From the NCBI GenBank assembly GCA_045599645.1, contig JAZRWI010000080.1, positions 15,735 to 79,734 of the forward strand: DNA of 64,000 bases, written 5' to 3'. The notes under the pieces were generated by a model. It did not search any database. It saw nothing but the letters and a program-made list of their open reading frames with translations, and was not told the origin of the DNA. The DNA comes from Candidatus Avigastranaerophilus sp. (GTDB lineage: Bacteria; Muiribacteriota; Ozemobacteria; Ozemobacterales; Ozemobacteraceae). The position numbers and the translations under genes were made by a program. Position 1 is the stretch's first letter; each line of letters begins with the position of its first letter. Below are positions 1 to 64,000 of the stretch, one piece after another.

Positions 1-30
1 TACAAGTAGTACCTTAGATAATTTTTTCTA

Positions 31-110
31 GAAGTGGGGAAGTGGAGAAGTGGGGAAGTGAGGAAGTGAGGAAGTGAGGAAGTGAGGAAGTGAGGAAGTG
101 AGGAAGTGGT
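31..110. repeat. Tandem octanucleotide repeat GAAGTGRG x10 (GAAGTGGG/GAAGTGGA/GAAGTGAG variants), ~120 bp upstream of lspA
   Basis: Read directly: ten contiguous 8-bp units at 31-110. The unit length is not a multiple of 3 and the tract is intergenic. Confidence 0.9.
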
Positions 111-231
111 TTTAGGCTTATAGCTAGTATTGAAGAAGGATAAAAACTTTTTATGAAAAAATACTTATTTTTCGTTTAAGAATTTTAGACAATTGCCGAA
201 TAGGGTCTAAGCTTCGCGTTGTTATGCAAAA

Positions 232-867
232 ATGACGCAAATTCAACTTCTAGGGATTTTAAACCAAATGAAGAAAGCATTGACCTGGTTATCTACTTTG
301 ATGAAAACCACATTCTACACGATTGCGGTTTATCCTGTGTTTGTCTTGAAGAACATTGGCTATCACTTGCGTTCTCCTTCAGTATTATTGTATGCAGCCA
401 TTTTCTTCTTCATAGACAGAATCACAAAGCTTATGATTGTAAATCACTCTCATGAGCTCCCCGTTAAGATTATTAAGGATTTCTTTACTATTACATATGT
501 CAAGAATCCTGGAGTAGCTTTCGGCTGGTTCCCAGACTGGAGACTGCCACCTATCCTGATGGCTCTCACAATGATCCTTATCATTACGTATTACAGTCTG
601 AAGCTTCCGGAAGAAGAAAGAATCACTAGATGGGCCTTAGCCTTACTTGTTGGTGGAGCTGTTGGTAATCTTTACGACAGAGTAGTCTATGGATTCGTAG
701 TAGACTTCTTCCTGTTCCGTTTCGGGACTTACGATTTCCCAGTATTCAACATTGCCGACATCATCATTGACTTAGGCGTGTTCATGTTATTCATTGATAT
801 ATTCTTCCTGTCACCAGACGATGACGATGAAGAAGAAGTTATCAGTGACGCAACAGCAGTAGCATAA
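232..867 (+). CDS. lspA: Lipoprotein signal peptidase (signal peptidase II), with acidic C-terminal tail (DDDDEEE)
   Basis: Multi-TM protein with LspA-type motifs (YVKNPGVAFG, GNLYDR, FPVFNIAD). It is followed by lgt genes, and lspA...rluD synteny is preserved. Confidence 0.85.
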   Translation: MTQIQLLGILNQMKKALTWLSTLMKTTFYTIAVYPVFVLKNIGYHLRSPSVLLYAAIFFFIDRITKLMIVNHSHELPVKIIKDFFTITYVKNPGVAFGWFPDWRLPPILMALTMILIITYYSLKLPEEERITRWALALLVGGAVGNLYDRVVYGFVVDFFLFRFGTYDFPVFNIADIIIDLGVFMLFIDIFFLSPDDDDEEEVISDATAVA

Positions 868-870
868 TTA

Positions 871-1656
871 ATGTATCCGGTTCTACTTTCAACCCCGTGG
901 TTTAATATATATAGCTATGGTTTCATGGTCGCCGTAGGTTATACGGTGGCTATGGTCCTGGCGATTTATCAAGCAAAAAGAAATGGCCTCGACACCGGGG
1001 CCATTTTTGACTTGATGCTTTTACAGCTTGTAGTAGGCATAATTGGTTCAAGACTTTTATTTGTTTTGGAATATGTTCCAGAAAAGTTATTGACCAAAGA
1101 CCTTCTTGCTTTTGAACAGGGCGGAATGACATTTTACGGCTCTGTTATTACAGGCTTCATATTTGATTTAATCTATTTAAAATTCAAACAGCTTCCATTC
1201 TGGAAGATAATGGACTGCATCGGCTTCGGAATGGGTCCTGGAATTGCAGTTGCCAGAATAGGCTGCTTCCTGAATGGCTGTTGCTATGGTAAAGCCTGTT
1301 CTGAAGCAATAGGCTTTCAATTTCACATTGCAGGTCCTGGCTATTTTCACGCCACACAGCTTTATGAAAGTTTTTTGTGCATAATAGCCTTTTTTATAGT
1401 ATTAAAGCTAAAAAAGCTTCAGACCCATCATGGACAGATCTTCCTTGGTTTTATCAGCATTTATGGCTTTTTCAGATTTTTTATCGAGTTCCTCAGAGCC
1501 GAAAACCCTGTATTCTTACTTGGAATGACTCTCTCACAGGTCTTAGGCATAGTATTCATCTCGGCAGCCGTTTTTACCTGGAAAAAGATTGTTAAAAATC
1601 AAGCTTTGCAAATTATGCCAGAAACCCAAGCAAAGGACCTCACAAACCTAAAATGA
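871..1656 (+). CDS. lgt: Prolipoprotein diacylglyceryl transferase (copy 1)
   Basis: Lgt-like polytopic membrane protein with GIAVARIGCFLNGCCYG and FFRFFIEFLRAENP motifs. Its end overlaps the next ORF start by 4 nt. Confidence 0.8.
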   Translation: MYPVLLSTPWFNIYSYGFMVAVGYTVAMVLAIYQAKRNGLDTGAIFDLMLLQLVVGIIGSRLLFVLEYVPEKLLTKDLLAFEQGGMTFYGSVITGFIFDLIYLKFKQLPFWKIMDCIGFGMGPGIAVARIGCFLNGCCYGKACSEAIGFQFHIAGPGYFHATQLYESFLCIIAFFIVLKLKKLQTHHGQIFLGFISIYGFFRFFIEFLRAENPVFLLGMTLSQVLGIVFISAAVFTWKKIVKNQALQIMPETQAKDLTNLK

Positions 1657-2441
1657 GCTCTCTTATCGGCATAGAATTACCTTTTTATACTTATGGCATT
1701 CTTATGGGAATAGCCTTTATTCTTGGAATATGGCTATTCAAATTCAATTCCAGAAATTCTTCTCTGCCTCGCCCACCCTTCATTGATTTAATATTAGTAT
1801 TATCTATATGTGGTGTTGCTGGAGCAAGAATTAACTATATTCTGCTTTTTCCCCAGTATTATCATAGCCTCAGGGATTGTCTCGCCCTACATGAAGGTGG
1901 TCTTGTATTTTACGGCGGTCTGATATTAGCAATTATTGGACTTCTTGTATATTGCAAGCTTAAGCATTATTCATTTGCCATGGTAGCAGACTATATGATT
2001 CCATCACTGGCCTTAGGGCACGCCATGGGACGCGTAGGCTGTCTTATAAACGATTGCTGCTATGGCGCTGTAACTGAAGCCATTAAAATATATCATCTAA
2101 AAAGAGACCCGGTAGGTGTTTTCAGGCACCCTACCCAATTATATGAAATAACATATCTAATTATATTAGCAATAATATTTACATTCATTCTGCGCAGCAA
2201 CTGGCAGGAAAAACCAGGCAACAGAGGCTGTGTTACTGCCAGTTATTTAATTTCCTATGCAATATTAAGATTTGGAAATGAATTTCTGAGAGCTGATTCA
2301 AGAGGTGGCTTCTTTACAATACTTCAACTGTCACCTGCTCAGATTACTTCACTTATACTATTAATATGTGGTATTTTATGGATAATAAATATAAAAAGAA
2401 AGAATCACAACGTTGATTGCGGAGAAATAAACAATGGATAA
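1653..2441 (+). CDS. lgt: Prolipoprotein diacylglyceryl transferase (divergent tandem paralog, copy 2)
   Basis: Carries GRVGCLINDCCYG and the Lgt signature-like GNEFLRADSRGG. The start overlaps copy 1 (ATGA) and the end overlaps rluD. Confidence 0.75.
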   Translation: MSSLIGIELPFYTYGILMGIAFILGIWLFKFNSRNSSLPRPPFIDLILVLSICGVAGARINYILLFPQYYHSLRDCLALHEGGLVFYGGLILAIIGLLVYCKLKHYSFAMVADYMIPSLALGHAMGRVGCLINDCCYGAVTEAIKIYHLKRDPVGVFRHPTQLYEITYLIILAIIFTFILRSNWQEKPGNRGCVTASYLISYAILRFGNEFLRADSRGGFFTILQLSPAQITSLILLICGILWIINIKRKNHNVDCGEINNG

Positions 2442-3360
2442 CATAGAAAACTGGATTGTAGAAGAAGATTATGCTGGTTTACGTTTAGATCAGGCAATCA
2501 ACAGAAAGTTCCCTGATATTTCAAGAACCGTTGCCCAGGATATGGTTAAAAACGGTGAAATTAAAGTCGCTGGCTCTACAGTAAAGCCTGGCTTGAAATT
2601 AAAAACAGGTGATTCGGTAGAAATAGTCATGAGAAGCGACGAACTGAGCACTGAAATTCAGCCTACAGAAATGAATTTTCCTATTCTTTATGAAGACGAC
2701 GACATCATTGTTATCAATAAGCCCTTTGGTCTTGTTGTTCATCCTGGTGCCGGGAATGAAAAGGAAACCGTTGTTTCTGCTGTTTTAAGCCATACTACTC
2801 TCAGCCCAATCGGTGCACCGGACAGACCCGGTGTTGTTCATCGTCTGGACAAGGAAACAAGCGGTATTATGGTTCTTGCCAAAAACAAGGAAGCCCATAA
2901 GAATCTTGCAGACCAGTTTGCCAGCCACGATTTGGAAAAGGAATACCTTGCAATTATCCAAGGCCATATAGTCAATAAAAAGGGACGTGTTCAGGTTGCT
3001 ATCGAACGTGACCCGAACCAGCGACAGCGCATGAAAGCAACTTCTGAAGATAATGGCAAAATGGCCATTTCTATTTTTGAAGTTGTTGAATATCTTAAAA
3101 ATGCAACCTTAGTAAGAGTAAAGATTTTAACCGGTAGAACTCACCAGATTAGAGTCCACATGTCATTTACAGGCCATCCTCTCATGGGTGACACAACCTA
3201 TGGAGGTTGCAAATTTGGTAAGGATGAGCATTTCCTGCATAGTGCGAAACTTGCATTCAAGCATCCTATCACTGGTAAGAACATGACATTCGAAGCAGAA
3301 ATACCACCTCGCTTCAAGGAAGTTCTAGAAGAATTAAGAGACGGAGCCTCAAAAAAATAA
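2434..3360 (+). CDS. rluD: RluA-family 23S rRNA pseudouridine synthase (RluD-like) with N-terminal S4 domain
   Basis: Motifs HRLDKETSGIMVLAKN (catalytic Asp) and GRTHQIRVHM. It sits downstream of lspA as in Firmicute lspA-rluD synteny. Confidence 0.85.
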   Translation: MDNIENWIVEEDYAGLRLDQAINRKFPDISRTVAQDMVKNGEIKVAGSTVKPGLKLKTGDSVEIVMRSDELSTEIQPTEMNFPILYEDDDIIVINKPFGLVVHPGAGNEKETVVSAVLSHTTLSPIGAPDRPGVVHRLDKETSGIMVLAKNKEAHKNLADQFASHDLEKEYLAIIQGHIVNKKGRVQVAIERDPNQRQRMKATSEDNGKMAISIFEVVEYLKNATLVRVKILTGRTHQIRVHMSFTGHPLMGDTTYGGCKFGKDEHFLHSAKLAFKHPITGKNMTFEAEIPPRFKEVLEELRDGASKK

Positions 3361-3722
3361 TGAATAATTCAGCTTCTTATAGCACACGTCACGGCGGTCT
3401 TGGACTTTACGCCATATTCCTTATTATAGTAGGTCTTGGTCTGGCACTGTTTGTTTTCATGCCGGAATACAATGAAGTCCAAAATGGTATCTACAACGTT
3501 TCCTGCGAAGACATCAGAGCCAAGATTCAAAGTGCAGTTGATGATTACAATGTCAACAACAGCAAGTCCTATGGCAAACCCAATCTTGTTGTGGACTTAG
3601 ATACACTTAAAGAAAAGGGTTACCTGAGAGAAATAAAGCTTTGCCCGCAAAAGGGTGTTTATATGTTTGATAAAAACAATAAAGTAATTTGTTCAATACA
3701 TACGAAAGGCCAAACCAAATGA
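3360..3722 (+). CDS. Small membrane-anchored hypothetical protein (one N-terminal TM helix)
   Basis: ORF beginning at the rluD stop. It has an N-terminal hydrophobic helix and no recognisable motif, and it is not a type IV prepilin (no G-F-x-x-x-E). Confidence 0.4.
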   Translation: MNNSASYSTRHGGLGLYAIFLIIVGLGLALFVFMPEYNEVQNGIYNVSCEDIRAKIQSAVDDYNVNNSKSYGKPNLVVDLDTLKEKGYLREIKLCPQKGVYMFDKNNKVICSIHTKGQTK

Positions 3723-4399
3723 CAAAATATAAAAGACACACCTACTTAATCAAAACAGGTCTTCAATTAAGATATATGGGCATTCTAGTAGTATGCATGC
3801 TCACTGTTGCTTTTGGCGTCGGTTGGATAATTTACCATACAACCTGGAGCCAGATTGCTCTTACACCTGATTTGAGCCTTGATAAACTTTACCTTATTTT
3901 TGAAGACGTAAATCATCAGCTTGTTTGGTGGGTTTTGGCCTTTATAGTTATTATTGGCTTTATTTCAGTATTTGTTTCACATAAAATTGCCGGTCCTGTT
4001 TATCGTCTTGAAGAAACAACAAAGCTTATTGCTGCAGGCGATTTAACTCATAAGGTCCATTTAAGACATGGCGACGAATTAGGCGATCTTCAAGATGCCT
4101 TTAACTCAATGTCTGATTCTCTTTGCAATATGGTCAAAAAAGACCGTGAAGTAATTGATAGACTTGGTAGGACAGGTGACTCGCTTCGTAAAAAAATAGA
4201 TTCCAAGAATCTAGATCAGGAAACCATGGAAGAAGTTGCTTACGAATTGAATGCTATTATTGAAGAATTAAAGCTTGTTACAAGCAACTTCAAGCTGCCT
4301 GAAAATCAATCTGCTTCCAATACCCCACAGATAAGTCAGGATTCATTAACAGAAGAAGATTCGCCAGTAGACCAAGATTCTCCAACAGAAGAAAATTGA
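3719..4399 (+). CDS. Membrane protein with two TM helices and a HAMP domain, acidic Ser/Asp/Glu-rich C-terminal tail
   Basis: HAMP-like segment IAGPVYRLEETTKLIAAGDL...GDELGDLQDAFNSM follows TM2. I moved the start to the ATG at 3719 (MTKYKRH), which overlaps the upstream TGA as ATGA; the ORF track listed 3689. Confidence 0.5.
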   Translation: MTKYKRHTYLIKTGLQLRYMGILVVCMLTVAFGVGWIIYHTTWSQIALTPDLSLDKLYLIFEDVNHQLVWWVLAFIVIIGFISVFVSHKIAGPVYRLEETTKLIAAGDLTHKVHLRHGDELGDLQDAFNSMSDSLCNMVKKDREVIDRLGRTGDSLRKKIDSKNLDQETMEEVAYELNAIIEELKLVTSNFKLPENQSASNTPQISQDSLTEEDSPVDQDSPTEEN

Positions 4400-4440
4400 T
4401 TTTACTAATTTTCATAGGAAATTGTGCCGATTAAATTGGT

Positions 4441-5268
4441 ATGAAAATCAAGAAACGTCACAATTATGCCATAACGGCCTGCTTATTTTTTGCAGCATTA
4501 ATCATATTTCTAACAGGTATGACCGTTAGAAAAAATCCTGAGCGCCGAAATCAGGATACAGCCGCCAAAGGTCGCCCTGTCTACGAAGAAATGTTCCGAG
4601 ATGGTAGACTTCGCATTGCTGTATTCTGGGGCTGGGACCACCCAAGAGATACTATAATGAATTCTTTCCCTGCCTTTGAAACCTTAAACGGGAAACGCTT
4701 ATATTATCAGGGAAGACCAGTGCAGATTGAAATTGGCATGATTACCCAAGTAAATAATAATCCAAAGGCTGTATTTAAAAGAGCTTTGGAAGATCCGAGC
4801 ATAGACATGATTATTTATTCAGGTCATGGTCGTTATGGTCGTGGCATGGCTTTTACAGACATGGAAGACATTTTCCATTGCGGAAACGGTGACGTTGTTG
4901 AAGACAGGCATGTTAAACCATACCGTAACATAAAAGCCACTTCTGAAGATTTAGATTCTACACGTTTTCCACAGACCTATAAGATTATCATGCTGAATAC
5001 CTGTGATTCTAATGGTCATTTCAGAGAAATCTGGACAAGACGCTTCCAGATGTGCAATTCACCAGTAGATCTTTTAACAGTTGAATACCCTGTTTTCAAC
5101 TATTACGATAATGTCCGTGTTTTAAATCTTATTCAAGATATTCTAAGCTTTGCAGACTGGAAAACAATAAAAAAACATTACGATTCAGAGGTGCATAAAC
5201 GCCAAAATAGGCTTATAATAGAACCAATATATGTGCCGGAAAGTAATAAATTTGCCAGCACCTATTGA
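4441..5268 (+). CDS. Membrane-anchored clan CD (caspase/clostripain/legumain-like) cysteine peptidase-like protein
   Basis: Two hydrophobic beta-strand blocks each end in a candidate catalytic residue: IDMIIYSGHG (His) and YKIIMLNTCDSNG (Cys), about 60 aa apart as in C14/C11/C13 peptidases. There is an N-terminal signal-anchor. Confidence 0.4.
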   Translation: MKIKKRHNYAITACLFFAALIIFLTGMTVRKNPERRNQDTAAKGRPVYEEMFRDGRLRIAVFWGWDHPRDTIMNSFPAFETLNGKRLYYQGRPVQIEIGMITQVNNNPKAVFKRALEDPSIDMIIYSGHGRYGRGMAFTDMEDIFHCGNGDVVEDRHVKPYRNIKATSEDLDSTRFPQTYKIIMLNTCDSNGHFREIWTRRFQMCNSPVDLLTVEYPVFNYYDNVRVLNLIQDILSFADWKTIKKHYDSEVHKRQNRLIIEPIYVPESNKFASTY

Positions 5269-5293
5269 TTTATTTAGACGAGGTGACTAGTTT

Positions 5294-5980
5294 ATGGGTA
5301 GAGAAACAAAGCTAACAGGTCTCGAAATTCCCTTGATTCTTGCAGTTATATCACTTTTCTGCTGGAATTCCCCTATTTTATTACCCGCAAAGCTCCTGAC
5401 CGTATTCTTCCATGAACTTTCGCATGGTCTGGCAGCAATTTTAACAGGCGGTCATATTTTAAGAATCACATTAAACATGCAGCAAGGCGGTCTCTGTTAT
5501 TCTACCGGCGGTTGGTTTTTAGTAACAGCGACAGCAGGTTATCTTGGAAGTCTTTTATGGGGTTCCGGCATTCTGCTTGCTTCCTTGAAAAAAGGAATCA
5601 GCCGTGGCTTAACCGAAGGCATAGGTGCTTTGCTTCTTATCACCGCTGCACTCTGGATTAGAGATTTTCAGGCACTGGCCATTACCATAACAACAGCTAT
5701 TGCTCTTATATATATAGCCTCTAAGCTTAAAGAAGTATATTGCGATATTTTCTTAAAGTATATAAGTCTGATTTCTTGCTTCTACGTTATTTTTGATATT
5801 AAAGACGACTTGTTAGACAGAAGCATACCTGCTTCTGATGCTTATCAGATTTCTTCACGCATATTTCCAAGTTTCATGACAGGTTTTGGCAGCTACATTA
5901 TTGGTCTATTATGGATGGCAGTTGCTATATATGTATTGTATAAAGTATTTAATTATGCTCTTAACCCCAACAGAAAGTAA
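5294..5980 (+). CDS. Polytopic membrane protein with intramembrane HExxH (Peptidase_M50B-like zinc metalloprotease)
   Basis: HELSHGLAAILTGGH lies within a predicted TM helix. Size (228 aa) and topology fit the M50B-like family. Confidence 0.45.
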   Translation: MGRETKLTGLEIPLILAVISLFCWNSPILLPAKLLTVFFHELSHGLAAILTGGHILRITLNMQQGGLCYSTGGWFLVTATAGYLGSLLWGSGILLASLKKGISRGLTEGIGALLLITAALWIRDFQALAITITTAIALIYIASKLKEVYCDIFLKYISLISCFYVIFDIKDDLLDRSIPASDAYQISSRIFPSFMTGFGSYIIGLLWMAVAIYVLYKVFNYALNPNRK

Positions 5981-5999
5981 TAATGAATAGGAAGCTTAT

Positions 6000-7619
6000 A
6001 TGGCGCTTAATTTCGAACAACTTCAAAAAATCTGGGATCTTCACAAAAGTCTTGATGACTTACTTGAAAGTCTTCAATTCGACCACAAGGATTTAAAAAC
6101 AGCATATGAAGATGTATATAAATTCCTTGAAAAAAAGATAGGTATATCTGCATTATTCATTGAAACAAAGAATGAAAAGCTCATTAATACCGTTTTTACC
6201 TATGGTGCCTGTAATGAAGATTTAAAGGTCAGAGCTCCCCAGCTTTCTGAAGTAAACGAAATAGTAAGCTTTACTACTCCTGGTGGTCTTTGGTTTGCCC
6301 AGCCTATCGATGTTGACAATCATATTATCGGGACTATTGCCATAGGCTTAAAGCTTAACCTGAGGGGTTCAGTATTACCAAGCACAGAATATTTCGCAGA
6401 AGTTCTCAATACCATAAGCGAACTTATAGATAGCTACACATACGCTATTCACTGCACAAGCATCAAGCACAGCATGATTATGGGTCTTCAGGAAGCTCTT
6501 GCAGATCAGGATATAATCTCATCTCTTGACAAAGCTACTCAGATACTTTTCCAGTCTTTAAAATTCAAGCATATGATGATTGTTTACACAGATCGTGAAA
6601 TAATCACTGAAAGCAAGAATATTAAATACGTATATTTCGAAGGAAATAAGCACCTATACGACAATATTGACAATCCATGGTCCATACTGGATAAGAAAGC
6701 CCGTAACCACAGCAATTTCCTGCAAATCACCCCAGATGAGTTGTGCAAACTGCTGGAATTAAAAAATTGCACTGTCACTTATCTTACAAAGGGCATGGAT
6801 GAAAACGATTCTATTGGTTTTATTGCAACAGAAGTCGGCGAAGGCGAAAAACTTTCAATCCTTTCACAGGACTTGCTTCAGATATTCTCTGAAGAATTGA
6901 GACAACGCCTCATAGACCTGAACCGCGAAAAAAATATTCTTCGCAAATACTTCCCTAACCCGGTAATTAATCAGTTAATCACAACCAGTAACTACGAAGA
7001 ACGCTATTTAAAAACCAGAGATGCAGAAATAGGTATTATTTTTGCCGATATTTCTGGCTTCACCAAAATGAGTGAACAGATTCTTAAATCTCCTGAAAGA
7101 ATCACAAACTTTGTCAACAAATGGGCTAAGGGTGTTGTTACAAGAGTATTCCCATTAGGCGCTACTCTCGACAAGCTTATCGGTGACTGTGCTATGTTCC
7201 TGTTTGGACCGCCATTCTATGAAACAAGCCCGGATGTATTAATAAAGCACATGCTGCAGGCATCCCAGCAAATTGTCAATTACACAAAGAACTACTTGAG
7301 ATTGCCAGAAAACGCTGATATCAGACGTCATCCTGATTTTGAAAAATTCGGTGTTTCTATCGGTGTAAACTACTGTCACTGCATCGTAGGTCTTATCGGA
7401 CCTAATCAGGATCTTACAGCCTTCAGTTCAGGCGTTAATATTACAGCCAGACTTCAAGGCCTCGCTGGAACAAACGAAATTTTTGTAACAGAAGCTGTTA
7501 AAGATATTGCAACACAACATTCCAAATCCTGGAAATTCTCAGACAAACAGACTGCTTCAGTAAAGAACGTTGAAAAGCCGGTAGCATACTATAAGCTATT
7601 GTCTGGCCGCCAGGAATGA
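6000..7619 (+). CDS. GAF-domain-containing class III adenylate cyclase
   Basis: The C-terminal cyclase core has metal-binding Asp motifs (IIFADISGFT, DKLIGDCAMFLFG) and TARLQG. Lys in K-L-I-G-D suggests adenine specificity. The N-terminal ~330 aa look GAF-like. Confidence 0.75.
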   Translation: MALNFEQLQKIWDLHKSLDDLLESLQFDHKDLKTAYEDVYKFLEKKIGISALFIETKNEKLINTVFTYGACNEDLKVRAPQLSEVNEIVSFTTPGGLWFAQPIDVDNHIIGTIAIGLKLNLRGSVLPSTEYFAEVLNTISELIDSYTYAIHCTSIKHSMIMGLQEALADQDIISSLDKATQILFQSLKFKHMMIVYTDREIITESKNIKYVYFEGNKHLYDNIDNPWSILDKKARNHSNFLQITPDELCKLLELKNCTVTYLTKGMDENDSIGFIATEVGEGEKLSILSQDLLQIFSEELRQRLIDLNREKNILRKYFPNPVINQLITTSNYEERYLKTRDAEIGIIFADISGFTKMSEQILKSPERITNFVNKWAKGVVTRVFPLGATLDKLIGDCAMFLFGPPFYETSPDVLIKHMLQASQQIVNYTKNYLRLPENADIRRHPDFEKFGVSIGVNYCHCIVGLIGPNQDLTAFSSGVNITARLQGLAGTNEIFVTEAVKDIATQHSKSWKFSDKQTASVKNVEKPVAYYKLLSGRQE

Positions 7620-7915
7620 TTATTATAGCAACAAAACCAGCCACAGAAATATCAAAGAACCCTGACGGCTGGGTTGTTTATATTTTAGAATGCTGTGATG
7701 GTTCTTTATATACTGGTATTACCAACAACCTGGACAACAGGATAAAAACCCATAACAGCGGCAAAGGTGCTAAGTTCACAAGAGCGCGACGTCCTGTGGT
7801 ATTACGTTATTTTGAAAACGTTGAAAGCAAAAGTGCTGCTCTTAAGCGGGAAATAGCTATAAAAAAGCTATCCCGCACCCAAAAACTGGAGCTTATTCAG
7901 CGACGATCCTTGTAG
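7616..7915 (+). CDS. GIY-YIG nuclease-family small protein (UPF0213/YhbQ-like)
   Basis: GWVVYILECCDGSLYTGITNNLDNRIKTHNSGKGAKFTRARRP is the GIY-YIG motif. The start overlaps the cyclase stop by 4 nt. Confidence 0.75.
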   Translation: MIIIATKPATEISKNPDGWVVYILECCDGSLYTGITNNLDNRIKTHNSGKGAKFTRARRPVVLRYFENVESKSAALKREIAIKKLSRTQKLELIQRRSL

Positions 7916-8724
7916 AAATCAGGCTCGAAATATTCATACCATTCTTCCTTCTGATTGGAAAGACCTACTCTCCAAGCTGTTAGAGGACCTAATTCAAGCT
8001 GTTCAAAATCTCTATAGGTTTCGCGCATAATATCATTAGGAAAATGCTTTTTAGCAAATTCAGCCTGAGTTTTATTGTGATCTGCTGCCAGATACAAATC
8101 CCAGGCACCAAAAATATGAAGTATTTCGTGAGCAATATTCTGCGGTGTGAAATCTTCGTATTTTCCATCTTTATACTTGGTGTATAAAATAGCCCAATCA
8201 AGGAATTTACCTTTATCTGCGCCATAATAGCATGGCTGAGAATAACCGGAACCATTTTTGTTCGCCAGGAATATCACAATAAAATTCTGGCAATCAGGAT
8301 TATCAAGCTTTGCCTTTTCTTCGTATGCATACATGTTTTTGTAGCCTAAGGCATTAAAAATCTTTATTCCAACCTGAAAATGCTCGCTATCAGAGCCTGT
8401 TCCGTCATGAATATTATCAATAATTATATCTTCATCTAAGCCTACGAAGCTGTTTTTAAACTCAATTTTATCCGCTTCATATTTATGAGCCTGCTTTTGA
8501 AGCCAATTTTCAGCCATTTCAAGATTAGGAATATACTTCTTCTTATCAGCAGCGTCCCATTTGCTTTCAGATACAAATACTGTCAGGATATGGGTTTTGC
8601 CGGTCAGGGTCTTAGCCATTCCTGTATTTGCTTCTTCATAAAAGCAAGGCTCTGAGAAGCAGATATTTGAATCAAAGGCCATAAAGCAGGCTAAGACCAA
8701 CAAAAAACAATTGATTTTTCCCAT
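7897..8724 (-). CDS. Secreted putative zinc metallopeptidase (HExxH)
   Basis: N-terminal signal peptide and an HEILHIFGAWDLY motif near the C-terminus. The family is not identifiable by eye. Confidence 0.4.
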   Translation of the reverse strand: MGKINCFLLVLACFMAFDSNICFSEPCFYEEANTGMAKTLTGKTHILTVFVSESKWDAADKKKYIPNLEMAENWLQKQAHKYEADKIEFKNSFVGLDEDIIIDNIHDGTGSDSEHFQVGIKIFNALGYKNMYAYEEKAKLDNPDCQNFIVIFLANKNGSGYSQPCYYGADKGKFLDWAILYTKYKDGKYEDFTPQNIAHEILHIFGAWDLYLAADHNKTQAEFAKKHFPNDIMRETYRDFEQLELGPLTAWRVGLSNQKEEWYEYFEPDFYKDRR

Positions 8725-8733
8725 ATATTATCT

Positions 8734-9624
8734 TTATTCACCAAGCTTAAAAATCTGGCGAAGCTTAGCTGAATTAATCATATCAGCAGCTTTTAAATCA
8801 GCCCAGTCATATTTTGTGTTAAAACCGGTTTCAAGACTTTCACGATTTTCTGGATTATATAATGCTGCTCTTACCAGACAGCTTTGGATAAGAACCTGTG
8901 ACATCTGCATTGCAGCTATGAAATTATCAGGGTCTATTTCAGTCAGCTTCACACCATTTTTATTCAAAGCTTCAGCAGGATACGTAAAGCAAGAAGCATT
9001 ATCAGCTATTTCTGAGTTAATCTTAATATTATCAAAAACAACGGTTGAATCACCCATATCAATAGTTAAGCTTTTAAATGGGAATGCAGATTTTGTATCA
9101 ATAACAGTAGTTTCCTTAGATTTCTGGCTGGTATAGCCAGTAATTTCAAGCAAACCATCTTTTTCAGTAGCAGCCATATTATCATCAGCCGGCTTGGCTA
9201 AATCAAGAAAGCTGACATTAATAGCATTTTCCTTTTCCTGTTCATTTGGTCTGTGATAGAAAACATTTGCTACAAGCTGAGCATTTTCATATATAATCTT
9301 AACAATATTAATATTGCCTGTGGCAAGCCATATCTGTTTAGACATAGCATCATAGAAAAGAGCCTTGTCATCTCTTATAACAAGAACAGGGGTTTTATCC
9401 TTATCAAAAAGATTAAAGCCAAAATGACCGCTGCTTTTATACCAGTTCTGAACTGTATAAACATCACCTTCATTTGTTATAGACAGCTGAAAATGGAAGG
9501 TTTCAATGTTTTTATCAGGTATGGAAATATTTGGAACATATTTTTCAAGAAGTTCCATTGGTGTCTGTGCATAGCAAGAGCATGCTGTAAAAATCAATAA
9601 AAATAAGGCGATAAATCTTTTCAT
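8734..9624 (-). CDS. Secreted lipoprotein, hypothetical
   Basis: I placed the start at the ATG at 9624 (MKRFIALFLLIFTACSC, lipobox FTAC, GGAGAA RBS 5 nt upstream); the ORF track extended it to 9714. There is a 9-nt gap to the downstream metallopeptidase gene. Confidence 0.45.
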   Translation of the reverse strand: MKRFIALFLLIFTACSCYAQTPMELLEKYVPNISIPDKNIETFHFQLSITNEGDVYTVQNWYKSSGHFGFNLFDKDKTPVLVIRDDKALFYDAMSKQIWLATGNINIVKIIYENAQLVANVFYHRPNEQEKENAINVSFLDLAKPADDNMAATEKDGLLEITGYTSQKSKETTVIDTKSAFPFKSLTIDMGDSTVVFDNIKINSEIADNASCFTYPAEALNKNGVKLTEIDPDNFIAAMQMSQVLIQSCLVRAALYNPENRESLETGFNTKYDWADLKAADMINSAKLRQIFKLGE

Positions 9625-9800
9625 GTTTTCTCCTAATATACAAGCGTTTGCCATACATCTATAATTCTTACAAAAGGGTCTATTTGTCAAGATTTGACTT
9701 TTATTATCCGGCAATTTATACTTAATTAATCAAGAAAAATGCGAGATTTAATAAGGCATGAAATGCTGGTATAACCTCAAGGTTCGTTGCCAGCCGTCAT

Positions 9801-10943
9801 TTGAGGAGTGGAGAATTGGCTGAAGGAAAACCATTTATTAAATGTGGCCAGCTTTTCGACCATACAGACGCTTTTGAATATACCCCTGAAACAGAGCAGC
9901 TTTTCGTTGATGCTATGAACGAAGCTTTGCGCTGGCATGCAAACCACTGTCCAGATTACAAAGCTTTTCTAGCAGAAAATGGCCTTGCTGATTTAAAACA
10001 AAAATATTCACCAGAACAGATTCCACCTCTATTAGTAAGCATATTCAAGGAATTTAAACTGGCTTCTGTGCCTGATAAGCAGGTAAAAATAGAATTAACC
10101 TCCTCAGAAACAGGTGGACGCAAAAGTGCAATAATACTGGATGCACGCTCATATAAAAGGATACTGAAAATAGTAGAAAATATTTTTGGTTCCCTTGGTC
10201 TGGTGGACCACAAGCAGAAGGTTAATTATCTTTGCTTCACATATGACCCCAAATACGCTGTCAATGTAGGAACAGCTTTTTCCTACAAGCTTTTGACAGA
10301 TTTAACAGCTCATAGAAGTGTTTATTATGCTATTAGATTCGATAAAAAGACAGGCGAATTCAATTTCGACGCAGAAGCAGCAGCAAAAAAACTGATTGAT
10401 TTCAGCACCCACCCTGAACCAGTCAGAATACTTGGTTTTCCTGCTTATCTATGGCAGGTCTGTGACTGGTTGGAAAAGAACAACATGGATTTGAAGCTTG
10501 GCAAGAAATCCTTCATCATCACTGGTGGCGGTTGGAAAATCCATAAAGACCTTGAAGTTACCAAGGATATTTTCAAAGATCGTGTAAATAAGATTCTTGG
10601 TATCCCACATGAAAATGTCAGAGACCTGTTCGGCATGGTTGAGCACGGCATTCCTTATGTTGACTGTGAATGTGGAAGGTTGCATGTTCCGATTTATGCC
10701 AGAGCAATGTGCGTAGACCCGGAAACCTTGTTCCAGGTAGAAGATGGCGAAGAGGGTCTTCTCTATCTTATGACGCCCTATATTTCAAGCTATCCGTCAA
10801 TATCACTGCTAACTACAGATAAAGCAGTCATAGAAGATAACTGCCCATGTGGCAGACCTGGCAAAACCTTCAGAATTATCGGAAGAGCCGGAATGGCAAA
10901 GCATAAAGGCTGCGCAATCAATGCACTGGAGCTTCTAAAATGA
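9801..10943 (+). CDS. LuxE-like acyl-protein synthetase (ANL/PaaK-like adenylating enzyme)
   Basis: ~380 aa with a P-loop-like TSSETGGRKS, GGGWK, and the C-terminal CPCGRPGKTFRIIGRAG motif typical of PaaK/LuxE. The exact start is uncertain. Confidence 0.55.
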   Translation: MRSGELAEGKPFIKCGQLFDHTDAFEYTPETEQLFVDAMNEALRWHANHCPDYKAFLAENGLADLKQKYSPEQIPPLLVSIFKEFKLASVPDKQVKIELTSSETGGRKSAIILDARSYKRILKIVENIFGSLGLVDHKQKVNYLCFTYDPKYAVNVGTAFSYKLLTDLTAHRSVYYAIRFDKKTGEFNFDAEAAAKKLIDFSTHPEPVRILGFPAYLWQVCDWLEKNNMDLKLGKKSFIITGGGWKIHKDLEVTKDIFKDRVNKILGIPHENVRDLFGMVEHGIPYVDCECGRLHVPIYARAMCVDPETLFQVEDGEEGLLYLMTPYISSYPSISLLTTDKAVIEDNCPCGRPGKTFRIIGRAGMAKHKGCAINALELLK

Positions 10944-12793
10944 TCAATAACAAGATTTTTGTTTTCGGACAGGAATTAGCATCAGATTGGCTTTGTGCAG
11001 AAACAGCAAACGAGCTGCTTGACGAAGCCTATGAAAAGTCTAAGCTTGCAGCTGAACCGGACATAGAATGCATATTAGAAATTTTTGATAATGTATCAAA
11101 AGCCTGGTCTGACCCAGAGTATAAGCTACGTAAAAAAGCAGTAGAAATATTGCCACAGCTCACTTCATTCAGTGCAGAAATGATTGAGGAAGGTTTAAAT
11201 GTTGTCAGCTCAATATGTTCAAGAAAGAGTCTTGAAAAGCGTTTATACAGTGAAATAGGCAGTCTGGAAGCCTTAAATGAAGGCGAAGAACGACCACATA
11301 ACAATTATAGATTAAAAGCACAACCAAGAGGAGTAGTTCTTCATATTAGCACTGGTAATGTGTTTGTAGACACTGTTGATAGTCTGATTTCCGGAATCAT
11401 AACAAAGAATGCCAACATTCTTAAAATGTCAGGAACGAACCCTGTTTTCCCTGTTCTGTTCCTGGAAAGCATAAAAGAGTTTGACCCAGCAGGTATCATA
11501 TGGGCAAATCAGGCAATTGTAGCCTGGAATGGCGGTAATAGAGCCATAGAAGATGTTCTTTTTAACGGAAAGCTGACACTTGTGTTCTGGGGCGAACGCA
11601 AAGCCTTAGATTCATTAAAGCCACGTTTAGGCCGACAAGTTAAGCTTATAGAAAACGAACCAAGGTATTCCTTTGCTGTAATAGAAGGCAAATGTCTGAA
11701 ACCCAATGCTCCAGAAAATGTTGTCAGAGGTCTGGCCTTAGATGTTTGCCGATGGAATCAGCAAGCCTGCTCATCTCCTCATGTGGTTTATGTCATAGAC
11801 AAGGATTTAAAAACATCACACCAGCTGATAGAAGCTCTGTTCGATGAAATGATTCAAGTCAGCGAGGAACTGCCTCACGGTAATTTAAGCTTTGATGAAA
11901 AGGTAGAAATCCGTAAAGTCCGCGAAATAGCACGCATGATGCAGGTTCGCAGTGAAGGAAGACTTGTTTGCCCGGAAGAATTTGATTTCACACTTGTTCT
12001 GGAATATGACCCTGCTTTCAAGATTTCATGCCTGAACAGAACATTATTCATAAAGCGTGTAACAAATATTGAAGACTTAATAGAGCAGCTTTCACCTATA
12101 TCTGATTATCTTCAGACAGCTGGTTTATGTTGTTCAACAGATTTTACAAATATCTTTGAGCATGAATTATTCAATCTTGGCGTTAAAAGAATCACAGATA
12201 TTGGTGGAATGACCGAAAGCCATGAAGGAGCCCCGCGTGAAGGTTATTTCATTTTACGTGACCTGGTTGAATGGGTTGCCGTTGAATATAAGAACGATTA
12301 TCAATCAAGAATAGAACGACTTCTTAAGAACCTCTGTTCTTCACCATATTACTGCCAGTTAATTGAAGAAGCAGGCGGCTGTAGTTATAACAGCTTTCTC
12401 AAGCTTCCTTTCCTTGATAAAGACAGTTTTTACAGAATTTCTCCACCAGAAGCCAACAACATTCCGAGCAGGCCTATGGCAGATACCTGTATCGATACAG
12501 GACTCGTAGGCTGGCAATGCGCCCACATTCCTGGAACTATACATCATGTTCCAGAGGAGTATTGCTATGTCGAAATTATTTCTACAAAAGACCAATCAAT
12601 TATTGAAGATGATACTCCGGGGGAAATAGTTGTAACCAACTTAGACCATAAGCTTCAGCCAATTATCCGCTATAGAACCGGTGACCTAGGCCGTTGGGTA
12701 GAAATAGAAAAATGCCCTTGCGGTTTTACAGGTAAATCCTTTGAATTGCTTGGCCGCTGTGACGACCTGATTGTAGAAAGAACAATCAAATAA
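10940..12793 (+). CDS. LuxC-like acyl-CoA reductase (ALDH-like fold) fused to a short PaaK-like C-terminal module
   Basis: The N-terminal ~440 aa are ALDH/LuxC-like with candidate catalytic Cys in WNQQACSSPH. The C-terminal ~175 aa carry LPFLDKDSFYRI...IRYRTGDLG...CPCGFTGKSFELLGRCDDL but no P-loop. It overlaps the upstream gene by 4 nt. Confidence 0.5.
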   Translation: MINNKIFVFGQELASDWLCAETANELLDEAYEKSKLAAEPDIECILEIFDNVSKAWSDPEYKLRKKAVEILPQLTSFSAEMIEEGLNVVSSICSRKSLEKRLYSEIGSLEALNEGEERPHNNYRLKAQPRGVVLHISTGNVFVDTVDSLISGIITKNANILKMSGTNPVFPVLFLESIKEFDPAGIIWANQAIVAWNGGNRAIEDVLFNGKLTLVFWGERKALDSLKPRLGRQVKLIENEPRYSFAVIEGKCLKPNAPENVVRGLALDVCRWNQQACSSPHVVYVIDKDLKTSHQLIEALFDEMIQVSEELPHGNLSFDEKVEIRKVREIARMMQVRSEGRLVCPEEFDFTLVLEYDPAFKISCLNRTLFIKRVTNIEDLIEQLSPISDYLQTAGLCCSTDFTNIFEHELFNLGVKRITDIGGMTESHEGAPREGYFILRDLVEWVAVEYKNDYQSRIERLLKNLCSSPYYCQLIEEAGGCSYNSFLKLPFLDKDSFYRISPPEANNIPSRPMADTCIDTGLVGWQCAHIPGTIHHVPEEYCYVEIISTKDQSIIEDDTPGEIVVTNLDHKLQPIIRYRTGDLGRWVEIEKCPCGFTGKSFELLGRCDDLIVERTIK

Positions 12794-14090
12794 AAATAAA
12801 ATAAGTTATCATTTCGGCTACCAGCATTGTTGCCCACACGCCACTCAGACCCCATAACTTCGATAGCAGCAGCAAAACCGGTATAGTGATTATTCCACCT
12901 CGGCAAGCAGAAAGCCAGAAGGACTTTCCAGGCTTGTCGCACGAAGCCAGAATCTGAGTATTAACAATATTACCTCCCCAGAAAATCATAGCCGTGAAAA
13001 AGATTTTTATTCCTAAGTCTGCTATGCCTATCAATTCAATATTATTTTCAAAATTAAATATATTGATTATTGGAGTTCGGAATACAAAAAGAATAAAATA
13101 AAGTAATATACTGATTGCTTTTGTAAGAGTATATGCCCAACCGGATATTTTTTTAACAAGCATCTGGTCCCCTTCACCATAGGAATAACTGACAAGGGGC
13201 TGAATACCCTGAGAAACGCCTGTAAATATAGCTGTAACCACAATAGCAATATTAGCAATAATACCATAAGCAGCAACACCAATATTTCCTGAGCATTTCA
13301 GGACAACCAGATTAAAAAATATCATTACAAAACCAGTAGAAAACTCAGTAATAAAGGAAGGGAAGCCTAGCGTTAAGATATCAATTATCCTTGAGAAATC
13401 AATTTTTGGTATTTCAAACTCAAATCTACCAAGATAAAAGCAATAAATTATTATCTGGAAGCCCAATGCAATAGCAGGAGCAACGCCAGAAGCCAAGGCA
13501 GCTCCCCAGATTCCGTAATTCAAAATATAAATGAAAATATAATCAAGAACCAGATTGCTAAAGCTGTTTATCAAAGCAGCTGTCATAGCAAACTTAGGAT
13601 GACCGGCGGCTCTATAAATACAGATCCCAAACCCATTAAGAATAATCATTAAACTGAATAAAAAGATAGTGCTTATGTATGTGCTGGAATAAGGCAGCAG
13701 TTTATCATCAGCACCCATCAGTTTCATAAGCTCATTACTGTTTAAATATCCGATGAATCCTATAAAACATCCCAAAACCACTGAAGTAAATACCCCAAGA
13801 ATAATTGCCTGTACAGCAGAATCCTTTCGCTTCTCACCTAAAAGTATTGAATATCTGACTGATGTTCCCATGCCAAGCATAATGCCAGTAGCTGACACAA
13901 GAAAGAAGAATGGTAAAGCGATATTTAAGCCGGCAAGAGCATTGAGACCAATTTTGGTAGCTATAAAATATGTATCAAAAAGAACATAAGCGGAAACACC
14001 GAGCATGCTCAAAACGTTCAATGATACATATTTTATAAAATCATGAAAAATATCTGAAAATTCTTTTTGATTGCTCAATATAGCTACCAA
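12786..14090 (-). CDS. MATE-family efflux transporter
   Basis: 434 aa, ~12 TM helices, overall MATE-like composition and size. Its end overlaps the LuxC-like stop by 8 nt (convergent). Confidence 0.7.
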   Translation of the reverse strand: MVAILSNQKEFSDIFHDFIKYVSLNVLSMLGVSAYVLFDTYFIATKIGLNALAGLNIALPFFFLVSATGIMLGMGTSVRYSILLGEKRKDSAVQAIILGVFTSVVLGCFIGFIGYLNSNELMKLMGADDKLLPYSSTYISTIFLFSLMIILNGFGICIYRAAGHPKFAMTAALINSFSNLVLDYIFIYILNYGIWGAALASGVAPAIALGFQIIIYCFYLGRFEFEIPKIDFSRIIDILTLGFPSFITEFSTGFVMIFFNLVVLKCSGNIGVAAYGIIANIAIVVTAIFTGVSQGIQPLVSYSYGEGDQMLVKKISGWAYTLTKAISILLYFILFVFRTPIINIFNFENNIELIGIADLGIKIFFTAMIFWGGNIVNTQILASCDKPGKSFWLSACRGGIITIPVLLLLSKLWGLSGVWATMLVAEMITYFIFI

Positions 14091-14115
14091 TTTTGCCTGA
14101 AGCTAACAGTCAGGT

Positions 14116-15249
14116 TCATTTCTTTTTATAAGTTGCAAATATTGCAGATGCAGGAAGCTTCTGAATTAACCAGTCTTTTTCGCCTTTTTCTTCAGCAAGC
14201 TTGATAATAGAATCTATTATCTTGTCTGCTTCTTCGTTTTTAACGCACATAATAGCATTTTCGTAGGTTGATGTTTTATTATCTGCACGTGGCTCATCAG
14301 CCAAACTGATATATCTCATGTTTATAAGAGTAGCACCAGCTGCACCGCCATCCATAGCTGTCTGAATATAATCATCGCTATGGCCGACAGGACAAATAAA
14401 ACTAATTTCCCTATGAGAGAAGGTTGTAGTTGAATTCAGAATTCTTTCACTACTATTTTCAAATGTGCGCTTTCGCCAATCAGTATTTTGCTTAAGATCA
14501 TCGATAGCAGCCACAATCTGTTCCATGCTGGCTGTCTGTGTTTGATTTCCAACTCTAATAAGCGGATCTACCAAGCCACAATTTACATGGGTCTGATACA
14601 TAAATCCACCACCAGGTCTATTCAGCTTACCTTTTTCAATAAGCATATTCTGCAAGCCATTGGCATCAAATGAAGGAACCAGCAGATAAGTCAATTCTTT
14701 TTCTGGTGTAATAGTGATTCTAAGCAAACCTAATCTATCTCTGATACCTGTTCCTTTGCCAAGGCTGACTGTTGGCAAACCAGCCCCGTGCCTCAATGCA
14801 ACCTTAGAAATATTATCACCTGTTGCAGAAAAGGACTGAATACCGGTAATCATTGTTAAATCATGAATAACATTACCCTTACACAAGCCTTCATCCATTT
14901 TCAAATCAGGAACGTCACTGCCACCTATTTCGAAAATATCCTGAGCCAGAACACTGCCTCGCCCCGGAATCCTTAAATCAAGCTTGTTAATCAGGTATAA
15001 TGCAACTGCTTCAGCTTTATCAAAAGCAACAATAAACCTGATAATATCGGTCGGGGAATCTTCAATCGGGTCTTCAAAACCAAGAATAGTCCAAATTGTA
15101 GGTTTTTCGTGAATACGAACAGTTCTTGCACTTTCAGCAAATACCGATTGGCAGCCAATAGACTTTATAACTTCCAAAGCCTGTTTCTGAAGGGCATGAT
15201 GAATCATCAGGGTAATACGTGATTTCTTACCATATTCTGTTTTATTCAT
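14116..15249 (-). CDS. Protein with two P-II (GlnB)-like domains flanking a central ~170-aa domain
   Basis: Residues ~10-100 and ~280-377 show P-II-like beta-alpha-beta-beta-alpha-beta patterning (e.g. ISFICPVGHSDDYIQTAMDGGAAGATLINMRY...ENAIMCVKNEEADKIIDSIIKLA). 4-nt overlap with the upstream membrane gene and a 25-nt gap to MATE. Confidence 0.4.
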   Translation of the reverse strand: MNKTEYGKKSRITLMIHHALQKQALEVIKSIGCQSVFAESARTVRIHEKPTIWTILGFEDPIEDSPTDIIRFIVAFDKAEAVALYLINKLDLRIPGRGSVLAQDIFEIGGSDVPDLKMDEGLCKGNVIHDLTMITGIQSFSATGDNISKVALRHGAGLPTVSLGKGTGIRDRLGLLRITITPEKELTYLLVPSFDANGLQNMLIEKGKLNRPGGGFMYQTHVNCGLVDPLIRVGNQTQTASMEQIVAAIDDLKQNTDWRKRTFENSSERILNSTTTFSHREISFICPVGHSDDYIQTAMDGGAAGATLINMRYISLADEPRADNKTSTYENAIMCVKNEEADKIIDSIIKLAEEKGEKDWLIQKLPASAIFATYKKK

Positions 15250-17396
15250 TTCTTAACCTCCCCATTATCACCCAGATGCCTATTCTGGCGTTTTCTGATT
15301 CTAATACCAAAAGCAAGCATTGTTATAATCGGGAACAAAGATGCCATTGAAACAATACCAAAGCCGTCAACAACATTGAGACCACCGCCAATACCAAGAC
15401 CCATGGCAAGAACGAGAGGAACAGTGATAGGACCGGTTGTAACTCCGCCTGAATCCCATGCAAGTCCAGTAAATTCCTCATCACAGAAATGTGTTAGAAC
15501 AAGCAAGGCTATATATCCAGGTATCAGTAACCAACAGGCAGGAATGTCATAAATAAGCTTTAACACTCCTACCAGAAGTCCTATTCCAACACCTATAGAA
15601 ACAGTTCCTACGACCTTTTTGCGTTTAACAGTACCAACAGTCATTTCTTCAACGGTAATACCCAAAGCATTAAGAGCAGGTTCTGCAACCGTTGAACCAT
15701 AGCCCATGCCGAAAGCAAAAAGACAAATCAGGAATATGCCTAATCTTGAAACCTTAGTTTTTGTAAAAAATCTAGCAACCTTTGTTGTCCATAAAACATC
15801 TTTCTGCTGAATGTATTCATAGGTTCCAGTTTCTTCGTTATACTTTGTTTTATCGAAAGCCACTGTTTTCAGATTATTTGACTTATCAGAGAAATAAAAA
15901 TACTTAGTCAGCTTACCTTGGCCATTGTAAGCAGATATCATAGAATTCTTATCAAAATTCTTAATAAGAACGCGTCCTTCTTCCTGGGTTTCACTCTTAT
16001 ACATGGTTGGAAGATTTTTACCAATCTGATTTCCTAAGGAAGACAGGCCTAACTGAATACCTGTTGTAAGTATTGCCATACCAAACAACGCTAATACTAT
16101 GCCAAGAATTACCTCATCAGCCTTTTTCAGTTTATCCCTAAGCAGGAATACAAGAACAAGCAGCAGTAATAAAACCAGAGGAACGACAGCAAATATAGCA
16201 TTATAAGCTTCTTCCTTGAATATTTTCTTTATATCATACTTATTGTTATCATATTCCCTATCATATTCTGCTGTTACTTTATTGATTTGTTCATCAGTTT
16301 CATACTCTTCTGCAATTTTTTGAGAAATCAACTGCTTTTCTTCTTCATTGGCTTTTGTGCGCAACCAATCAGTAAGAGAAACTGTTCCTAATAGTTTTGG
16401 ATTGTTTTCTTTTTCATTTATCAGTGACAAAACAGCTGCATGATATTTTTCCTGGTCATTATAGTAAGAAATTCTGCCTGCAGATGTGCCTCTCTGAAAA
16501 GCCAATGACTGCATAGCTTCTTCTGTCTTCATAGTTTCCAAGGCTTTTGCCCTATATGCCTGAGAGAAGAATTCTATTTCTGACATTGGCTTTGGTGTCG
16601 TTGTATTCAGATACATACCCATTACAAACACACCTAAAACAGGGAATAGAGATGCAAGTGTAACAACACCAAGTCCTGAAGCAGCAGCGCTGTTATTTTT
16701 ACCACTAGCCTTGCTAATACCAATACCCATGGCTAATACAAGAGGAACCGTAACCGGACCTGTTGTAACACCACCTGTATCCCAAGCAAGATTAATGATA
16801 TATTTCAGGTTTTCATCAAATGCAAAAACACCGGACATTACCAGCAATATAGGAACTAGAAAATATAGAAAAGGCTTGAGGGCCATTCCGAAATAAAAAC
16901 GAGCCATACCGGCAGCAACAGCTAAGCCAACGCCGCCACCGACAGCCCAAACAAGAAGGTTATTGTCTACTTCCAAAAATCTGTATAACAGCGGTGTAGC
17001 CCAAGGAGTCACACCTTCGCCTGCCATTCTCAAGGTAGATATGGACGGTTCTGCAAGGGTAGCACCAAAACCCAGCAAAAGCCCAAATATCATTATTACC
17101 CAGAAATTTGTTTTTTGTGGCAATTGAACACCGACTCTGTCGCCAAGTGGCATCAAACCAAGGAAAAGTCCTTCAAGGAAAGAAGCAAGACCCAAAACAA
17201 CGAGACCAACACCTATCGCCATCTGAATAGCAGATTCTGGGGCTGATTGTAATACTATAATCTTGAAAGCAATCAAGTATATAATAATAAAAGCGACAGC
17301 CTTTATCTGCTCTTTCAGCTTTATTTTTATATAATTAAGTACCATTGGTATTGATACTTTCAGAGGGAACTTCAAGTTTCTCGTTTTTGGCGCCAT
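15246..17396 (-). CDS. Membrane protein with internally duplicated DUF1538-like halves and a ~270-aa soluble/coiled-coil insert
   Basis: The two halves share DTGGVTTGPVTVPLVLAMGIGIS / DSGGVTTGPITVPLVLAMGLGIG and ASLFPV/ASLFPI motifs. The central region (~res 265-540) is charged and K/E-rich. Confidence 0.45.
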   Translation of the reverse strand: MAPKTRNLKFPLKVSIPMVLNYIKIKLKEQIKAVAFIIIYLIAFKIIVLQSAPESAIQMAIGVGLVVLGLASFLEGLFLGLMPLGDRVGVQLPQKTNFWVIMIFGLLLGFGATLAEPSISTLRMAGEGVTPWATPLLYRFLEVDNNLLVWAVGGGVGLAVAAGMARFYFGMALKPFLYFLVPILLVMSGVFAFDENLKYIINLAWDTGGVTTGPVTVPLVLAMGIGISKASGKNNSAAASGLGVVTLASLFPVLGVFVMGMYLNTTTPKPMSEIEFFSQAYRAKALETMKTEEAMQSLAFQRGTSAGRISYYNDQEKYHAAVLSLINEKENNPKLLGTVSLTDWLRTKANEEEKQLISQKIAEEYETDEQINKVTAEYDREYDNNKYDIKKIFKEEAYNAIFAVVPLVLLLLLVLVFLLRDKLKKADEVILGIVLALFGMAILTTGIQLGLSSLGNQIGKNLPTMYKSETQEEGRVLIKNFDKNSMISAYNGQGKLTKYFYFSDKSNNLKTVAFDKTKYNEETGTYEYIQQKDVLWTTKVARFFTKTKVSRLGIFLICLFAFGMGYGSTVAEPALNALGITVEEMTVGTVKRKKVVGTVSIGVGIGLLVGVLKLIYDIPACWLLIPGYIALLVLTHFCDEEFTGLAWDSGGVTTGPITVPLVLAMGLGIGGGLNVVDGFGIVSMASLFPIITMLAFGIRIRKRQNRHLGDNGEVKK

Positions 17397-17418
17397 TGCT
17401 AATTCCTTGTTTTATTTC

Positions 17419-18336
17419 TTAGTGCTTATTTGCAGATTTTAAGAACTTATAGAGATCAGATTCAGTGGAAATAACCAGCTTAAAGTTGTTTTTAACTGTT
17501 TTTTCCAATGCTTCCAATGATCTATAGAATTCATAAAATTCGGGGTCTTTGTTATATGCTTCTGCGTAGATGCGGGCTGCATCAGCATCAGCCTTACCCT
17601 TAATTTCTGCAGATTTTTTGAAGGCTTCTGAAGTGATTTTCTTCAGTTCCTTTTCCATTTCACCGAGAATTTCTGCCATAGTACCTTCACCTTCAGAACG
17701 ATACTGGGCAGCAACCTTATTACGTTCAGAAATCATGCGTTCGTAAACCTTTTCACGAACCTTATCAATGTAATTTATTCTCTTAATCTGGATATCAATA
17801 ATTTCAATACCATAGTCAGGAACGCTTACCTTAGCCTTTTCAAGCATTTCGGCAATGATTTCCTTGCGGCTTTTTCTTGGGCCGTCAAGCGTTTCGGTAT
17901 CTTCATCAGAAGAAGTATCCGGTTTGTAATTTTCGCCTCTGACTAAGTCAACAAGGTAATTTGAAGAAACAGAATCGCGGACTACAGAGTCGATAATATC
18001 GTCAAGTCTGCTGTGTGCACCTGAAACATTAGCAACAGTCCTGAAGAATTTCAGTGGATCCTTGATTTTCCATCTGGCAGTTGCATCAACCCATATATAT
18101 TTCTTTTCCTTAGTGGTAATCTGGTTCGGATCACCATCCCACTTAAGAATACGACTTTCAAAATAAAAAGCATCTTCAATAAAAGGAACCTTGAAATGCA
18201 AGCCAGGCATGCATATATCACCAACCGGCTTACCAAAACGGGTTACAATTGCCTGCTGTCCTTCATTGACAACAAAGAAGCTTCCACCAATAACACAAAG
18301 TAATAAAATGGCTATAACAGAAACAAAGTATTTCAT
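17419..18336 (-). CDS. hflC: SPFH/band-7 protein HflC
   Basis: N-terminal TM helix plus SPFH domain. The start overlaps the hflK stop by 4 nt, and the order hflK-hflC is conserved. Confidence 0.8.
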   Translation of the reverse strand: MKYFVSVIAILLLCVIGGSFFVVNEGQQAIVTRFGKPVGDICMPGLHFKVPFIEDAFYFESRILKWDGDPNQITTKEKKYIWVDATARWKIKDPLKFFRTVANVSGAHSRLDDIIDSVVRDSVSSNYLVDLVRGENYKPDTSSDEDTETLDGPRKSRKEIIAEMLEKAKVSVPDYGIEIIDIQIKRINYIDKVREKVYERMISERNKVAAQYRSEGEGTMAEILGEMEKELKKITSEAFKKSAEIKGKADADAARIYAEAYNKDPEFYEFYRSLEALEKTVKNNFKLVISTESDLYKFLKSANKH

Positions 18337-19334
18337 TTCTTATCACCTCCATTAGCAGCGCTGAACGCATTCAATGGCAGAAGGCTGGTTACGCCGTTAG
18401 CTTCATCAACTACAGTAACTTCCTTGATATATGGGAATACCTTTTCGATGGTTTCCAGATACAATCTGGTTCTGGTTACATTCTGATACTTTTTGTATTC
18501 TTCGTAGACAGAAAGGAATCTCTTTGCTTCGCCTTCTGCTTTATTAACACGTTCCAAAGCATAACCTTCAGCCTCCTGAATAGTCTTTTTGGCTTCACCC
18601 TTTGCCTTTGGTACCTGATTATTATATTGTTCTCTGGCTTTCTGAATAAGACTTTCCTTTTGCTGTTCTGCTTCATTTACTGCATTAAAAGCAGTCTTTA
18701 CACTTGCAGGTGGATTAACATCCTGGAATTTTACAGTTACAATATGAACACCTATATCATAGCTATCAAGGATGCTTTGAATTTCTTTGTGGATCATATC
18801 TGCAAGAACAGCACGTTCAGTGGTAAGAACATCACTGACGTTAGCATTGCCGATTATTTTTCTTGTAGATGCTTCAGCAACGTCTCTTATAGTAGAAACC
18901 GGGTCTTTAATATTGAACAAATATTTATAAGCATCGCAAACCTGGTATTGAACAATCCATTCAAGGTCACTGACATTTAAATCACCAGTGAGAACCAGAG
19001 ATTCATCGTCGAACTTTTGACTCGAATATGTTGTTCTACCACTTGAATTGGCAGTTCTGAAACCGAATTCTTCCTTTAAAATACGTTCAGTTTTTACAAG
19101 AAAAACTTCATCTATACCAAAAGGCAACTTCATATGAAGACCTGAGGTTTCCAGAGAATTGAATTTCCCAAGGCGCAGAACTACTGCGCTTTCTTCTGTA
19201 TCAACAGTATAAAAACATGCTGAAATTGTGATTAATACAAATACTACAACCACAAGCCAAGCATATTTAGCCCATAAGGACATGACGCCAACGATTTTTG
19301 CGTCTTCTGGCTTTTTGTTATTTTTCATAACCAA
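18333..19334 (-). CDS. hflK: SPFH/band-7 protein HflK
   Basis: N-terminal TM helix, SPFH domain and a C-terminal coiled coil. First gene of the minus-strand operon. Confidence 0.8.
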   Translation of the reverse strand: MVMKNNKKPEDAKIVGVMSLWAKYAWLVVVVFVLITISACFYTVDTEESAVVLRLGKFNSLETSGLHMKLPFGIDEVFLVKTERILKEEFGFRTANSSGRTTYSSQKFDDESLVLTGDLNVSDLEWIVQYQVCDAYKYLFNIKDPVSTIRDVAEASTRKIIGNANVSDVLTTERAVLADMIHKEIQSILDSYDIGVHIVTVKFQDVNPPASVKTAFNAVNEAEQQKESLIQKAREQYNNQVPKAKGEAKKTIQEAEGYALERVNKAEGEAKRFLSVYEEYKKYQNVTRTRLYLETIEKVFPYIKEVTVVDEANGVTSLLPLNAFSAANGGDKK

Positions 19335-19380
19335 CTCCGCTTTCAGATATAATTACAACATTTTAACAAAACCCTACTCT

Positions 19381-19407
19381 TTTGTCACATTATTTTAAGG
19401 TGACAAA
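19381..19407. promoter_or_regulatory. Perfect 8-bp inverted repeat TTTGTCAC-N11-GTGACAAA in the hflK / xerC divergent intergenic region
   Basis: Read directly from the sequence. Candidate operator for a dimeric regulator. Confidence 0.35.
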
Positions 19408-19505
19408 ATCCATAAAAACTATTTTTTTGGGGGGCTTGTACGGGGTCGGACATTGTGGTATTTTTATAAGAACGTACACCATTATTTGAAAAGAGGGAAT
19501 CAATT

Positions 19506-20411
19506 TTGTTTATAAAAGAGCTTATAGAGCAGTATTTAAGTTCTTTAGGGAAAGAACGGAACCTGTCACCTCAAACTATCAGAGGCTATCAGAATGACCT
19601 CAATTTTTTCGAACAGTGGTTGACCGCCAACAATATTAACGAAATAAGCAAAGCGGAAGCTCTCACACCAACCCAAATACGTGGTTTCTGGGCTGGTCGC
19701 AGAAAAGGCGGCTTATGTGCTGCCAGCATGCGAAGAGGACAATCTGCTTTACGCGGCCTATTCAAGTATGCCATGCGTCACGGTCTGGCAAATAAGAATC
19801 CAGTCGACATGATGGATTCTCCGAAGGTACAGCGTCCATTACCCAAAGCTCTCAGTCAGGAAGACGTGAATATGCTTCTAAATTCACCAGACTCCACTAC
19901 CCTTTTGGGAATGCGAGACAAAGCCATCTTAGAATTGCTTTACGGAAGCGGACTCCGTGTTTCAGAAGTTTCCAATTTAACCTCTGAAAACATCAACCTT
20001 GAAGCTCAGACTGTAATAGTAAGAGAAGGCAAAGGCGGCAAAGACAGAGTCGTTCCACTGACTCCTCTTTCCTGCCAGGCTATTTCTCTTTATATAAACA
20101 ATAGATTTTCCACAAAGCCGGAATGGCGCGAAGAAAAGCACATATTCCTGAACCACCTTGGCACACCTCTGACAACCAGAAGCATCGCCAGATTAATAGA
20201 TAAGTATGCGAGACAGCTGGCAATGATGATGAATATAACACCTCATCAGTTCAGACACAGCTTCGCCACTCACCTATTAAACAATGGCGCCGATATCAGA
20301 GCAGTCCAGGAAATGCTTGGACACGCAAGTCTCTCAACCACACAGATTTATACCCGTATAAGCAAGGAAAAGCTTCTACAGACCTATAGATCCTGTCACC
20401 CGAGAGCTTAA
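19506..20411 (+). CDS. Tyrosine site-specific recombinase XerC/XerD family
   Basis: C-terminal catalytic region RHSFATHLLNNGADIRAVQEMLGHASLSTTQIYTRI with R..H..R..Y residues. Located immediately upstream of flgB as in Firmicute codV-...-flgB synteny. Confidence 0.85.
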   Translation: MFIKELIEQYLSSLGKERNLSPQTIRGYQNDLNFFEQWLTANNINEISKAEALTPTQIRGFWAGRRKGGLCAASMRRGQSALRGLFKYAMRHGLANKNPVDMMDSPKVQRPLPKALSQEDVNMLLNSPDSTTLLGMRDKAILELLYGSGLRVSEVSNLTSENINLEAQTVIVREGKGGKDRVVPLTPLSCQAISLYINNRFSTKPEWREEKHIFLNHLGTPLTTRSIARLIDKYARQLAMMMNITPHQFRHSFATHLLNNGADIRAVQEMLGHASLSTTQIYTRISKEKLLQTYRSCHPRA

Positions 20412-20465
20412 GAAGACCTTTTTGAGATTATTTTCCAGAGATAACTACAAAAACAAAATATTTAC

Positions 20466-20493
20466 TAAATGTTTGTTAGATAGTTGTCGATAT
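20466..20493 (+). promoter_or_regulatory. Candidate sigma-28 (FliA/SigD)-type promoter for the flgB operon: TAAA-N16-GTCGATAT
   Basis: Compared by eye with the TAAA-N15-GCCGATAT consensus. It lies ~35 nt upstream of the flgB RBS (GGGAG). Confidence 0.35.
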
Positions 20494-20526
20494 TTATAGA
20501 AGAATAGAAAACAGGGAGTAAAGATT

Positions 20527-20949
20527 ATGTTTGAAAGACTGACTGGGACTGCGACTTTTAACCTTCTCGGCAAGGGTCTTGATGTTGCTGCAAAACGCAA
20601 CGCCGTTATATCCAACAATATCGCTAACGTAAACACTCCCTTATTCAAGCGACAGATTGTTACATTTGAAGATGAAATGGCAAAGGTTTTCGATGGCCAC
20701 GTAGACATTACCGGCCGCAGAGAAGACGACCGCCATATTCCCATAGGCGAAATCGATTACATGAACATTGGTCCTACAACAATCAAAGATCGTATCCATA
20801 TTATGAGAAACGACAAGAACAATGTAGATATCGATGTAGAAATGTCAGATTTGGCCAAGAACACAATGACCTATCAGATTCACGCTAATAGATTGGCTCA
20901 GATGTTTTCACAGCTAAACGATGTTATAAGTAGAGGTGCTAAGTCCTGA
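20527..20949 (+). CDS. flgB: Flagellar basal-body rod protein FlgB
   Basis: N-terminal SNNIANVNTPLFKRQ rod-protein motif, in flagellar operon context. Confidence 0.85.
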   Translation: MFERLTGTATFNLLGKGLDVAAKRNAVISNNIANVNTPLFKRQIVTFEDEMAKVFDGHVDITGRREDDRHIPIGEIDYMNIGPTTIKDRIHIMRNDKNNVDIDVEMSDLAKNTMTYQIHANRLAQMFSQLNDVISRGAKS

Positions 20950-21389
20950 TGAGTATGTTCAGAAGTATTGATATTTCAGCTAGTGGTCTTACAGCAGAAC
21001 GTCTACGCATGGATGTTATTTCAAACAACATCGCTAACGTAAACACTACCAGAACAGCAGACGGTGGTCCTTTCAGAAGAAAGATGGCCATTTTTGAAGC
21101 CCGTCATCATTACGGCCAGCGCGCATACCAGGATAGAATCAATCCTCAGGAACCAGGCCGCGGCGTTAGAGTTAATGCCATTATGGATGATATGACTCCA
21201 TTCAAGCTCGAATACGATCCAAGTCATCCAGATGCTGACCCAGATGGCTATGTAAGAAGACCAAACATTGATATCGTTCACGAAATGGTTGATATGATTA
21301 CAGCCACTCGTGCATACGAAGCCAATGTTACCTGCATCAGTTCTTCTAAGGACATAACCAATGCAGCTCTCAACATCAGTTCCAAGTAA
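20949..21389 (+). CDS. flgC: Flagellar basal-body rod protein FlgC
   Basis: SNNIANVNTTRT motif and C-terminal rod domain TATRAYEAN. Confidence 0.85.
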   Translation: MSMFRSIDISASGLTAERLRMDVISNNIANVNTTRTADGGPFRRKMAIFEARHHYGQRAYQDRINPQEPGRGVRVNAIMDDMTPFKLEYDPSHPDADPDGYVRRPNIDIVHEMVDMITATRAYEANVTCISSSKDITNAALNISSK

Positions 21390-21436
21390 TTAGCAGATAT
21401 TATAGATTATAGATAAAATAAGTTAGGGTAAACAAA

Positions 21437-21739
21437 ATGAGAATTAACGAAAACCATCCGTTGCATGGCGTTTTGAGTGATAAGCCCAGACGACCTTCCA
21501 CCAACGCAAAAGAGCAATGGGGCTCTTTTCTTGATACTTTACAAACCGCTATTGGTGAAGTAGACACTTTGGGCAAAGAATCAGAAAAACTCACACAAGA
21601 CGCAGTATTGGGCAGAGTTGAAAACTTGCATGACGTTATGATTGCTGCCGAAAAGGCTAAGACCGCCATGAACCTCACTATTGAAGTTCGCGGAAAGGTT
21701 TTGGAAGCCTATAAGGAAGTAATGCGCATGAATTTTTAA
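21437..21739 (+). CDS. fliE: Flagellar hook-basal body protein FliE
   Basis: 100 aa with a C-terminal ...VRGKVLEAYKEVMRMNF FliE signature. Confidence 0.8.
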   Translation: MRINENHPLHGVLSDKPRRPSTNAKEQWGSFLDTLQTAIGEVDTLGKESEKLTQDAVLGRVENLHDVMIAAEKAKTAMNLTIEVRGKVLEAYKEVMRMNF

Positions 21740-21861
21740 TTAGGCTCTTTACATATTTAGCTAGGTGTACTATAAATAAATAGATAATATAACAAACAGC
21801 TCCTGTAAAAAAATTATACATAGAACAAATCCACAGGAGTAAATTAGGGAGTGCAAGCAAA

Positions 21862-23760
21862 ATGAACGATTACCTCAGGCAACTGTGGGAACCGATTTCA
21901 AAGCTGACCAAAAAACAGCTCATTATTTTAGGGAGCGTTGTTGGTCTCGTTGTCATCGGCATTATCACAGCCACGATGTGGGGCACAGAAAAAGAGTATG
22001 TTCCTCTTTTCAAGGAACAATTGAAACTGGAAGACGCCAGTAAAATAGACGCTAAGCTTACCGAATTAGGCTTAGACCACAAAATTGGTTCAACCGCCAA
22101 TGAAATACTTGTTCCACTTACAGATAAAAGTAATGTATTGCTCAAGCTTGCCGAAGAAAAACTACTTCCTGAAGCCGATGCCGGTTGGAAGGAACTTGTT
22201 GATAACCGCTCCCTATTTCAAGGCACTACCCAGCAGGAATTCGACCTCAATTTTGTAAGAGGTCTCCAGGTTGAATTAGAAAAAACCTTAAAGAGAATGG
22301 ACCCTATCGAAGATGCAAGGGTCACCATTGTTAAGCCTAAAAAGCAGGTATTTGCAGAAGACCAGAAGGAATCCTCTGCAAGCGTAGTTATTAAGCTTAA
22401 ACCAGGCATGGTTGTAGACCAGAACCAGATCAGAGCTATCAGAGATTTAATCTGCTCTGCAGTTGAAGGACTTGAACCAGGCAATGTTAAGATTTCAGAC
22501 ACAACAGCCAGAGACTTAACCAGAATCATCGAAGATGAAGAATTAATGAGCCTGGATAAAGCCAAAACCATCCAGATGAGACTTACCAGAGACAATGAAA
22601 AGCATCTCAAGGGCAAGCTCCAGAGCATGCTTGAACAGATTCTCGGTGATGGTAAGGCTATTGTAAGCGTAAGTCTTGAAATGGACTTTGACCAGAAGGA
22701 AGCAGTCAGTGACGTAGTAGTTCCTCCAGAAGGTCTGGACCACGGTATTACAATTTCTGAAAAAACAGAAAGCGAACAATACGAAGGCCGCGATTTGATT
22801 GAAGACGGCGAACCAGGCGTAAACTCCAACCTTCCTCCAGGATCACCGGCATACCCTGGAACAGAAAATGGTGTATTAAACAAATACAAGCGTGACGGTG
22901 TAATTAAGAACTATGAAGTCACCAAATCAAAGGAAAAATTCGTTAAAGAGCAGGGCACAATCAAGCGTATGACTGCCTCGGTCATTATTGATGGCGACCC
23001 TGCAGAATATAAATCTATTGAAGACCAGATTCTTGCTATTGCTCAGACCGCCATTGGTTATAACAAACTACGTGGCGATAAAATGACCCTCTTAGTATAT
23101 AAATTCAGAAATGAAGATCTTGAACGCGCAAGACTTGAAATGGAAAATGAGAAGGAGCGGGAAAAACAAATGTTTATGATTATTATGGGACTGCTTTGTG
23201 GCTTCCCAATACTTCTCGGTATCATCTTTATGGTAGCCAGAATATCCAGAATGCGAGCTATGGTTCAAGAACAGAAGCGTCTTGAAGCCGCTGCAGCTGA
23301 AGCTGAAAGAATCCGTAAAGAAAGAGAAAAAGCTCTCCTTGAACAGAATGAACGCCAGTGGAAGGAATATGAACGTCGTTTCAGCGATACTAGAAACTGG
23401 TTCCCGGAAATCAAGGACGAAATGGAAAAGAAACGCAAGGTTCAGGACCTCAAGTTGGAAGCATGCAAATATGCTGCTGAACATGATGGTCTTCCAGCCG
23501 ATTTCGAAGAAATGTGCCCGGAAGAAAAATATGCTTATCGTGAAGCATTCCAGAAGAAGGCAGATGGTAAACTCGAAGACGAAATCAAGAGACTTGAAGA
23601 CATTATTGCTAAGCGCAATGCTGACAGACAGGATGAACTCAATAGTCTTGAAGCAGCTGCTAATGCTCGTGATGCTCTTGAAAAGCGTATCAGAGACCTT
23701 ATTACCGAACAGCCTGAAAATGCAATTCAGGTTATCAAGACCATGATTAACAGCAAATAA
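21862..23760 (+). CDS. fliF: Flagellar M-ring protein FliF (with extended K/E-rich coiled-coil C-terminus)
   Basis: N-terminal TM helix, periplasmic ring domains, a second TM at ~res 440-460, then ~170 aa of charged coiled coil. Confidence 0.85.
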   Translation: MNDYLRQLWEPISKLTKKQLIILGSVVGLVVIGIITATMWGTEKEYVPLFKEQLKLEDASKIDAKLTELGLDHKIGSTANEILVPLTDKSNVLLKLAEEKLLPEADAGWKELVDNRSLFQGTTQQEFDLNFVRGLQVELEKTLKRMDPIEDARVTIVKPKKQVFAEDQKESSASVVIKLKPGMVVDQNQIRAIRDLICSAVEGLEPGNVKISDTTARDLTRIIEDEELMSLDKAKTIQMRLTRDNEKHLKGKLQSMLEQILGDGKAIVSVSLEMDFDQKEAVSDVVVPPEGLDHGITISEKTESEQYEGRDLIEDGEPGVNSNLPPGSPAYPGTENGVLNKYKRDGVIKNYEVTKSKEKFVKEQGTIKRMTASVIIDGDPAEYKSIEDQILAIAQTAIGYNKLRGDKMTLLVYKFRNEDLERARLEMENEKEREKQMFMIIMGLLCGFPILLGIIFMVARISRMRAMVQEQKRLEAAAAEAERIRKEREKALLEQNERQWKEYERRFSDTRNWFPEIKDEMEKKRKVQDLKLEACKYAAEHDGLPADFEEMCPEEKYAYREAFQKKADGKLEDEIKRLEDIIAKRNADRQDELNSLEAAANARDALEKRIRDLITEQPENAIQVIKTMINSK

Positions 23761-23775
23761 TTGGAGCGCATATAA

Positions 23776-24831
23776 ATGAACGAAACTCAGTTGGCAGAAC
23801 AAGCGATAATCAAGCCGGAAGATTATCCACCACTAACTATTCCTGGCAAAGCCAAGGCGGCTATCTTACTTGTTTTCTTAGGTCCTGAAACAAGTGGTCC
23901 TATCATGCAGGCCCTTACAGATCAGGAAATAGAAACAATTACTATTGAAATTGCAAAACAAAGAAAGGTTTCTACAGAAGAAAAGCTTTCTGTTCTGCTT
24001 GAGTTTGAATCATTGTTCATGGCCAGGAAGTTTTATGCTGAAGGTGGTCTCGAAACCGCTAAGCGCTTGCTTGAAAAAACCGTTGGTCCCGGTAAAGCTT
24101 TGGAAATTCTTGCTAAAATGGGTACTTCATTACAGCTCCAACCATTTGAAGCAGCAAGAACTGCCGACCCAAGCCAATTGGCAACCCTTATTCAGAATGA
24201 ACAACCACAGCTTATTGCTATGATTATGGCTTATTTGCAGCCAGAAAAAGCAGCTGTTGTATTGCAGTCCATGGACCACGATACTCAGTTGGAAATAGCT
24301 AAGCGTCTAGCTCTTATGGATAAAACAAGTCCTGAAATCACACGTGAAGTCGAAAACTTCCTGGAAGAAAAGCTTTCTTCTATCGTTGGTCAGGACCTCA
24401 CATCTGTTGGTGGTATCGATACTGTCATCAGAGTATTGAATGCAGTAGACCGTTCTACCGAAAAGAACATCATCGAAACAATGGAAGTTCAGGAACCTGT
24501 TCTTGCCGAAGAAATCAAGAAGAAGATGTTCGTATTCGAAGACGTTGTTCTCATCGACGACCGCGGTTTGCAGCGCCTCTTCAAGGAAATCGACCAGAAA
24601 GACCTTTCTATCGCACTCAAGGGCGTTACAGACGAAGTCAAGGAAAAATTCTACAAGAATATGTCCAAGCGTGCAGCAGAAATGCTCAAGGAAGATATGG
24701 CCTACATGGGCGCAGTTCGTATGCGCGACGTAGACCAGGCTCAGCAGCGTATCGTCCAGTTGGTCAAGAAGCTGGAAGCCAAGGGCGAAATTATTGTAGC
24801 AAGACCAGGCGAGGAGGAAATGATTGGTTAA
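23776..24831 (+). CDS. fliG: Flagellar motor switch protein FliG
   Basis: 351 aa with FliG N/M/C domains and a C-terminal torque helix region (...MRDVDQAQQRIVQLVKKLE...). Confidence 0.85.
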   Translation: MNETQLAEQAIIKPEDYPPLTIPGKAKAAILLVFLGPETSGPIMQALTDQEIETITIEIAKQRKVSTEEKLSVLLEFESLFMARKFYAEGGLETAKRLLEKTVGPGKALEILAKMGTSLQLQPFEAARTADPSQLATLIQNEQPQLIAMIMAYLQPEKAAVVLQSMDHDTQLEIAKRLALMDKTSPEITREVENFLEEKLSSIVGQDLTSVGGIDTVIRVLNAVDRSTEKNIIETMEVQEPVLAEEIKKKMFVFEDVVLIDDRGLQRLFKEIDQKDLSIALKGVTDEVKEKFYKNMSKRAAEMLKEDMAYMGAVRMRDVDQAQQRIVQLVKKLEAKGEIIVARPGEEEMIG

Positions 24832-25273
24832 CCGAACTAGAAAAACGAATATCCTTGCAGATATTCTACAATTTTGTGATACAGAAACTCAGACCCGTCT
24901 GGTTACAGGCCTTACCCCAATTCTGAAAAAAGAAAACCGCTTAGATATTCTTCAGGAATTGAAAAACAAGATAGTTCTTTTTGAAGATTTGGCTTATGCC
25001 AATAGCTCAGGCGTAGCCATGCTTCTTAAGTATGTTACAATCCAGGACCTTGCCATGGCTTTTCATGGTGCCCCAGATGCTGTTGTAACCAATATAGCCC
25101 AGTCAATGTCCAAAAATATGTTCAGTGACCTCAAGGAAGAAATTGCTCTTCGCAAAAAAGCCACTAAGACAGACATTAACAATGCAAGAGAAAGAATACT
25201 TAAAGAAGTAAGACAGCTTATCAGTGAAAATCGTCTCTATATTGAAAAACCTGACGAAACCATGATTTATTAA
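24824..25273 (+). CDS. Stand-alone FliG C-terminal-domain-like protein (FliG_C paralog), apparent TTG start overlapping fliG stop
   Basis: IVLFEDLAYANSSGVAMLLKYVTIQDLAMAFHGAPDAVVTNIAQSMSKNMFSDLKEEIALRKKATKTDINNARERILKEVRQL aligns by eye with FliG MFVFEDVVLIDDRGLQRLFKEIDQKDLSIALKGVTDEVKEKFYKNMSKRAAEMLKEDMAYMGAVRMRDVDQAQQRIVQLVKKL. Confidence 0.5.
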   Translation: MVNRTRKTNILADILQFCDTETQTRLVTGLTPILKKENRLDILQELKNKIVLFEDLAYANSSGVAMLLKYVTIQDLAMAFHGAPDAVVTNIAQSMSKNMFSDLKEEIALRKKATKTDINNARERILKEVRQLISENRLYIEKPDETMIY

Positions 25274-25288
25274 AGGTAAAGCCAAGAC

Positions 25289-26419
25289 ATGTTTAGAATA
25301 TTAAAAGCCAGCCAAGTAAAAGCAGTCGAAAATCCATTTTCCGTTGACAATGGTCAAAAGGTTGAAAAACCTAAGGAACCGGATATCGACCCAAATGAAG
25401 ATGCTTTTGCTTCAGAAGCTTTTCAATTACTTTCTGGCGAAGAATTAGCCGGTGGACAAAAGATTTCAACAAAGAAACCCGCTAATCAGGCTCCAGATTC
25501 AAATCAAGCAGAATCAGACGCTTCAGCTGCACCTGAAGAAAAAACACCACCCAGGAAAGATGATGATTCTTTTCTTTCCCAGGCTGCAAGAAAATCAAGA
25601 CATGCCGCAGTTCTTGAAAAGCTTAAAATCAAAGAGCTTGAATTAGAAGCCCTTGAAGAAGAGCTTAGAGAATGGGAAGCACGTCTACAGCAGCAGGAAA
25701 GTGAATTATTACAGAAAGAACAGGAACTTTCCAAAGCTAATATTGAAAAGCGCCAGCAGATTGAAGCCGAATGTCAGCAAACCTTGAAAATGGCTAAGGA
25801 AGCAGCTGAATCAGTAAAAGCCGCTGCCAGGAATGAAGCTGAAACAATCAAAAAACAAGCTAAGATTGAAGTTGATTCAGTTAGAGAAAGCGCTTATAAA
25901 GAAGGCTTCGATTCAGGCGAAGAAAAAGGTCTTGCCCAAGGCGAAGCTGAAGGCCTGAAGGAAATAGAAATCGACTGGAAGAATATGATGAACGAATCAG
26001 AAATGATAGTCAATGAGCTTCAATCCAGCCGTATGGGTCTATTAAAAGCCTCAGAAGAAGAAATGCTCAGACTTGTAATAAGCTTTGCCAAGACTGTTCT
26101 TAAGGTTGAACCAACAGTTAACCAGGAAATCATCCTGAAAAACATTGATGAAGCCCTTAACAATATTATTGACGTTGATAAGGTTGTCATGCGCATAAAC
26201 CTTCGCGATAAAGCAATGTGCGAAGCTCACAAGGAAAGACTTCTTTCAAGACTTGGTAATATTTCAGAACTTCGCATAGTAGAAGACCCAAGCCTTAGCG
26301 CAGGTGGTGTAAAAATTGAAACTGGTGTAGGCACTATTGACGCAACTCTTGAAACTCAGGCAAGAGCCTTAGAAAGAGCTCTTTTAAACAAATTTGAAAG
26401 TTCAATGACTGGTTCATAA
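25289..26419 (+). CDS. fliH: Flagellar export apparatus protein FliH (long Pro/Ala/Glu-rich N-terminal extension)
   Basis: C-terminal FliH domain ending ...GGVKIETGVGTIDATLETQARALERAL, with coiled-coil middle. Positioned between fliG and fliI. Confidence 0.7.
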   Translation: MFRILKASQVKAVENPFSVDNGQKVEKPKEPDIDPNEDAFASEAFQLLSGEELAGGQKISTKKPANQAPDSNQAESDASAAPEEKTPPRKDDDSFLSQAARKSRHAAVLEKLKIKELELEALEEELREWEARLQQQESELLQKEQELSKANIEKRQQIEAECQQTLKMAKEAAESVKAAARNEAETIKKQAKIEVDSVRESAYKEGFDSGEEKGLAQGEAEGLKEIEIDWKNMMNESEMIVNELQSSRMGLLKASEEEMLRLVISFAKTVLKVEPTVNQEIILKNIDEALNNIIDVDKVVMRINLRDKAMCEAHKERLLSRLGNISELRIVEDPSLSAGGVKIETGVGTIDATLETQARALERALLNKFESSMTGS

Positions 26420-26421
26420 TC

Positions 26422-27735
26422 ATGGGTTTTGCTTTTTCTGACTATACAAACGTTATTGAAAATACAAATACAATCAGGGTTAACGGCCGCGTCACCCAGG
26501 TTGTAGGTCTCCTTATTGAAGCAACAGGCCCACAGAATCCAGTAGGTGACGTCTGCAATATCATAACTCCTAATGGTCCTCTTCCCTGTGAAATCGTAGG
26601 CTTCAGAAAAGATAGTGTTCTTTTAATGCCTTTGATTCATACAGAAGGAATCAGAAAAGGAGCAGAAGTAGTTCCTACAGGCCAGCCTTTAACCGCTCCG
26701 GCCGGTGATGAACTGCTTGGCAGATTATTGGACGGTTTAGGTAATCCAATTGACGAAAAGGGCGAATTTTCAGCCAGCATCCATAGAGTTCCACTTAACC
26801 GTGAACCACCTAACCCATTTACAAGAAAAAGAATTCTTGAACCAATGCCAACAGGTGTTAAGGTTCTTGACGGACTTCTTACCATAGGTAACGGCCAGAG
26901 ACTTGGTATTTTTGCAGGCTCTGGTGTTGGTAAAAGTACTTTACTAGGCATGATAAGCCGAACATCTAAGGCTGATGTAAACGTTCTAGCACTCATAGGT
27001 GAACGTGGTCGTGAAGTCAGAGAATTTTTGGAAAAAGACCTTGGGCCGGAAGGCATGAAGCGTTCCGTTATCGTTGTTGCAACATCTGACCAGCCTGCAC
27101 TCGTTAGAATTAAAGCTGCTTTTACAGCTACAGCTATCGCAGAATATTTCAGAGATCAGGGCAAAAACGTAATGCTGATGATGGATTCAGTAACTCGTTT
27201 TGCATTGGCACAGCGCGAAGTTGGTCTTGCAACCGGTGAACCACCTGCCACACGTGGTTACACCCCATCTGTTTTTGCTATGCTTCCAAAGCTGCTAGAA
27301 CGAGCAGGGACATCTCTCAAAGGTGCTATCACAGGCATTTATACAGTTCTTGTAGAAGGCGGTGACATGGACGAACCAGTTGCCGACGCCGTAAGAGGTA
27401 TTCTTGACGGTCACCTTATTCTCAGCCGTGACCTTGCTCATCAGAACATTTATCCTGCAATTGATATTCTGAGCAGTATTTCACGTCTTATGAACGAAAT
27501 AGCAGATAAGAATCATCTCGCCAATGCTGGTAAGCTGCGCAACATATATTCAACCTATATGAAAAATGTTGACGCCATTACACTTGGTGCTTATAAAGCT
27601 GGTTCTGACCCACGTATTGACGAAGCAATCAAAAAACAGCCTCTTATCGAAGCTTTTATAAAACAAGGAATTAACGAAGCTTGTCCATTCGAAGCCTCTG
27701 TTGCTGAAATAGCAAAAATAGCAGGCGGAAAGTGA
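26422..27735 (+). CDS. fliI: Flagellum-specific ATP synthase FliI
   Basis: Walker A GSGVGKST, Walker B MLMMDSVTRF. Overall F1/T3SS ATPase pattern. Confidence 0.9.
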   Translation: MGFAFSDYTNVIENTNTIRVNGRVTQVVGLLIEATGPQNPVGDVCNIITPNGPLPCEIVGFRKDSVLLMPLIHTEGIRKGAEVVPTGQPLTAPAGDELLGRLLDGLGNPIDEKGEFSASIHRVPLNREPPNPFTRKRILEPMPTGVKVLDGLLTIGNGQRLGIFAGSGVGKSTLLGMISRTSKADVNVLALIGERGREVREFLEKDLGPEGMKRSVIVVATSDQPALVRIKAAFTATAIAEYFRDQGKNVMLMMDSVTRFALAQREVGLATGEPPATRGYTPSVFAMLPKLLERAGTSLKGAITGIYTVLVEGGDMDEPVADAVRGILDGHLILSRDLAHQNIYPAIDILSSISRLMNEIADKNHLANAGKLRNIYSTYMKNVDAITLGAYKAGSDPRIDEAIKKQPLIEAFIKQGINEACPFEASVAEIAKIAGGK

Positions 27736-27744
27736 TAATCTGAA

Positions 27745-28197
27745 ATGGCATTTGAATTCAAATTGCGTCAGCTATTGCAGATAGCACTTCATGAAGAAAA
27801 TGAAGTGAAAAATCGTCTTGCCAAAAAAGACGCTCAAATAGCTGAGCTTGCAACTAAAATTCAAAGCTTTAAGGATCAGCAGACTCAGGCGCTTGCTGAG
27901 CAGCAGCAGGCAATGTTTTCCGGAGACCTGATGAAGGTTCAGATGTATCCGCCTTACATACAGTCATTGAAAAAATCAGAAGATTTTTACACCAATGAAA
28001 TGCAGCTTCAGCAGAAGCAACGTGCAAAGATAATGGCCGAATACGTTGAAAAGCAACGAAAACGAAAAACCTTCGAAAAGATGGAGGAAGTTGACAGAGC
28101 CAAATACATTAAGCAGATGCAGAAAAAGGAACAGGCCAGATTAGACGAATTTGGTGGAAGAAAAAGAAATACATTAATGGAGCCAGACAATGCTTGA
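27745..28197 (+). CDS. fliJ: Flagellar export protein FliJ (coiled-coil)
   Basis: 150-aa all-helical charged protein directly after fliI. Confidence 0.6.
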   Translation: MAFEFKLRQLLQIALHEENEVKNRLAKKDAQIAELATKIQSFKDQQTQALAEQQQAMFSGDLMKVQMYPPYIQSLKKSEDFYTNEMQLQQKQRAKIMAEYVEKQRKRKTFEKMEEVDRAKYIKQMQKKEQARLDEFGGRKRNTLMEPDNA

Positions 28198-28774
28198 AAA
28201 TATGAACAGACTTCTCGAAAAGATGGACGCTCTTAACAAGAGCCTCAGCATCTATGCCCCAAAGCATAATAGAAAAGCCAACAATGTTGATTTTCAAGCT
28301 CAGCTTGAAAAAGCCCAGAAAGGTCAGAATCTTTCATCCTGTTCACCGGCCACCACTGTAGAGAACGCTAATGATGTCCAATTCGCCAAGAATCTTAATG
28401 AAGAAGTTCAAGGTCTCATCGAAAAGTATTCAAAGGAATACAACGTTGACCCAGACCTCGTAAAGCAACTTATAACAGTAGCCTCAGGGAATAATCCCCA
28501 AGCTGTTGGCTCTAATGGTAACGTTGGCCTTATGCAGCTCAATCCATCTCTTTTAAGCACATATGGTATAACCAATCCATTTGATCCGGCCCAGAACATT
28601 TCCGCAGGAACTCAGCATCTTTCACAGTTGCTACAGAACAACAACGGAAACCTGCCGTTAGCTCTTGCCTCCTATAATACTGATCCATTAACAGTTAAGC
28701 GATTTGGTGGCGTTCCACCATACTTAGAAACCCAGAACTTTGTTAACCAGATTTTATCTGGCTTAGGCAAATAA
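28190..28774 (+). CDS. SLT (lytic transglycosylase) domain protein, flagellar operon-embedded; expected catalytic Glu appears replaced by Ala
   Basis: SLT-family motifs GNVGLMQLNP and ALASYNTDPLTVKRFGGVPPYLETQNFVNQIL. Position equivalent to the ES motif reads VASGNNP. 8-nt overlap with fliJ. Confidence 0.55.
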   Translation: MLENMNRLLEKMDALNKSLSIYAPKHNRKANNVDFQAQLEKAQKGQNLSSCSPATTVENANDVQFAKNLNEEVQGLIEKYSKEYNVDPDLVKQLITVASGNNPQAVGSNGNVGLMQLNPSLLSTYGITNPFDPAQNISAGTQHLSQLLQNNNGNLPLALASYNTDPLTVKRFGGVPPYLETQNFVNQILSGLGK

Positions 28775-28790
28775 ATAGAGGAAATCCAAA

Positions 28791-29726
28791 ATGCCTGATA
28801 ATAGACCCGACAACAAACCGGCTAACAATAAACAAGCAGAAGAAACTCAGCAATATAACGAAGAAGAACTGAATACTCCCGAAACACGGGAAGAACAGCA
28901 GGAAAGCTATAGAGAACCTTCCCCACTATTCAAGTTCTTCAGTACCATCTTCTATATTTTTTTACTTATCGCTGTAGGTATTGCATTAGTATTATTGCTC
29001 TTTTCTCTTGATTTTCTTAATATTTATACCTTCAGAAACAGCATTCCTGAATCTCTTAGAAAAGGCTGGCCTCTGGAAGCCTATTATGAATTCGTAAAGC
29101 TTCATCAGCTCCCTGAAGAAGAACGATATCAGCAGATGATGCATATAGAAAAAGACCGTTATAATCAGCTAATGAGCGACGGGAACAAGAGTCTTGAAGA
29201 CCGTGCAAAGGCTTTGGAAGAATCCTACAGAGCCTTAATCAGAACACAGAAAGAACAAAATAAATTAGACCAGGAAGCTATCCGTAAGAAACAGGAAGAG
29301 CTTGCACTGCAACAAAAAAAGCTTGAAGACAGTCTGGCTGACCTTGAAAAACGTAAGGCCGCTATTGATGATTTATCTAACCGTCTGGCTTCTGAAGCCA
29401 TGAATATAGAATCAAGCCTTATCAGATTTATGGAAAAAGAAAATAGACTTGATCAGGTTTGTGCAATTGCTGCTCAAATGGAACCCAAAGCTCTTGCCAG
29501 AGTATTTGACGAAGTTCCTGATGACCAGTTGATTTATGACATCATGGGCGGACTTCAGCCAAGTCATTCAGCAAAAACACTTGCCAATATGGACCCTGAA
29601 AAAGCAGGTAAGATTATGAAAATAAGCAACAATGCTCTGACATTACCTCCTCCAGGTCCATCAAGAAGCTATGTTCCTCAGTCTCTCACCAATCTGATAG
29701 ACGAAACTCAAGCCAATCGAAGATAA
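28791..29726 (+). CDS. MgtE-N/FliG-like domain flagellar protein (YlxF/MotE-like) with N-terminal TM helix and coiled coil
   Basis: C-terminal LDQVCAIAAQMEPKALARVFDEVPDDQLIYDIMGGLQPSHSAKTLANMDPEKAGKIMKI resembles the MgtE intracellular N domain. Its position after fliJ matches Bacillus ylxF. Confidence 0.5.
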   Translation: MPDNRPDNKPANNKQAEETQQYNEEELNTPETREEQQESYREPSPLFKFFSTIFYIFLLIAVGIALVLLLFSLDFLNIYTFRNSIPESLRKGWPLEAYYEFVKLHQLPEEERYQQMMHIEKDRYNQLMSDGNKSLEDRAKALEESYRALIRTQKEQNKLDQEAIRKKQEELALQQKKLEDSLADLEKRKAAIDDLSNRLASEAMNIESSLIRFMEKENRLDQVCAIAAQMEPKALARVFDEVPDDQLIYDIMGGLQPSHSAKTLANMDPEKAGKIMKISNNALTLPPPGPSRSYVPQSLTNLIDETQANRR

Positions 29727-29740
29727 TACAACGTAAATAA

Positions 29741-29772
29741 AAAGCCCTGGCTAATTGCCAGGGCTTTTTATT
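29741..29772. terminator. Bidirectional rho-independent terminator (AAAAAGCCCTGGCTAATTGCCAGGGCTTTTTAT) closing the flagellar operon and the convergent minus-strand lipoprotein operon
   Basis: Perfect GC-rich stem GCCCTGGC/GCCAGGGC, flanked by an A-run on one side and a T-run on the other. Confidence 0.8.
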
Positions 29773-29786
29773 TACGTTGTATTTGC

Positions 29787-30302
29787 TTACTGCAAGCTTG
29801 CTAACTGCTGATTGATTTCTTCAGATTCCAGCTTACTACTTCTTGTTGCCTGAAGAACACGCTGTCTCAGATTAGCGTAGAACAACTGCTTGTCTTCCGG
29901 GCTGTCTTCGATGATTACCTTAGGTGGTTCAATCATTGCAAAATCCTTGCTAGCACCGTAGAATCCATCGTCATCGCTTTCATGGAATAAAACAGTCATT
30001 GCTACATCAGAACGGTTTTCAAGATTTTCAACAATCTTTTCAGCCATTTCATCGCTCATAGGAATTTCTGCAACTGGTAAAATGCTTTCATCTGCTCTGT
30101 CCAAGATTAAATCAACTGCTTCTTCTTCACAGATAAGCTTTTCTTCTTCATCAGAATAAGTTCTGTGCTGAAACTGTTTAAGTCTTTCCTGAAGAGATTT
30201 AATCCTCAAATTCATGCTGTCTGTGCTGGAAATATCAGCATAAGCATTGCTACAGCACAGGCACAGGAATGCCATTCCCAGACTAAGAGCCAATTTACGC
30301 AT
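29787..30302 (-). CDS. Secreted acidic hypothetical protein
   Basis: Start placed at the ATG at 30302 (MRKLALSLGMAFLCLCCSNAYA signal peptide; GGAGG RBS at 30311-30315). Last gene of the beta-helix lipoprotein operon. Confidence 0.45.
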   Translation of the reverse strand: MRKLALSLGMAFLCLCCSNAYADISSTDSMNLRIKSLQERLKQFQHRTYSDEEEKLICEEEAVDLILDRADESILPVAEIPMSDEMAEKIVENLENRSDVAMTVLFHESDDDGFYGASKDFAMIEPPKVIIEDSPEDKQLFYANLRQRVLQATRSSKLESEEINQQLASLQ

Positions 30303-30376
30303 TATTTCTACCTCCGTCGACAAATAAAGTGTTCTATTACTTAATTCATCGGCATAAACAGGTGCTTTTATTAGTA

Positions 30377-32347
30377 TTATTCAGCACCATAAGCGCCAAT
30401 CTGGCCTTTATTTGAAGCTACATCAAGAAGTGGTGACCCGCTCTGCAGATGATAATCATATACATTCCCAATTTTTCCTTCGAACATTGGATCGACATTA
30501 TGTATCGGTGCACCGCTCTGAGTGCAATTGACTGTAGCTGTCTTAAAACCAAAAATATTATTATATGGGAAAGCAATACCGGAAGAATACATGTCTTCAA
30601 TACCATTACCGCTTCCGCTACTAGCCATATTCACAATAATGTTATTCTGGACTTTTGCGTCCATAGCTCCTTCAAGCTGAATTCCGTTAAGGGCATCAAT
30701 AGTCAGAAACTGTGCATCACAATTATCACCGCTTATTTCAAGACCCTTGGCAAGAGAATTGATAACACCGTTTCTTATTCTTGTATCAGCCTTGTCAAAA
30801 GCCTGAACTCCAGCCTTTTTGCAATTTCTAACATCAAAATAATTAAGTGTCAGACCTGTGTTGTTATTAAGAATAATGCCTACATCACAGCCTTCAGCCT
30901 TTACATCTGAAATATTACAATAATATGTATTTTCTACATTTATACCTGTTTCACAATCTTCTGTATAAATTCCAGAAATAGCTGTTCCACTAGCTGTAAT
31001 CAATGCAAAACCGGTTTTACAATATCTGGCTTTTACATTATCAATTTTCAGGTTACTGCTATAAAGCTTAAGCCCTGTATTTGCACCTGATATAACAACA
31101 TTACTGAACAAGCTTTCGTTTTCACCTATTCCAGCCATGAATCTTATGCCATCCCAGTCATTGTTCTGAGGTGTTGAGGACTGTGAAAGGAATTGAATTG
31201 GTTCTGCTTCGGTGCCACGGGCAATAATAACTCCTTCAACTACGAATTCACAGAGACTGTTTTTAAAAGTGTTATCCTTATTGCCATCAGTAAAGAATCT
31301 GATGCTAGTGCCAGGTTCAATAGTCAAAGTATATCTTGAAGGAATCGTAATATCACCACCCAAACTAATCGGGCTCCATTCCTTTTTCCAGACAATATCT
31401 TCATGGATTGTTCCTGTAGGAACAAAGCTTCTTACAGCAGGCAATTCAGAGAGATTACCTTCATAATCTACTGCATAAAGATTATAGGTATAATAGCGGC
31501 CTGGAGAAACCAGATCGTCAACAACAGACAACTGGCTGCTGAACATGTCGTTTTCATCTCTTAAAAGAGCGAGCTTTCCACCGTTTTCACTGCGATAAAT
31601 TCTAAATCCCCTGATTGGATCCGCACCGGCATATTGCCAAGAGAGCTGAGGACCATATATCGTCTGAGTAATATTGAAATCAATAGGAGTATCTGGCGCC
31701 CCTTCGATATCATACATGCTTACAGTCTTAAAGCTTGACTGTTCTGTAGTAAAGGTGCGGCCGTCAGATGTAGTTCCTGTTACAGAAAAATAATAGGTTG
31801 AATCAGGATAAAGATTATTAAGTGTAATTCTATGCTGAGTAGCTTTTGCATCTGGTGTTGTAGTGCTTGGCATATTGCTTAATTCGCGATATGTAACCGA
31901 AACACTCATTTCTTCATGACAATTAATATCAAGAACAACACTTGTTTTTTCCTTTACTGCAACATTAGCCTTTATCATCTTTTCCATGCTATCAACAACG
32001 ATTGTAACGTCATTAATAACCTGACCATACCCTAATTCTATTGTTGCAGAGCCAAGATAAAATCCGTCACGTTCGACTGTTAAATTATGATGTCCTTCAT
32101 CTAATGAAGTAAACATGAAACGGCCCATTTCATCTGTTTCAGCTTTGTAAAGAGAACGATTTGATGTAATTATTGCTCCGGAGACAGCTAGTTTATTAGA
32201 ATCAATAACAATGCCAGATACGCTGCCACGCTGAGTATCAAGAACATGATCCTCGTCTCTTACACAGCCAACAGTGAAAATAATAAATAAGGAAACAACG
32301 AATATGAGTATGTTTCTTATCCAAAGCTTAGTATTTTCGTTTCTCAT
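30377..32347 (-). CDS. Surface lipoprotein paralog 1: CarboxypepD_reg-like + FN3-like + right-handed parallel beta-helix repeats
   Basis: Lipobox FTVGC. N-terminal SGIVIDSNKLAVSGAIITSN (carboxypeptidase-regulatory-like beta-sandwich), then multiple PbH1-type repeats. Conserved C-terminal DP.F...Y.Y.L...SP motif shared with the two paralogs. Confidence 0.55.
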   Translation of the reverse strand: MRNENTKLWIRNILIFVVSLFIIFTVGCVRDEDHVLDTQRGSVSGIVIDSNKLAVSGAIITSNRSLYKAETDEMGRFMFTSLDEGHHNLTVERDGFYLGSATIELGYGQVINDVTIVVDSMEKMIKANVAVKEKTSVVLDINCHEEMSVSVTYRELSNMPSTTTPDAKATQHRITLNNLYPDSTYYFSVTGTTSDGRTFTTEQSSFKTVSMYDIEGAPDTPIDFNITQTIYGPQLSWQYAGADPIRGFRIYRSENGGKLALLRDENDMFSSQLSVVDDLVSPGRYYTYNLYAVDYEGNLSELPAVRSFVPTGTIHEDIVWKKEWSPISLGGDITIPSRYTLTIEPGTSIRFFTDGNKDNTFKNSLCEFVVEGVIIARGTEAEPIQFLSQSSTPQNNDWDGIRFMAGIGENESLFSNVVISGANTGLKLYSSNLKIDNVKARYCKTGFALITASGTAISGIYTEDCETGINVENTYYCNISDVKAEGCDVGIILNNNTGLTLNYFDVRNCKKAGVQAFDKADTRIRNGVINSLAKGLEISGDNCDAQFLTIDALNGIQLEGAMDAKVQNNIIVNMASSGSGNGIEDMYSSGIAFPYNNIFGFKTATVNCTQSGAPIHNVDPMFEGKIGNVYDYHLQSGSPLLDVASNKGQIGAYGAE

Positions 32348-34323
32348 TTCCTTGTTACCCCATATCTACCAAGTTCAAGTCCGAATTCATCGTTTATACG
32401 GCAGAGAGAAGATTCACTAAGATTGTAATCATATGGACTTCCACCGACAAAAGCTGGATCCAGAGCCACTGATAATGTTCCAACATCGCAGCCATAAACA
32501 GCATTCGCAAAGCCATAAATATCGTTATAGCAGTAGGTTGGATACTGGCTTTCATTCATATATGCAATACCAGTTGCACCGGCATTGGAGGTATTAGTGA
32601 AAATATTGTTAGTCAGGTAGAGAGAACCAGTAGCAATAATCAAGGCTCTATCAGCATCAACAGTAACATGGTCTATTATATTGCCACCATCATTCCTGAG
32701 GATATTAGTGTAATTGATACCTTCTGGACTGACTACGAGGGTATTTGTAATAATGCTATTTGCAAAGGTTCCTCTTATACCCGTATTGTATGCATAAATA
32801 TCTGTATTACGGATGAATGTCTGGTCATAAATGCTATCTGTGAAGTTTTCAAGACCAACAGAGGTATTTGTTATTCTTGAATTCTTCAAAGTCATATGGA
32901 AACATTTATTGATTGAAACTGCTACTGATGAAATATCATCAAAATAACAATTTTCAAGTTCAACAGCCTGAGTTACCCCTTCAAAGCGTAAGCCGCCAAC
33001 GGAATGCTTAACAGTAATGCCACTTACAGCAACATTTACAGATTTAACATTAATAGTATAGCCACTGCAGCCAAAAATTTCTGCATTCCTGATAGCTGAA
33101 ATACCTGTCTGAGAAGAAAGAATTGTAATTCCAGCCCAGTGTTCACGTTTACCTGAACCATCAAGAGGACTGAAAATAACCGGTTCAGCTTCTGTGCCAT
33201 TAACAGTGAGTGAGCCATGAACCAGTATTTCTACTCTATCTGTATCAAAGCCAGATTTGAAGGAATCATTTTCGCTGATCTGGAATTCTGTTCCAGCTTC
33301 AACAGTCATATTGACACCCATGGGAACAATAAGGTCTGCTGTTATCTTTACAGGAGAATCCAGTTTACTTATGTTAATATCGTTCTTAACTACGCCAGGA
33401 ACGAAAACTAAGTCAGAGACCATCTTATCAGATTCAGCACCTACATTGTTTACAGCAGTAACTGCATAACGGCAGAAAACACCTGTTTCTGCTTCCACAT
33501 CGCTGTAACTGCAACCCTTAGTAATAACTGTTCCGTTGCAACGAACCCAGGCACCGCCCTTTTTCTGGCGATAAACATTATAGCCTGCAACAGAAAGCTT
33601 TGTTTCAGGAGCAGTCCAGGTCAAAGGCACTACACCAAGCTCAGTCATATCTGCTATCTTTATAGAAGATGGCTTATATGGCGCTTCGCCACTGGCAGTT
33701 CTAAAAGTATAATCGAAGGAAGAATAACTATTAGAAAATTCATCAAGATATTGAATCTTGAAATGATATACAGTTTCTGGGGTTAGACCGGTTAAGAGGT
33801 AATAATGTATTTTATTTGGGCGTTCTTCTGCAACATAGCTACCATAGCTCATATCTTTGCCATAATGGATGTTACAGCAGATATCCTTGTAGGTCTGCCA
33901 ATTAATTTCAACAGTAGTTGATGAAACCTGGCCAATAACAACTTTAGAAATTCTGTTACTGGCGCTCAAGCGGTCTAATCGGATAAAATCAACTTTTGTT
34001 TCCTGATCAGATTTTACTTCAGACTGATACTGTTCAAGCGCAAAATCGCTGTGCTGAATAATAATATTATTAAGGCCAGCAGGGAGTTCTGGCAGTCTGA
34101 AAGAACCGTCCAGACCGGAATAAACAATCTGGTCATCTGCAAACAGAGAAAAACATTTTGCATTAATTACTGCGTCGCCTTTTTCATCGATTAATCTGCT
34201 GCTAAAGCTGCCAGTATTGGACTGACGGCTTCCACAGCCTGTAAGCAGAGCAGTTAATAGCAAAACTGCCAGCAAAAAAGCTGGCACTATTTTCCTTCTG
34301 TCAATTTGGAACATCTTCTGCAC
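32344..34323 (-). CDS. Surface lipoprotein paralog 2 (same architecture)
   Basis: Lipobox LLTGC. 4-nt overlap with paralog 1. Beta-helix repeats and C-terminal DPAFVGGSPYDYNLSESS. Confidence 0.55.
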   Translation of the reverse strand: MQKMFQIDRRKIVPAFLLAVLLLTALLTGCGSRQSNTGSFSSRLIDEKGDAVINAKCFSLFADDQIVYSGLDGSFRLPELPAGLNNIIIQHSDFALEQYQSEVKSDQETKVDFIRLDRLSASNRISKVVIGQVSSTTVEINWQTYKDICCNIHYGKDMSYGSYVAEERPNKIHYYLLTGLTPETVYHFKIQYLDEFSNSYSSFDYTFRTASGEAPYKPSSIKIADMTELGVVPLTWTAPETKLSVAGYNVYRQKKGGAWVRCNGTVITKGCSYSDVEAETGVFCRYAVTAVNNVGAESDKMVSDLVFVPGVVKNDINISKLDSPVKITADLIVPMGVNMTVEAGTEFQISENDSFKSGFDTDRVEILVHGSLTVNGTEAEPVIFSPLDGSGKREHWAGITILSSQTGISAIRNAEIFGCSGYTINVKSVNVAVSGITVKHSVGGLRFEGVTQAVELENCYFDDISSVAVSINKCFHMTLKNSRITNTSVGLENFTDSIYDQTFIRNTDIYAYNTGIRGTFANSIITNTLVVSPEGINYTNILRNDGGNIIDHVTVDADRALIIATGSLYLTNNIFTNTSNAGATGIAYMNESQYPTYCYNDIYGFANAVYGCDVGTLSVALDPAFVGGSPYDYNLSESSLCRINDEFGLELGRYGVTRK

Positions 34324-36310
34324 CTATGTCTTCACCAGAATCATAACCAGCCTTTTTCAAAGTGCTGCCTGATTTTGGAGTGTAGCTGAAATTAGAATCT
34401 GTTAAAGCATCTATAAATGGGTCACCGCCAGTTAAAGCCGGCCCTGAAGATGAACTAAATGCCAGGTCACCACTTACAGCTAATGCATTTCCAGAGGAAT
34501 TGCCATACTTCATAGCTGGAACAGTCTGATTCCAAACACCATTATTCTGAATAGAGATATCAGTAGATGAAGTATTATTGCTTACATAAAGCAGACCCAT
34601 GCTATTGCGGTTTTTATCAGCCAACATGAGATTGCTTCTGATAAATGTCTTTGCAGTATCTTTTACCTGAATACAAAGAGGTGCCTGAATAGTATTTCTG
34701 CGGATTTCATCAAAACCGTTGCAAACGATACCTATTCCGCCAGTTCCCCACCCTATTGTATTGCGGTAAACCATAGAAGCAGAATTGTTAGCATTAACTT
34801 CAATAGCGGTAATTACATTAGCCTTGATTTTATTACCAGTAATCTGGTTCAGTTCATTATTCATAGCTCTAATGGCATATGAACAACCACTGAAGGTATT
34901 ATCTGAAATTTTAATAACAGCATTGCTATCACTTATATCAATACCAGTAATACAAGAAACAAAGCTATTGTTATCTATTTCAATATCATTTTCTGATTTA
35001 TTTGCATATATAGCAGCATCAGAGCAGTTGCTAAACCAGCATCCACTGATTTTTGGCAAACCATTTTCACCAACAACACCCTTTTCTGCAAATTGTATCT
35101 TTAAGCCTTCAAGAGATGATGCAGACAGGTCTGCAGATTCTTTGAAGGTAATACCTTCCCAGTCACCATTCTCTGGAACTGCTTCTGCCGATGTAATACA
35201 GACTGGCTGACTTTCAGTTCCCTGAACAAGCAAAGTACCAAGAACAGTTATACCAACCTTGTCTATTCCAACTCCGTCTGCATCCCACTTATCGATACCT
35301 GCAGCACGGATTTCTGTGCCTTTTGCAATAATAAGGCTTGCACCCTGAGCAATGATTAAATCCCCAGTGAGTTCATAAGGTGATCCCTGAGGATTCCAAA
35401 CAACGTTAGTATTTATTGTTCCAGGCATAACCATTGATACAACGGCAGAAGGTGAACTTTCATCGCCACTGCCTGCAATTCTGGTTACTCTATAAAAATA
35501 TTTTTCACCAACCTTAATACCCATATCAACATATGAAGCCTGCTGAACAATACCTGTGTTTATTTTTTCAAATACACCATCAATGCTGGAAGAACGATAA
35601 ACATTAAAGCCTGCAAAATCAGCACTCGCATCTGCATTCCAAGCAAGAGAAAAAGCTGAATTTCCATAATTTTTTGAAATGGTCAGGCCTGTTGGAGGTT
35701 CACTTCTAGCTGCTACAGAGGTTGTAAAGGTTTTAACTTCTGAAGTAAGAGCTCTGTTAAACTTATCTGTTCCTAGACACTGGAATACATATGTAGTAGA
35801 TGGAACAAGACCAGTAAGCTCAAAAATGTGAGTATATTTCTTAGCTGAACTGCTTGGCAATACCTTATCCATCTGGGAATTACTGCCATAAGCAATCTTG
35901 GTATCAGCTTCAAATTTTGTTTTAAAGCTGATGGTAGCCTTTGTTGAAGTAACTTCAGAGACAACTATGTCATATATTTCGCCTGCTGACGGAAGCTGGA
36001 ATGTGATATTTTCGACAATCATACCACTCTGAACTTCGTAGCTCTTTGATTGACTCTGATAATTTTCCTTGCTGGCTACAAATTCATATATCTGTGGTTC
36101 TAAGTCTTCAATATTCCACTTACCATAGTAGTCAGTAACAGCACTACGGCCGCCAACTGATACAACAGCTCCACTTAAAGCCTTAGCGTTTGTATCTAAT
36201 ACGATACCGCTGGCCCCACCCGAAGCAGCATCGTTGGAACCCATGCAGCCAATCAGGCTCATGACGGAAAATACAAGGATAAAAATTGTCATCAATCTAA
36301 AGTTTTTCAT
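34301..36310 (-). CDS. Surface lipoprotein paralog 3 (same architecture)
   Basis: Lipobox SLIGC, SGIVLDTNAKALSGAVVSVGG, beta-helix repeats. 23-nt overlap with paralog 2. Confidence 0.55.
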   Translation of the reverse strand: MKNFRLMTIFILVFSVMSLIGCMGSNDAASGGASGIVLDTNAKALSGAVVSVGGRSAVTDYYGKWNIEDLEPQIYEFVASKENYQSQSKSYEVQSGMIVENITFQLPSAGEIYDIVVSEVTSTKATISFKTKFEADTKIAYGSNSQMDKVLPSSSAKKYTHIFELTGLVPSTTYVFQCLGTDKFNRALTSEVKTFTTSVAARSEPPTGLTISKNYGNSAFSLAWNADASADFAGFNVYRSSSIDGVFEKINTGIVQQASYVDMGIKVGEKYFYRVTRIAGSGDESSPSAVVSMVMPGTINTNVVWNPQGSPYELTGDLIIAQGASLIIAKGTEIRAAGIDKWDADGVGIDKVGITVLGTLLVQGTESQPVCITSAEAVPENGDWEGITFKESADLSASSLEGLKIQFAEKGVVGENGLPKISGCWFSNCSDAAIYANKSENDIEIDNNSFVSCITGIDISDSNAVIKISDNTFSGCSYAIRAMNNELNQITGNKIKANVITAIEVNANNSASMVYRNTIGWGTGGIGIVCNGFDEIRRNTIQAPLCIQVKDTAKTFIRSNLMLADKNRNSMGLLYVSNNTSSTDISIQNNGVWNQTVPAMKYGNSSGNALAVSGDLAFSSSSGPALTGGDPFIDALTDSNFSYTPKSGSTLKKAGYDSGEDIGAEDVPN

Positions 36311-36466
36311 AGCGTCTTCTTTGAATTTCGGCTATTTGTCTTCAAAAGCTTAGATTTTTATATGACATCAAGAACAGATATTCCCTAAAATCGAAAAGGC
36401 ACTCCATGCCGCTTCCTGAGCTCAGTATGGTGGTGCCTTTTTGCTTGAATGCTTAGCAGTTTGTTT

Positions 36467-36715
36467 TTATGCTACTTCTTCAAGATTAATTGTAGAATCT
36501 TCGCACTGGCTGGCAAGATCAATCTTACCGTTGCTCATGTCAAAGAGTCTCTGCTGAATTCTGGCCTGAACGATTTCAAGACCGTTTGGCAGGTCGAGCA
36601 GGTTGATGTCTTTTCCTAAGACTTCGCCGTAGTTTTCTTTAATATGCTGAATCATACGAATTCTGAATTCAGCATCTGTCTTGGCCTGATACAATGGAGT
36701 ATTAGGTAGAATCAC
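36467..36715 (-). CDS. Small hypothetical protein (82 aa)
   Basis: ORF only. A hairpin plus U-run (36391-36440) follows on the minus strand. Confidence 0.3.
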   Translation of the reverse strand: MILPNTPLYQAKTDAEFRIRMIQHIKENYGEVLGKDINLLDLPNGLEIVQARIQQRLFDMSNGKIDLASQCEDSTINLEEVA

Positions 36716-36892
36716 GATTTACCCCCTGGAATGTGATTTAGATACAGTTCACACTACTTATCGGCAAGACTGAATATTCCCTTAATGCTTTTTTTATATC
36801 TCAGAAAAATAGCAACTTTATAACTTGCCCAAAAGAAGATATCCCAAAACTAGAAATCTATAAAAATCCCGATGTACAGTAGATTCCTAAAA

Positions 36893-37067
36893 CCTCCCTT
36901 TTTAAGGGAGGGTAGGGAGGGTTTTGATTTTAGAAAGAACTTGTTTTGAATGCATAAAATCGAGTTTTCAGACAGCCTCTTTAAGGGAGGGTAGGGAGGG
37001 TTTTGATTTTAGAAAGAACTTGTTTTGAATGCATAAAATAGAGTATTCAGACAGCCTCCAAAGAGGC
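36893..37067. repeat. Two tandem ~80-bp direct repeats, each with a perfect hairpin (CCTCCCTT-TTT-AAGGGAGG in copy 1) followed by a G-quadruplex motif GGGAGGGTAGGGAGGG and ...GGTTTTGATTTTAGAAAGAACTT...; a GCCTC-CAAA-GAGGC hairpin at the 3' edge
   Basis: Read directly. Copy 1 is 36893-36975 and copy 2 is 36976-37054 (~95% identical). G4 motifs at 36906-36921 and 36985-37000. Confidence 0.85.
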
Positions 37068-37117
37068 TTAAGCCACTTATAATGTAGGTTTACTAAAATT
37101 TACATTTAAAATATTGC

Positions 37118-37720
37118 ATGCATAATTTGCATAGAGTAAAATCCCGCATCATGCAAAATTTGTATCAGAAAATACAGAAGATAGAAAGTCTTCAAGCCGC
37201 TGCTGACCGCGCAACAGCAGCTTTCAAAAAACGTTACAACGTTGATTGTTTACAACACTGCGCAGAATGTTGCAAATACAATGATATCAATGCCTCACCC
37301 TTGGAATTCCTTCCAATGGCATGGCATCTTTATAAAACAGGACAATTAGAGGATTTCTTCGAGAAAATATCAAAAACTGATTCCAAACAATGTATTTTTT
37401 CTGTTTTTAAAGACGATAGATGGGGTTGCACCTGCTATCCTAGCCGTGGCATGATATGCAGATTGTTTGGTTTTGCCTGCACCAAGAACAAGCTTGGGAA
37501 ACCAGCATTCGCAGCCTGTCACACTCTCAAGCACAGCTTCCCAGATAAAATAAATGCTATTTGCCAAAAAGTAACTATCAGCAAAAGAGTACCAGTTATA
37601 GCTGATTTTTATCAAAAGCTTTCCATGCTTGATCTAAGCTTAGGTGAAGAACTCATACCCATCAACCAAGCCATAAAAGAAGCTTGTGAAATCGTCTATA
37701 TGCACACCGCTTATAAATAA
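37118..37720 (+). CDS. YkgJ/UPF0153-family putative Fe/Zn-binding protein (CxxCxxCC)
   Basis: CLQHCAECCKYND motif plus a second Cys cluster (CTCYPSRGMICRLFGFAC). The start may be the internal ATG (MQNLYQ). Confidence 0.5.
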   Translation: MHNLHRVKSRIMQNLYQKIQKIESLQAAADRATAAFKKRYNVDCLQHCAECCKYNDINASPLEFLPMAWHLYKTGQLEDFFEKISKTDSKQCIFSVFKDDRWGCTCYPSRGMICRLFGFACTKNKLGKPAFAACHTLKHSFPDKINAICQKVTISKRVPVIADFYQKLSMLDLSLGEELIPINQAIKEACEIVYMHTAYK

Positions 37721-37733
37721 AGCGAGTCCACAG

Positions 37734-38483
37734 TCATGAATTAATATCAATGCCTGTTCTGAGGCCGACGAAGCTGTCCATCTGGCTGAGAGCCATGGCA
37801 ATGCCTGGCATAAAGCAATCTCTGTTGATTGTATCGTGTCTTATAGTGAGAGTCTGGCCCAAGTCACCGAAAATTACTTCCTGATGAGCAACCAAACCAG
37901 GTAATCTTACTGAGTGCATAGGAATTACATCGGGATTATTTTCTTCATCAAGCTTTCCAATGGCTTCAAGCATGCCTTTTCTAGTCTTGATTGCAGTTCC
38001 AGAAGGCTTATCAACCTTCTGGTCATGATGTAGTTCAATAATTTCAGCTTTCTTCATAAACTTAGCTGCTATCTTGGCAAAATTCATCATTAAAATAGCG
38101 CCAATGGCAAAGTTTGGAACAATCATAATAGCTGTTTTATTCTTCCGGGCTAATTCATCTAGCATTTTCATATTTTCAGAAGAAATGCCGGTAGTTCCAA
38201 TAAGAATAGGAGTCTTGGAATTAAGGCAGGTTATGGCATTTCCAACAACTGCAGAAGGAGCTGTAAAATCGATTACAACGTCTACCTTTGCGCTTGCAAG
38301 TCCTTCCTGCATTGTTCCGCAGACAATAATATCGCTATCGATGCCTGCAACCTTGTTCAAAGGAGCATCGCAGTGCTTTGGATCAACACCTGCTACCAAT
38401 TTATAATCAGGAAGATTGCTAATATAATTGCAGACAGTCTTCCCCATCTTTCCGCCACAACCAGAAACTAATACGTTCTTCAT
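37734..38483 (-). CDS. dapB: 4-hydroxy-tetrahydrodipicolinate reductase
   Basis: N-terminal Rossmann VLVSGCGGKMGK and a DapB-like C-terminal domain (HHDQKVDKPSGTA; E-L/I-H-H..K-D-APSGTA). Stop overlaps the dut start. Confidence 0.85.
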   Translation of the reverse strand: MKNVLVSGCGGKMGKTVCNYISNLPDYKLVAGVDPKHCDAPLNKVAGIDSDIIVCGTMQEGLASAKVDVVIDFTAPSAVVGNAITCLNSKTPILIGTTGISSENMKMLDELARKNKTAIMIVPNFAIGAILMMNFAKIAAKFMKKAEIIELHHDQKVDKPSGTAIKTRKGMLEAIGKLDEENNPDVIPMHSVRLPGLVAHQEVIFGDLGQTLTIRHDTINRDCFMPGIAMALSQMDSFVGLRTGIDINS

Positions 38484-38911
38484 TATTTAACTCCTGTTGA
38501 ACCGAAACCGCCAGCTCCTCTGGCTGTATCGTCTAATACTTCAACCTGTTCAAAAGCCACCTGAGTTACATGAGCAAACACCATCTGTGCAATACGCATA
38601 CCTGGTTCAATAACAAAATCATTCTTACCGTGATTAATTAAAATCACACAGATTTCGCCGCGATAATCACTATCAATAGTGCCTGGAGCATTAAGAACTG
38701 TCACCCCATGCTTTGCAGCAAGACCGGAACGAGGTCTGATCTGTGCTTCCAAACCCATAGGCATGGCTATCCTGATTCCGGTCGGAACCTTTTCAAACTC
38801 ACCTGCTTTAATAGTAACAGCCTGTGATGCGCACAAATCATAGCCTGCAGAACCTGCAGTTGCCATTTCTGGCATCTTAGAGTCAGTAATCTGAATAAAA
38901 ACCTTTTCCAA
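38483..38911 (-). CDS. dut: dUTP diphosphatase
   Basis: dUTPase motifs [24 protein letters not shown]. Apparent TTG start with an AAGGAG RBS located inside the first repeat unit. Confidence 0.85.
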
Positions 38912-38920
38912 TGTTTTCTC

Positions 38921-39244
38921 CTTTATAGCGGGTAGGATAAATCCCCCCTGCCCCCTTTAACAAAGGGGGTTTTAGAAAGTTTCTACTTTATAGCGGGTAG
39001 GATAAATCCCCCCTGCCCCCCTTTAACAAAGGGGGTTTTAGAAAGTTTCTCCTTTATAGCGGGTAGGATAAATCCCCCCTGCCCCCCTTTAACAAAGGGG
39101 GTTTTAGAAAGTTTCTACTTTATAGCGGGTAGGATAAATCCCCCCTCCCCCCCTTTAACAAAGGGGGTTTTAGAAAGTTCCTACTTTATAGCGGGTAGGA
39201 TAAATCCCCCCTGCCCCCCTTTAACAAAGGGGGTTTTAGAAAGT
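38921..39244. repeat. Five tandem 65-66-bp direct repeats (CTTTATAGCGGGTAGGATAAATCCCCCCTGCCCCC(C)TTTAACAAAGGGGGTTTTAGAAAGTTTCTMC), each with a perfect hairpin CCCCCTTT-AAC-AAAGGGGG followed by TTTT
   Basis: Read directly. Units begin at 38921, 38986, 39052, 39118 and 39184, with no spacers, so this is not CRISPR. It shares a GG(G)TTTTAGAAAG core and C-run/hairpin/G-run architecture with the 36.9-kb repeat. Confidence 0.9.
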
Positions 39245-39290
39245 GATTAATTTCTATTAGACAAAGATTATATCATTTTATAATAAAATA

Positions 39291-39330
39291 AGGCACCCTT
39301 CTTTTAGAGAAAGGTGCCTTAGCGTTTTTT
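39291..39330. terminator. Hairpin (GGCACCCTT...AAAGGTGCC) with flanking T/A runs downstream of the aminotransferase gene
   Basis: Imperfect ~9-bp stem with TTTTTT on the plus side and a U-rich tract on the minus side. Confidence 0.45.
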
Positions 39331-39343
39331 GCTGCCCTAGATT

Positions 39344-40561
39344 TTATGCTGCCATATCAAGAGTTTCAAACAGCTGATACTCTCTGATAGCTTCACCAAG
39401 CACTTCCATGGCTCTCGCTATCTTTGCAGAATCAATGGTATAGCTTAAGCGGATTTCGTTTGTTCCAAGGCCTGGCGTTGCATAAAAGCCCTGGGCTGGT
39501 GCTACTAGAACAGTGTCACCATCATAATCAAAATCAGTAAGCATCCATTTTGCAAATTCTTCGGCATTCTTTATCGGAAGCTTTACAATGCAATAGAAAG
39601 CTCCGCCTGGTGTTTCGCATACAACTCCTGGAATCTTAGAAAGGCCTTCCATCAAAACATTTCTGCGGTGTTCGTATTCTTCAAGTATAGGCTGGAAATA
39701 AGATGGATCCATCATTACACCAGCTACTGCAGCCTTCTGTTCCAATGTTGGGGAACAAAGTCGGCACTGAGCAAACTTGATACAAGCTTCCATAACCTTC
39801 TTGTTCCAGCTTCCAATCATACCAATACGGGCGCCACAGGCAGAATAACGCTTTGAAATACTGTCAATTACGATAGCGTTGCTGCGTGCTTCGCGAACCT
39901 GCATTATTGAAGTATACTGATGACCGTCATAAATAAATTCCCTATAAACTTCATCAGAGAGGATATACAGATTATGAACCTTGGCAATCAATGCAAGACG
40001 GCGAAGTTCATCCTTTGTATAAACTGTTCCGGTAGGATTATTAGGATTGCAGATGAGAATACCTTTTGTTCGTGGTGTGATAGCTTCTTCAATTACTTCA
40101 TTTGAGGGAAGGTGAAAACCATTTTCCGGATATGTTCTGACAGCTTTGAGGTTAATTCCTGCTTCGGTGGCAATACCATTATAGTTTGTGTAGAATGGTT
40201 CAAAAACCAGTAATTCATCGCCAATATCGCAGGTTGCTAAGAATGCAAAATAAACAGCCTCTGTGCCTGATGTAGTTACAACAATATCCTCCGGCTTAAG
40301 ATTTATATTCATTCTGTTGTAATACATTGAAAAGGCTTCCAATAAGGAATCTTCACCCTGAGACGGGCTATAAGCCAAAATCTTCTTATCGAAGTTCTTT
40401 ATTTCTTCCATAATCGGAGCTGGTGTTGGAATATCTGGCTGTCCGATGTTCAGTGGTATTACATTAATCCCCTGTTCCTCTGCTTTATTTGCAAGAGGAA
40501 TTAGCTTACGGATAGGAGAGGCCTGCATTTGCCTTGCTCTGTTAGATACGTTCTGCATCAT
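39344..40561 (-). CDS. Pyridoxal-phosphate-dependent aminotransferase, class I (aspartate/aromatic aminotransferase-like)
   Basis: 405 aa, fold-type I pattern, with the PLP-binding Lys in SISKRYSACGARIG (SxSK motif). Confidence 0.8.
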   Translation of the reverse strand: MMQNVSNRARQMQASPIRKLIPLANKAEEQGINVIPLNIGQPDIPTPAPIMEEIKNFDKKILAYSPSQGEDSLLEAFSMYYNRMNINLKPEDIVVTTSGTEAVYFAFLATCDIGDELLVFEPFYTNYNGIATEAGINLKAVRTYPENGFHLPSNEVIEEAITPRTKGILICNPNNPTGTVYTKDELRRLALIAKVHNLYILSDEVYREFIYDGHQYTSIMQVREARSNAIVIDSISKRYSACGARIGMIGSWNKKVMEACIKFAQCRLCSPTLEQKAAVAGVMMDPSYFQPILEEYEHRRNVLMEGLSKIPGVVCETPGGAFYCIVKLPIKNAEEFAKWMLTDFDYDGDTVLVAPAQGFYATPGLGTNEIRLSYTIDSAKIARAMEVLGEAIREYQLFETLDMAA

Positions 40562-40691
40562 TAACTGTCCTTTTTTAATCCGTTTCCTTGTTTTTTATTT
40601 ATACTATTTGTGCTTTTCACACCTATCATCGTACTGTTTCGGCATTTCTTTGCATTTTGCTTAGTTAGTAGTAAAATATGCTTAAAAGCTT

Positions 40692-41471
40692 TTGCATTTT
40701 GGGGGAATCATGGCAAAACTACTGTATTTAAAACAACTAAACACTGTTCAGGTCGAAGAGCTTCTTCAAAAGGAAGCACCACTATTTATTCCTGTAGGCA
40801 CACTTGAACCGCATGGTCGGCATCTTCCTGTAGGAACAGACACATACTGCGCTGAAAAAGTTGCGGAAAAACTCAGTGAAGCCTTTGACGGAGTAATTGC
40901 CCCATCAGTCGAATATGGCCTTACCAACGTATTTGCCCAGACCTCCCCGTCAAGCTTTTTCCCTGTTGATTTATATCAGGCCTTTATGGAACAGATCGTA
41001 AGAACCTTTTATAAGCAAGGTTTTAAAAAAATAATTATAATCAACGGACATGGCGGTAATAAAGATGCTCTGAAGCCATTACTCCGTAAAATAACAAGAG
41101 AAGCTCCTATAGCTTTATCAATCATCAACTGGTGGATGTTTGCAGAAGAATTTGTTGAACCTATTTATCAGACTCAGCCAGGCGGACATGCTGCAGTAGA
41201 AGAAACAGCAGCAATATTATATGCTCACCCAGAGCTTGTAACCAAAGCGAATTACAAACCAAGCATCGATGACTGTGTTCCTAATGATGCACTCTGGCTT
41301 TACCCACCAGTAGGAGAAGTCCTGCTTAATGAACCAAACAAGGGTCAGCCATGCTTTGACAAAGACAAAGCAGACAAATTCATGGAAACAGTTATTTCTA
41401 ATCTTGAAAGCCGCTTAAACAAGTGGTTCAAATCATTCAAAAGACTTCAGGGAGGCTTAAGACCAGAATAA
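40692..41471 (+). CDS. Creatininase-family amidohydrolase
   Basis: LFIPVGTLEPHGRHLPVGTDT and IINGHGGN motifs of the creatinine amidohydrolase family. The start may be the ATG at 40710. Confidence 0.7.
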   Translation: MHFGGIMAKLLYLKQLNTVQVEELLQKEAPLFIPVGTLEPHGRHLPVGTDTYCAEKVAEKLSEAFDGVIAPSVEYGLTNVFAQTSPSSFFPVDLYQAFMEQIVRTFYKQGFKKIIIINGHGGNKDALKPLLRKITREAPIALSIINWWMFAEEFVEPIYQTQPGGHAAVEETAAILYAHPELVTKANYKPSIDDCVPNDALWLYPPVGEVLLNEPNKGQPCFDKDKADKFMETVISNLESRLNKWFKSFKRLQGGLRPE

Positions 41472-41770
41472 TGCCGGAAGCAATAGTAAATACCGCTACC
41501 ACAACAGTTGTAGCTTCAACTACATCAGTAGCCTCTGCTACTAAGCAAATTCCAGAAGTCTCACCATGGGTCAGCTATGGCGTAGACATAGTTTTGGTTA
41601 TAGTATTCCTATACATACTATTGTTCACAAAAGCAGAAAAGACCAACGGTGAAGAATTAACACCAGAAGAAATGCCTAATGAACTGGAACAGGTTATACG
41701 CACTGATCCGGAAGATTCTGAAACCGAAGCAACAGAAGCCGAAACAGTTGAAAAAAAAGAAAAAGACTGA
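41471..41770 (+). CDS. Small single-TM membrane protein with acidic C-terminal tail
   Basis: Start ATG overlaps the upstream TAA by 1 nt. Thr-rich N-terminus, one TM helix, acidic tail. The ORF track extended it to 41423. Confidence 0.35.
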   Translation: MPEAIVNTATTTVVASTTSVASATKQIPEVSPWVSYGVDIVLVIVFLYILLFTKAEKTNGEELTPEEMPNELEQVIRTDPEDSETEATEAETVEKKEKD

Positions 41771-41800
41771 TTTGCAGAAAACAGTATTGAACGCATTACT

Positions 41801-41837
41801 GGAATAGATTTTATAAATCTATTCCAATGCTTTTTTT
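41801..41837 (+). terminator. Rho-independent terminator: 11-bp perfect stem GGAATAGATTT-TAT-AAATCTATTCC followed by TTTTTTT
   Basis: Read directly. It overlaps the 3' end of the convergent aat gene. Confidence 0.6.
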
Positions 41838-42457
41838 AGCATTTCAAGATATTCATCACGGGCAATCTCTTTTGCGCCAAGATATCTTGTATGGTCGTTA
41901 ATAACCTGAGAATCAAAGAGTGTAAAACCATTCTCATTTAAAAATGTCATCAGATACTTTAAAGCAAAGGTTGAAGCATTAGTTTCTGTATGAAACATGG
42001 ATTCCCCTGCAAAAAGCTTTTTTAAAGCGACTCCATAAACTCCACCAACAAGCTTTCCATCAAGCCAGGCCTCACAGCTATGGGCAAGATTGAGCCTATG
42101 CAATTCACAGTAAGCCTCAATAAAATTTTCATCTATCCAAGAGTCATCGCTGCCATGTCGAACAGCCTTTGAACAACCTGTTATTACGCCTCTGAAATCA
42201 GTATCGAAAGAGAATTTCATTTTTGTATTTTTATAGGCACGTTCCATACGGGAAGACAGCTTAAATTCTGCAGGAATAAAGATTGCCCTAGGATCAGGTG
42301 ACCACCAGCTTACTACCGGATCAGAAGTCCATGGGAAAATACCATGGGTATATGCAGCAACAAGCATATCCGGTTTTAAATCACCGCCAACAGCTACTAA
42401 TCCTTCATCGTCAGCCAGTCTTGGGTCTGGAAAGGTTATATTACGAAAAGTATTCAT
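41819..42457 (-). CDS. aat: Leucyl/phenylalanyl-tRNA--protein transferase
   Basis: 212 aa matching Aat end to end (AYTHGIFPW, WWSPDPR, GESMFH). Confidence 0.85.
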   Translation of the reverse strand: MNTFRNITFPDPRLADDEGLVAVGGDLKPDMLVAAYTHGIFPWTSDPVVSWWSPDPRAIFIPAEFKLSSRMERAYKNTKMKFSFDTDFRGVITGCSKAVRHGSDDSWIDENFIEAYCELHRLNLAHSCEAWLDGKLVGGVYGVALKKLFAGESMFHTETNASTFALKYLMTFLNENGFTLFDSQVINDHTRYLGAKEIARDEYLEMLKKALE

Positions 42458-42927
42458 TAGCTCATTTTAACTTTGGTTAATCTTATAATTTCTTCTTTTA
42501 AGCGTGAGACAGCTTCATTAACTTCATCAATACCAAGAACAGCTTTATCCATAGGACAAATGTCTGTATTTGTTCTGTTTCTGATTTCATCTGCTAGAGT
42601 TCCATAGGCAGCTTCAACAGAATGCTCAGTAAGAAGCTTAACAGCGCCTTTACTCATCGTTTCGCCATAAACAGCTTTTATACCAAAAGAAATAGCAATG
42701 AATGACGCGGCTCTGCCAATGATTTTGTCTGCCAGCACAGCCTCTTTTGCTGTTTCTATATTAGCATTGCAAACTTCCATCAGGGGTTTTATTCCCCTAC
42801 CCTTAGCAGTAGCAAATATTTGTCCATTAGCTATGAGCGCACAAGCAATCTCGTTCTGACCAATCAGAGCAATAGCATCATTAAGGGCTTCAGAATCATA
42901 TTGTTTATTTGTAAATATTTCATTCAT
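42457..42927 (-). CDS. Hypothetical protein, possibly DUF1893 (TM1506-like)
   Basis: 156 aa. Stop overlaps the aat start (ATGA), so it is co-transcribed. Family assignment is from memory only. Confidence 0.35.
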   Translation of the reverse strand: MNEIFTNKQYDSEALNDAIALIGQNEIACALIANGQIFATAKGRGIKPLMEVCNANIETAKEAVLADKIIGRAASFIAISFGIKAVYGETMSKGAVKLLTEHSVEAAYGTLADEIRNRTNTDICPMDKAVLGIDEVNEAVSRLKEEIIRLTKVKMS

Positions 42928-43069
42928 AATTATATTTGTATCTCAATATTTCTTATCAAGCAAGTATAAGTTATCACATCACATTTCTATCCTATATTAT
43001 CACTTGCATTTTTAGTTAAATACTGCTTAAATAGGGCCATACAAAATTTATTTTAGAAGGGGTTAAAAC

Positions 43070-45025
43070 ATGTCTAACCAAACAACATACGAATTTAAAA
43101 CCGAAGCCAAACAACTTCTAAACCTGATGATAAATTCAGTATATTCCCAGAAGGAAATATTCCTGAGAGAATTGATTTCAAACGCCTCTGATGCTCTCGA
43201 CAAATTGAGATTCGCATCTTTGACCGACGAAAATCTTCGTAAGCTCACAGACGACCTTTACATCAGATTAACACCTGATAAAGAAAAGAATACTCTTACC
43301 ATCTACGATAATGGTATCGGTATGAATCACGATGACCTTGTTAACTACATTGGTACAATCGCCAAATCAGGAACCAGCGAATTTGCTGAAATGCTCAAGA
43401 AAGCAAATGAAGCAAAAGAAAGCTCTCCAGAACTGATTGGTCAGTTCGGTGTTGGTTTCTATTCAAGCTATATGGTAGCAGATGAAGTAGAAATCATTTC
43501 CCGCAAGGCTGGTGAAGAACAGGCATGGAAATGGACCTCAAAGGGTGAAGGCAGTTATACTCTTGAAGAAGCTACCCGCAGCTCTCAGGGCACTAGCATT
43601 ATTCTCCATCTCAAACCAATTGATAAAGAAGATTCTGAAGCTCAGGACTTCACAGAAGAATGGACTCTCAAATCAATCGTTAAGAAATATTCTGACTTTG
43701 TTGCTTATCCTGTAAAGATGCAGGTTTCTCACACCCATATCGAACGTGACGAAAACGGCAAGCCCAAAGAAGGCGCTAAGGAAGAAACTGTTGTTGAAGA
43801 CCAGACCCTCAACTCAATGAAGGCAATCTGGCTGCGCCCAGAAAAAGAAGTTAAGGAAGAAGAATACAAAGACTTCTACAAGCACCTCAGCCATGATTGG
43901 AACGACCCATTGAAGTGGATTTCCTTCAAAGCTGAAGGCACAACCAATGAATTCAATTCATTGCTTTTCATTCCTTCTAAACCAGGCTTCGACCTGTTCA
44001 TGCCAGATTCAAAGCATGGTATCAGCCTTTATGTAAAACGCGTATTCATCATGAATGACTGCGAAGAACTCATTCCTGAATATCTGCGCTTTGTAAAGGG
44101 TGTTGTTGATTCTGAAGATCTTTCACTCAACATCAGCCGCGAAATTTTGCAGCATGACAGACAGATTCAGACTATCCGCAAGACTGTTACCAAGAAGACT
44201 CTTGATTGCCTCAAGAAGCTTTACAAAGACGACAGAGACAAATACATTGATTTCTGGAAGCAGTTTGGCGCTGTTATCAAAGAAGGTCTCTTCAAGGAAA
44301 CCGACAACAAAGACAGAATCTTTGATTGCTGTCTCTTCCAGAGCACTATTTCTCCAACAGACCATTACACTCTCTCTGAATACATTGAACGCATGAAACC
44401 AGAACAGGATGCAATCTACTACCTGACTGGCGAATCACGCGAAATCCTTGAAAACAGCCCACATCTTGAAGCCTTCAAGCAGAAAGGCTATGAAGTTCTC
44501 CTTCTTACAGACCCGGTTGACGAAGTTTGGGTTCAGTACACAAGCGAATACAAAGACAAGAAGTTCAAATCAGCAGCTGGTGCCGCTACAGAACTCGGCA
44601 ACGAAGAAGAACGCAAGAAGACAACTGAAACCCTGAAGAAGAAAGAAGAAGAATGGAAGTCACTTCTTGAACTCATTCAGAGCAAGCTTGATAAATATGT
44701 TAAGTCTGTTAAGCTTTCAGGCCGCCTGAGCACTTCAGCTGCCTGCATCGTTTGTGAACAGGGCGAACTCACTCCTCACCTTGAAGCTCTTCTTAAAGCC
44801 TCAGGCAAAGAAGTTCCAGCCAACAAACGCACATTGGAACTCAACCCAACTCATCCACTCATGAGCAAAATGTATGAAATGTTCACTGCAGACAAGAACA
44901 ACCCCAAGCTTGGCGATTACGCTGAACTCCTTTATGGTCAGGCTCTTCTTGCTGAAGGCGGTCAGATCCCTGATCCAGCCAGTTTCAACACAAAAGTTGC
45001 TGAATTGATGGTTGGTGCTCTCTAA
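43070..45025 (+). CDS. htpG: Molecular chaperone HtpG (Hsp90)
   Basis: GHKL ATPase motifs (ELISNASDALDK, GQFGVGFYS), middle and C-terminal Hsp90 domains; 651 aa. Confidence 0.95.
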   Translation: MSNQTTYEFKTEAKQLLNLMINSVYSQKEIFLRELISNASDALDKLRFASLTDENLRKLTDDLYIRLTPDKEKNTLTIYDNGIGMNHDDLVNYIGTIAKSGTSEFAEMLKKANEAKESSPELIGQFGVGFYSSYMVADEVEIISRKAGEEQAWKWTSKGEGSYTLEEATRSSQGTSIILHLKPIDKEDSEAQDFTEEWTLKSIVKKYSDFVAYPVKMQVSHTHIERDENGKPKEGAKEETVVEDQTLNSMKAIWLRPEKEVKEEEYKDFYKHLSHDWNDPLKWISFKAEGTTNEFNSLLFIPSKPGFDLFMPDSKHGISLYVKRVFIMNDCEELIPEYLRFVKGVVDSEDLSLNISREILQHDRQIQTIRKTVTKKTLDCLKKLYKDDRDKYIDFWKQFGAVIKEGLFKETDNKDRIFDCCLFQSTISPTDHYTLSEYIERMKPEQDAIYYLTGESREILENSPHLEAFKQKGYEVLLLTDPVDEVWVQYTSEYKDKKFKSAAGAATELGNEEERKKTTETLKKKEEEWKSLLELIQSKLDKYVKSVKLSGRLSTSAACIVCEQGELTPHLEALLKASGKEVPANKRTLELNPTHPLMSKMYEMFTADKNNPKLGDYAELLYGQALLAEGGQIPDPASFNTKVAELMVGAL

Positions 45026-45027
45026 CA

Positions 45028-46122
45028 ATGACTGCTACCCAAAACGGAATCTGCAAAATCAAACTTATAGTCACACTCAAGGCAGAAATGCCAAAAAGCG
45101 ATTCCCTTTATATTTCGGGCAATCTTCTTGAATTAGGTGATTGGAATCCTGCCGGCAAAAAGTTGACTCAATCAGTTGACGGCACTTACTACATTGAATT
45201 CAATGCCCGAATGGGTAGCGTCGTTCAGTGCAAGTTTACGCGCGGAACATGGAAAAGTCAGGCTATCATTGACGAAAACGATGTTCCGCCGAACAATCTT
45301 GTAATAAAAGTAAACAAAAGCAAAGATGTCAAAGTAGAAATACTGCAGTTTATGGACCAGAGACCTATAGTTTCTGACCCGGTTCAAGGCAAATTAATTG
45401 CTTTTGACATCTTTGAATGCAAAAATCTCGAATATAAAAGACCTATCACAGTCTGGTTTCCAGATTCATATTCAGAAAAATCTGAACCGAACGCTGTAAT
45501 TTACATGCATGATGGGCAGAATCTTTTTGAACCCTCTGCCTCTTTTGCCGGCAACGACTGGAAGGTAGATGAAACACTTACTAAGCTATTAAAAGCCAAG
45601 CAGATTAAGAATTGCATCGTTGTTGGCATTCCAAATTCACCTGAAAGAATGAAGGAATTGAATCTTGAAAGCAAGCTTGGCAGAGCATATGCTGAGTTCG
45701 TCATAAATGAAGTAATGCCATTCATTAATGGCAAATTTAATACCAGCAAAAAGCCTGAAGATAACGTTATCGCAGGTTCATCAATGGGTGGTCTGATGTC
45801 TTTCCAGATGGCTATGGAATACCCGGAAGTGTTTGGTAAAGCAGCTTGTTTTTCTTCAGCATTCCCATATACCTTCAGCCAGATTATGGGTAAGGTTTCT
45901 AAGGCCAAGGATTTACCTTTTAATTCAAAAATTTATATCGATGCTGGCGATTTAGAAGACTCAATAACCACCAGCTACCACGAAATGTATGATCTTCTGA
46001 TAAAGAAGGGCTTTGTTGAAGGCAAGAATCTTATGGGTTACCTTGATAAAGATGCAATCCACACAGAAAGCGCCTGGGCCAACCGCTTCCACATCCCCAT
46101 GAAGTTCCTACTTGGAATATAA
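45028..46122 (+). CDS. Esterase-family alpha/beta hydrolase (enterochelin-esterase-like) with N-terminal Ig/CBM-like domain
   Basis: IYMHDGQN and serine nucleophile GSSMGG in the putative-esterase family. The N-terminal ~100 aa form a beta-sandwich. Confidence 0.65.
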   Translation: MTATQNGICKIKLIVTLKAEMPKSDSLYISGNLLELGDWNPAGKKLTQSVDGTYYIEFNARMGSVVQCKFTRGTWKSQAIIDENDVPPNNLVIKVNKSKDVKVEILQFMDQRPIVSDPVQGKLIAFDIFECKNLEYKRPITVWFPDSYSEKSEPNAVIYMHDGQNLFEPSASFAGNDWKVDETLTKLLKAKQIKNCIVVGIPNSPERMKELNLESKLGRAYAEFVINEVMPFINGKFNTSKKPEDNVIAGSSMGGLMSFQMAMEYPEVFGKAACFSSAFPYTFSQIMGKVSKAKDLPFNSKIYIDAGDLEDSITTSYHEMYDLLIKKGFVEGKNLMGYLDKDAIHTESAWANRFHIPMKFLLGI

Positions 46123-46160
46123 TTATACCAAGCTAGTATAACGTCTGTTCCAATATTTAA

Positions 46161-46181
46161 TTCATAATTCATAATTCATAA
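46161..46181. repeat. (TTCATAA)x3 microsatellite
   Basis: Read directly. Confidence 0.8.
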
Positions 46182-46225
46182 TGCATTAGGTTATAGCACT
46201 AACACCCGCCAAGCAGCACCAACCT

Positions 46226-46365
46226 CCTAAGACCTAAGACCTAAGACCTAAGACCTAAGACCTAAGACCTAAGACCTAAGACCTAAGACCTAATACCTAA
46301 GACCTAAGACCTAATACCTAAGACCTAAGACCTAAGACCTAATACCTAATACCTAAGACCTAGTA
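46226..46365. repeat. Heptanucleotide tandem repeat CCTAAGA x~19 (with CCTAATA/CCTAGTA variants), ~65 bp upstream of the 46429 operon
   Basis: Read directly: ~135 bp of perfect or near-perfect 7-bp units. Confidence 0.9.
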
Positions 46366-46428
46366 TCTAATTTTAATTAATTTTGCTTTATTATTATTCG
46401 AAAAGCCTCTATAATATTAATGAAATGA

Positions 46429-48666
46429 TTGGAGGCAATGACCTTGAGAAAGCTTTTACGACACAGCATACTATGTCTTTTATATATATTATCAGTTGCA
46501 ACTGCTAATGCAGCAGTTATTACGACCTCTTCCGGAAAGCCAATAGAAGCTTCTTCTATTTCTTATAAAGACAGCCAGCTATATTTCAACACCGGCTCAG
46601 AAACCAAGTCCTTAGACAGACGGGATATAAGAGATATCAGTTTTTCTGCCAAGACCCAGAAGAAAGAAATCTCTTCAACAGAAATAGGTGATCTGGCTGA
46701 ATATGTTGATAAAGCCCAAAAGCTCATTGCTAAGTATCCTGATGCTCAGTCTGTATTAGTATATACAGAACGCAATCACCGCCATCGCCACGATGGTTCA
46801 AACATTTCCAGACATAGAAGCATAACATACGTTGCCAAAGAAGAAGCACTCTGGGCTGCTCATGTATCAGTTTCATTCGACCCGAACCGTGAAAAGGTTA
46901 AAATTCTTCATGCAAGATGCTTAACCCCGGAGGGTGAAGTTCATACCGTAAAGCCTGACCAGATAAAGATTTCAAAGGGCACCTCCGGTAGTGTTGATTT
47001 TTCAGAAGAACAGGACATGAGCTTCAGTATTCCCGGTGTTACTGTTGGAAGCCTTGTAGACTATAGCTATGAAATCGAAGAATACAATCCTTTTGATTCC
47101 AATCTTTTCAGTGGTGTAAGCTTCTTTCAGCTTACTCGCCCAATCGGTGAAGCAGTGCTTCGTGTTAGCGTCCCGATAGACCAGAAGCTTTACCATATTG
47201 CAAGAAATATCCCCGAAGAACAGTCAAACCCAACAATCATTGAAGCCGTTGACTCTGTTCTCTACACATGGAAAATGGAAGACATGCCGCCAGTTATTTC
47301 AGAACCTCGCATGCCACCTATCCGTGACGTACTTCCTTCAATTTTCTACAGCATCCAGAAAGATCACAAGTATATGCATGCCAAGCTCAAGCCCATGTAT
47401 GATAAGCGCTTTGAGCTTACCGATGATGTAAAAGCCAAGGTTGATGAACTGATAAAAGATTGCAAAAATACTAAAGAAAAAATAGCAAAACTTTATTATT
47501 TCTGCCAGCAGGAAATACGTTATATTTCCATAAAATCTAATCTTGCCAGCAATCAGGTTGGTCATCCGGCAGATGAAACCCTAAAAAATAAATACGGCGA
47601 TTGTACAGACAAAGGTATGCTGCTTTCCGTTATGCTTAAACACATTGGTGTAGAAGCATATCCAGTAACAATACTTACAAATAATGCAGGTAAAGCAGTC
47701 AGAGAATTAGGTATCTTTGACAGCAACCATTGTATAACAGAAGTTCATCTTGATGGCCGCGTATTCTATCTTGATGCTACAGCAACAGATTTCAGGTATC
47801 CATATTTCCGCTCAGATGACCACGATACTGATGCTTTGAACATTATGCTGGGAACCCAGAATAAAGTTCCACTGCCACCACCGGAAGACAATTCTACAAC
47901 TTCAGTCCGTAAGATTAGCTTAGAACCGGACGGCACAACTCATATTGACGTAGAAACAACATGCAATGGCCCGACAGAGGCATCTCTCCGCGGTTATGCA
48001 CGTAATCTGAAGCCGGAAGAATATGAAAAACTGGTCAGACGTTCTATTTCTGCTCAGACAGCTGATTACGTTCTTGAAATAGCCACCCATACCAATCCTC
48101 TTGATTTTGACACTCAATACAAGAGTCATTCAGCATATACTCTTAACAGATTTGCTACAAAATCAGGAAAATACATGATTTTCTCTGTTCCTTACTTTGA
48201 AATCACATTTCCAGAAGTAAGCCTTGAAAAGAGAAATTATGCTATTCAACATGCAACCTCCCGTCAGCAGACAGATCAGCTTTCAATCAAGCTACCGGAA
48301 GGCTATGCTGTAAAATATCTTCCACCGGCCCTCAGAGTTCAAAGTCCATATGTAGAATTTGAAATTATTTATGACCAGCAGGGTGACGAAATAGAAATTA
48401 CACGTAAAATGGCTTTTCCACGAAGATATATACCTGTTGAAGACTACGAAAGCTATAAAGCTGACGCAGAAAAGATTGCACATTCTTCCAAGCAAAAGAT
48501 TTTCTTAGAAAAAATAGAAAAGGAAGAAAGCGAGCCAATCGCTAATGCCTCTGAAACAGTCAATATCAACAATCCTGTTCCTGACACACAAGAAAACTCT
48601 ACTGAAAAAACTCTGGAAGGAACAGCTTCTACTACCGTAGAAGTTCAGGAAGGAGCACAAAAATGA
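46429..48666 (+). CDS. Secreted DUF3857 + transglutaminase-like cysteine protease-fold protein (catalytic Cys/His/Asp present)
   Basis: Signal peptide. Transglutaminase-like core YGDCTDKGMLLSVMLKHIGVEAYPV (Cys), SNHCITEVHLDGRVFYLDATA (His/Asp). The start codon is uncertain: TTG at 46429 or ATG at 46438. Confidence 0.55.
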   Translation: MEAMTLRKLLRHSILCLLYILSVATANAAVITTSSGKPIEASSISYKDSQLYFNTGSETKSLDRRDIRDISFSAKTQKKEISSTEIGDLAEYVDKAQKLIAKYPDAQSVLVYTERNHRHRHDGSNISRHRSITYVAKEEALWAAHVSVSFDPNREKVKILHARCLTPEGEVHTVKPDQIKISKGTSGSVDFSEEQDMSFSIPGVTVGSLVDYSYEIEEYNPFDSNLFSGVSFFQLTRPIGEAVLRVSVPIDQKLYHIARNIPEEQSNPTIIEAVDSVLYTWKMEDMPPVISEPRMPPIRDVLPSIFYSIQKDHKYMHAKLKPMYDKRFELTDDVKAKVDELIKDCKNTKEKIAKLYYFCQQEIRYISIKSNLASNQVGHPADETLKNKYGDCTDKGMLLSVMLKHIGVEAYPVTILTNNAGKAVRELGIFDSNHCITEVHLDGRVFYLDATATDFRYPYFRSDDHDTDALNIMLGTQNKVPLPPPEDNSTTSVRKISLEPDGTTHIDVETTCNGPTEASLRGYARNLKPEEYEKLVRRSISAQTADYVLEIATHTNPLDFDTQYKSHSAYTLNRFATKSGKYMIFSVPYFEITFPEVSLEKRNYAIQHATSRQQTDQLSIKLPEGYAVKYLPPALRVQSPYVEFEIIYDQQGDEIEITRKMAFPRRYIPVEDYESYKADAEKIAHSSKQKIFLEKIEKEESEPIANASETVNINNPVPDTQENSTEKTLEGTASTTVEVQEGAQK

Positions 48667-50756
48667 AAAAGCTATTATTCACACTTTGTTTTATATGTGC
48701 TGTAAATGCAGCCTCTGCAGACGTGCTCTTTCTGAATGAAGGCGAAGAACATATAGGTAACCTGATAAGCATAGAAGGCAACAACATAAGCTTTAAAAAT
48801 CTTAACGCCACCGATAGTCAGGTTTTCGATACTAAGGATGTCGCACATATACTGATTTCCAAAAACAGAACTGGTGATGACATTAATTCAATAGACAAAT
48901 TAACAGACCCCATTGCTGTCAATGTCTTGAACAATCTGCCAGACCCTTCTCAATTTCAGGATTCTGACTACATCACACTTTATCGTCACATGGATTATGA
49001 ATATGTTTCTGAAAACGAAATGATTTGTAAAACACGTGAAATAACCCAGATTCTAAGAGAACCTGGCTTGGACTGTGCAAACCAGTCCTTCTATTACAAT
49101 GTAGACAATACAGACTGCCAGATTGAATTTGCTCATACATATTCACCGGATGGTAAAGTTTACCATCTGACTGATGATGCACTTTCCAACGAATCTCTTA
49201 ATACAACAACCCCTGAATATGCCAAGCTGAAAAAGATTAAAATCGCTATGAAAAAAGTGGATCTTGGCAGCATTATTGACTATTCAGTAGTAAAGCGAAT
49301 AAAGAATATAGACTCATTGAATCCTAAGGTTCTTCGTAATACCTTTGGAGAACGCGAGCCTGTTATTCATGAAGAAATGACCTTCGCTTTCCCGTCTAAT
49401 CTGAAATTCAATAAGCTTGAACTTCAATGGGAAAATAACACTCCGAAATTCACAGAAAAAATCGAAGGCAACAAAACAGTCTGGAATTGGAAATTCTCTG
49501 ACCCGGTCGGATTCATAGCAGAGCAAAACATGCTTCCAATAAGCCGTATTTTCCCAAGAATCGTAATTTTTAACGAATACGATAAAACAACAACGGCTCA
49601 ACAGCTAGCCCAAGCATATCAGGAATGCGCGCCAGACGAAAAACAGCTTAAAGATTTCATGGCAAAAATATGTTTTGAAGACAGTGATACTGATTATGAA
49701 AAGGTCTGCAAGGTTTACAATTTCTTAAATAAAGAAATCAATACTGTTGCCATGGATGCAGACGATATGGGCACATTCAAACCTGTTTCTGCCAATGTTA
49801 CAATTAGCAAGAAATATGCGAACGAACAAGCTTTACATGCCTTAATGCAGGCAATACTAAGTAAATTAGGCATAAAATCTTATGTTGGTTTCACAGCAAG
49901 CAAACGTGAAAAGGTTACTTTTCTTAACCATGCCAATCTGAATTTTGCAACAATACCTGTATTAAAGGTAGTTATTGATGGTAAATCATATTTTACTGAT
50001 GGCGGCTCTATTTATACTCCGTTCTCAGTAATTTCTACAGCTATACAAGGTTCAGAAGCAACATTCCTTGATCAGGATAAGAAAGAATTCTTCACAGAAA
50101 TTCTTCCTCTTCAGACCTATAACTGGAACACAAATACAGAAACAATTCATGTAAAAATACTTGAAGACGGTTCTATGGAAGTAAACGAAACCCAGCTATA
50201 TCGTGGTCCATTCGAAGAAGGCATCAGAGAACTTAAGTCCATTAAAGAAAAAGAAAAGAGCAATTATGCAGAAAGACGTGTTAAACATGTCCATCCAAAT
50301 GCCATTCTTAAATCATACGGCTTTACTGATATGGCTGATTTGAATGCTCCTGCAGTTTACAATATTTCATACACTATTCCTCAAGCTGCTCAAAAGGCTT
50401 CAGACAAAATCATGACCTTCACGAACTTCTGGATAAATTATAATTCTTCCTCTGCAAGCTTGAAAAAGCGCAAGTATCCAATGAAATACTGGGCAACAGA
50501 ATGTACTTCAAAAACCATTATATTTGAGCTTCCAGAAGGCTTTAACTGGGTAAAGTGGGATAAACAGTATAAATACTGCACACCAAATCTGACCTTTACC
50601 TCTAACATCAGCCAGAATAATCGCCAGATTATTTATTCTGATAGATTTGAAGCCAATACAGATGAATTCTTAGACGACAAATCTTACCAGAACTATCGCC
50701 AGTGTATTCTTACAATGAGCGAATTAGCCAACCAGTGGATAATAATTGAAAAGTAA
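48663..50756 (+). CDS. Secreted paralog of the DUF3857/transglutaminase-like protein, catalytic Cys absent (likely pseudo-enzyme)
   Basis: The equivalent core reads YANEQALHALMQAILSKLGIKSYVGF, with no Cys. 4-nt overlap with the upstream gene. Confidence 0.5.
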   Translation: MKKLLFTLCFICAVNAASADVLFLNEGEEHIGNLISIEGNNISFKNLNATDSQVFDTKDVAHILISKNRTGDDINSIDKLTDPIAVNVLNNLPDPSQFQDSDYITLYRHMDYEYVSENEMICKTREITQILREPGLDCANQSFYYNVDNTDCQIEFAHTYSPDGKVYHLTDDALSNESLNTTTPEYAKLKKIKIAMKKVDLGSIIDYSVVKRIKNIDSLNPKVLRNTFGEREPVIHEEMTFAFPSNLKFNKLELQWENNTPKFTEKIEGNKTVWNWKFSDPVGFIAEQNMLPISRIFPRIVIFNEYDKTTTAQQLAQAYQECAPDEKQLKDFMAKICFEDSDTDYEKVCKVYNFLNKEINTVAMDADDMGTFKPVSANVTISKKYANEQALHALMQAILSKLGIKSYVGFTASKREKVTFLNHANLNFATIPVLKVVIDGKSYFTDGGSIYTPFSVISTAIQGSEATFLDQDKKEFFTEILPLQTYNWNTNTETIHVKILEDGSMEVNETQLYRGPFEEGIRELKSIKEKEKSNYAERRVKHVHPNAILKSYGFTDMADLNAPAVYNISYTIPQAAQKASDKIMTFTNFWINYNSSSASLKKRKYPMKYWATECTSKTIIFELPEGFNWVKWDKQYKYCTPNLTFTSNISQNNRQIIYSDRFEANTDEFLDDKSYQNYRQCILTMSELANQWIIIEK

Positions 50757-52515
50757 ATTAATATCTATATTTGTCATATTCGTTATTCCGCTGCTATATT
50801 TCTATGACGAAACCCTAGCAACAACCCTGACCGCCTTAGCAGCTTCGGGTTTTGCTGCTGGTTACGCCCTTGAACAGCAAAAGAAACGACAATTATTACC
50901 AACAAAACTGTTTTTTACAATAGGTTTCATTATTTTTGCATGGCTTTTGCTTGTGGGAAGAAGTGTATGGGTTTCCTGCTCTGAATACGCATCCTGGCCT
51001 GTTTTCATAAAGCTTTGTTCCTTATTGCTGCTAACCTGCTCTGTAGCTTACGAATTAGCTATTAATCCCAAAGGCTTTACAGCTTTTTACAGAATAGCCG
51101 CCTTAACAGGTCTATTGCAAGGAATAATGGCTATAGCAGAATACATTGAAGCCCCACCTATTCCGGCAACCTGGCTAGACCCAGCCTCTAAGGAATTGTT
51201 CAGAACCCGCTGCTGTGGGATAATGACAGACCCCAACCTGTTTGCCGCATTTATGTCTGTTTTATTTATATTAACAATTACTTTAATAATCAAAACAGAT
51301 AATAAAAAAGAACAAATCCTGGCCGCCATTTCACTAATCCTCTGTGGGACAGGCATATTCATGACTTTAAGCCGTGGTGGCTGGGTAGCGTTAGTCGCTG
51401 CTTTAATTGCCTACGGTATTTCCCTTTACATTTCCAAGAAAAAGCTTACAACTTTTGCTACAAAGACCCTAGCAATTACTGCTATTGCCCTTCTAGTAAT
51501 ATTCTTCTCTGGTTCGTTTAAATACAGATTATTTTCCATAACACAACCATTTGACATGACCTTTGCCCAGAGAACCTTGATAAATAAAGGTATTTTTGCA
51601 TCATTAGACAAACTTCCTATCACCGGGCACGGGCTTCATACATTTATTCAGGTATATCCTGTTTATCGTGCAGTCGGCGGCGATTATCCTATGTATGCCC
51701 ACAATGAATACCTGCAGACAATGATAGAAACAGGTTTCCTATCAAGTCTCTTATTGTTTGCAATCACAATTTACCTCTTGCGAATAGCCTATAAATCTGC
51801 AAAGAATAGAAATCTGGATTGTATTGCCTTTTCTTCAGCTTTTGTTTCGTTGCTCGTTCAAAATTTAAGTGGCTTTTCTTCAAGAATGATGCCGACATCT
51901 GTATTGATTGCAATTACAGTTGGAGCAATGCTATCCAGCCAGTTAAAAAAATCTGCTAATCAAAGAAACTACCCGATTATTACTTATACGAATTACGCCA
52001 TTCTAGCCATGTCTGTACTAGTAGTATTCAGCTCAGCCAATATATTCGTAATTCAGAATAAATTTAAACAGGCCAATCAATATCTTGCTTCAAGCGATAT
52101 AAATTCAGCTGCACAAAAATTTGAAGAGATCTTAAAATGGCAGCCGGATAATTCAAGTGCCGCATCTACTCTTGGCATGATTATGTTAATAACCAAACAA
52201 CCCCAAAAAGCAGCTGATATATGGGAAAAAGCCTCTGAACAGAATAAATATGAAGCCAACTTCCCAATAAGTCTCGCCAGATTATATGCTTCAACTAACC
52301 CTGAATTATCTGAAATGTATTACCAAAAAGCCTTAGAATTAGACCCAGCATCAGAAAATTTCAGGGTTGAATATGCAAAATTCTTGATTAGCTTAGACAA
52401 AAAAACTGAAGCAAAAGCTATATTAGAAAAAGGATTAACCTATTCTCCCGGCTTCCACAACGTCTATAAGGGTTTCTTAGAAATCGAACAAATCCTTGCT
52501 GAACTTGGTTCTTAA
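50746..52515 (+). CDS. Polytopic membrane protein with O-antigen-ligase (Wzy_C)-like core and C-terminal TPR repeats
   Basis: ~10 TM helices, a periplasmic loop with the MTLSRGGWVALVAALIAYG Wzy_C-like segment, and a C-terminal TPR region. 11-nt overlap with the upstream gene. Confidence 0.5.
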   Translation: MKSKLISIFVIFVIPLLYFYDETLATTLTALAASGFAAGYALEQQKKRQLLPTKLFFTIGFIIFAWLLLVGRSVWVSCSEYASWPVFIKLCSLLLLTCSVAYELAINPKGFTAFYRIAALTGLLQGIMAIAEYIEAPPIPATWLDPASKELFRTRCCGIMTDPNLFAAFMSVLFILTITLIIKTDNKKEQILAAISLILCGTGIFMTLSRGGWVALVAALIAYGISLYISKKKLTTFATKTLAITAIALLVIFFSGSFKYRLFSITQPFDMTFAQRTLINKGIFASLDKLPITGHGLHTFIQVYPVYRAVGGDYPMYAHNEYLQTMIETGFLSSLLLFAITIYLLRIAYKSAKNRNLDCIAFSSAFVSLLVQNLSGFSSRMMPTSVLIAITVGAMLSSQLKKSANQRNYPIITYTNYAILAMSVLVVFSSANIFVIQNKFKQANQYLASSDINSAAQKFEEILKWQPDNSSAASTLGMIMLITKQPQKAADIWEKASEQNKYEANFPISLARLYASTNPELSEMYYQKALELDPASENFRVEYAKFLISLDKKTEAKAILEKGLTYSPGFHNVYKGFLEIEQILAELGS

Positions 52516-52655
52516 TCATTTACCTTTACCTCAAAAACACGCTTAAAATGCCAATATAAATCTTGAAAAAAAGCCGATTTTAAGCTATTCTAATTTGGCG
52601 GTGTACACAACTGCGTTGCATCAAATATAAAATATATACCGGAAAGAAATGAAGA

Positions 52656-54248
52656 ATGAATATTGATAATGAGCTTGTAGCCCAAATCATCAAGATTAAT
52701 AGTGCTGTAAAGGATTTCGTTTGGGGCCCTTATATGCTTATCCTGATGGTAGGCACAGGAATTTATTTAAGCATCCGTCTTGCATTCCCACAATTTAAGC
52801 ATTTTGCTTTCGCCATTAAAAATACTATTGGCAAAATGTTCAACAAGGATGAAGCTGTAAAAGGCGCAATGACACCGTTCCAGGCAGTATCTACTGCATT
52901 GGCTTCAACAGTTGGGACAGGCAATATTGCAGGTGTTACCGGTGCAATCATTCTTGGCGGTCCTGGTGCAGTATTCTGGATGTGGCTTTCTGGTATATTC
53001 GGCATGTGTACAAAATACTGTGAAGTAACTCTTGCCCTTAAGCATCGTGAAAAGAATGCCAAAGGCGACTGGGTTGGCGGGCCAATGTATTACATAAAAA
53101 ACGGTCTCCATCCAAGAATGAAGTTCCTTGGAACACTCTTCGCTCTTTTTGGCGCTCTCTGTTGTTTTGGTATTGGTAATCTTGCACAGATTAACTCAAT
53201 TTCAACTCAGGTTCTTAATGTAATTAACGCTTTCACAGACTCTAACTATACCTACAACGAAGGAACAGGCTATTATATAGCATTATCAATAGGAATCATT
53301 GTTTCATTCTTTGCAGCTTTCTGCCTTATTGGTGGTATTTCCAAAATAGGTGCAGTAACAGAAAGAATGGTTCCTTCAATGGTAGCCATTTATCTGATTT
53401 GCGCAATCGTTGTTGTAATTGCAAATATCAAACAGGTTCCACAGGTTCTGTATGATATTTTCTATTATGCCTTTAACCCGGATGCAATAAAAGGCGGTGT
53501 AGTAGGAATTACAATAATGACCTGTATCCGCAATGGTGTTGCACGCGGTGTTTTCTCAAATGAAGCAGGCTTAGGTTCTGCTCCAATGGCACACGCCACA
53601 TCTTCAGAAACCAAACCTCACAAACAAGGCTTATATGGTATTTTTGAAGTATTCGTATCGACAATCTGCATCTGCACACTTACAGCTTTTGTAGTTCTTA
53701 CTTCTGGTGTAGCTTATAAGCATTTCGGTGACCCGGCAATGGCAGATTCCAAAACTACAGCCATAGCTTTCCAATCTGTATTCGGCAATAAAGCAGGCTC
53801 ATTAATACTTGCTACAGCATTATTCATGTTTGCTGCTTCAACAATTTTGGGTTGGGCCCTTTACGGTGTAAGATGCGCAGAATATCTCTTTGGCCCTAAA
53901 GTAATCAGACCATACGAAATTGTTTTCTGTGCAGTTATAGTCTTAGGTTCTGTAACTAACTTAACTGTTGTTTGGGATATTGCAGACACTCTTAACGGCC
54001 TGATGGCTATACCAAATCTGATTGCTTTACTTATGCTATCGCCTTGGCTTGCCAAATATTCAAAGTCATATTTTAATAAATATGATAACTACTATAAAAA
54101 GGTAGCAGATGCCAAGGACCTTTCCGCTGAAAAAGCTATTGAAGATGCAGAAAGAGCTATTTTTGAAGCTCAAAAGGCAGCAATGATGGCTGAGGATTCT
54201 ATAGAGGAAGCTTCAAAAGAGCTTAAAGATGACGGTGACGACAATTAA
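52656..54248 (+). CDS. Alanine/glycine:cation symporter (AGCS family)
   Basis: TPFQAVSTALASTVGTGNIAGV signature. ~11 TM helices plus a C-terminal charged tail. Confidence 0.85.
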   Translation: MNIDNELVAQIIKINSAVKDFVWGPYMLILMVGTGIYLSIRLAFPQFKHFAFAIKNTIGKMFNKDEAVKGAMTPFQAVSTALASTVGTGNIAGVTGAIILGGPGAVFWMWLSGIFGMCTKYCEVTLALKHREKNAKGDWVGGPMYYIKNGLHPRMKFLGTLFALFGALCCFGIGNLAQINSISTQVLNVINAFTDSNYTYNEGTGYYIALSIGIIVSFFAAFCLIGGISKIGAVTERMVPSMVAIYLICAIVVVIANIKQVPQVLYDIFYYAFNPDAIKGGVVGITIMTCIRNGVARGVFSNEAGLGSAPMAHATSSETKPHKQGLYGIFEVFVSTICICTLTAFVVLTSGVAYKHFGDPAMADSKTTAIAFQSVFGNKAGSLILATALFMFAASTILGWALYGVRCAEYLFGPKVIRPYEIVFCAVIVLGSVTNLTVVWDIADTLNGLMAIPNLIALLMLSPWLAKYSKSYFNKYDNYYKKVADAKDLSAEKAIEDAERAIFEAQKAAMMAEDSIEEASKELKDDGDDN

Positions 54249-54269
54249 TCATCGCCGCCACCTATAAAA

Positions 54270-55451
54270 TCATTTGAATTCCTTCGCAATTCGTTCAAAA
54301 GCTTCTAAGCAGATTGCCCTAGGCGAAGCCAGACAGGCTCTGTGAATCTGTTTTCCTCTCTTGTCGTCAAAGAACAGACCAGAATTCATAACAACGCCTG
54401 CCTTAGAGTAGATTCTATCAACTACTTCATTGTCCGGCAAACCATAACCAGAAAAATCAACATTTAATGAATAACCACCTTCTGGTCTCCAGACAGTAGC
54501 CATAGGCAAATACTTACGTATATAAGCAATACAATCATCAATGCTTCGATCTAAGTATTTGTTCAAAGCATCCAACCAGGCAGCACCCTTAGTGTAAGCA
54601 GATATTACAGCTTGAATACCAAATGGAGAAGGCATTACAAAATAATCCTTCATAGCTGAATGTAACTTAGGGTCACTGATAATTGCATTTGTCATCGCCA
54701 AGCCTGCTACATTAAATGTTTTATTAACAGCAGTGCATGAAATAAGCCCCTTAGGACCACACGCCTTCATCATTGGCTCAAAGCTCTGACCTTCCCTGAT
54801 AATATCAGAATGAACTTCATCACAGACAATCAGAACATTATTAGCACGGCAGATATCTGCTATCTTTACAAGCTCGTCATGTGTAAACACACGCCCAGTC
54901 GGATTATGAGGGTGGCACATAATCAGCATTGTATTATTTGCGTCCTGACAAGCCTTTTCTAATGCTGCATAATCCACAGTAAAATACTCTTTACCATCAT
55001 TTATCAATTCGACAGTAACATACCTTCTATTATTACCATCAACATCAGAATGGAAGCCGTAGCATGGAGTTAAAACAATAACACCTTCACCCGGCTTTGT
55101 ATAGCGTTTTACACATTGCGAAACAGCTTCATGGGTTCCAGGGAAATAATAAATATCATCTAAGTCAAATTCCCAGTTCTGGCGTGTTTTATACCAGTTG
55201 CAAACAGCTTTTGTGTATTCTTCAGTATAGAGAGAATAGCCAAAAATACCATGCTGAGAAAGCTTAACAAAGTCTTCAATTATTTCAGGTGCGACCCTGA
55301 AATCCATGTCAGCAGTTTCAAGATAAATAGCATCTTCCCTTAAATTCTTTACTCCTAAGGAATCCAAAATATACCAGGGAGACTGCCACTTCGCAGAATA
55401 AGAATATTTTTCGTGTTTTCTATCTATTATTTCATCAAAATTGTAATTCAT
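54270..55451 (-). CDS. PLP-dependent C-S lyase / aminotransferase class I-II (MalY/PatB-like cystathionine beta-lyase)
   Basis: 393 aa with a fold-type I pattern, including the TFNVAG and PHNPTGRVF motifs typical of PatB/MalY. Confidence 0.7.
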   Translation of the reverse strand: MNYNFDEIIDRKHEKYSYSAKWQSPWYILDSLGVKNLREDAIYLETADMDFRVAPEIIEDFVKLSQHGIFGYSLYTEEYTKAVCNWYKTRQNWEFDLDDIYYFPGTHEAVSQCVKRYTKPGEGVIVLTPCYGFHSDVDGNNRRYVTVELINDGKEYFTVDYAALEKACQDANNTMLIMCHPHNPTGRVFTHDELVKIADICRANNVLIVCDEVHSDIIREGQSFEPMMKACGPKGLISCTAVNKTFNVAGLAMTNAIISDPKLHSAMKDYFVMPSPFGIQAVISAYTKGAAWLDALNKYLDRSIDDCIAYIRKYLPMATVWRPEGGYSLNVDFSGYGLPDNEVVDRIYSKAGVVMNSGLFFDDKRGKQIHRACLASPRAICLEAFERIAKEFK

Positions 55452-55460
55452 AATTGTCCA

Positions 55461-56396
55461 TTAAAGCTTTCCAAATTTAATTATTGCAGGTGCTATACAA
55501 CCAATATAGAACATCTGCAGGAAAGGCTTAATCAAGGTTCCGGCTTCCTTTGGGAAATGGCTTGCTACAGCAGGATTAATAACTAATGTTAATACCTGGA
55601 ACAGCATGAAACAGATAAAGAAACGCTTAATTTTTTGTTCTACAGTGCCTTCTACAGAGAAGTTAATAAAACGCTTTTCTATAATCCAACCTAGCAGAAT
55701 ACCAAAACAATAACCAAGATTCTTGTATGAATCCAATACCATCTTTGCAGGGTCTACAATCAGTTTGCCTGCAGAATCATAATCTAATGGATAGCTTTTA
55801 TTGGCAGTATATAGGAGAATTAATATACAACCTAACAACCCACAACCGGAAATCCATAAATCAGAATTTGGCTTATCATAGTATTTATCTAATAACTTCT
55901 GAATTCCAAATAAAACTAAGGTTGTTGTTGTAAAAGCAACTATAACATCCTGAGGAGTGTGAACACCAATATAATTTCTACTAAAAGCAACCAACAAAGC
56001 ACAAATCCATAAAACTATGCATAAAGCTTTTTGGCAACCACCATTCAAAGCAAAGCCCCCAAAACAGGACACAGCATTTGTTGTATGCCCGCTTGGGAAA
56101 GAATACCCTGTTGCTGTCTTGGTTCCTCCGCCCATTGGAATTACTCTCGGATCTTTAATCCATGGACGATAAACGCAAAAAACAACCTTCAATAAACCAT
56201 TTAACATTCTGCTAAAACCAAGGCTTATAAGCATATATTCACCGGCCTTTTTGTTAATGCACCAGTAAATCATGCAAAACAATGCAAACAAACCAGCCAT
56301 TTCACCATAGGTAGTTACGTAGCCAAAAAATTTATCAAAAATACCATTAGTGCTGTCTCTTAAAGACTGCAAAAACAAAAGATAAGAAATATCCAT
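55461..56396 (-). CDS. PAP2-family membrane phosphatase
   Basis: PAP2 motifs: KxxxxxxRP-like, YSFPSGHTT (PSGH), SRNYIGVHTPQDV (SRxxxxxHxxxD). Confidence 0.7.
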   Translation of the reverse strand: MDISYLLFLQSLRDSTNGIFDKFFGYVTTYGEMAGLFALFCMIYWCINKKAGEYMLISLGFSRMLNGLLKVVFCVYRPWIKDPRVIPMGGGTKTATGYSFPSGHTTNAVSCFGGFALNGGCQKALCIVLWICALLVAFSRNYIGVHTPQDVIVAFTTTTLVLFGIQKLLDKYYDKPNSDLWISGCGLLGCILILLYTANKSYPLDYDSAGKLIVDPAKMVLDSYKNLGYCFGILLGWIIEKRFINFSVEGTVEQKIKRFFICFMLFQVLTLVINPAVASHFPKEAGTLIKPFLQMFYIGCIAPAIIKFGKL

Positions 56397-56600
56397 TATT
56401 TCCTCGCATGCATATTATGATTAGGTGAGCAATTTTAACATAATTCAGTTAAATATTGAATTTATCTCAATTGAAAGTTATTTGCAAACTTCTTTTCAAC
56501 ACAACATACTATTCTAAGCCTTTAAGAAAAAGCTTTTAGATATGGCACAACTCAATAATAGTGTTATAATACTACTGTAACTTTTAAAGGAAGCCGTAAC

Positions 56601-57071
56601 ATGACAATTAGATTAGCATTAGACAAGGATTTACCAGAAATTAAAAACCTGCTGTTCCAGGTAAACAACGTTCACGCCAAAGGTAGGCCTGATATTTTTA
56701 TTAAGGATGCTAGAAAATATAAAGACGAAGAAATACTAGCTCAGCTTCACGACGACACCAAAATTATATTTGCTTATACCAATGAAGATGACAGATTGAT
56801 TGGATATGCGTTCTGCCAGATTCAACCTCATGAAGGCATTACCAATATGCATGCAATAAAAACTCTCTATATAGACGACTTATGCGTAGATGAAAATCAT
56901 CGTCGCCAGCATATTGGACAAAGCCTGCTTAAACACGTAGAAAACTGGGCCAAAACCAATAATTTCTATAATATTTCCCTGAACGTCTGGGAATGTAACT
57001 CAAGTGCCAAAGCCTTTTATGAAAAAATGAACCTGCAAATCCAAAAGACCACTCTTGAAAAGCTGTTGTAA
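56601..57071 (+). CDS. GNAT-family N-acetyltransferase
   Basis: 156 aa. Acetyl-CoA-binding motif region LCVDENHRRQHIGQSLL. Preceded by an extended -10 TGTTATAAT. Confidence 0.75.
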   Translation: MTIRLALDKDLPEIKNLLFQVNNVHAKGRPDIFIKDARKYKDEEILAQLHDDTKIIFAYTNEDDRLIGYAFCQIQPHEGITNMHAIKTLYIDDLCVDENHRRQHIGQSLLKHVENWAKTNNFYNISLNVWECNSSAKAFYEKMNLQIQKTTLEKLL

Positions 57072-57146
57072 CTATATCAACGACAACGTAATACGGAATG
57101 TAACTATGGAATCAACAGAATTTCTTCAATAAAAGGCTTAAAGCTC

Positions 57147-58334
57147 TTATCTCTGATCTGCAAATGGGTCGTAAATAGCACTAACACGTCTTACATTTCC
57201 GTAAGGCTTATACTGAGGCTGTAAACATCTGCCACCAGACATAGTGCTAGCCATTTTTTCTGTAGTTACAAACTTGCCATCGTGCAAGCAGTCACACCAC
57301 ATTGGAACGCCATTCTGCAAACCAGCATACATAAACCAGTGATGAGCATTAGTGCTTGGATTATAAGCCGGGTCTTTGTCATAAGCGACTTTTACGTGAA
57401 CAAGCTGGCCTGGAAGAATCTTACCCTGTAAAGCAGGCTTCTTAAGATCTTTAATCAAGTAACCTCTGAAGGTCTTCATTGGCTTGTAGCAGTTGTGAGG
57501 ATAAATACAATCTGACTGTTTAACCTTAGCACCAGCATAGTAAGCAACAGTGCCGATATACTGCAAGCACTTATCGTTAGTGGTAAACCATTTGGTTTTC
57601 TTGGCCTTAGGTATAGCATTCTTTATGCAATCAGGAATATCCGGGCCATTTATAGCTGCGCCAGAAAGATTGCTGTTATCGTTTTCGTAATCTTCGCTGT
57701 CGTCATCTGCTTCTGCAACTTCTGTATCAGTAGAGCCAAGTATAGATGCCTTAGTGGCTATCTTAGAATTGGTGTTCTTACCGAAATTATTTTTTGCAGC
57801 CAGTTCGCAGGAAATAACGTATTCGTCGCTATATGGATATTCATGAATACCGTCATAAGCTGGAGCATACTTTGTATCAACAAGTGAATAATGCAAATAT
57901 GCAAAGCCACCATTGCCATTGTATTCAATCTTATACCAGTCGCCTTCTTTGGCAACGATTGTAACCTTTGTGCCAGTCTTATAGGTTGTCATTATTGTGC
58001 CCCATGGGGATTTTCTGACGTTCTGGCCATATTTCACATTACAACTGCCTTCACATGGGTAGAGAGACTGATCATTAAGATTAATATCTTTATAATAGCA
58101 GGTTTCAATATTATAAGTGGTATCTGGTTTTACAGTATTAACTGTTTCATCTTCTTTAACGCTTACTGCAGCCTCAGATTTACCTTCTGTTGCCTGAAAT
58201 TCAGTAGACAACAAAACAGCTGGAGACATTGAAACACCATCCTCAAACGGATTAGCTTCAGCACAAATATTGGTATTTGAGAGAATACAATAAAGCATTG
58301 CTCCCAAAGCAGCAGCCTTACTATAAAACTTCAT
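57147..58334 (-). CDS. Secreted protein with SH3b-like domain and Cys/His-containing C-terminal domain (possible cell-wall hydrolase)
   Basis: Signal peptide, an SH3b-like segment (KVTIVAKEGDWYKIEYNG), an acidic linker, and a C-terminal domain with conserved-looking Cys (KCLQYIGTVAYYAG) and His (HHWFMYAG). Confidence 0.35.
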   Translation of the reverse strand: MKFYSKAAALGAMLYCILSNTNICAEANPFEDGVSMSPAVLLSTEFQATEGKSEAAVSVKEDETVNTVKPDTTYNIETCYYKDINLNDQSLYPCEGSCNVKYGQNVRKSPWGTIMTTYKTGTKVTIVAKEGDWYKIEYNGNGGFAYLHYSLVDTKYAPAYDGIHEYPYSDEYVISCELAAKNNFGKNTNSKIATKASILGSTDTEVAEADDDSEDYENDNSNLSGAAINGPDIPDCIKNAIPKAKKTKWFTTNDKCLQYIGTVAYYAGAKVKQSDCIYPHNCYKPMKTFRGYLIKDLKKPALQGKILPGQLVHVKVAYDKDPAYNPSTNAHHWFMYAGLQNGVPMWCDCLHDGKFVTTEKMASTMSGGRCLQPQYKPYGNVRRVSAIYDPFADQR

Positions 58335-58472
58335 AAAAGCACCTCACATCAATATAGCTATGTACATTATACCAATATTTTTCTTAATAGTTTAAGAATT
58401 TTTAACGCAAATATGAGTAAAAATTAAATTAATTTGTCCATCAGGCCGATAACTTAACTGAAAAATAATATT

Positions 58473-61400
58473 ATGAAAAAGCAAATCATACAGGCAACAA
58501 TCCTATCCTTAATGTTATCTGCTCCGCTTATGCAAGCTGGTGCGGCTTCTGTTGATTCTCTTTATGCAGACTCAATCGCCCGTAATCTTGCACAAATGGA
58601 AGAATTCTACCGTCAAGGCAGATGGGATGATGCGATGCATCTTGGTCGCGGTATTCTCAAGGACGCTCCGAAAGATTCCAAAGAAGCAAGCAGAGCTCAG
58701 GATTTGATTGTTCTCTCTATAGATGGCAAAAATCAGGAAATGCTGGCTAATGCAGCCAGAGAACGCAAACGTCAACAGGAAGACAGCGCTGCAGGTTATG
58801 TAACCGAAGGCAATGCACTTCTCGCTCAGAATAATTATTCTGGTGCTGCAGACAAATTTTCCAAGGCTCTCAAGAATAATGGTGGCGACGCTCAAACCTG
58901 GTTCCTTTCTGGTTATGCCTCTTTGAAGGCAGGTCGCAGAAAAGAAGCCTATAATGCTTTAAAAAAGTGCCTAAGCTTAGACCCGAAGCATGAACGTGCG
59001 CTTTTTCATATTGCCGGCTTGAGCTACGAATTCAATCATAGCACAGAAGCTGAAGAATACTCCAAAAAGCTTATTGAAGTCATTGAAAAGAAGCTTGAAG
59101 AATACAAGCAGATTTTCTCTGGCCAAAAAACCAAAGGCTTAAATGACAAAGCCATGGCAACCACAAGAAAGATTACTGCGTTGCAGAACAATCTATCTCA
59201 GGCTTGCAGTATGCATGGTATTCTTGCCCAGAATCGCAAAGCCTATAAAGAAGCCTTGCCTTCATTAGACAAAGCAGCAAAATTGAATCCTGAGAATTCA
59301 GAAAACTGGTTCAGATTAGGGAACTGCTATCTAAGCCTTAAGGTTTATCATCAGGCCTCAGTAGCCCTTGAACAGGCTGTTCTCCTGAGAGAAAACAAGC
59401 TCAAGGAATGTTCTGATTCTGCTAACCAGCTACTAAAGGCCGGAAAGAGCGATGAAGCTGTAAGTGCGGAATTAGAAACCAGAAAGCTTAAGCAGGATAC
59501 TGCCCAGGCTCTTTACGCATTGGCCTTAACAAATGCTAAGGTAAACGACAATCGCACAGCATTAAAGAATATTGATGAAGCTTTAAGATTAAAGCCTGAC
59601 TTTATTCAGGCTAGATACAACAGAGCTTTGATTCTTGCCCAGAACAATGAACTGGATGATGCTCTTGATGAAATGCGTAAGGTTCTGAAGGACTGCCCAC
59701 CTAACAGCCAACAGGCTAAAAACGCTATTAAAACCATCAAAATCATGATGGATCAGATAGCAAGACGTGATTCACCAGTTGAATATGCTACAGCACAGAA
59801 GCCAAGCAAGATGGTCGAAGTTGATAAATACGTCAAGGATATGCATGGTCTCGGTGGAAAGTCCGCTGAAAACCAGCTTGAAGATGTTTTCCCAAGACTT
59901 CGTGAAATAGCCAAGCTCGTAAAACTTCGCAATTATGATGAAGCCATAAGAAGACTTATCTATCTTAGAAGCAGCCATCCTGAAATTGCTGACATTCATT
60001 CTATATTGGCCCAGTGCTACATGGAATTGAACCGTTTAAATGAAGCAGAAAAGAGCTTTGATCAGGCTTTGGCAATTCAGCCAAATCACGATGAAGCTCT
60101 TAATGGACTTGCATATATTTATGCAACTAGAGAAGAAAAGCTTGATGTTGCATTAAAGTATGCCAATAAAGCTGTTTCTTTAAACGAAACAAAAGCAGAA
60201 TTCCATCATACTCTTGGTTGGGTTCTTTTTAAATCAGGTGAAGTCCAGAATTCCATACCATCCTTCAAACGAGCCTTGGATTTGAATTCTGACTATCTCA
60301 TAGCCAGATATAATCTTGGTTTGGCTTATTATCTTACCAAAGATTATCGCCAAGCTCTCGAAGCTTTCAATTATGTATTGGAAATCAATCCAACTCATGA
60401 TAAAGCTTTGATGTTCAAGGCTATTGCTCTTGCCAAGACTAATAATGCCGAAGAAGCACTGGCTACTCTTGATAAGCTCAAGAAAAATACCATTGCAAAC
60501 TCTGCCCTGAACAAGGTTGTCAGCAATCTTCACACCAAAATAAGACTTGCTTATGACCGTCACACAGATCTTCCTGTTCCGGAAATCAAATCTCCAGCTC
60601 CTATTGAAAAGCTCATGGCTGAAGGTAATGAATTCCGCAAAAATGGTCTGGTTAACAGAGCTAAGGAAAAGTATCTTGAATGCCAGCGCTTAGCTCCTGA
60701 CCGCTATGAACCATACGAAGCCCTTGGGGAAATGTATGCAGAATCAGGTCTTAATATTCCAGCACTGTCTGCCTTTGAAAAAGCTTACAAGCTTAATCCT
60801 GATAATTACGAAATTACAATGAATATTGGTCGTATGCATCAGAAGCTTAATCGCCCGGAACATGCCAAGAGCTTCTTTGCCAGAGCTGAAGCTCTTAGAT
60901 ATGACGAAGCAGAACCGAAATATTATCTTGGTCTCATTGCTTATGAAACCAAGGACTTCGAAGGTGCTGAAAGCTATGCTCTTGATGCTATCCGCGTAAA
61001 TCCAAATTACCACAAGGCTATGGCTCTCTGTGGTATGGCCAGAATGAGACTTAACCGCCTCAAACCAGCTAGAGATATTTACGAAAGCCTCTACGCCAAA
61101 GCTCCCGCCAATTCTTCAATCAAACGTCATGCACGTCAGAAAATCTGGGAAATCACCAAAATGATGGCCCCTGCTCAGTATCCTTCTGTTGAAGACGCTA
61201 TGGATGTTAAAGAACAGCTTGTTAGAAAGGTCACTGACAGTGATACCTCTAAGATTGTTCCAGACACTAAGAATGCCAGCGCAATAGAAGAATACGGCAA
61301 AAATACCATGACTCCTGAAGACAAGATGTGGGTATTGCGCCAGCTTGACAAATTCGGTTCAGTAAAGACTCCTACACTTACTGCTCCTTTGAAGGCAAAC

Positions 61401-62207
61401 GTCAGCAACCAGACACTTACCAGTCAGGAAAAGAAATGGGTTGTTGATAAGCTTCAGAACTTCAATGAACATAGCAGCAAATATGCTTTGCCTGATGATC
61501 TGAAGGCCGGTAACAAGTATGCAATAAAAGCTACAGAAAAGAAGTCTGATAGACAACCAGACCAGGCAGATGCTGTCATTAGCTCTGGTCTTGCAAAAGC
61601 AGAAAAAGGCTTGATAGCACAGGCTCTTGAGGACTTCAGAAAAGCAGCTTCCATTTCCCCGACAAATACAGAAGCACTCGTAAATCTTGGATTTATGAAC
61701 ACTATGCAGGGGAACTTCAAGGACGCTTTCGATGCTTATGCAAAGCTTACAGTATCACATCCGGAAGAACCTCTTGGTCATCTTGGCCTCGGCAACCTTT
61801 ACTGGCTTGGTGGCCAGGCTGAAAAAGCTGTAGATCAGTGGAGTCTTATTAAGGGTGAATTCGAAGTTAACTCTACATACAACATTCTTGCCCTCAATGA
61901 AAGAGTATGGTCTAGAATGCTTGAAGTAGACCCGGTTGATACAGAAGCACACTCAAATCTTGGTCTTGTCTACATGTTCAATGGCCAATACAAAAAGGCT
62001 CTTGCCGAATTTCAGGCTGTTAATCAGCTCGAACAGGGTCACCCGGAACATCAGTTCTATCAGGCACAGATTTACGCTTTGCTCTATACTCAGAACAAAA
62101 CCAAGTCTCACAAAAAAGAAGCCCAGGATATTCTCGAAATCCTTGCTCAGGGTCCACAGCCCTTCCCACATAGCGAACGCTTGAAGAAGTATTTAGCCAA
62201 ATTATGA
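58473..62207 (+). CDS. Large secreted tetratricopeptide-repeat (TPR) protein, 1244 aa
   Basis: Signal peptide followed by >20 TPR-like 34-aa repeats (W-LG-Y-A-F-P patterning throughout). Confidence 0.7.
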   Translation: MKKQIIQATILSLMLSAPLMQAGAASVDSLYADSIARNLAQMEEFYRQGRWDDAMHLGRGILKDAPKDSKEASRAQDLIVLSIDGKNQEMLANAARERKRQQEDSAAGYVTEGNALLAQNNYSGAADKFSKALKNNGGDAQTWFLSGYASLKAGRRKEAYNALKKCLSLDPKHERALFHIAGLSYEFNHSTEAEEYSKKLIEVIEKKLEEYKQIFSGQKTKGLNDKAMATTRKITALQNNLSQACSMHGILAQNRKAYKEALPSLDKAAKLNPENSENWFRLGNCYLSLKVYHQASVALEQAVLLRENKLKECSDSANQLLKAGKSDEAVSAELETRKLKQDTAQALYALALTNAKVNDNRTALKNIDEALRLKPDFIQARYNRALILAQNNELDDALDEMRKVLKDCPPNSQQAKNAIKTIKIMMDQIARRDSPVEYATAQKPSKMVEVDKYVKDMHGLGGKSAENQLEDVFPRLREIAKLVKLRNYDEAIRRLIYLRSSHPEIADIHSILAQCYMELNRLNEAEKSFDQALAIQPNHDEALNGLAYIYATREEKLDVALKYANKAVSLNETKAEFHHTLGWVLFKSGEVQNSIPSFKRALDLNSDYLIARYNLGLAYYLTKDYRQALEAFNYVLEINPTHDKALMFKAIALAKTNNAEEALATLDKLKKNTIANSALNKVVSNLHTKIRLAYDRHTDLPVPEIKSPAPIEKLMAEGNEFRKNGLVNRAKEKYLECQRLAPDRYEPYEALGEMYAESGLNIPALSAFEKAYKLNPDNYEITMNIGRMHQKLNRPEHAKSFFARAEALRYDEAEPKYYLGLIAYETKDFEGAESYALDAIRVNPNYHKAMALCGMARMRLNRLKPARDIYESLYAKAPANSSIKRHARQKIWEITKMMAPAQYPSVEDAMDVKEQLVRKVTDSDTSKIVPDTKNASAIEEYGKNTMTPEDKMWVLRQLDKFGSVKTPTLTAPLKANVSNQTLTSQEKKWVVDKLQNFNEHSSKYALPDDLKAGNKYAIKATEKKSDRQPDQADAVISSGLAKAEKGLIAQALEDFRKAASISPTNTEALVNLGFMNTMQGNFKDAFDAYAKLTVSHPEEPLGHLGLGNLYWLGGQAEKAVDQWSLIKGEFEVNSTYNILALNERVWSRMLEVDPVDTEAHSNLGLVYMFNGQYKKALAEFQAVNQLEQGHPEHQFYQAQIYALLYTQNKTKSHKKEAQDILEILAQGPQPFPHSERLKKYLAKL

Positions 62208-63136
62208 AAATAAAGAATCTAATACTAGCAATAACACTAGCCCTGCTTGCAACAGCTACTGGGTCCAATGCTCAGTATCTAGATTACAACGACTACGAAA
62301 TATATTCTCAAGCGCAGACTAATCCCTATGCCTACAGTAAGGTTGGTCCGGAAAAGAAGTTATTTACACTCACCCCACGCAATGCAATCAATTCAAGCGG
62401 TCTTGGTGGCTTGTTTGTTGCTGAAACTGCGGAACAGCTCACAGCAAACCAGATGGTTCTCAGCACCAGATATAAATACCATGAAATCACTTCAACAAAG
62501 GGACAAGCCTTCTATTCCTCTGAAGAAGGCAGTGTTTCAAGCTTTGAAACCTCTATTACATGGCTCGGGAAATGGGCTGAATGGGCTATTACTGTTCCTA
62601 TACAAAAATGGGATTTAAGCGCCCCACGCACCTTCAGAACTCATTCGGATTCCAATAATGGTCTGGGGAACCTGAGTGTGGGCTTCAAATACACAGACCT
62701 TCCCGATCATAGCTATTACAGATTTGCCTGGGGTGCTGTATGCAGTGTTAATACCGGTAATTCTAACGATATGACACCCGCTGGCTCAAATGATGAAACA
62801 TCAACAAAAATTTTCGGCTGCTTTACTACCAAGGAAACAGATAAAGCCACAGCAAATCTTGAACTTGGTGCTTTATTGAATAAAGAAGACGAGGATTGGC
62901 TTGTCTACAACTTTGGTATCACCTACGAAGTTACTGATGTAGCTTCTTTCATAGGTGAATTAGCCGGCGAAGTTGCAGGCGGAGACGACAAAGACAATCT
63001 GGATATGGTTATTGGGCTCAGACTGGCCCCAACCAAGGATTTCACTGCAGAATTTGCCTATTACAGAAATCTTAGAACTTATCGCCAATACGGCTGGGAT
63101 AATCAATTTCAGATTGGTGGCACTTTTAAGTGGTAA
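62204..63136 (+). CDS. Putative outer-membrane beta-barrel protein
   Basis: Signal peptide, alternating amphipathic beta-strand pattern, C-terminal ...QIGGTFKW ending in an aromatic residue. 4-nt overlap with the TPR gene. Confidence 0.5.
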   Translation: MKIKNLILAITLALLATATGSNAQYLDYNDYEIYSQAQTNPYAYSKVGPEKKLFTLTPRNAINSSGLGGLFVAETAEQLTANQMVLSTRYKYHEITSTKGQAFYSSEEGSVSSFETSITWLGKWAEWAITVPIQKWDLSAPRTFRTHSDSNNGLGNLSVGFKYTDLPDHSYYRFAWGAVCSVNTGNSNDMTPAGSNDETSTKIFGCFTTKETDKATANLELGALLNKEDEDWLVYNFGITYEVTDVASFIGELAGEVAGGDDKDNLDMVIGLRLAPTKDFTAEFAYYRNLRTYRQYGWDNQFQIGGTFKW

Positions 63137-63142
63137 TAAAAA

Positions 63143-63895
63143 TTATCTGACTCTCTTAGAGAGTTCGTCTACCATATCCTTGGCAACAGCCTGTTCCTTT
63201 GAACCTGATGGAGCAGAATTCATAACCTTCTGATAGCGTGACAAAGCCATTTTGCCTGCTTCATTGTCACCCTTAAGCAAAAGCATGTCTGCATAAGCAT
63301 TTGCACTCTTCATCAAAAGTTCAATATTGTCTGGTTCTTTACTCAAACCAGCTTCAAGAACAGCTATAGCGTCTGTATGACGACTTTCCCTGCTCAATCT
63401 GTCAGCTTCCTGAATAATCTGTTCAATATCCATTCGCTTAAGAACATAATCACTTGGTCTTGCAACTTCTGCTTCTGCAATATTAGCTGAGGAAGATGCC
63501 GCAGCAGCTTCAGAAGCCTGCTGTGCTGCCAAAGCAGCTGCTGCTCTTTCTCTTTCTAAGGCAGCCATAGCTTCCTTTTCTTCTTCATAGCGTTCAACAA
63601 CACGCTTTGCTTCATCAATATACTGGCTTATAGAAGAAGCTTTTTCGCTGTCTTTATTGATTTCTAAGAAGTTCTTCAAATCTGCAACAGCCAGTTCAAG
63701 ATGACCAGAAATATAAATGAGTATGCCTCTGAAAAACATACCATTAGGCATTCTGTTAGGTCTGTCCTTCAAAAAAGTCAGCCCCTGTCTGATAATCCCG
63801 TTTTCGGGTTCAGAAAGCAATTCCCTTTCTGCAATAATTGAATTTACATACAATTCAATTGCAAGCTCTGTTTTACCAGCTTCAAGAGCATCCAT
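63143..63895 (-). CDS. TPR-repeat protein with Ala/Glu-rich coiled-coil segment (N-terminus may extend beyond listed start / window)
   Basis: TPR-like repeats. The reading frame stays open upstream of the listed Met toward the window edge. Confidence 0.45.
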   Translation of the reverse strand: MDALEAGKTELAIELYVNSIIAERELLSEPENGIIRQGLTFLKDRPNRMPNGMFFRGILIYISGHLELAVADLKNFLEINKDSEKASSISQYIDEAKRVVERYEEEKEAMAALERERAAAALAAQQASEAAAASSSANIAEAEVARPSDYVLKRMDIEQIIQEADRLSRESRHTDAIAVLEAGLSKEPDNIELLMKSANAYADMLLLKGDNEAGKMALSRYQKVMNSAPSGSKEQAVAKDMVDELSKRVR

Positions 63896-64000
63896 AGCCT
63901 GATTGAAAACAACAGCCGCCGGACCTTTACGGGTAGTTCTATGCTTTGTGGCTGTATTTTTCTTTTTGTCTTTTTCTTTCTGTAAACGTTCAGATACCTT

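What the first reader, a model, noticed from the sequence alone, without database searches (positions are those of the whole stretch)
9801..12793. LuxE-like / LuxC-like (fatty-acid-reductase-type) gene pair with a degenerate PaaK-like tail on the reductase
ORF1 has the hallmarks of LuxE/PaaK-type adenylate-forming acyl-protein synthetases (P-loop-like TSSETGG, C-terminal CPCGR..G..R..G). ORF2 has an ALDH/LuxC-like reductase body (candidate catalytic Cys in QQACSSPH) and then a ~175-aa tail. The tail repeats PaaK/LuxE N- and C-terminal motifs (LPFLDKDSFYRI; IRYRTGDLG; CPCGFTGKSFELLGRCDDL) but lacks the ATP P-loop, as if a second synthetase had been truncated and fused. LuxCE homologues in non-luminous bacteria have unknown function (possibly aldehyde or alcohol production from activated acids). 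They are convergently adjacent to a MATE exporter.
Basis: partly seen in the sequence, partly recalled or inferred. Interest (0 to 1): 0.5.

Follow-up and report, generated by a model that had tools for sequence, protein, structure and literature searches.

The report
Decaying LuxE–LuxC operon with gutted ligase
This is a fatty-acid-reductase-like gene pair whose reductase carries the leftovers of a once-complete acid-activating domain, and relatives show it is a snapshot of a repeated evolutionary loss of enzyme activity rather than a new enzyme design.

Summary
ORF1 matches Pfam LuxE (E 8e-49). ORF2 matches Pfam LuxC (E 8e-77) and has a roughly 160-aa tail that matches PaaK-type ligases only in part.

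The tail is not a new truncated fusion. About 100 homologues, mostly from Riflebacteria, are roughly 865-aa LuxC::PaaK fusions. They sit in a conserved operon: tandem-GNAT acyltransferase, LuxE, LuxC::PaaK. Compared with a syntenic relative (82% nucleotide identity), the window has three deletions:
- about 1.1 kb, removing the GNAT gene;
- 151 codons, removing the ATP-binding core and P-loop of the PaaK domain;
- 98 codons, removing the PaaK C-terminal lid.

Both deletions inside ORF2 are in frame and flanked by microhomology.

The window also has a Gly-to-Glu change in the LuxE P-loop, unique among 94 homologues. Its LuxC domain differs at 11 of 126 positions that are invariant in 20 intact homologues; the two closest relatives differ at 0 and 1. 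Both catalytic cysteines survive.

Related gut lineages lack the GNAT gene, the PaaK domain, the LuxE P-loop and both cysteines. They still keep the LuxE/LuxC pair under purifying selection (dN/dS 0.11–0.19).

The window is therefore an independent, intermediate stage of that decay. Aldehyde production here is doubtful.

The parts
9758..9823 (+). Remnant of the deleted tandem-GNAT gene. Only the last 21 codons plus the stop remain (MKCWYNLKVRCQPSFEEWRIG*), preceded by in-frame stops. The deletion junction lies at about 9739-9757.
   Evidence: blastn against L001 shows window 9739 aligning to L001 7688 and window 9757 aligning to L001 8818, so about 1.1 kb is missing. Junction sequences and translations are. 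tblastn finds only GNAT residues 358-393 anywhere in the window.
9816..10943 (+). LuxE-type acyl-protein synthetase, 375 aa from the conserved TTG start (the mechanical ORF starts at 9801). The ORF is intact. The Lys of GGGWK, the Arg of GRAG and the C-terminal KGC cysteine (codon at 10911) are retained.
   Evidence: Pfam LuxE, E 8e-49. It aligns to P. phosphoreum LuxE 7xc6_E at E 3e-36. It is 93% identical to the L001 orthologue, and the window branch has dN/dS of about 0.08.
10107..10109 (+). LuxE P-loop codon GAA (Glu98), where relatives have Gly: TSSGTGG has become TSSETGG.
   Evidence: Among 94 homologues this position is Gly in 80, Asn in 10 (all with degenerate loops), and Glu only in the window. 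Canonical LuxE has TSSGTSG at this position.
10940..12304 (+). LuxC-type reductase domain of ORF2 (residues 1-455). The catalytic Cys277 (codon 11768-11770) is retained. Eleven residues differ at positions invariant in intact relatives: L49F, G104S, A138T, G144D, A145T, D167N, G219E, G240E, D273N, G427S, H433R.
   Evidence: Pfam LuxC, E 8e-77. It aligns to 7xc6_A with Cys277 matching the catalytic Cys. The invariant-column test gives 11/126, against 0 in L001 and 1 in L002.
12305..12487 (+). Remnant 1 of the PaaK-like domain (residues 456 to about 516). This is the N-terminal helical segment up to just before the missing P-loop. The junction of the 453-nt (151-codon) in-frame deletion lies at about 12485-12487, with CCT(G) microhomology.
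   Evidence: Alignment to P0002/P0003; blastn offsets; junction sequence. The window branch shows 18 nonsynonymous changes here, against 5 in L001 and 3 in L002.
12488..12775 (+). Remnant 2 of the PaaK-like domain (residues about 517-612). This is the beta-barrel end of the ligase N-terminal domain, with the YRTGD, CPCG and GRCDD motifs. It ends at the junction of the 294-nt (98-codon) in-frame deletion that removed the C-terminal lid domain.
   Evidence: PDB 4r1l residues 250-336, E 2e-11. Alignment. Junction with ATAG/TAGA microhomology. The deleted part corresponds to P0002 residues 764-861, matching its PF14535 hit at 766-863.
12776..12793 (+). Last five codons (ERTIK) plus the stop codon. 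These correspond to the ancestral ERATK and stop of the full-length gene.
   Evidence: DNA comparison with L001 12584-12601.
12786..14090 (-). Convergent MATE efflux gene. It is a neighbour only and is not considered part of the system.
   Evidence: Pfam MatE, E 3e-35. It is present at this position in L001 and L007 but absent in L002, L003 and L006.

Best explanation
The pair is what remains of a conserved three-gene operon: a tandem-GNAT N-acyltransferase, a LuxE-type acyl-protein synthetase, and a LuxC reductase fused to a complete PaaK-type adenylating domain.

Shown here: three microhomology-flanked deletions have occurred in this genome. One removed the GNAT gene. One removed the ATP-binding core of the PaaK domain, 151 codons including the P-loop. 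One removed its C-terminal lid, 98 codons. The 'degenerate tail' is the two pieces left over, a helical N-terminal segment and the beta-barrel end of the ligase N-domain. It cannot adenylate anything. The LuxE P-loop glycine is now glutamate, and the LuxC domain has collected substitutions at positions invariant in intact relatives. Two of these, G219E and G240E, hit glycines shared with Photobacterium LuxC. The two acyl-carrying cysteines are still present.

Inferred: the locus has lost, or is losing, its ancestral chemistry. It is moving toward the state fixed in related gut lineages, where a catalytically dead LuxE/LuxC pair is kept for some non-catalytic role.

Speculative ancestral chemistry: the PaaK domain makes an acyl-CoA, the GNAT transfers the acyl group to an amine or amino acid, and LuxE/LuxC activate a carboxylate and reduce it to an aldehyde.
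For: Family norm. In the homologue list for ORF2, 120 listed of 132 with E <= 0.001, most entries are 860-900 aa with LuxC + AMP-binding + AMP-binding_C_2. The closest, P0002, is 85% identical and carries a complete PaaK match (NF041878 positions 54-427 of 427).

Deletions. Protein alignment, blastn synteny with L001 and L002 and junction sequences define deletions of about 1.1 kb, 453 nt and 294 nt. The intact form was assembled three times independently with identical proteins (L001, L010, L011).

Operon conservation. The GNAT-LuxE-LuxC::PaaK order is seen in L001, L002, L003, L006 and about 20 further loci. The GNAT gene and the PaaK domain are either both present (26 loci) or both absent (L007, L008/L009/L026, L031, L035, L046) in every complete Riflebacteria locus.

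Catalytic decay in the window. The P-loop G98E is unique among 94 homologues. The window differs at 11/126 invariant LuxC columns, against 0 in L001, 1 in L002 and 0-3 in most others. On the window branch, ORF2 has 70 nonsynonymous changes against 39 on the L001 branch.

Parallel end state. Relatives with LuxC only have lost the catalytic Cys and the AGN, WGG, ENGP and APHEG motifs. Their LuxE partners have lost the P-loop, the GGGWK Lys and the KGC Cys. These pairs are nevertheless under purifying selection: dN/dS 0.14 and 0.11 at dS about 0.3, and 0.19 at dS 0.13.

Independence. The window groups with intact L001 in 88% of bootstraps, while L007 plus the dead clade groups at 99.5%.

Other checks. 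No copy of the GNAT gene or of the missing PaaK parts exists elsewhere in the window. The upstream protein is a tandem GNAT fold (AF2 pLDDT 89.6; Foldseek).
Against: Both ORFs are intact. LuxE shows no rate acceleration on the window branch (dN/dS 0.083, 18 versus 15 nonsynonymous changes). Both acyl-carrying cysteines and the LuxE Lys/Arg pair are retained.

For Photobacterium LuxC, only the catalytic Cys is reported as essential, and the His442 mutant was active (PMC9157457, PMC12041015). Some of the 11 LuxC changes may therefore be harmless.

The second tail remnant is still constrained on the window branch (6 nonsynonymous against 22 synonymous changes, dN/dS 0.078). That fits either a recent deletion or a retained role.

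The deletions rest on a single assembly. No independent contig with the junctions was found, and reads could not be checked.

No biochemical test of the intact operon was found in the papers searched, so the ancestral chemistry is inference.
Confidence: 0.75

Rival explanations
1. The pair is still a working LuxCE-type fatty-acid reductase. LuxE adenylates an acid and carries it as a thioester. The LuxC domain reduces it to an aldehyde. The tail is a harmless vestige. This is essentially the first reader's functional reading.
For: Both ORFs are intact with strong LuxE and LuxC HMM matches. The catalytic Cys277 of LuxC and the C-terminal KGC Cys, the GGGWK Lys and the GRAG Arg of LuxE are retained. 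Branch dN/dS values are low: 0.083 for LuxE and 0.156 for the LuxC domain. Only the Cys is reported as essential in LuxC (PMC12041015).
Against: The P-loop glycine conserved from Photobacterium LuxE to this family is Glu only here. G219E and G240E hit glycines shared with canonical LuxC. The window has 11/126 invariant-site changes, against 0-1 in its closest relatives. The GNAT partner is deleted. The same combination of losses ends in catalytic death in sister lineages.
Confidence: 0.17
2. The shortened tail is a new functional module. The retained helical segment and beta-barrel would serve, for example, as a docking or oligomerisation element for the LuxC-LuxE complex. On this view the in-frame deletions were selected.
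For: Both deletions are in frame. They remove almost exactly the Pfam AMP-binding start (P0002 residue 518) and the AMP-binding_C_2 domain (764-861 deleted, against the Pfam hit at 766-863). The second remnant has dN/dS of 0.078 on the window branch. AF2 models both remnants confidently, with pLDDT of about 87-93.
Against: Two in-frame deletions happen by chance one time in nine. The first remnant shows relaxed constraint (18 nonsynonymous changes against 3-5 in relatives). The remnant differs at 5/54 invariant PaaK columns. Sister lineages discard the whole domain. AF2 confidence comes from an alignment of intact homologues and does not show that the fragment folds. Only one genome has this form.
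Confidence: 0.06
3. The deletions are artefacts of metagenome assembly or binning, or belong to a minor variant. On this view the real organism has the intact three-gene operon.
For: The window form is known from one contig only (one search lists one member and one contig). It is not in the contig index. No other assembly with the junctions was found.
Against: Microhomologies of 3-4 nt do not cause assembler collapse. Misassembly cannot create the amino-acid substitutions at invariant sites or the P-loop change, and these point the same way as the deletions. All three operon deletions, plus an indel in the upstream neighbour gene, lie within about 4 kb (window 8655-12786) of the 14 kb aligned with L001, which is otherwise collinear.
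Confidence: 0.04

Closest known systems
LuxC-LuxE fatty acid reductase of luminous bacteria (Photobacterium phosphoreum, PDB 7XC6; PMC9157457)
   Same: It has the same two protein families in an adjacent gene pair. LuxE lacks the ligase lid domain and ends in a short KGC cysteine motif. LuxC carries the catalytic Cys in a QQAC context. Both align along their whole length.
   Different: Both score far below the NCBIfam equivalog cut-offs (138 against 550, and 120 against 750). There is no luxA, luxB or luxD. The gene order is E then C. The reductase is ancestrally fused to a PaaK-type ligase and partnered with a tandem GNAT. In the window the LuxE P-loop glycine is mutated and several conserved LuxC glycines are replaced.
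Unnamed tandem-GNAT / LuxE / LuxC::PaaK operon of Riflebacteria (Ozemobacteraceae) and relatives (for example P0002, P0003 and P0049 from Ca. Ozemobacter sibiricus); a larger variant occurs in Hippea alviniae and Desulfofustis limnaeus
   Same: The relationship is orthologous and syntenic: 82% nucleotide identity to L001 over about 14 kb, with the same flanking genes. LuxE is 93% identical and the LuxC domain 86% identical.
   Different: The window lacks the GNAT gene and 249 of the 411 residues of the PaaK domain. It also carries the P-loop and LuxC substitutions. No paper on this operon was found.
PaaK phenylacetate-CoA ligases (PDB 4R1L, 2Y27)
   Same: The tail remnants align to the PaaK N-terminal helices and to residues 250-336, which include the YRTGD and GRxDD motifs. 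The full-length relative matches the whole PaaK profile.
   Different: The P-loop, the Rossmann-like core and the C-terminal lid are deleted. The tail is not a ligase.
Catalytically dead LuxE/LuxC pairs in related gut or rumen Riflebacteria (P0033/L007; P0065/L008; L031, L035, L045, L046)
   Same: They sit in the same chromosomal neighbourhood and belong to the same gene family. They also lack the GNAT gene, and they show decay at the same motifs where the window has its substitutions.
   Different: They have lost the whole PaaK domain, both cysteines and the entire P-loop. The window still has both cysteines and two fragments of the domain.
luxC/luxE homologues in flagellin glycosylation islands of Aeromonas and Enterobacteriaceae (PMC7874193, PMC4875605)
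   Same: These are LuxC/LuxE pairs in non-luminous bacteria with proposed roles in making a lipid-like modification. The Riflebacteria operon often lies a few kb from flagellar genes.
   Different: Those islands carry ACP, FabG, pse genes and glycosyltransferases, and none of these is found here. They have no PaaK fusion or tandem GNAT. The proximity to flgB, flgC and fliE may be coincidental.

Membership tests
LuxE acyl-protein synthetase (Pfam PF04443) | Whole-length match to the family HMM above the gathering score | tested here: met
   166.9 bits against a cut-off of 24.9, covering profile positions 25-384 of 391. The match to 7xc6_E has E 3e-36.
LuxE acyl-protein synthetase (Pfam PF04443) | Intact phosphate-binding loop TSSGT(S/G)G for adenylation | tested here: not met
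   The window has TSSETGG. Gly is found in 80 of 94 homologues and in canonical LuxE, and Glu only in the window.
LuxE acyl-protein synthetase (Pfam PF04443) | No ligase lid domain; a short C-terminal motif with the acyl-carrying Cys (TRxxKGCxLS), plus the Lys238/Arg355 equivalents | tested here: met
   GRAGMAKHKGCAINALELLK and ITGGGWK align to the 7xc6_E motifs. The features are defined in PMC9157457.
Bioluminescence LuxE / LuxC equivalogs (NCBIfam NF052244, NF052251) | Score above the curated equivalog cut-off | tested here: not met
   137.8 against 550, and 120.1 against 750. These are homologues, not the lux-operon enzymes.
LuxC acyl-thioester reductase (Pfam PF05893) | Whole-length HMM match and the catalytic cysteine | tested here: met
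   259 bits, covering profile positions 2-401 of 401. Cys277 in QQACSSPH aligns with the QQAC Cys of 7xc6_A.
LuxC acyl-thioester reductase (Pfam PF05893) | Conservation of the subfamily's invariant residues, used as a proxy for a working fold and cofactor site | tested here: inconclusive
   11 of 126 invariant columns are changed, including G219E and G240E, which are shared glycines with canonical LuxC. The effect on activity was not measured.
PaaK-type / ANL adenylate-forming ligase | P-loop (SGGTTG) and the Rossmann-like nucleotide-binding core | tested here: not met
   The 151 codons corresponding to P0002 residues about 518-668 are deleted. There is no Pfam AMP-binding hit in ORF2.
PaaK-type / ANL adenylate-forming ligase | C-terminal lid domain (PF14535) | tested here: not met
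   The 98 codons corresponding to P0002 residues 764-861 are deleted. Its PF14535 hit spans 766-863.
PaaK-type / ANL adenylate-forming ligase | YRTGD and GRxDD motifs at the end of the N-terminal domain | tested here: met
   IRYRTGDLG and LLGRCDDL align to 4r1l residues 250-336.
Riflebacteria GNAT-LuxE-LuxC::PaaK operon (unnamed) | Orthology and synteny with the full operon | tested here: met
   There is 75-82% nucleotide identity with L001 across the flanks and the operon. The window groups with L001 in 88% of bootstraps.
Riflebacteria GNAT-LuxE-LuxC::PaaK operon (unnamed) | Presence of all three components: tandem GNAT, LuxE and the full-length fusion | tested here: not met
   Only 21 codons of the GNAT gene remain. 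Only 165 of 411 PaaK residues are matched.

The most novel reading that the evidence does not exclude
In a gut-associated branch of Riflebacteria, the LuxE-LuxC pair has been converted from an enzyme system into a pair of pseudoenzymes. These are kept by purifying selection for a non-catalytic role, possibly as a stable complex. The loss of catalysis happened at least twice. The window is a rare intermediate caught between the two states. The strict co-loss of the tandem GNAT and the PaaK domain further implies that those two form one functional module of an uncharacterised small-molecule pathway. One candidate product is an N-acyl amino aldehyde made without an NRPS.
Probability: 0.35. Interest if true: 0.6.

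Novelty: new variant of a known kind. Interest (0 to 1): 0.42.

Why it matters
On its own the window locus is gene decay. It should not be annotated or mined as an aldehyde-forming enzyme pair.

Its value lies in what the comparison exposes. First, there is a widespread, unstudied operon that couples a tandem GNAT, a LuxE and a LuxC::PaaK fusion. Second, there is a natural series running from intact, through half-dismantled (this window), to catalytically dead but still conserved.

That series gives testable predictions about which parts work together, with the GNAT and PaaK domain lost as a unit. It also offers a clean case for studying how enzyme complexes become pseudoenzymes.

Tried and rejected
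- **Tail as an unrelated complete domain.** Rejected. It aligns only to PaaK-type ligases, and only to two non-contiguous parts of them.
- **MATE exporter as part of the system.** Rejected, because the adjacency is not conserved.
- **GNAT gene or missing PaaK parts moved elsewhere in the window.** Rejected by tblastn.
- **Independent confirmation of the deletion junctions.** The exact-protein look-up found nothing. A degenerate junction pattern and a search with the tail protein in JGI metagenomes also found nothing. This says only that the organism is not in those collections.
- **Regulatory RNA upstream.** Rfam and tRNA scans of the whole window found nothing.
- **Literature on the fusion, the operon or 'DVU_1553'.** Nothing relevant was found.
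- **Link to flagellin glycosylation islands.** Considered because luxC/luxE occur there. The window has no pse, ACP or glycosyltransferase genes in this region, so the idea was left as an unfollowed lead.
- **Placement of L007.** A first NJ tree (BLOSUM distances) placed L007 with the window clade, which would give three independent losses. Bootstrapping with Kimura distances places L007 with the dead clade at 99.5%. Only 'at least two' independent losses is claimed.
- **Pairwise dN/dS among distant dead pairs.** These comparisons were near saturation. Closer pairs were fetched instead.
Full report
**1. The observation**

The two ORFs exist as described: 9801..10943 and 10940..12793 on the + strand, overlapping by 4 nt. 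ORF1 matches Pfam LuxE along its whole length (E 8.2e-49). ORF2 residues 38-445 match Pfam LuxC (E 8.1e-77). The convergent downstream ORF is a MatE transporter.

With NCBIfam, both proteins score far below the cut-offs for the true bioluminescence enzymes. The ORF2 tail hits several PaaK-like ligase models, but only over profile positions about 245-330 of about 425. Against solved structures, the tail aligns to residues 250-336 of Bacteroides PaaK 4r1l (E 2e-11), and the N-terminal helices align weakly.

**2. What the tail is**

A homology search with ORF2 returned 132 proteins with E <= 0.001, of which 120 are listed. Most of those listed are 860-900 aa and carry LuxC + AMP-binding + AMP-binding_C_2. 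They come mostly from Candidatus Riflebacteria/Ozemobacteraceae, with a more distant group in Hippea, Desulfofustis and others.

The closest relatives are P0002 (866 aa, 85% identical) and P0003 (864 aa, 80%). The window protein aligns to them end to end except for two clean gaps:
- about 151 residues, starting just before the SGGTTG P-loop;
- about 98 residues, covering the C-terminal lid.

P0002 itself matches the whole PaaK profile (NF041878 positions 54-427 of 427) and Pfam AMP-binding_C_2 at residues 766-863.

At the DNA level the window is collinear with the contigs of P0002 (L001, about 82% identity) and P0003 (L002). The junctions show a 453-nt deletion with CCT(G) microhomology at window position about 12486. 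A 294-nt deletion with ATAG/TAGA microhomology lies at about 12775. That second deletion leaves the ancestral last five codons and the stop. Both deletions are in frame.

The fusion is therefore ancestral and the truncation is secondary.

**3. A third gene is missing**

In L001, L002, the Ozemobacter loci L003 and L006, and about 20 further genomes, LuxE is preceded by a roughly 393-aa gene whose stop overlaps the LuxE TTG start. AlphaFold (pLDDT 89.6) and Foldseek show it to be a tandem GNAT acyltransferase.

In the window, about 1.1 kb is missing. Only the last 21 codons remain (9758-9823), preceded by stop codons. The upstream intergenic region and the LuxE ribosome-binding site and TTG start (9816) are kept. 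tblastn finds no other copy of the GNAT gene or of the missing ligase parts in the 64 kb.

**4. Signs of catalytic decay in what is left**

The LuxE P-loop is TSSGTGG in relatives and TSSGTSG in Photobacterium LuxE. The window has TSSETGG, and this Glu is unique among 94 homologues. The Lys of GGGWK, the Arg of GRAG and the C-terminal KGC cysteine are all present. PMC9157457 identifies these as the adenylation pair and the acyl carrier.

In the LuxC domain the catalytic Cys277 is present. I ran an unbiased test on the 126 columns that are invariant in 20 intact Riflebacteria homologues. The window differs at 11 of them. L001 differs at 0, L002 at 1, and other members at 0-3, except the most basal one, L038, at 9. 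Two of the window's changes, G219E in WGG and G240E in ENGPRYSF, hit glycines also present in Photobacterium LuxC.

A three-taxon relative-rate count, with L002 as the reference, gives these numbers of nonsynonymous changes:

| Gene or region | Window branch | L001 branch |
|---|---|---|
| ORF2 (whole) | 70 | 39 |
| LuxE | 18 | 15 |
| First tail remnant | 18 | 5 |

Seven neighbouring genes show no such asymmetry. The second tail remnant remains constrained, with 6 nonsynonymous against 22 synonymous changes on the window branch.

**5. The same path, completed, in sister lineages**

Several gut or rumen-derived relatives sit in the same chromosomal neighbourhood, next to the pseudouridine synthase, HAMP, M50B, cyclase, GIY-YIG and DUF1538 genes. 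These are L007, L008/L009/L026, L031, L035, L045 and L046. They have LuxE plus a LuxC of only 450-470 aa, with no GNAT gene and no PaaK domain.

Their LuxC has lost the catalytic Cys (QQAYTSPH, QKSPYSPH and similar) and the AGN, WGG, ENGP and APHEG motifs. Their LuxE has lost the P-loop, the GGGWK lysine and the C-terminal cysteine. Cys296 is the one residue reported as essential in LuxC (PMC12041015), so these proteins cannot be reductases.

They are nevertheless intact in many assemblies and under purifying selection:

| Pair compared | Protein | dN/dS | dS |
|---|---|---|---|
| L008 vs L045 | LuxC | 0.14 | 0.34 |
| L008 vs L045 | LuxE | 0.11 | 0.30 |
| L046 vs L047 | LuxC | 0.19 | 0.13 |

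Across all complete Riflebacteria loci, the GNAT gene and the PaaK domain are either both present or both absent. In a bootstrapped NJ tree of LuxE plus LuxC, the window groups with intact L001 (88%), whereas L007 and the dead clade group together (99.5%). The window's loss is therefore independent. The losses happened at least twice.

**6. Interpretation**

*Shown:* the tail is a deletion remnant of a complete ligase domain and lacks everything needed for adenylation. The operon has lost its acyltransferase. The P-loop of the remaining synthetase and several conserved LuxC residues are altered.

*Inferred:* the ancestral pathway no longer runs in this organism. The locus is part-way to the catalytically dead but conserved LuxE/LuxC state.

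The strict co-loss suggests that the PaaK domain and the GNAT act as one module, an acyl-CoA maker and an acyl-CoA user. It further suggests that LuxE/LuxC catalysis becomes dispensable once that module is gone. A concrete but speculative scheme for the intact operon runs as follows:
- the PaaK domain forms an acyl-CoA;
- the tandem GNAT N-acylates an amine or amino acid;
- LuxE activates a carboxylate onto its C-terminal Cys;
- LuxC reduces the thioester to an aldehyde.

*Caveats.* Both ORFs are intact, and both cysteines and the Lys/Arg pair survive. LuxE shows no acceleration on the window branch. LuxC tolerates many substitutions. Residual reductase activity therefore cannot be excluded (rival, about 0.17).

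The AF2 model of ORF2 gives confident local structure for both tail remnants and low confidence only at the junction (residues 514-517) and the C-terminus. That reflects the alignment of intact homologues. It is not evidence that the fragment folds.

The deletions rest on one assembly. Even so, misassembly cannot explain the accompanying amino-acid changes.

**7. Comparison with what is known, and novelty**

The pair works like, and is homologous to, the LuxC-LuxE fatty-acid reductase (7XC6). It is not the lux enzyme: the equivalog cut-offs are not met and there is no luxA, luxB or luxD. It fails the P-loop criterion for an active LuxE and all the core criteria for a PaaK ligase.

I found no paper on LuxC::PaaK fusions, on the GNAT-LuxE-LuxC::PaaK operon, or on dead LuxE/LuxC pairs. 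luxC/luxE homologues are reported in flagellin glycosylation islands, but the gene content there is different.

I class the window feature as a new, degenerate variant of a known kind. Interest is moderate: the locus itself is decay, but it points to an unstudied operon and a natural enzyme-to-pseudoenzyme series.

Noticed in passing
L004 554-9700; L005 397-9697: In Hippea alviniae and Desulfofustis limnaeus the LuxE and LuxC::PaaK genes sit at the end of a longer same-strand cluster. Its order is: a HATPase_c_2 (anti-sigma-kinase-like) protein, fused to a GNAT domain in Hippea; an MFS transporter; a roughly 450-aa protein with no Pfam hit; a stand-alone AMP-binding ligase; LuxE; LuxC::PaaK. 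This looks like a larger version of the same unknown pathway, with its own exporter.
   Followed up: partly
L008 2642-8413 (also L009, L026): In the catalytically dead lineage, the LuxE/LuxC pair lies directly downstream of, and on the same strand as, the DUF1538 membrane protein and a 373-aa gene, with gaps of 14 nt or less. In the window the same two genes (14116-17396, - strand) are convergent with the pair. A new operon context for the dead pair may hint at its retained role.
   Followed up: no
window 7897-8724 (-) versus L001 5449-6588: The upstream neighbour is a secreted-looking protein with an HEILH (HExxH) motif. The L001 orthologue has about 100 extra residues, an acidic low-complexity stretch, where the window has a short signal-peptide-like N-terminus. 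This makes a fourth indel within the same 4-kb stretch.
   Followed up: partly
window 8734-9714 (-): The mechanical ORF of 326 aa, starting at a TTG, is probably too long. The L001 orthologue starts at MKR(I/F)IALFLLIFTACSC, a lipoprotein-like signal. That start would be the ATG at about 9624 in the window, giving 296 aa.
   Followed up: partly
L010, L011 (record titles): Two GTDB representative MAGs carry the intact operon with proteins identical to L001. They are titled 'Candidatus Avigastranaerophilus sp.' and 'uncultured Bacteroidales bacterium'. All other named relatives are Riflebacteria/Ozemobacteraceae. These labels, or the binning of these contigs, are probably wrong.
   Followed up: no
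window 19506-23760; L002 19185-22595; L003 80-4225; L006 1-4441: A xerC-like integrase gene and the start of a flagellar operon (flgB, flgC, fliE, fliF) lie a few kb from the LuxE/LuxC operon. In Ozemobacter they lie immediately next to it. luxC/luxE homologues occur in flagellin glycosylation islands of Aeromonas and Enterobacteriaceae (PMC7874193, PMC4875605). Whether the proximity means anything was not tested.
   Followed up: no
window 1-64000: There are no tRNA genes and no Rfam family matches at gathering score anywhere in the 64 kb. GC content is 36-42%, with a steadily falling cumulative GC skew across the window.
   Followed up: no
A3 alignment: P0184-P0204 and P0123: In the 93 LuxE homologues aligned with the window protein (alignment A3), a degenerate P-loop is seen only in P0123 and P0184-P0202/P0204. 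Contig lengths or fetched loci tie six of these to a short, PaaK-less LuxC: P0123-P0033, P0184-P0066, P0189-P0059, P0192-P0063, P0199-P0070 and P0200-P0064. P-loop state therefore looks like a simple marker for the dead form.
   Followed up: partly

Follow-up and report, generated by a model that had tools for sequence, protein, structure and literature searches.

A conserved gene pair links a fused DUF1538 membrane protein to a single-chain protein with three P-II-like domains

P-II proteins are symmetric homotrimers that act on symmetric targets, and P-II-like proteins control transporters of many substrates. SbtB and GlnK each form a homotrimer from subunits of ~110 aa and bind the trimeric transporters SbtA and AmtB at a 3:3 ratio. 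The gene pair that we describe here is widespread and unstudied, and it departs from the usual build of P-II sensors, in which three separate chains come together: here one chain carries three P-II-like domains, no two of them identical, and is encoded beside a pseudo-twofold, single-chain transporter of the DUF1538 family, to which SbtA and AmtB are unrelated. The sole characterised member of that family is UmpAB of Halomonas zhaodongensis, a two-component Na+(Li+,K+)/H+ antiporter whose activity and need for both subunits were reported from complementation and everted-vesicle assays in E. coli KNabc (PMC5484666).

The pair lies in a 64,000-nt stretch of a Candidatus Avigastranaerophilus genome (the window), within a cluster of five minus-strand ORFs at 12786-19334. 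All five ORFs of the original prediction were recovered, and their intergenic spacings (-4, 22, -4 and 25 nt) are exactly as it gave them.

19360-19388, minus strand: promoter-like site upstream of hflK (GTGACA-17-TAAAAT, TG-extended, 10/12 matches), from a consensus scan only, in a region where the number of promoter-like sites is not above that in shuffled sequences
18333-19334, minus strand: hflK (TIGR01933, 9e-81, 271.1 bits, above the cut-off of 159.4)
17419-18336, minus strand: hflC (TIGR01932, 2e-82, 276.8 bits, above the cut-off of 134.4)
15246-17396, minus strand: fused two-repeat DUF1538 membrane protein, 716 aa (PF07556), the core transporter gene
14116-15249, minus strand: triple P-II-like protein, 377 aa, presumed to act in the cytoplasm as the transporter's sensor or regulator
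12786-14090, minus strand: MATE-family transporter gene (PF01554, 121.9 bits; TIGR00797, 144.9 bits against a cut-off of 147.4)

At both -4 junctions the genes overlap by ATGA, with a GGAGG Shine-Dalgarno sequence 5' of the overlap, and a scan of the minus strand between the five genes for terminator-like sites found none. The start of hflK is likely to be the ATG at 19328 in preference to the TTG at 19334. In this genome, hflKC and the MATE gene are probably co-transcribed with the gene pair.

The tight spacing, the absence of an internal terminator-like site and the single promoter-like site upstream of hflK would all fit a system made of all five genes, for example an SPFH scaffold organising a P-II-regulated channel and an exporter, and the adjacency of hflKC to the pair is kept at ~62-70% amino-acid identity, in loci L002 and L003. 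The wider comparison of loci argues against such a system. At 80 of 80 related genome loci, a 716-aa-type DUF1538 gene is followed directly, on the same strand, by a 377-aa-type gene, and the gap between the two, as extrapolated, has a median of ~4 nt. The loci come from Melainabacteria, Riflebacteria, PVC phyla, Spirochaetes, Bacteroidales and others. HflK/HflC adjoin the pair at only three of these loci (L001-L003) and MATE at only one (L001); loci L004-L006, at a similar ~60% identity, have no HflK/HflC beside it, and clustering of the flanking ORFs of related loci yielded no third conserved gene family. HflKC is, moreover, a general modulator of FtsH, as its TIGR equivalogs denote. We consider a single five-gene system very improbable and largely refuted by this comparative context, and the functional unit of five genes that had been proposed is given up here. 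The conserved functional unit is a two-gene cassette of the 716-aa and 377-aa genes; hflK/hflC and the MATE gene are lineage-specific neighbours outside the conserved module.

Metagenome loci agree with this picture. Among 120 such loci, the downstream gene encodes a triple P-II protein in 70 and was classed as a stand-alone P-II-like gene in 18 (one of which, L090, is a contig-cut fragment), giving a downstream P-II-type gene in 88 loci that have downstream sequence; most of the others stop at a contig edge. At 50% identity the triple P-II family falls into at least 234 clusters, and it occurs in at least 246 GTDB species. It is carried mostly by uncultured anaerobes of gut, rumen and sediment, and many of these carriers bear MAG isolate names (CSSed, T3Sed, B1Sed) that we take to denote soda-lake sediment samples.

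The 716-aa protein belongs to the Pfam DUF1538 family, as had been suggested from its motifs: PF07556 matches it in two stretches at 346.9 bits (cut-off 22.6; 4e-104). It is not a UmpAB equivalog, since it scores 189 bits with NCBIfam UmpA (NF041627, cut-off 490) and 153 bits with UmpB (NF041628, cut-off 500). The predicted duplication is borne out by the two copies of the DUF1538 motif, DTGGVTTGPVTVPLVLAMGIGI at aa 206-227 and DSGGVTTGPITVPLVLAMGLGI at aa 648-669, and by the homology of the two halves (33% identity over 174 aa, E 6e-22). Two paralogous DUF1538 units, a trait of the family, are thus present in one chain. When unfused DUF1538 pairs are aligned with it, their A-like gene corresponds to half 1 and their B-like gene to half 2. 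An AF2 model of the protein (pLDDT 84.8, pTM 0.84) has the following parts.

16605-17363, minus strand: DUF1538 half 1, aa 12-264, with seven TM helices (AF2), N-terminus in and C-terminus out by K+R bias
16203-16604, minus strand: all-alpha linker domain between the halves, aa 265-398 (~135 aa), AF2 helices 273-384
15249-16202, minus strand: DUF1538 half 2, aa 399-716, with seven TM helices, N-terminus out and C-terminus in
15747-16001, minus strand: beta-rich insert in half 2 between TM2' and TM3', aa 466-550 (~85 aa), AF2 strands 471-532

In the model, helices are broken at TLAEP (aa 113-117) and DTGGVTTGP (aa 206-214) in half 1 and at STVAEP (aa 568-573) and DSGGVTTGP (aa 648-656) in half 2, and the acidic residues at these breaks, E116 and D206 in the first half and E572 and D648 in the second, are invariant. 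Over 50 homologues, the K+R content of the half 1 loops alternates (4.6/0.3/2.5/0.9/1.0/0.3/1.3), and half 2 has the opposite bias in 45 of the 50. With the N-terminus of half 2 outside and its C-terminus inside, the reverse of half 1, the positive-inside rule, which is the only basis for the assignment, indicates that the two seven-TM halves are antiparallel in the membrane. The same K+R bias places the linker domain and the beta-rich insert probably on the extracytoplasmic side. Where the original prediction had a single charged or coiled-coil insert of ~270 aa in the cytoplasm, the model has two separate domains, and the bias puts both on the other side of the membrane. Within the linker domain, F276, F277, A299, R308, W344 and E353 are conserved, and residues 361-395 are variable and, in this lineage, acidic. 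Shorter fused proteins (type B) lack both the linker domain (hmm positions 263-371 are missing) and the beta-rich insert (453-527).

In common with UmpAB, the 716-aa protein has PF07556, two paralogous units of ~7 TM helices in the order A-like then B-like, and the acidic and glycine-rich motifs. The two differ in that UmpAB is made of two chains and our protein of one, with the two extra domains, and in that the 716-aa gene has a P-II-like gene coupled to it; no P-II partner is mentioned in the UmpAB paper (PMC5484666). The module had been called uncharacterised; this holds for the gene pair but not wholly for DUF1538, because UmpAB has been reported as a Na+(Li+,K+)/H+ antiporter. With the UmpA and UmpB equivalog cut-offs so far from reached, substrate transfer from UmpAB is weak. 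A search for solved structures resembling the predicted membrane fold found none, and with no solved transporter to match it, the fold gives no indication of the substrate.

It is possible, though in our view unlikely, that the same architecture and P-II-type control serve a substrate other than monovalent cations, such as bicarbonate or another anion, a nitrogen or carbon metabolite, or a divalent metal. The triple P-II protein would then report the matching metabolic state, in the way that SbtB signals inorganic carbon status and GlnK nitrogen status. The wide miss of the equivalog thresholds is in keeping with such a substrate, as are the diversity of the transporters on which P-II-like proteins act and the carbon-related roles of the sensor's best structural neighbours, SbtB and CPII. 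A monovalent cation is nevertheless suggested by the sole experimental datum in the DUF1538 family, which is cation/proton antiport, by the invariant acidic residues at the helix breaks, which suit cation binding, and by the presumed soda-lake origin of many carrier MAGs. We also looked at the loci for a riboswitch or a conserved neighbour indicating another substrate and found none.

The second protein was originally predicted to have P-II-like domains at both ends around a central domain that could not be identified. The P-II-like ends were upheld by the AF2 model, which has three beta-alpha-beta-beta-alpha-beta domains, but the centre is the most clearly P-II-related and the most conserved of the three.

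14923-15231, minus strand: P-II-like domain D1, aa 7-109, which matches solved P-II chains by family profile
14572-14868, minus strand: P-II-like domain D2, aa 128-226, the best conserved of the three
14458-14526, minus strand: helical linker D2-D3, aa 242-264, AF2 helices 242-253 and 257-264, consensus AASxEQIIAAIDDLKxGTxWRKR
14140-14415, minus strand: P-II-like domain D3, aa 279-370, the most divergent, predicted (AF2) as beta-alpha-beta-beta-alpha-beta

The family is stable in length (365-400 aa). The 377-aa protein in the window has no Pfam match to PF00543 at E<=0.1, and 10 of 61 family members match that model weakly (best E 1.2e-5). For D1, the family profile over aa 7-113 has weak similarity to solved P-II chains (6yc6, E 0.0035; 1hwu; 3mhy). 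R45, G96, G98 and Q103 are invariant in this domain, and the family consensus keeps the R-Q at the T-loop base together with G96/G98. D2 aligns with D1 by hhalign at 93% probability (E 3e-7). It carries a T-loop-like segment, GTGIRDRLGLLRITITPEKE, at aa 166-185 and a B-loop-like segment, NRPGGGFMY, at aa 210-218, and the frequency of the top residue reaches 0.95 over aa 171-180 and 0.93 over aa 211-220. Residues 172-179 have a pLDDT below 50 in the AF2 model, like flexible T-loops. GxGxG and PGGG are kept in D2. The ATP/ADP and 2-OG ligand residues of canonical P-II are R38, Q39, K58, G87, G89, K90, R101 and R103; alignment with P-II-like sequences gave no evident equivalents of K90, R101 and R103. 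The D2-D3 linker is conserved at 0.76-0.86, with invariant E243, Q244, D250, W258 and R259. D3 has no significant similarity to D1 or D2 by hhalign; it retains the GxxGxT turn (G302, G305, T307) and is in register with P-II-like sequences when aligned.

A further link to known P-II proteins comes from stand-alone relatives of D2. Proteins of ~117 aa encoded beside shorter DUF1538 genes match D2 with E~1e-20 (hmm positions 124-225), and their scores of 29.7-39.5 bits exceed the Pfam P-II gathering cut-off of 25. These profile comparisons have shown D2 to be homologous to Pfam P-II proteins. The relatives, named 'P-II family nitrogen regulator' (type B loci, L201, L204), have a D2-like T-loop and a PGxG B-loop and are encoded directly downstream of the DUF1538 genes. 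Such proteins are single-domain (105-140 aa), presumably trimeric and encoded by one or two genes per locus, and they go with unfused pairs or with shorter fused DUF1538 proteins (511-600 aa) that lack the two extra domains. Loci L202 and L203 have related stand-alone P-II-like genes without DUF1538.

The 377-aa protein resembles canonical P-II (PF00543) in its predicted fold, its GxxGxT turn and its glycine-rich B-loop. It differs in falling under the Pfam threshold, in not being a homotrimer of ~112-aa subunits and in having no Tyr51/Ser49 modification-site context. The T-loop lies between beta2 and beta3 of a ferredoxin-like P-II fold; that of D2 is shorter than the canonical loop, including those of SbtB and GlnK, and has another signature (GTG[IV]R[DE]RLG[IL]L). 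SbtB and CPII, both carbon-related, are the nearest structural neighbours, and the conserved adjacency and ATGA overlap with the transporter gene are as expected of regulators of the GlnK/AmtB and SbtB/SbtA type. The 377-aa protein might instead be a constitutive cytoplasmic subunit that the transporter needs for assembly or activity, such as a structural cap, a CutA-like metal or cofactor binder, or an enzyme. We find this improbable, given that D2 belongs by sequence to Pfam P-II and not to CutA, that conservation is strongest at the equivalents of the T-loop and B-loop used by signalling P-II proteins, that the T-loop is predicted to be flexible, and that UmpAB works in E. coli without a P-II partner.

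The reading we prefer, with a probability of roughly 55%, is that the cassette encodes a UmpAB-type ion transporter and, at a 1:1 ratio, a single-chain, pseudo-trimeric P-II-like sensor that gates it; we infer the substrate, the ligand and the physical contact. Several observations count against this reading: the distance from the UmpA and UmpB cut-offs, the lack of significant similarity of D3 to D1 or D2, the missing PF00543 match of the 377-aa protein, its short T-loop, the absence of evident K90, R101 and R103 equivalents, and the stand-alone P-II-like genes at L202 and L203 that have no DUF1538. Gene 1 is a covalent fusion of the paralogous DUF1538 subunits, A-like then B-like, that are heterodimer partners in UmpAB. 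Its antiparallel halves would form a 14-TM inverted-repeat secondary transporter with the two added domains facing outward, and its activity would be cation/proton antiport. Gene 2, translationally coupled through the ATGA overlap, would provide a cytoplasmic protein of three tandem P-II-type domains, in which D1, D2 and D3 may pack as a single-chain pseudo-trimer. D2 retains the signature, in T-loop and B-loop, of the stand-alone P-II proteins found with shorter DUF1538 transporters. In a cleft between domains the sensor may bind a small ligand, for which an adenine nucleotide is the likeliest candidate, and the arginine-rich D2 T-loop would dock on the transporter's cytoplasmic side and so gate it at a 1:1 ratio, in a manner resembling GlnK on AmtB and SbtB on SbtA.

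More tentatively, we propose that the 377-aa protein is the first described single-chain P-II protein, a covalent pseudo-heterotrimer with specialised domains, of which D2 would hold the working T-loop, with D1 and D3 as its scaffold or as partners in the ligand cleft. The protein may have evolved from one or two stand-alone P-II subunits to fit, at a 1:1 ratio, an intrinsically asymmetric transporter, which would itself be a fused antiparallel heterodimer with a 7+7 inverted-repeat fold that has no PDB counterpart.

In summary, a stable and widespread family carries three different P-II-like domains per chain, always beside one asymmetric transporter. If the domains pack as proposed, the cassette would represent P-II signalling without threefold symmetry and offer a simple 1:1 system for studies of T-loop gating. 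For DUF1538, which has a single functional report and no member of solved structure, the predicted fusion of antiparallel halves, together with the unfused pairs and the shorter fusions, forms a natural series for the evolution of inverted-repeat transporters. If the more tentative proposal is true, the pair would show two fusions together, from a dual-gene antiparallel transporter to an inverted repeat and from a trimeric sensor to a single chain, with unfused and intermediate forms persisting in other genomes. Moreover, as many of the sediment MAG names look like those of soda lakes, the module may matter for ion and pH homeostasis in these environments.

The five minus-strand open reading frames of the original prediction are present at exactly the coordinates that it gave, and the spacings that it reported, -4, 22, -4 and 25 nt, are the values that we measured.

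18333-19334, minus strand: HflK, 333 aa, passing the NCBIfam equivalog cut-off (271 bits)
17419-18336, minus strand: HflC, 305 aa, passing the NCBIfam equivalog cut-off (277 bits)
15246-17396, minus strand: DUF1538 membrane protein, 716 aa, matching PF07556 in two stretches (346.9 bits)
14116-15249, minus strand: triple-P-II protein, 377 aa, with three P-II-like domains in an AlphaFold2 model
12786-14090, minus strand: MATE transporter, 434 aa, matching PF01554, with TIGR00797 at 144.9 bits against a cut-off of 147.4

At each of the -4 junctions the stop and start codons overlap as ATGA, with a GGAGG ahead of them, and no terminator-like site was found on the minus strand between the five genes. 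The tight spacing, the overlaps and the absence of internal terminator-like sites make it plausible that the five genes are co-transcribed. A promoter-like, TG-extended site with a 10/12 match lies at 19388-19360, from a consensus scan that was overall not enriched against shuffles. The ATG at 19328 is more likely to be the hflK start than the TTG at 19334, because a GGAG stands six bases upstream of it.

Convergent with the MATE gene, and overlapping its 3' end by 8 nt (12786-12793), are plus-strand genes at 9801-12793 for a LuxE-like acyl-protein synthetase (380 aa, PF04443) and a LuxC-like acyl-CoA reductase (617 aa), which overlap each other by 4 nt; the reductase matches PF05893 over aa 38-445, followed by an unassigned C-terminal extension of ~170 aa. 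Divergent from hflK, at 19506-23760 on the plus strand, lie a XerC/D-type tyrosine recombinase gene (301 aa) and then flgB-like, flgC-like and fliF genes, a row that resembles the codV-...-flgB-flgC-fliE-fliF arrangement of Bacillus subtilis and fits a flagellated Gastranaerophilales genome. Across the whole 64-kb window (1-64000), GC content is 36-42%, the cumulative GC skew is steadily negative, and no tRNA or tmRNA genes were found.

The original prediction treated all five genes as one functional unit, a reading that comparative data largely refute and that we now regard as highly improbable. When one genome of each GTDB species was scanned, relatives of the 377-aa protein turned up in 246 species; the 80 loci retained belong to Melainabacteria, Riflebacteria, Kiritimatiellia, Lentisphaerae, Verrucomicrobia, Spirochaetes, Bacteroidales, Delongbacteria, Fermentibacteria and others. 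A fused DUF1538 gene of ~690 aa lies directly upstream of the triple-P-II gene, on the same strand, at all 80 loci, with an extrapolated median gap of ~4 nt. HflK/HflC genes adjoin the pair at three of these loci only, and a MATE gene at just one of the three; clustering of the flanking ORFs for a conserved third gene returned just two core families. This rarity argues that the functional module is the DUF1538/triple-P-II pair, and that the five-gene row is its lineage-specific operon context. The nearest of the 80 loci (85-90% amino-acid identity) belongs to a Candidatus Avigastranaerophilus MAG of the Gastranaerophilales. The next commonest neighbours (ABC ATPase, peptidase, HDOD protein, P5C reductase, SDR) are unrelated housekeeping genes common to close relatives, and we therefore dropped a third gene as a clue to the pair's function. 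A tblastn search of plasmids with one DUF1538 half gave zero matches.

Profile searches bore out the predicted DUF1538 domain of the 716-aa protein but gave no Pfam P-II match for the 377-aa protein, which matched nothing in Pfam or NCBIfam. Its family comprises 234 clusters at 50% identity (E<=1e-30, among 1.84 billion representatives) of stable length, nearly all 365-400 aa, annotated at source as hypothetical and occasionally as P-II. Structure prediction, by contrast with Pfam, did recover the anticipated fold, and three times over: the AlphaFold2 model built from 61 homologues (pLDDT 83.4, pTM 0.84) contains three beta-alpha-beta-beta-alpha-beta domains in tandem.

aa 7-109: first P-II-like domain, D1
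aa 128-226: second P-II-like domain, D2
aa 242-264: conserved two-helix linker from D2 to D3
aa 279-370: third P-II-like domain, D3

The family profile matches solved P-II chains over aa 7-113, in D1 (E 0.0035-0.01), and 10 of the 61 family members match PF00543 weakly, in a search that did not report the matched region. By hhalign, D2 and D1 are relatives (93% probability, E 3e-7), and PGRGS of D1 stands opposite PGGGF of D2 at the B-loop position. The expectation of P-II-like ends around an unassigned centre is therefore reversed, the central D2 being the best-conserved part of the protein (0.95 in its T-loop-like aa 171-180, 0.93 in its B-loop-like aa 211-220). Model confidence falls below pLDDT 50 at aa 172-179, fitting a flexible T-loop. 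D3 has no significant hhalign similarity to D1 or D2, and is thus P-II-like by its predicted fold and a GxxGxT turn only.

The two halves of the 716-aa protein are homologous, as predicted (33% identity over 174 aa, E 6e-22), and carry the motifs originally quoted. The only characterised DUF1538 system is UmpAB of Halomonas zhaodongensis, a Na+(Li+,K+)/H+ antiporter of two paralogous ~7-TM subunits, both required (PMC5484666); the NCBIfam UmpA and UmpB models score the 716-aa protein below threshold (189 against 490 and 153 against 500 bits). An AlphaFold2 model from 50 homologues (pLDDT 84.8, pTM 0.84) places seven helices in each half, with broken helices at the invariant TLAEP (E116), STVAEP (E572), DTGGVTTGP (D206) and DSGGVTTGP (D648), and two further elements.

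aa 273-384: helices of an all-alpha linker domain
aa 471-532: five-strand insert

Lysine and arginine counts per loop over these 50 homologues alternate along half 1 so as to put its N-terminus in and its C-terminus out. The homologous loops of half 2 are biased the opposite way (2.5 against 0.3 at TM1'-2', 0.0 against 1.0 at TM4'-5', 0.1 against 1.3 at TM6'-7'), with 3.2 in the C-terminal tail, and this opposition holds in 45 of the 50 sequences. Together with seven helices per half and a linker that adds no transmembrane helix, the positive-inside rule implies that the halves are antiparallel, forming an inverted repeat, and that the alpha linker domain and the beta insert both lie outside the cytoplasm. 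The cytoplasmic face would then be made up of the N-terminal helix (aa 12-30), loops 81-97 and 421-428, and the C-terminal tail. In unfused genes the A-like subunit aligns with half 1 and the B-like with half 2; the same topology, carried over to UmpA/UmpB-type pairs, would make them heterodimers of antiparallel subunits. At the end of the linker domain is an acidic Tyr/Asp/Glu/Lys-rich stretch (aa 361-395, window 16212-16316, EEYETDEQINKVTAEYDREYDNNKYDIKK), missing or unconserved in most homologues (column conservation 0.05-0.2), which is probably the source of the charged or coiled-coil insert originally described.

A metagenome scan with the motif WD[ST]GGVTTGP yielded 120 loci, 70 of which share the window's architecture, in which a triple-P-II gene comes after a long fused DUF1538 gene. 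Another 18 were classed with stand-alone P-II-like genes, although in one of these loci (L090) the gene is a fragment cut by the contig end, next to a complete 688-aa DUF1538 gene. At the other 17, the fused DUF1538 gene is shorter (555-637 aa where complete; called as two ORFs in L092), encodes neither the alpha linker domain nor the beta insert, and precedes one or two stand-alone genes of ~115-160 aa. Unfused DUF1538 pairs with no detected P-II gene account for five loci, and the remainder are mostly cut by a contig edge. Of the stand-alone genes at these loci, the first corresponds to D2 (hmm positions 124-225, E~1e-20) and exceeds the Pfam P-II gathering score (29.7-39.5 bits against 25); the second usually matches D1 weakly. 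D2 and the stand-alone proteins align at a common GTG[IV]R[DE]RLG[IL]L signature and a PGxG loop.

Ten loci (L082, L092, L098, L108, L123, L167, L168, L171, L189, L199) encode two different stand-alone P-II-like proteins after a fused DUF1538 gene of 581-595 aa where complete. Pfam P-II recognises the first, which is D2-like; the second usually is D1-like and falls short, with D2-like matches for both in L108 and L168. This arrangement suggests that heterotrimeric P-II partners preceded the single-chain form. The gene order, D2-like and then D1-like, runs opposite to that of the domains in the 377-aa fusion. Among stand-alone P-II look-ups, L204 has an unfused 221-aa and 335-aa DUF1538 pair and then a P-II gene, and L201 a 511-aa fused gene and then P-II, so that the proximity of DUF1538 and P-II genes stated in the original prediction is borne out by example; L202 and L203 carry related P-II genes without DUF1538. 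The window, with both partners fused, is the most derived form.

Some of these loci have features of their own. An MscS-type mechanosensitive channel gene follows in L204 (4421-5359), and a CBS-domain gene adjoins the fused DUF1538 and P-II genes in L201 (4846-5160), neighbours that may point to an osmotic or ionic setting and to nucleotide sensing. The unfused pairs of L120, L132 and L186, next to which HMMs picked up no P-II gene, have unusually long subunits (350 aa, and 392-427 aa with cysteine-/proline-rich N-terminal extensions). The pairing has two exceptions in the fused genes of L131 (1373-3466) and L173 (22-1428), where no P-II-like gene is detectable although the sequence runs on for 3.6 kb or more downstream.

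The pair most likely works as an ion-coupled secondary transporter with a P-II-like sensor in the cytoplasm controlling it. By the only evidence available the transporter would be a cation/proton antiporter, and cation binding at the invariant acidic residues of the broken helices would fit; the same P-II-type regulation of a transporter for some other substrate is quite possible, if less probable. The pTM of 0.84 indicates confidently predicted relative domain positions, from which we infer that the three sensor domains pack as a single-chain pseudo-trimer. The conserved, arginine-rich T-loop of D2 (R170, R177) is the putative contact that would dock on the transporter, in parallel with GlnK-AmtB and SbtB-SbtA, and the D2 B-loop with a neighbouring domain would form a candidate ligand cleft. 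A 1:1 complex would fit the translational coupling and the fact that both partners are fused, one to one. We consider it improbable, more so than another substrate, that the 377-aa protein is instead a constitutive subunit without a sensing role. A riboswitch or leader RNA that might betray the substrate or the ligand was considered and dropped: no Rfam family reached gathering score in the whole window, nothing credible appeared at E<=1 in 12500-19700, and 19 related loci gave tRNA and tmRNA only.

Regulation of an adjacent transporter by a P-II-like protein is already known. In the full-text literature we found no paper that joins DUF1538 with P-II, nor one on tandem, single-chain or pseudo-trimeric P-II, and no Pfam or NCBIfam model spans the triple-P-II protein. 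What is new is the putative single-chain three-domain sensor, the fused, predicted antiparallel DUF1538 transporter, and the strict pairing of both. Many carrier MAGs bear isolate names that we take to be those of soda-lake sediment samples. DUF1538 is also among the Pfam features that predict growth pH (PMC13255231). Together, these two observations lend weak support to a role for the pair in ion and pH homeostasis.

Follow-up and report, generated by a model that had tools for sequence, protein, structure and literature searches.

The flagellar operon analysed here carries, between fliG and fliH, an additional gene (called X in what follows) that encodes a free-standing FliG C-terminal domain, and this gene is functional, under purifying selection and present in every Riflebacteria-type flagellar operon that we examined. 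The window, that is, the whole 64-kb stretch of DNA that was analysed, contains two FliG_C-containing ORFs only, fliG and X. A xerC-like recombinase gene precedes flgB (the match is to Pfam XerC, and Pfam also calls the SLT gene of the operon), and the rest of the window is made up of housekeeping genes only, with no motA/motB or fliM/fliN among them. The features on which the analysis is based are the following.

20527-29726, + strand: the enclosing operon, flgB-flgC-fliE-fliF-fliG-X-fliH-fliI-fliJ-SLT-311-aa membrane protein, drawn from ORFs, gene gaps and Pfam matches.
23776-24831, + strand: fliG, encoding a full-length, canonical rotor/switch protein of 351 aa (Pfam FliG_N, FliG_M and FliG_C).
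24811-24818, + strand: Shine-Dalgarno-like GAGGAGGA in the last codons of fliG (Glu-Glu-Glu), read from the sequence.
24824-24831, + strand: 8-nt overlap of fliG and X (TTGGTTAA), with the TTG start of X and then the TAA of fliG; as read from the sequence, a likely site of translational coupling.
24824-25273, + strand: X, a stand-alone paralog of the FliG C-terminal domain, 149 aa (Pfam FliG_C, PDB matches, AF2 model, dN/dS).
24839-24970, + strand: equivalent of ARM_C (FliG D4), X residues 6-49, three helices (alignments to T. maritima and Salmonella FliG).
24971-24982, + strand: degenerate MFXF hinge, I-V-L-F, X residues 50-53, in which the last Phe alone is kept.
25097-25150, + strand: torque-helix equivalent (AQSMSKNMFSDLKEEIAL), X residues 92-109 (alignment to Salmonella FliG).
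25289-26419, + strand: fliH, which begins 15 nt past X (Pfam FliH, 89.6 bits).
29731-29777: strong bidirectional terminator that closes the operon.

No strong terminator was found on the + strand around X, nor any terminator between fliG and X, and a search for Rfam families in the region 19000-31000 gave no match. The fliG gene of the window encodes a FliG with its charged ridge intact (K-R-E-D-R in the residue table), which scores 384 bits in the FliG equivalog model TIGR00207, whose cut-off is 226.7. X stays below that cut-off, with 44.6 bits and a match restricted to profile positions 205-333, whereas it passes the Pfam FliG_C model (PF01706), for which the gathering cut-off is 23.3 and X reaches 63.6 bits (E 2.5e-17); here, residues 39-138 of X match profile positions 7-106 of 108. 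In the Pfam search X showed no match to FliG_N or to FliG_M, the domain with the EHPQR FliM-binding motif, no match to PilZ at E <= 1, and no other sensor or glycosyltransferase domain. X belongs to the FliG_C domain family and has the D4+D5 fold, but it is no FliG, since it fails the equivalog model and two of the three domains are missing. An earlier note on this DNA had described a 149-aa ORF starting at TTG and overlapping the fliG stop, devoid of the N and M domains that bind FliF and FliM, and had pointed to PF01706 as the family to which it should belong; all of this was borne out by the data just given. The residue-for-residue likeness to the C-terminal domain of the upstream FliG, which had been judged by eye, was recovered by BLASTP as a gapless alignment of 102 aa to FliG residues 245-346, with 29% identity and an E value of 1e-14.

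The match of X to solved FliG structures starts at its residue 12 (residue 96-99 of T. maritima FliG MC, residue 200 of Salmonella FliG), so that X includes both ARM_C and the helical bundle at the C-terminus. In the family alignment, residue 1 of X falls at about residue 186-193 of Salmonella FliG, at the Gly-Gly hinge before ARM_C, and the protein as a whole corresponds to Salmonella FliG from about 193 to 331, an extent that takes in ARM_C (D4), then the hinge and then the torque-helix bundle (D5). In the structure of the Salmonella C-ring, D4 (ARM_C) of FliG spans residues 196-233 and D5 spans residues 243-331 (PMC11087270). The AF2 model of X (pLDDT 86) contains nine helices, those of ARM_C at residues 2-15, 20-36 and 40-49, and FliG was the only protein among its top PDB matches in Foldseek. 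Query-normalised TM-scores of 0.70-0.74 and rmsd values of 2.6-3.9 A were obtained with CW-state Salmonella FliG (TM-scores of 0.73-0.74 for 8wiw and 8umx), although no weight was given to the CW/CCW preference of this monomer model; the rmsd to the isolated FliG C-domain 1qc7 was 1.1-2.6 A, and when the model is laid over the FliG fragment in 8ucs, a MotAB-FliG complex, the rmsd is 1.3 A over 81 columns, the D5 fold being retained. Within the X family, D4 is conserved as much as D5 (mean pairwise identity of 0.50 vs 0.51), and the X proteins of the gut clade bear a 5-residue insertion (KKENR) within the ARM_C equivalent. ARM_C and the hydrophobic positions of X may be kept for fold stability only.

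The evidence is comparative throughout. The loci used, all from MAGs of uncultured organisms, include 13 that were fetched via X (the window and L001-L013 except L009) and 14 that were retrieved independently via the FliG profile (L018-L031), the latter with a FliG at least 75% identical; outgroup loci of the same scan have a FliG at most 43% identical. In 27/27 Riflebacteria-type loci, among them that of Ca. Ozemobacter and one on a 5.2-Mb contig, the order is fliG-X-fliH, whereas in the outgroups a Pfam-confirmed fliH directly follows fliG in all eight informative loci and a second FliG_C ORF is absent from every one of these. This agrees with the statement of the earlier note that X is foreign to the usual gene order. 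The conservation of the ORF in relatives, on which the note had made its interpretation depend, was also found, X being intact in each of the 27 loci with a length of 146-156 aa and an identity of roughly 36-94%. In the comparison with the closest relative (L006, 94% amino-acid identity), dN/dS was 0.057 for X, 0.026 for fliG and 0.064 for fliH, and identity across the gut clade is ca. 65% for X, 72% for FliH and 87% for FliG; the rate of change of X thus exceeds that of FliG and, to a lesser degree, that of FliH. One could suppose that X is what is left, in a state of decay, of a fliG gene duplicated in part, or even a spurious ORF, and its position as a tandem partial copy beside the parent gene, together with its non-ATG start, is what such a remnant would look like. 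Nonetheless, the low dN/dS of X, the intact ORF in all loci, the maintenance of its Shine-Dalgarno sequence and the monophyly of the family refute this idea, to which we assign practically no probability.

A word-indexed search returned 39 clusters at 56-89% identity, nearly all of 149-152 aa, the window X itself falling in cluster P0001 at 89% identity. When 1.84 billion representatives were searched exhaustively with HMMER, this and a second profile search added ca. 45 more distant members of 146-156 aa. The family profile separates X members, which score at least 155 bits, from canonical FliG, which scores at most 80, with one orphan at 110; at the retrieved loci, the X HMM gave 186-223 bits for the X ORFs and 76-121 for the FliG ORFs. 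The orphan FliG_C proteins P0051 and P0220 (70-110 bits) are, like X, examples of FliG_C apart from the usual FliG architecture, but differ from X in their non-flagellar neighbourhoods and lie outside the X clade. Every X match with an organism name belongs to Candidatus Riflebacteria, including Ca. Ozemobacter sibiricus, and a contig scan with gut-clade-specific peptide patterns yielded five species, a figure that is no measure of the distribution across the phylum. The labels that X bears in the databases are 'hypothetical', 'FliG' or 'FliG C-terminal domain-containing protein'. In an NJ tree of 74 X sequences, 57 FliG C-domains of other phyla and six Riflebacterial FliGs, X is monophyletic (31/40 bootstraps with a reduced set). 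Riflebacterial FliG alone appeared as the sister of X in 0/40 bootstraps, and X is no closer to Riflebacterial FliG_C than to the FliG_C of other phyla, so that a recent duplication of the host's own fliG is unsupported. Since X is not nearest to Riflebacterial FliG, the duplication that gave rise to X should be regarded as old.

At the junction of the two genes, the TTG start of X occupies positions 24824-24826 and the TAA stop of fliG positions 24829-24831, and the AGGAGG at 24812-24817 ends 6 nt 5' of the TTG. A common geometry was found in 27/27 loci, consisting of GAGGAGGA, which is identical in all of them, a spacer of 5-6 nt, the TTG, G-N-T and a stop codon (TAA, TAG or TGA), with an overlap of 8 nt. 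The flagellar genes of the window use GAA for 232 glutamates and GAG for 15 (94% GAA), and two of the three GAG codons of fliG are those that build the Shine-Dalgarno motif of X. As judged from codon choice, this concentration of rare GAG codons in the motif indicates that the Shine-Dalgarno sequence upstream of X is maintained by selection at synonymous sites of fliG. The geometry of the junction is as expected for an independent initiation of X that would be coupled to the termination of fliG translation. The conservation of the TTG start may in part be forced by the codons for the C-terminal Ile/Val-Gly of FliG.

The same junction could be read as a site of programmed +1 frameshifting, at which ribosomes that reach the stop of fliG would join FliG and X into a protein with two C-domains, since the frame of X is +1 relative to that of fliG, a Shine-Dalgarno-like motif precedes the stop in a loosely prfB-like manner, and natural single chains in which two FliG_C domains come after FliG_M are known from elsewhere. 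Such tandem FliG_C proteins (P0050, P0055, P0059 and P0074), which differ from X in being single chains with DUF4116 and FliG_M, were considered as fused FliG+X forms, their contigs being too short for gene context. However, a stop codon in the frame of X lies directly upstream of the TTG in 26 of the 27 loci and leaves room of 8 nt only for a frameshift, the Gly codon before the fliG stop varies (GGT, GGC, GGA) with no conserved slippery codon, and the spacing between Shine-Dalgarno and stop is unlike that of the prfB type. With the upstream X-frame stop, and with no slippery codon being conserved, a frameshift fusion was judged very unlikely.

The five stator-contact residues of FliG, established by E. 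coli genetics as K264, R281, D288, D289 and R297, are retained to a very different extent across the X family, for which the Salmonella/E. coli numbering was validated. In the window, X has H81-N98-E105-E106-T114 at these positions, so that three charges are lost (K264 to H81, R281 to N98 and R297 to T114) and the acidic pair E105/E106, equivalent to D288/D289, represents the only charges left; H81 and T114 lie outside residues 92-109, the torque-helix equivalent. The Riflebacterial full-length FliGs all have K-R-E/S-D/E-R at the five positions, and many deep-branching X proteins, including those of the Ozemobacter type, have the full K-R-D/E-E-R set. In the tree, the loss of charges (264 to M/I/H, 281 to N, 297 to S/T) is confined to a single derived subclade with all the gut/rumen X sequences plus a few others. 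In gut-clade X the N at 281 is invariant, the S/T at 297 near-invariant, and the torque-helix motif MSKNMFxDLKxE likewise near-invariant. The hinge follows a similar series, from MFxF in canonical FliG through [ILM][FL]xF in deep-branching X to [IL][IV]xF in gut-clade X, where F53 is invariant, its decay running in the same direction as the loss of charges. As most lineages have long kept all five charges, the ancestral X is likely to have faced MotA too. On the other hand, the gene is conserved even where the positive charges have been lost, and its conserved core function therefore cannot rest on canonical MotA salt bridges; the X of this genome probably does not generate torque in the manner of FliG.

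These observations bear on the possibility that X is a soluble stator-binding decoy, brake or MotA chaperone, which would present a FliG-like torque helix off the rotor and in this way restrain torque generation or stabilise unincorporated stators. A protein of this kind could well look like deep-branching X, which keeps K264, R281, D/E288, E289 and R297 as FliG does, and the retention of the D5 fold, as seen in the superposition on 8ucs, and the lack of the domains by which FliG is held on FliF and FliM would also be consistent with it. But the subclade of the window has lost three of the five charges and is nevertheless under strongly purifying selection, X is hard-wired to fliG by the 8-nt overlap in a core structural operon, and a decoy would not need an ARM_C conserved as much as the bundle; moreover, the known brakes and clutches are conditional, whereas X contains neither PilZ nor any other sensor domain. 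We therefore think it unlikely that X is a soluble stator binder, and a conditional brake or clutch is not favoured. The rotor-stator mimic, brake or clutch of the earlier note is thus not supported for the window copy, with three of its five charges gone and constitutively coupled to fliG, but is plausible for an ancestral X with the full set; the conservation of the charged ridge, which had been singled out as informative, divides along the same line, the five charges being present in deep-branching X and three of them lost in the window's subclade.

In assembled rings, ARM_C stacks on ARM_M (D3) of the neighbouring FliG, next to FliM (PMC11087270; PMC7355467), and in free FliG, according to the work in which a domain-swap model of assembly is put forward, it can stack intramolecularly (PMC7355467). 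Since X starts at the hinge and its ARM_C is constrained like D5, docking through ARM_C appears the most plausible mode of action, and the retention of ARM_C together with the coupling to fliG favours an accessory rotor/switch subunit. The explanation that we prefer, to which we give somewhat less than an even chance, is that X is an accessory subunit of the switch ring, made with FliG and docking via its ARM_C, and related to FliG as FliN is to FliM. X is made from its own conserved Shine-Dalgarno sequence and from the TTG that overlaps the end of fliG, and according to this proposal its synthesis would be translationally coupled to that of FliG. Its ARM_C would then bind to another ARM domain of the switch complex, and X would supply a second C-domain in trans, as FliN does for FliM. 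In deep-branching Riflebacteria, X with its five charges could touch MotA, and in the gut/rumen subclade it would most likely be a rotor subunit whose interface has changed and whose role is structural or regulatory.

A difficulty for the rotor-subunit reading lies in the geometry of the ring, since in a closed FliG ring every ARM_M is occupied by the ARM_C of a neighbour and the docking site is not obvious. A different use of the same surface would be that of an assembly factor, in which the ARM_C of X transiently caps the ARM_M of newly made FliG until FliG docks on FliF, blocking premature domain-swap polymerisation, X being absent from the finished motor. The translational coupling to fliG, the retention of ARM_C from the hinge onward and the established domain-swap model for the assembly of FliG (PMC7355467) would all be in keeping with a cap. 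However, a cap would have no need of the conserved D5 bundle nor, in most lineages, of the full charge set, the FliG rings of other phyla assemble without such a factor, and full-length FliG can already cap itself intramolecularly (PMC7355467). We consider an assembly factor of this type quite improbable.

A more specific form of the accessory-subunit proposal, which we put forward as a conceivable though doubtful one, is that Riflebacterial motors have two classes of stator-facing C-domains, the second supplied in trans by X docked through ARM_C on the FliG/FliM ring. Deep-branching X would then be able to engage MotA, and gut/rumen X would have been re-purposed, with a helix that is re-wired yet invariant. 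If true, this would be the first rotor whose torque-generating domain occurs in cis and, in addition, as a protein of its own.

In the rotor, it is FliG_C that receives the torque of the stators and that flips in CW/CCW switching. A conserved free-standing FliG_C hard-wired to fliG would therefore represent a new type of motor accessory, built from the working part of the rotor itself. Moreover, X constitutes a natural experiment in several respects: in ARM_C/ARM_M domain-swap assembly that tolerates an extra partner, in the evolution of the rotor-stator charge pairs, kept in one clade and rewired in another, and in the origin of new motor subunits through partial gene duplication, as with FliN from FliM. 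Among the genomes sampled here, it also serves as an easy marker by which flagellar operons of the Riflebacteria type can be recognised. Neither X nor any other stand-alone FliG_C protein was found described in a literature search on FliG paralogs, truncated or FliG-like proteins, PF01706, Riflebacteria and Ozemobacter, and two leads that it produced, MotV/MotW of V. cholerae (PF01706) and FlgV (Ozemobacter), were unrelated to X.

With regard to known systems, X is homologous to the FliG C-terminal domain (PF01706) over its length, in sequence as in fold, beginning at the Gly-Gly hinge and ending at the C-terminus, and its deep-branching members share with that domain the five charges and often an MFxF-like hinge. 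It differs from FliG in being a separate polypeptide that has no N and M domains and so can neither bind FliF nor carry the EHPQR site for FliM, and in forming a clade of its own, the window X having K264, R281 and R297 replaced and the first Phe of MFXF lost. YcgR/MotI (PilZ, c-di-GMP) and EpsE (encoded in a biofilm operon) are conditional brakes or clutches that act at the FliG_C-MotA interface, where a mimic of FliG_C could act too; their folds, however, are unrelated to that of X, and they depend on a signal, whereas the coupling of X to fliG is constitutive and most of the contact charges have disappeared in its clade. Spirochetes have two FliG proteins, FliG1 and FliG2, which are full-length paralogs with all three domains and are encoded elsewhere; like the second of these, X is a second FliG-derived protein in the cell, but it consists of the C-domain only and is fixed beside fliG. 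The closest parallels are FliN, a stand-alone copy of the C-terminal domain of FliM encoded just downstream of fliM, and SctQ-C of injectisomes, which arises from an internal in-frame start in SctQ and co-assembles with its parent. As in these two systems, an extra free-standing C-terminal domain is encoded at or after the parent gene, although the fold of FliN and SctQ-C is SPOA and that of X an ARM/helical bundle, and X is produced from a separate overlapping gene instead of a same-frame internal start. FliN and SctQ-C co-assemble with the proteins from which they derive, and X may do so with FliG.

FliG_C domains outside the canonical FliG architecture are not confined to X, the 149-aa stand-alone FliG C-terminal-domain paralog encoded between fliG and fliH. 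Two database proteins consist of such a domain standing alone, each in a locus of its own:

L014, 812-1297: P0220, stand-alone FliG_C protein of 161 aa
L015, 5001-5477: P0051, stand-alone FliG_C protein of 158 aa

Neither gene lies in a flagellar operon: one is accompanied by a gene for an AMP-binding enzyme, and the neighbours of the other encode a dCache sensor and a nucleotide cyclase. Neither protein belongs to the X clade, and a role outside the flagellum is therefore possible for orphan FliG_C domains. Unusual FliG-derived architectures were also found in metagenome proteins (P0050, P0055, P0059, P0073, P0074, P0091, P0052 and P0065), including FliG_M followed by two FliG_C domains, in some cases with DUF4116, as well as four FliG_C domains in one protein, FliM-FliG fusions and one FliF-FliG fusion. 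In P0050, P0055 and P0059, the stretch that best matches the X profile is the second FliG_C domain.

The FliF proteins of X-bearing genomes were looked at in the window and in loci L001, L004 and L011-L013; the gene of the window is:

21862-23760, plus strand: fliF

FliF is 632-634 aa long in all these genomes. Past the usual FliF domains, its C-terminus carries a cytoplasmic extension of ca. 170 aa, rich in Lys and Glu and resembling a coiled coil. This extension hints that the X-bearing motors also have an unusual connection between MS-ring and C-ring.

The closest genome record to the window is the following X-bearing locus:

JAZUDR010000012.1: L006

Its FliG and X are 98% and 94% identical, respectively, to those of the window; between its FliG and Ozemobacter-type FliG the identity is 78-81%. 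L006 is labelled Candidatus Avigastranaerophilus sp., a Melainabacteria genus, and all other relatives are labelled Riflebacteria. Probably, either the label of L006 is wrong or the contig was mis-binned.

Outside the flagellar operon, two further groups of genes were recorded in the window:

9801-12793, plus strand: two neighbouring genes, one for a LuxE-like acyl-protein synthetase, the other for a LuxC-like acyl-CoA reductase
30377-36310, minus strand: three successive ORFs, close to one another in length (656, 659 and 669 aa)

The first pair looks like a module making fatty aldehyde in a gut anaerobe. Of the three ORFs, the one scanned contains CarboxypepD_reg, fn3 and right-handed beta-helix (NosD-like) domains, and a similar gene occupies the same position in L001.

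Both ends of the operon were compared with those of the relatives:

19506-20527: xerC to flgB, compared with L011, L012 and L013
28190-28774, plus strand: SLT lytic-transglycosylase gene, sharing 8 nt with the end of fliJ
28791-29726, plus strand: last gene of the operon; its 311-aa product has a transmembrane segment at the N-terminus and also a coiled-coil region

The SLT gene keeps its position after fliJ in all related loci, and its product is probably the peptidoglycan hydrolase dedicated to the flagellum. It is followed in most related loci (L001, L003, L004, L011 and L013) by an unannotated gene for a protein of 283-356 aa. The 311-aa protein gave no significant Pfam match; by eye, its C-terminal part resembles the MgtE_N/FliG-type ARM repeats found in FlbB and YlxF. 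At the operon start, xerC is directly followed by flgB in the window and its gut/rumen relatives; L013 has an extra thymidylate kinase gene between fliE and fliF. In the environmental relatives (L011, L012 and L013) hslV-hslU lies between xerC and flgB, the same layout as that of codV-clpQ-clpY in Bacillus.
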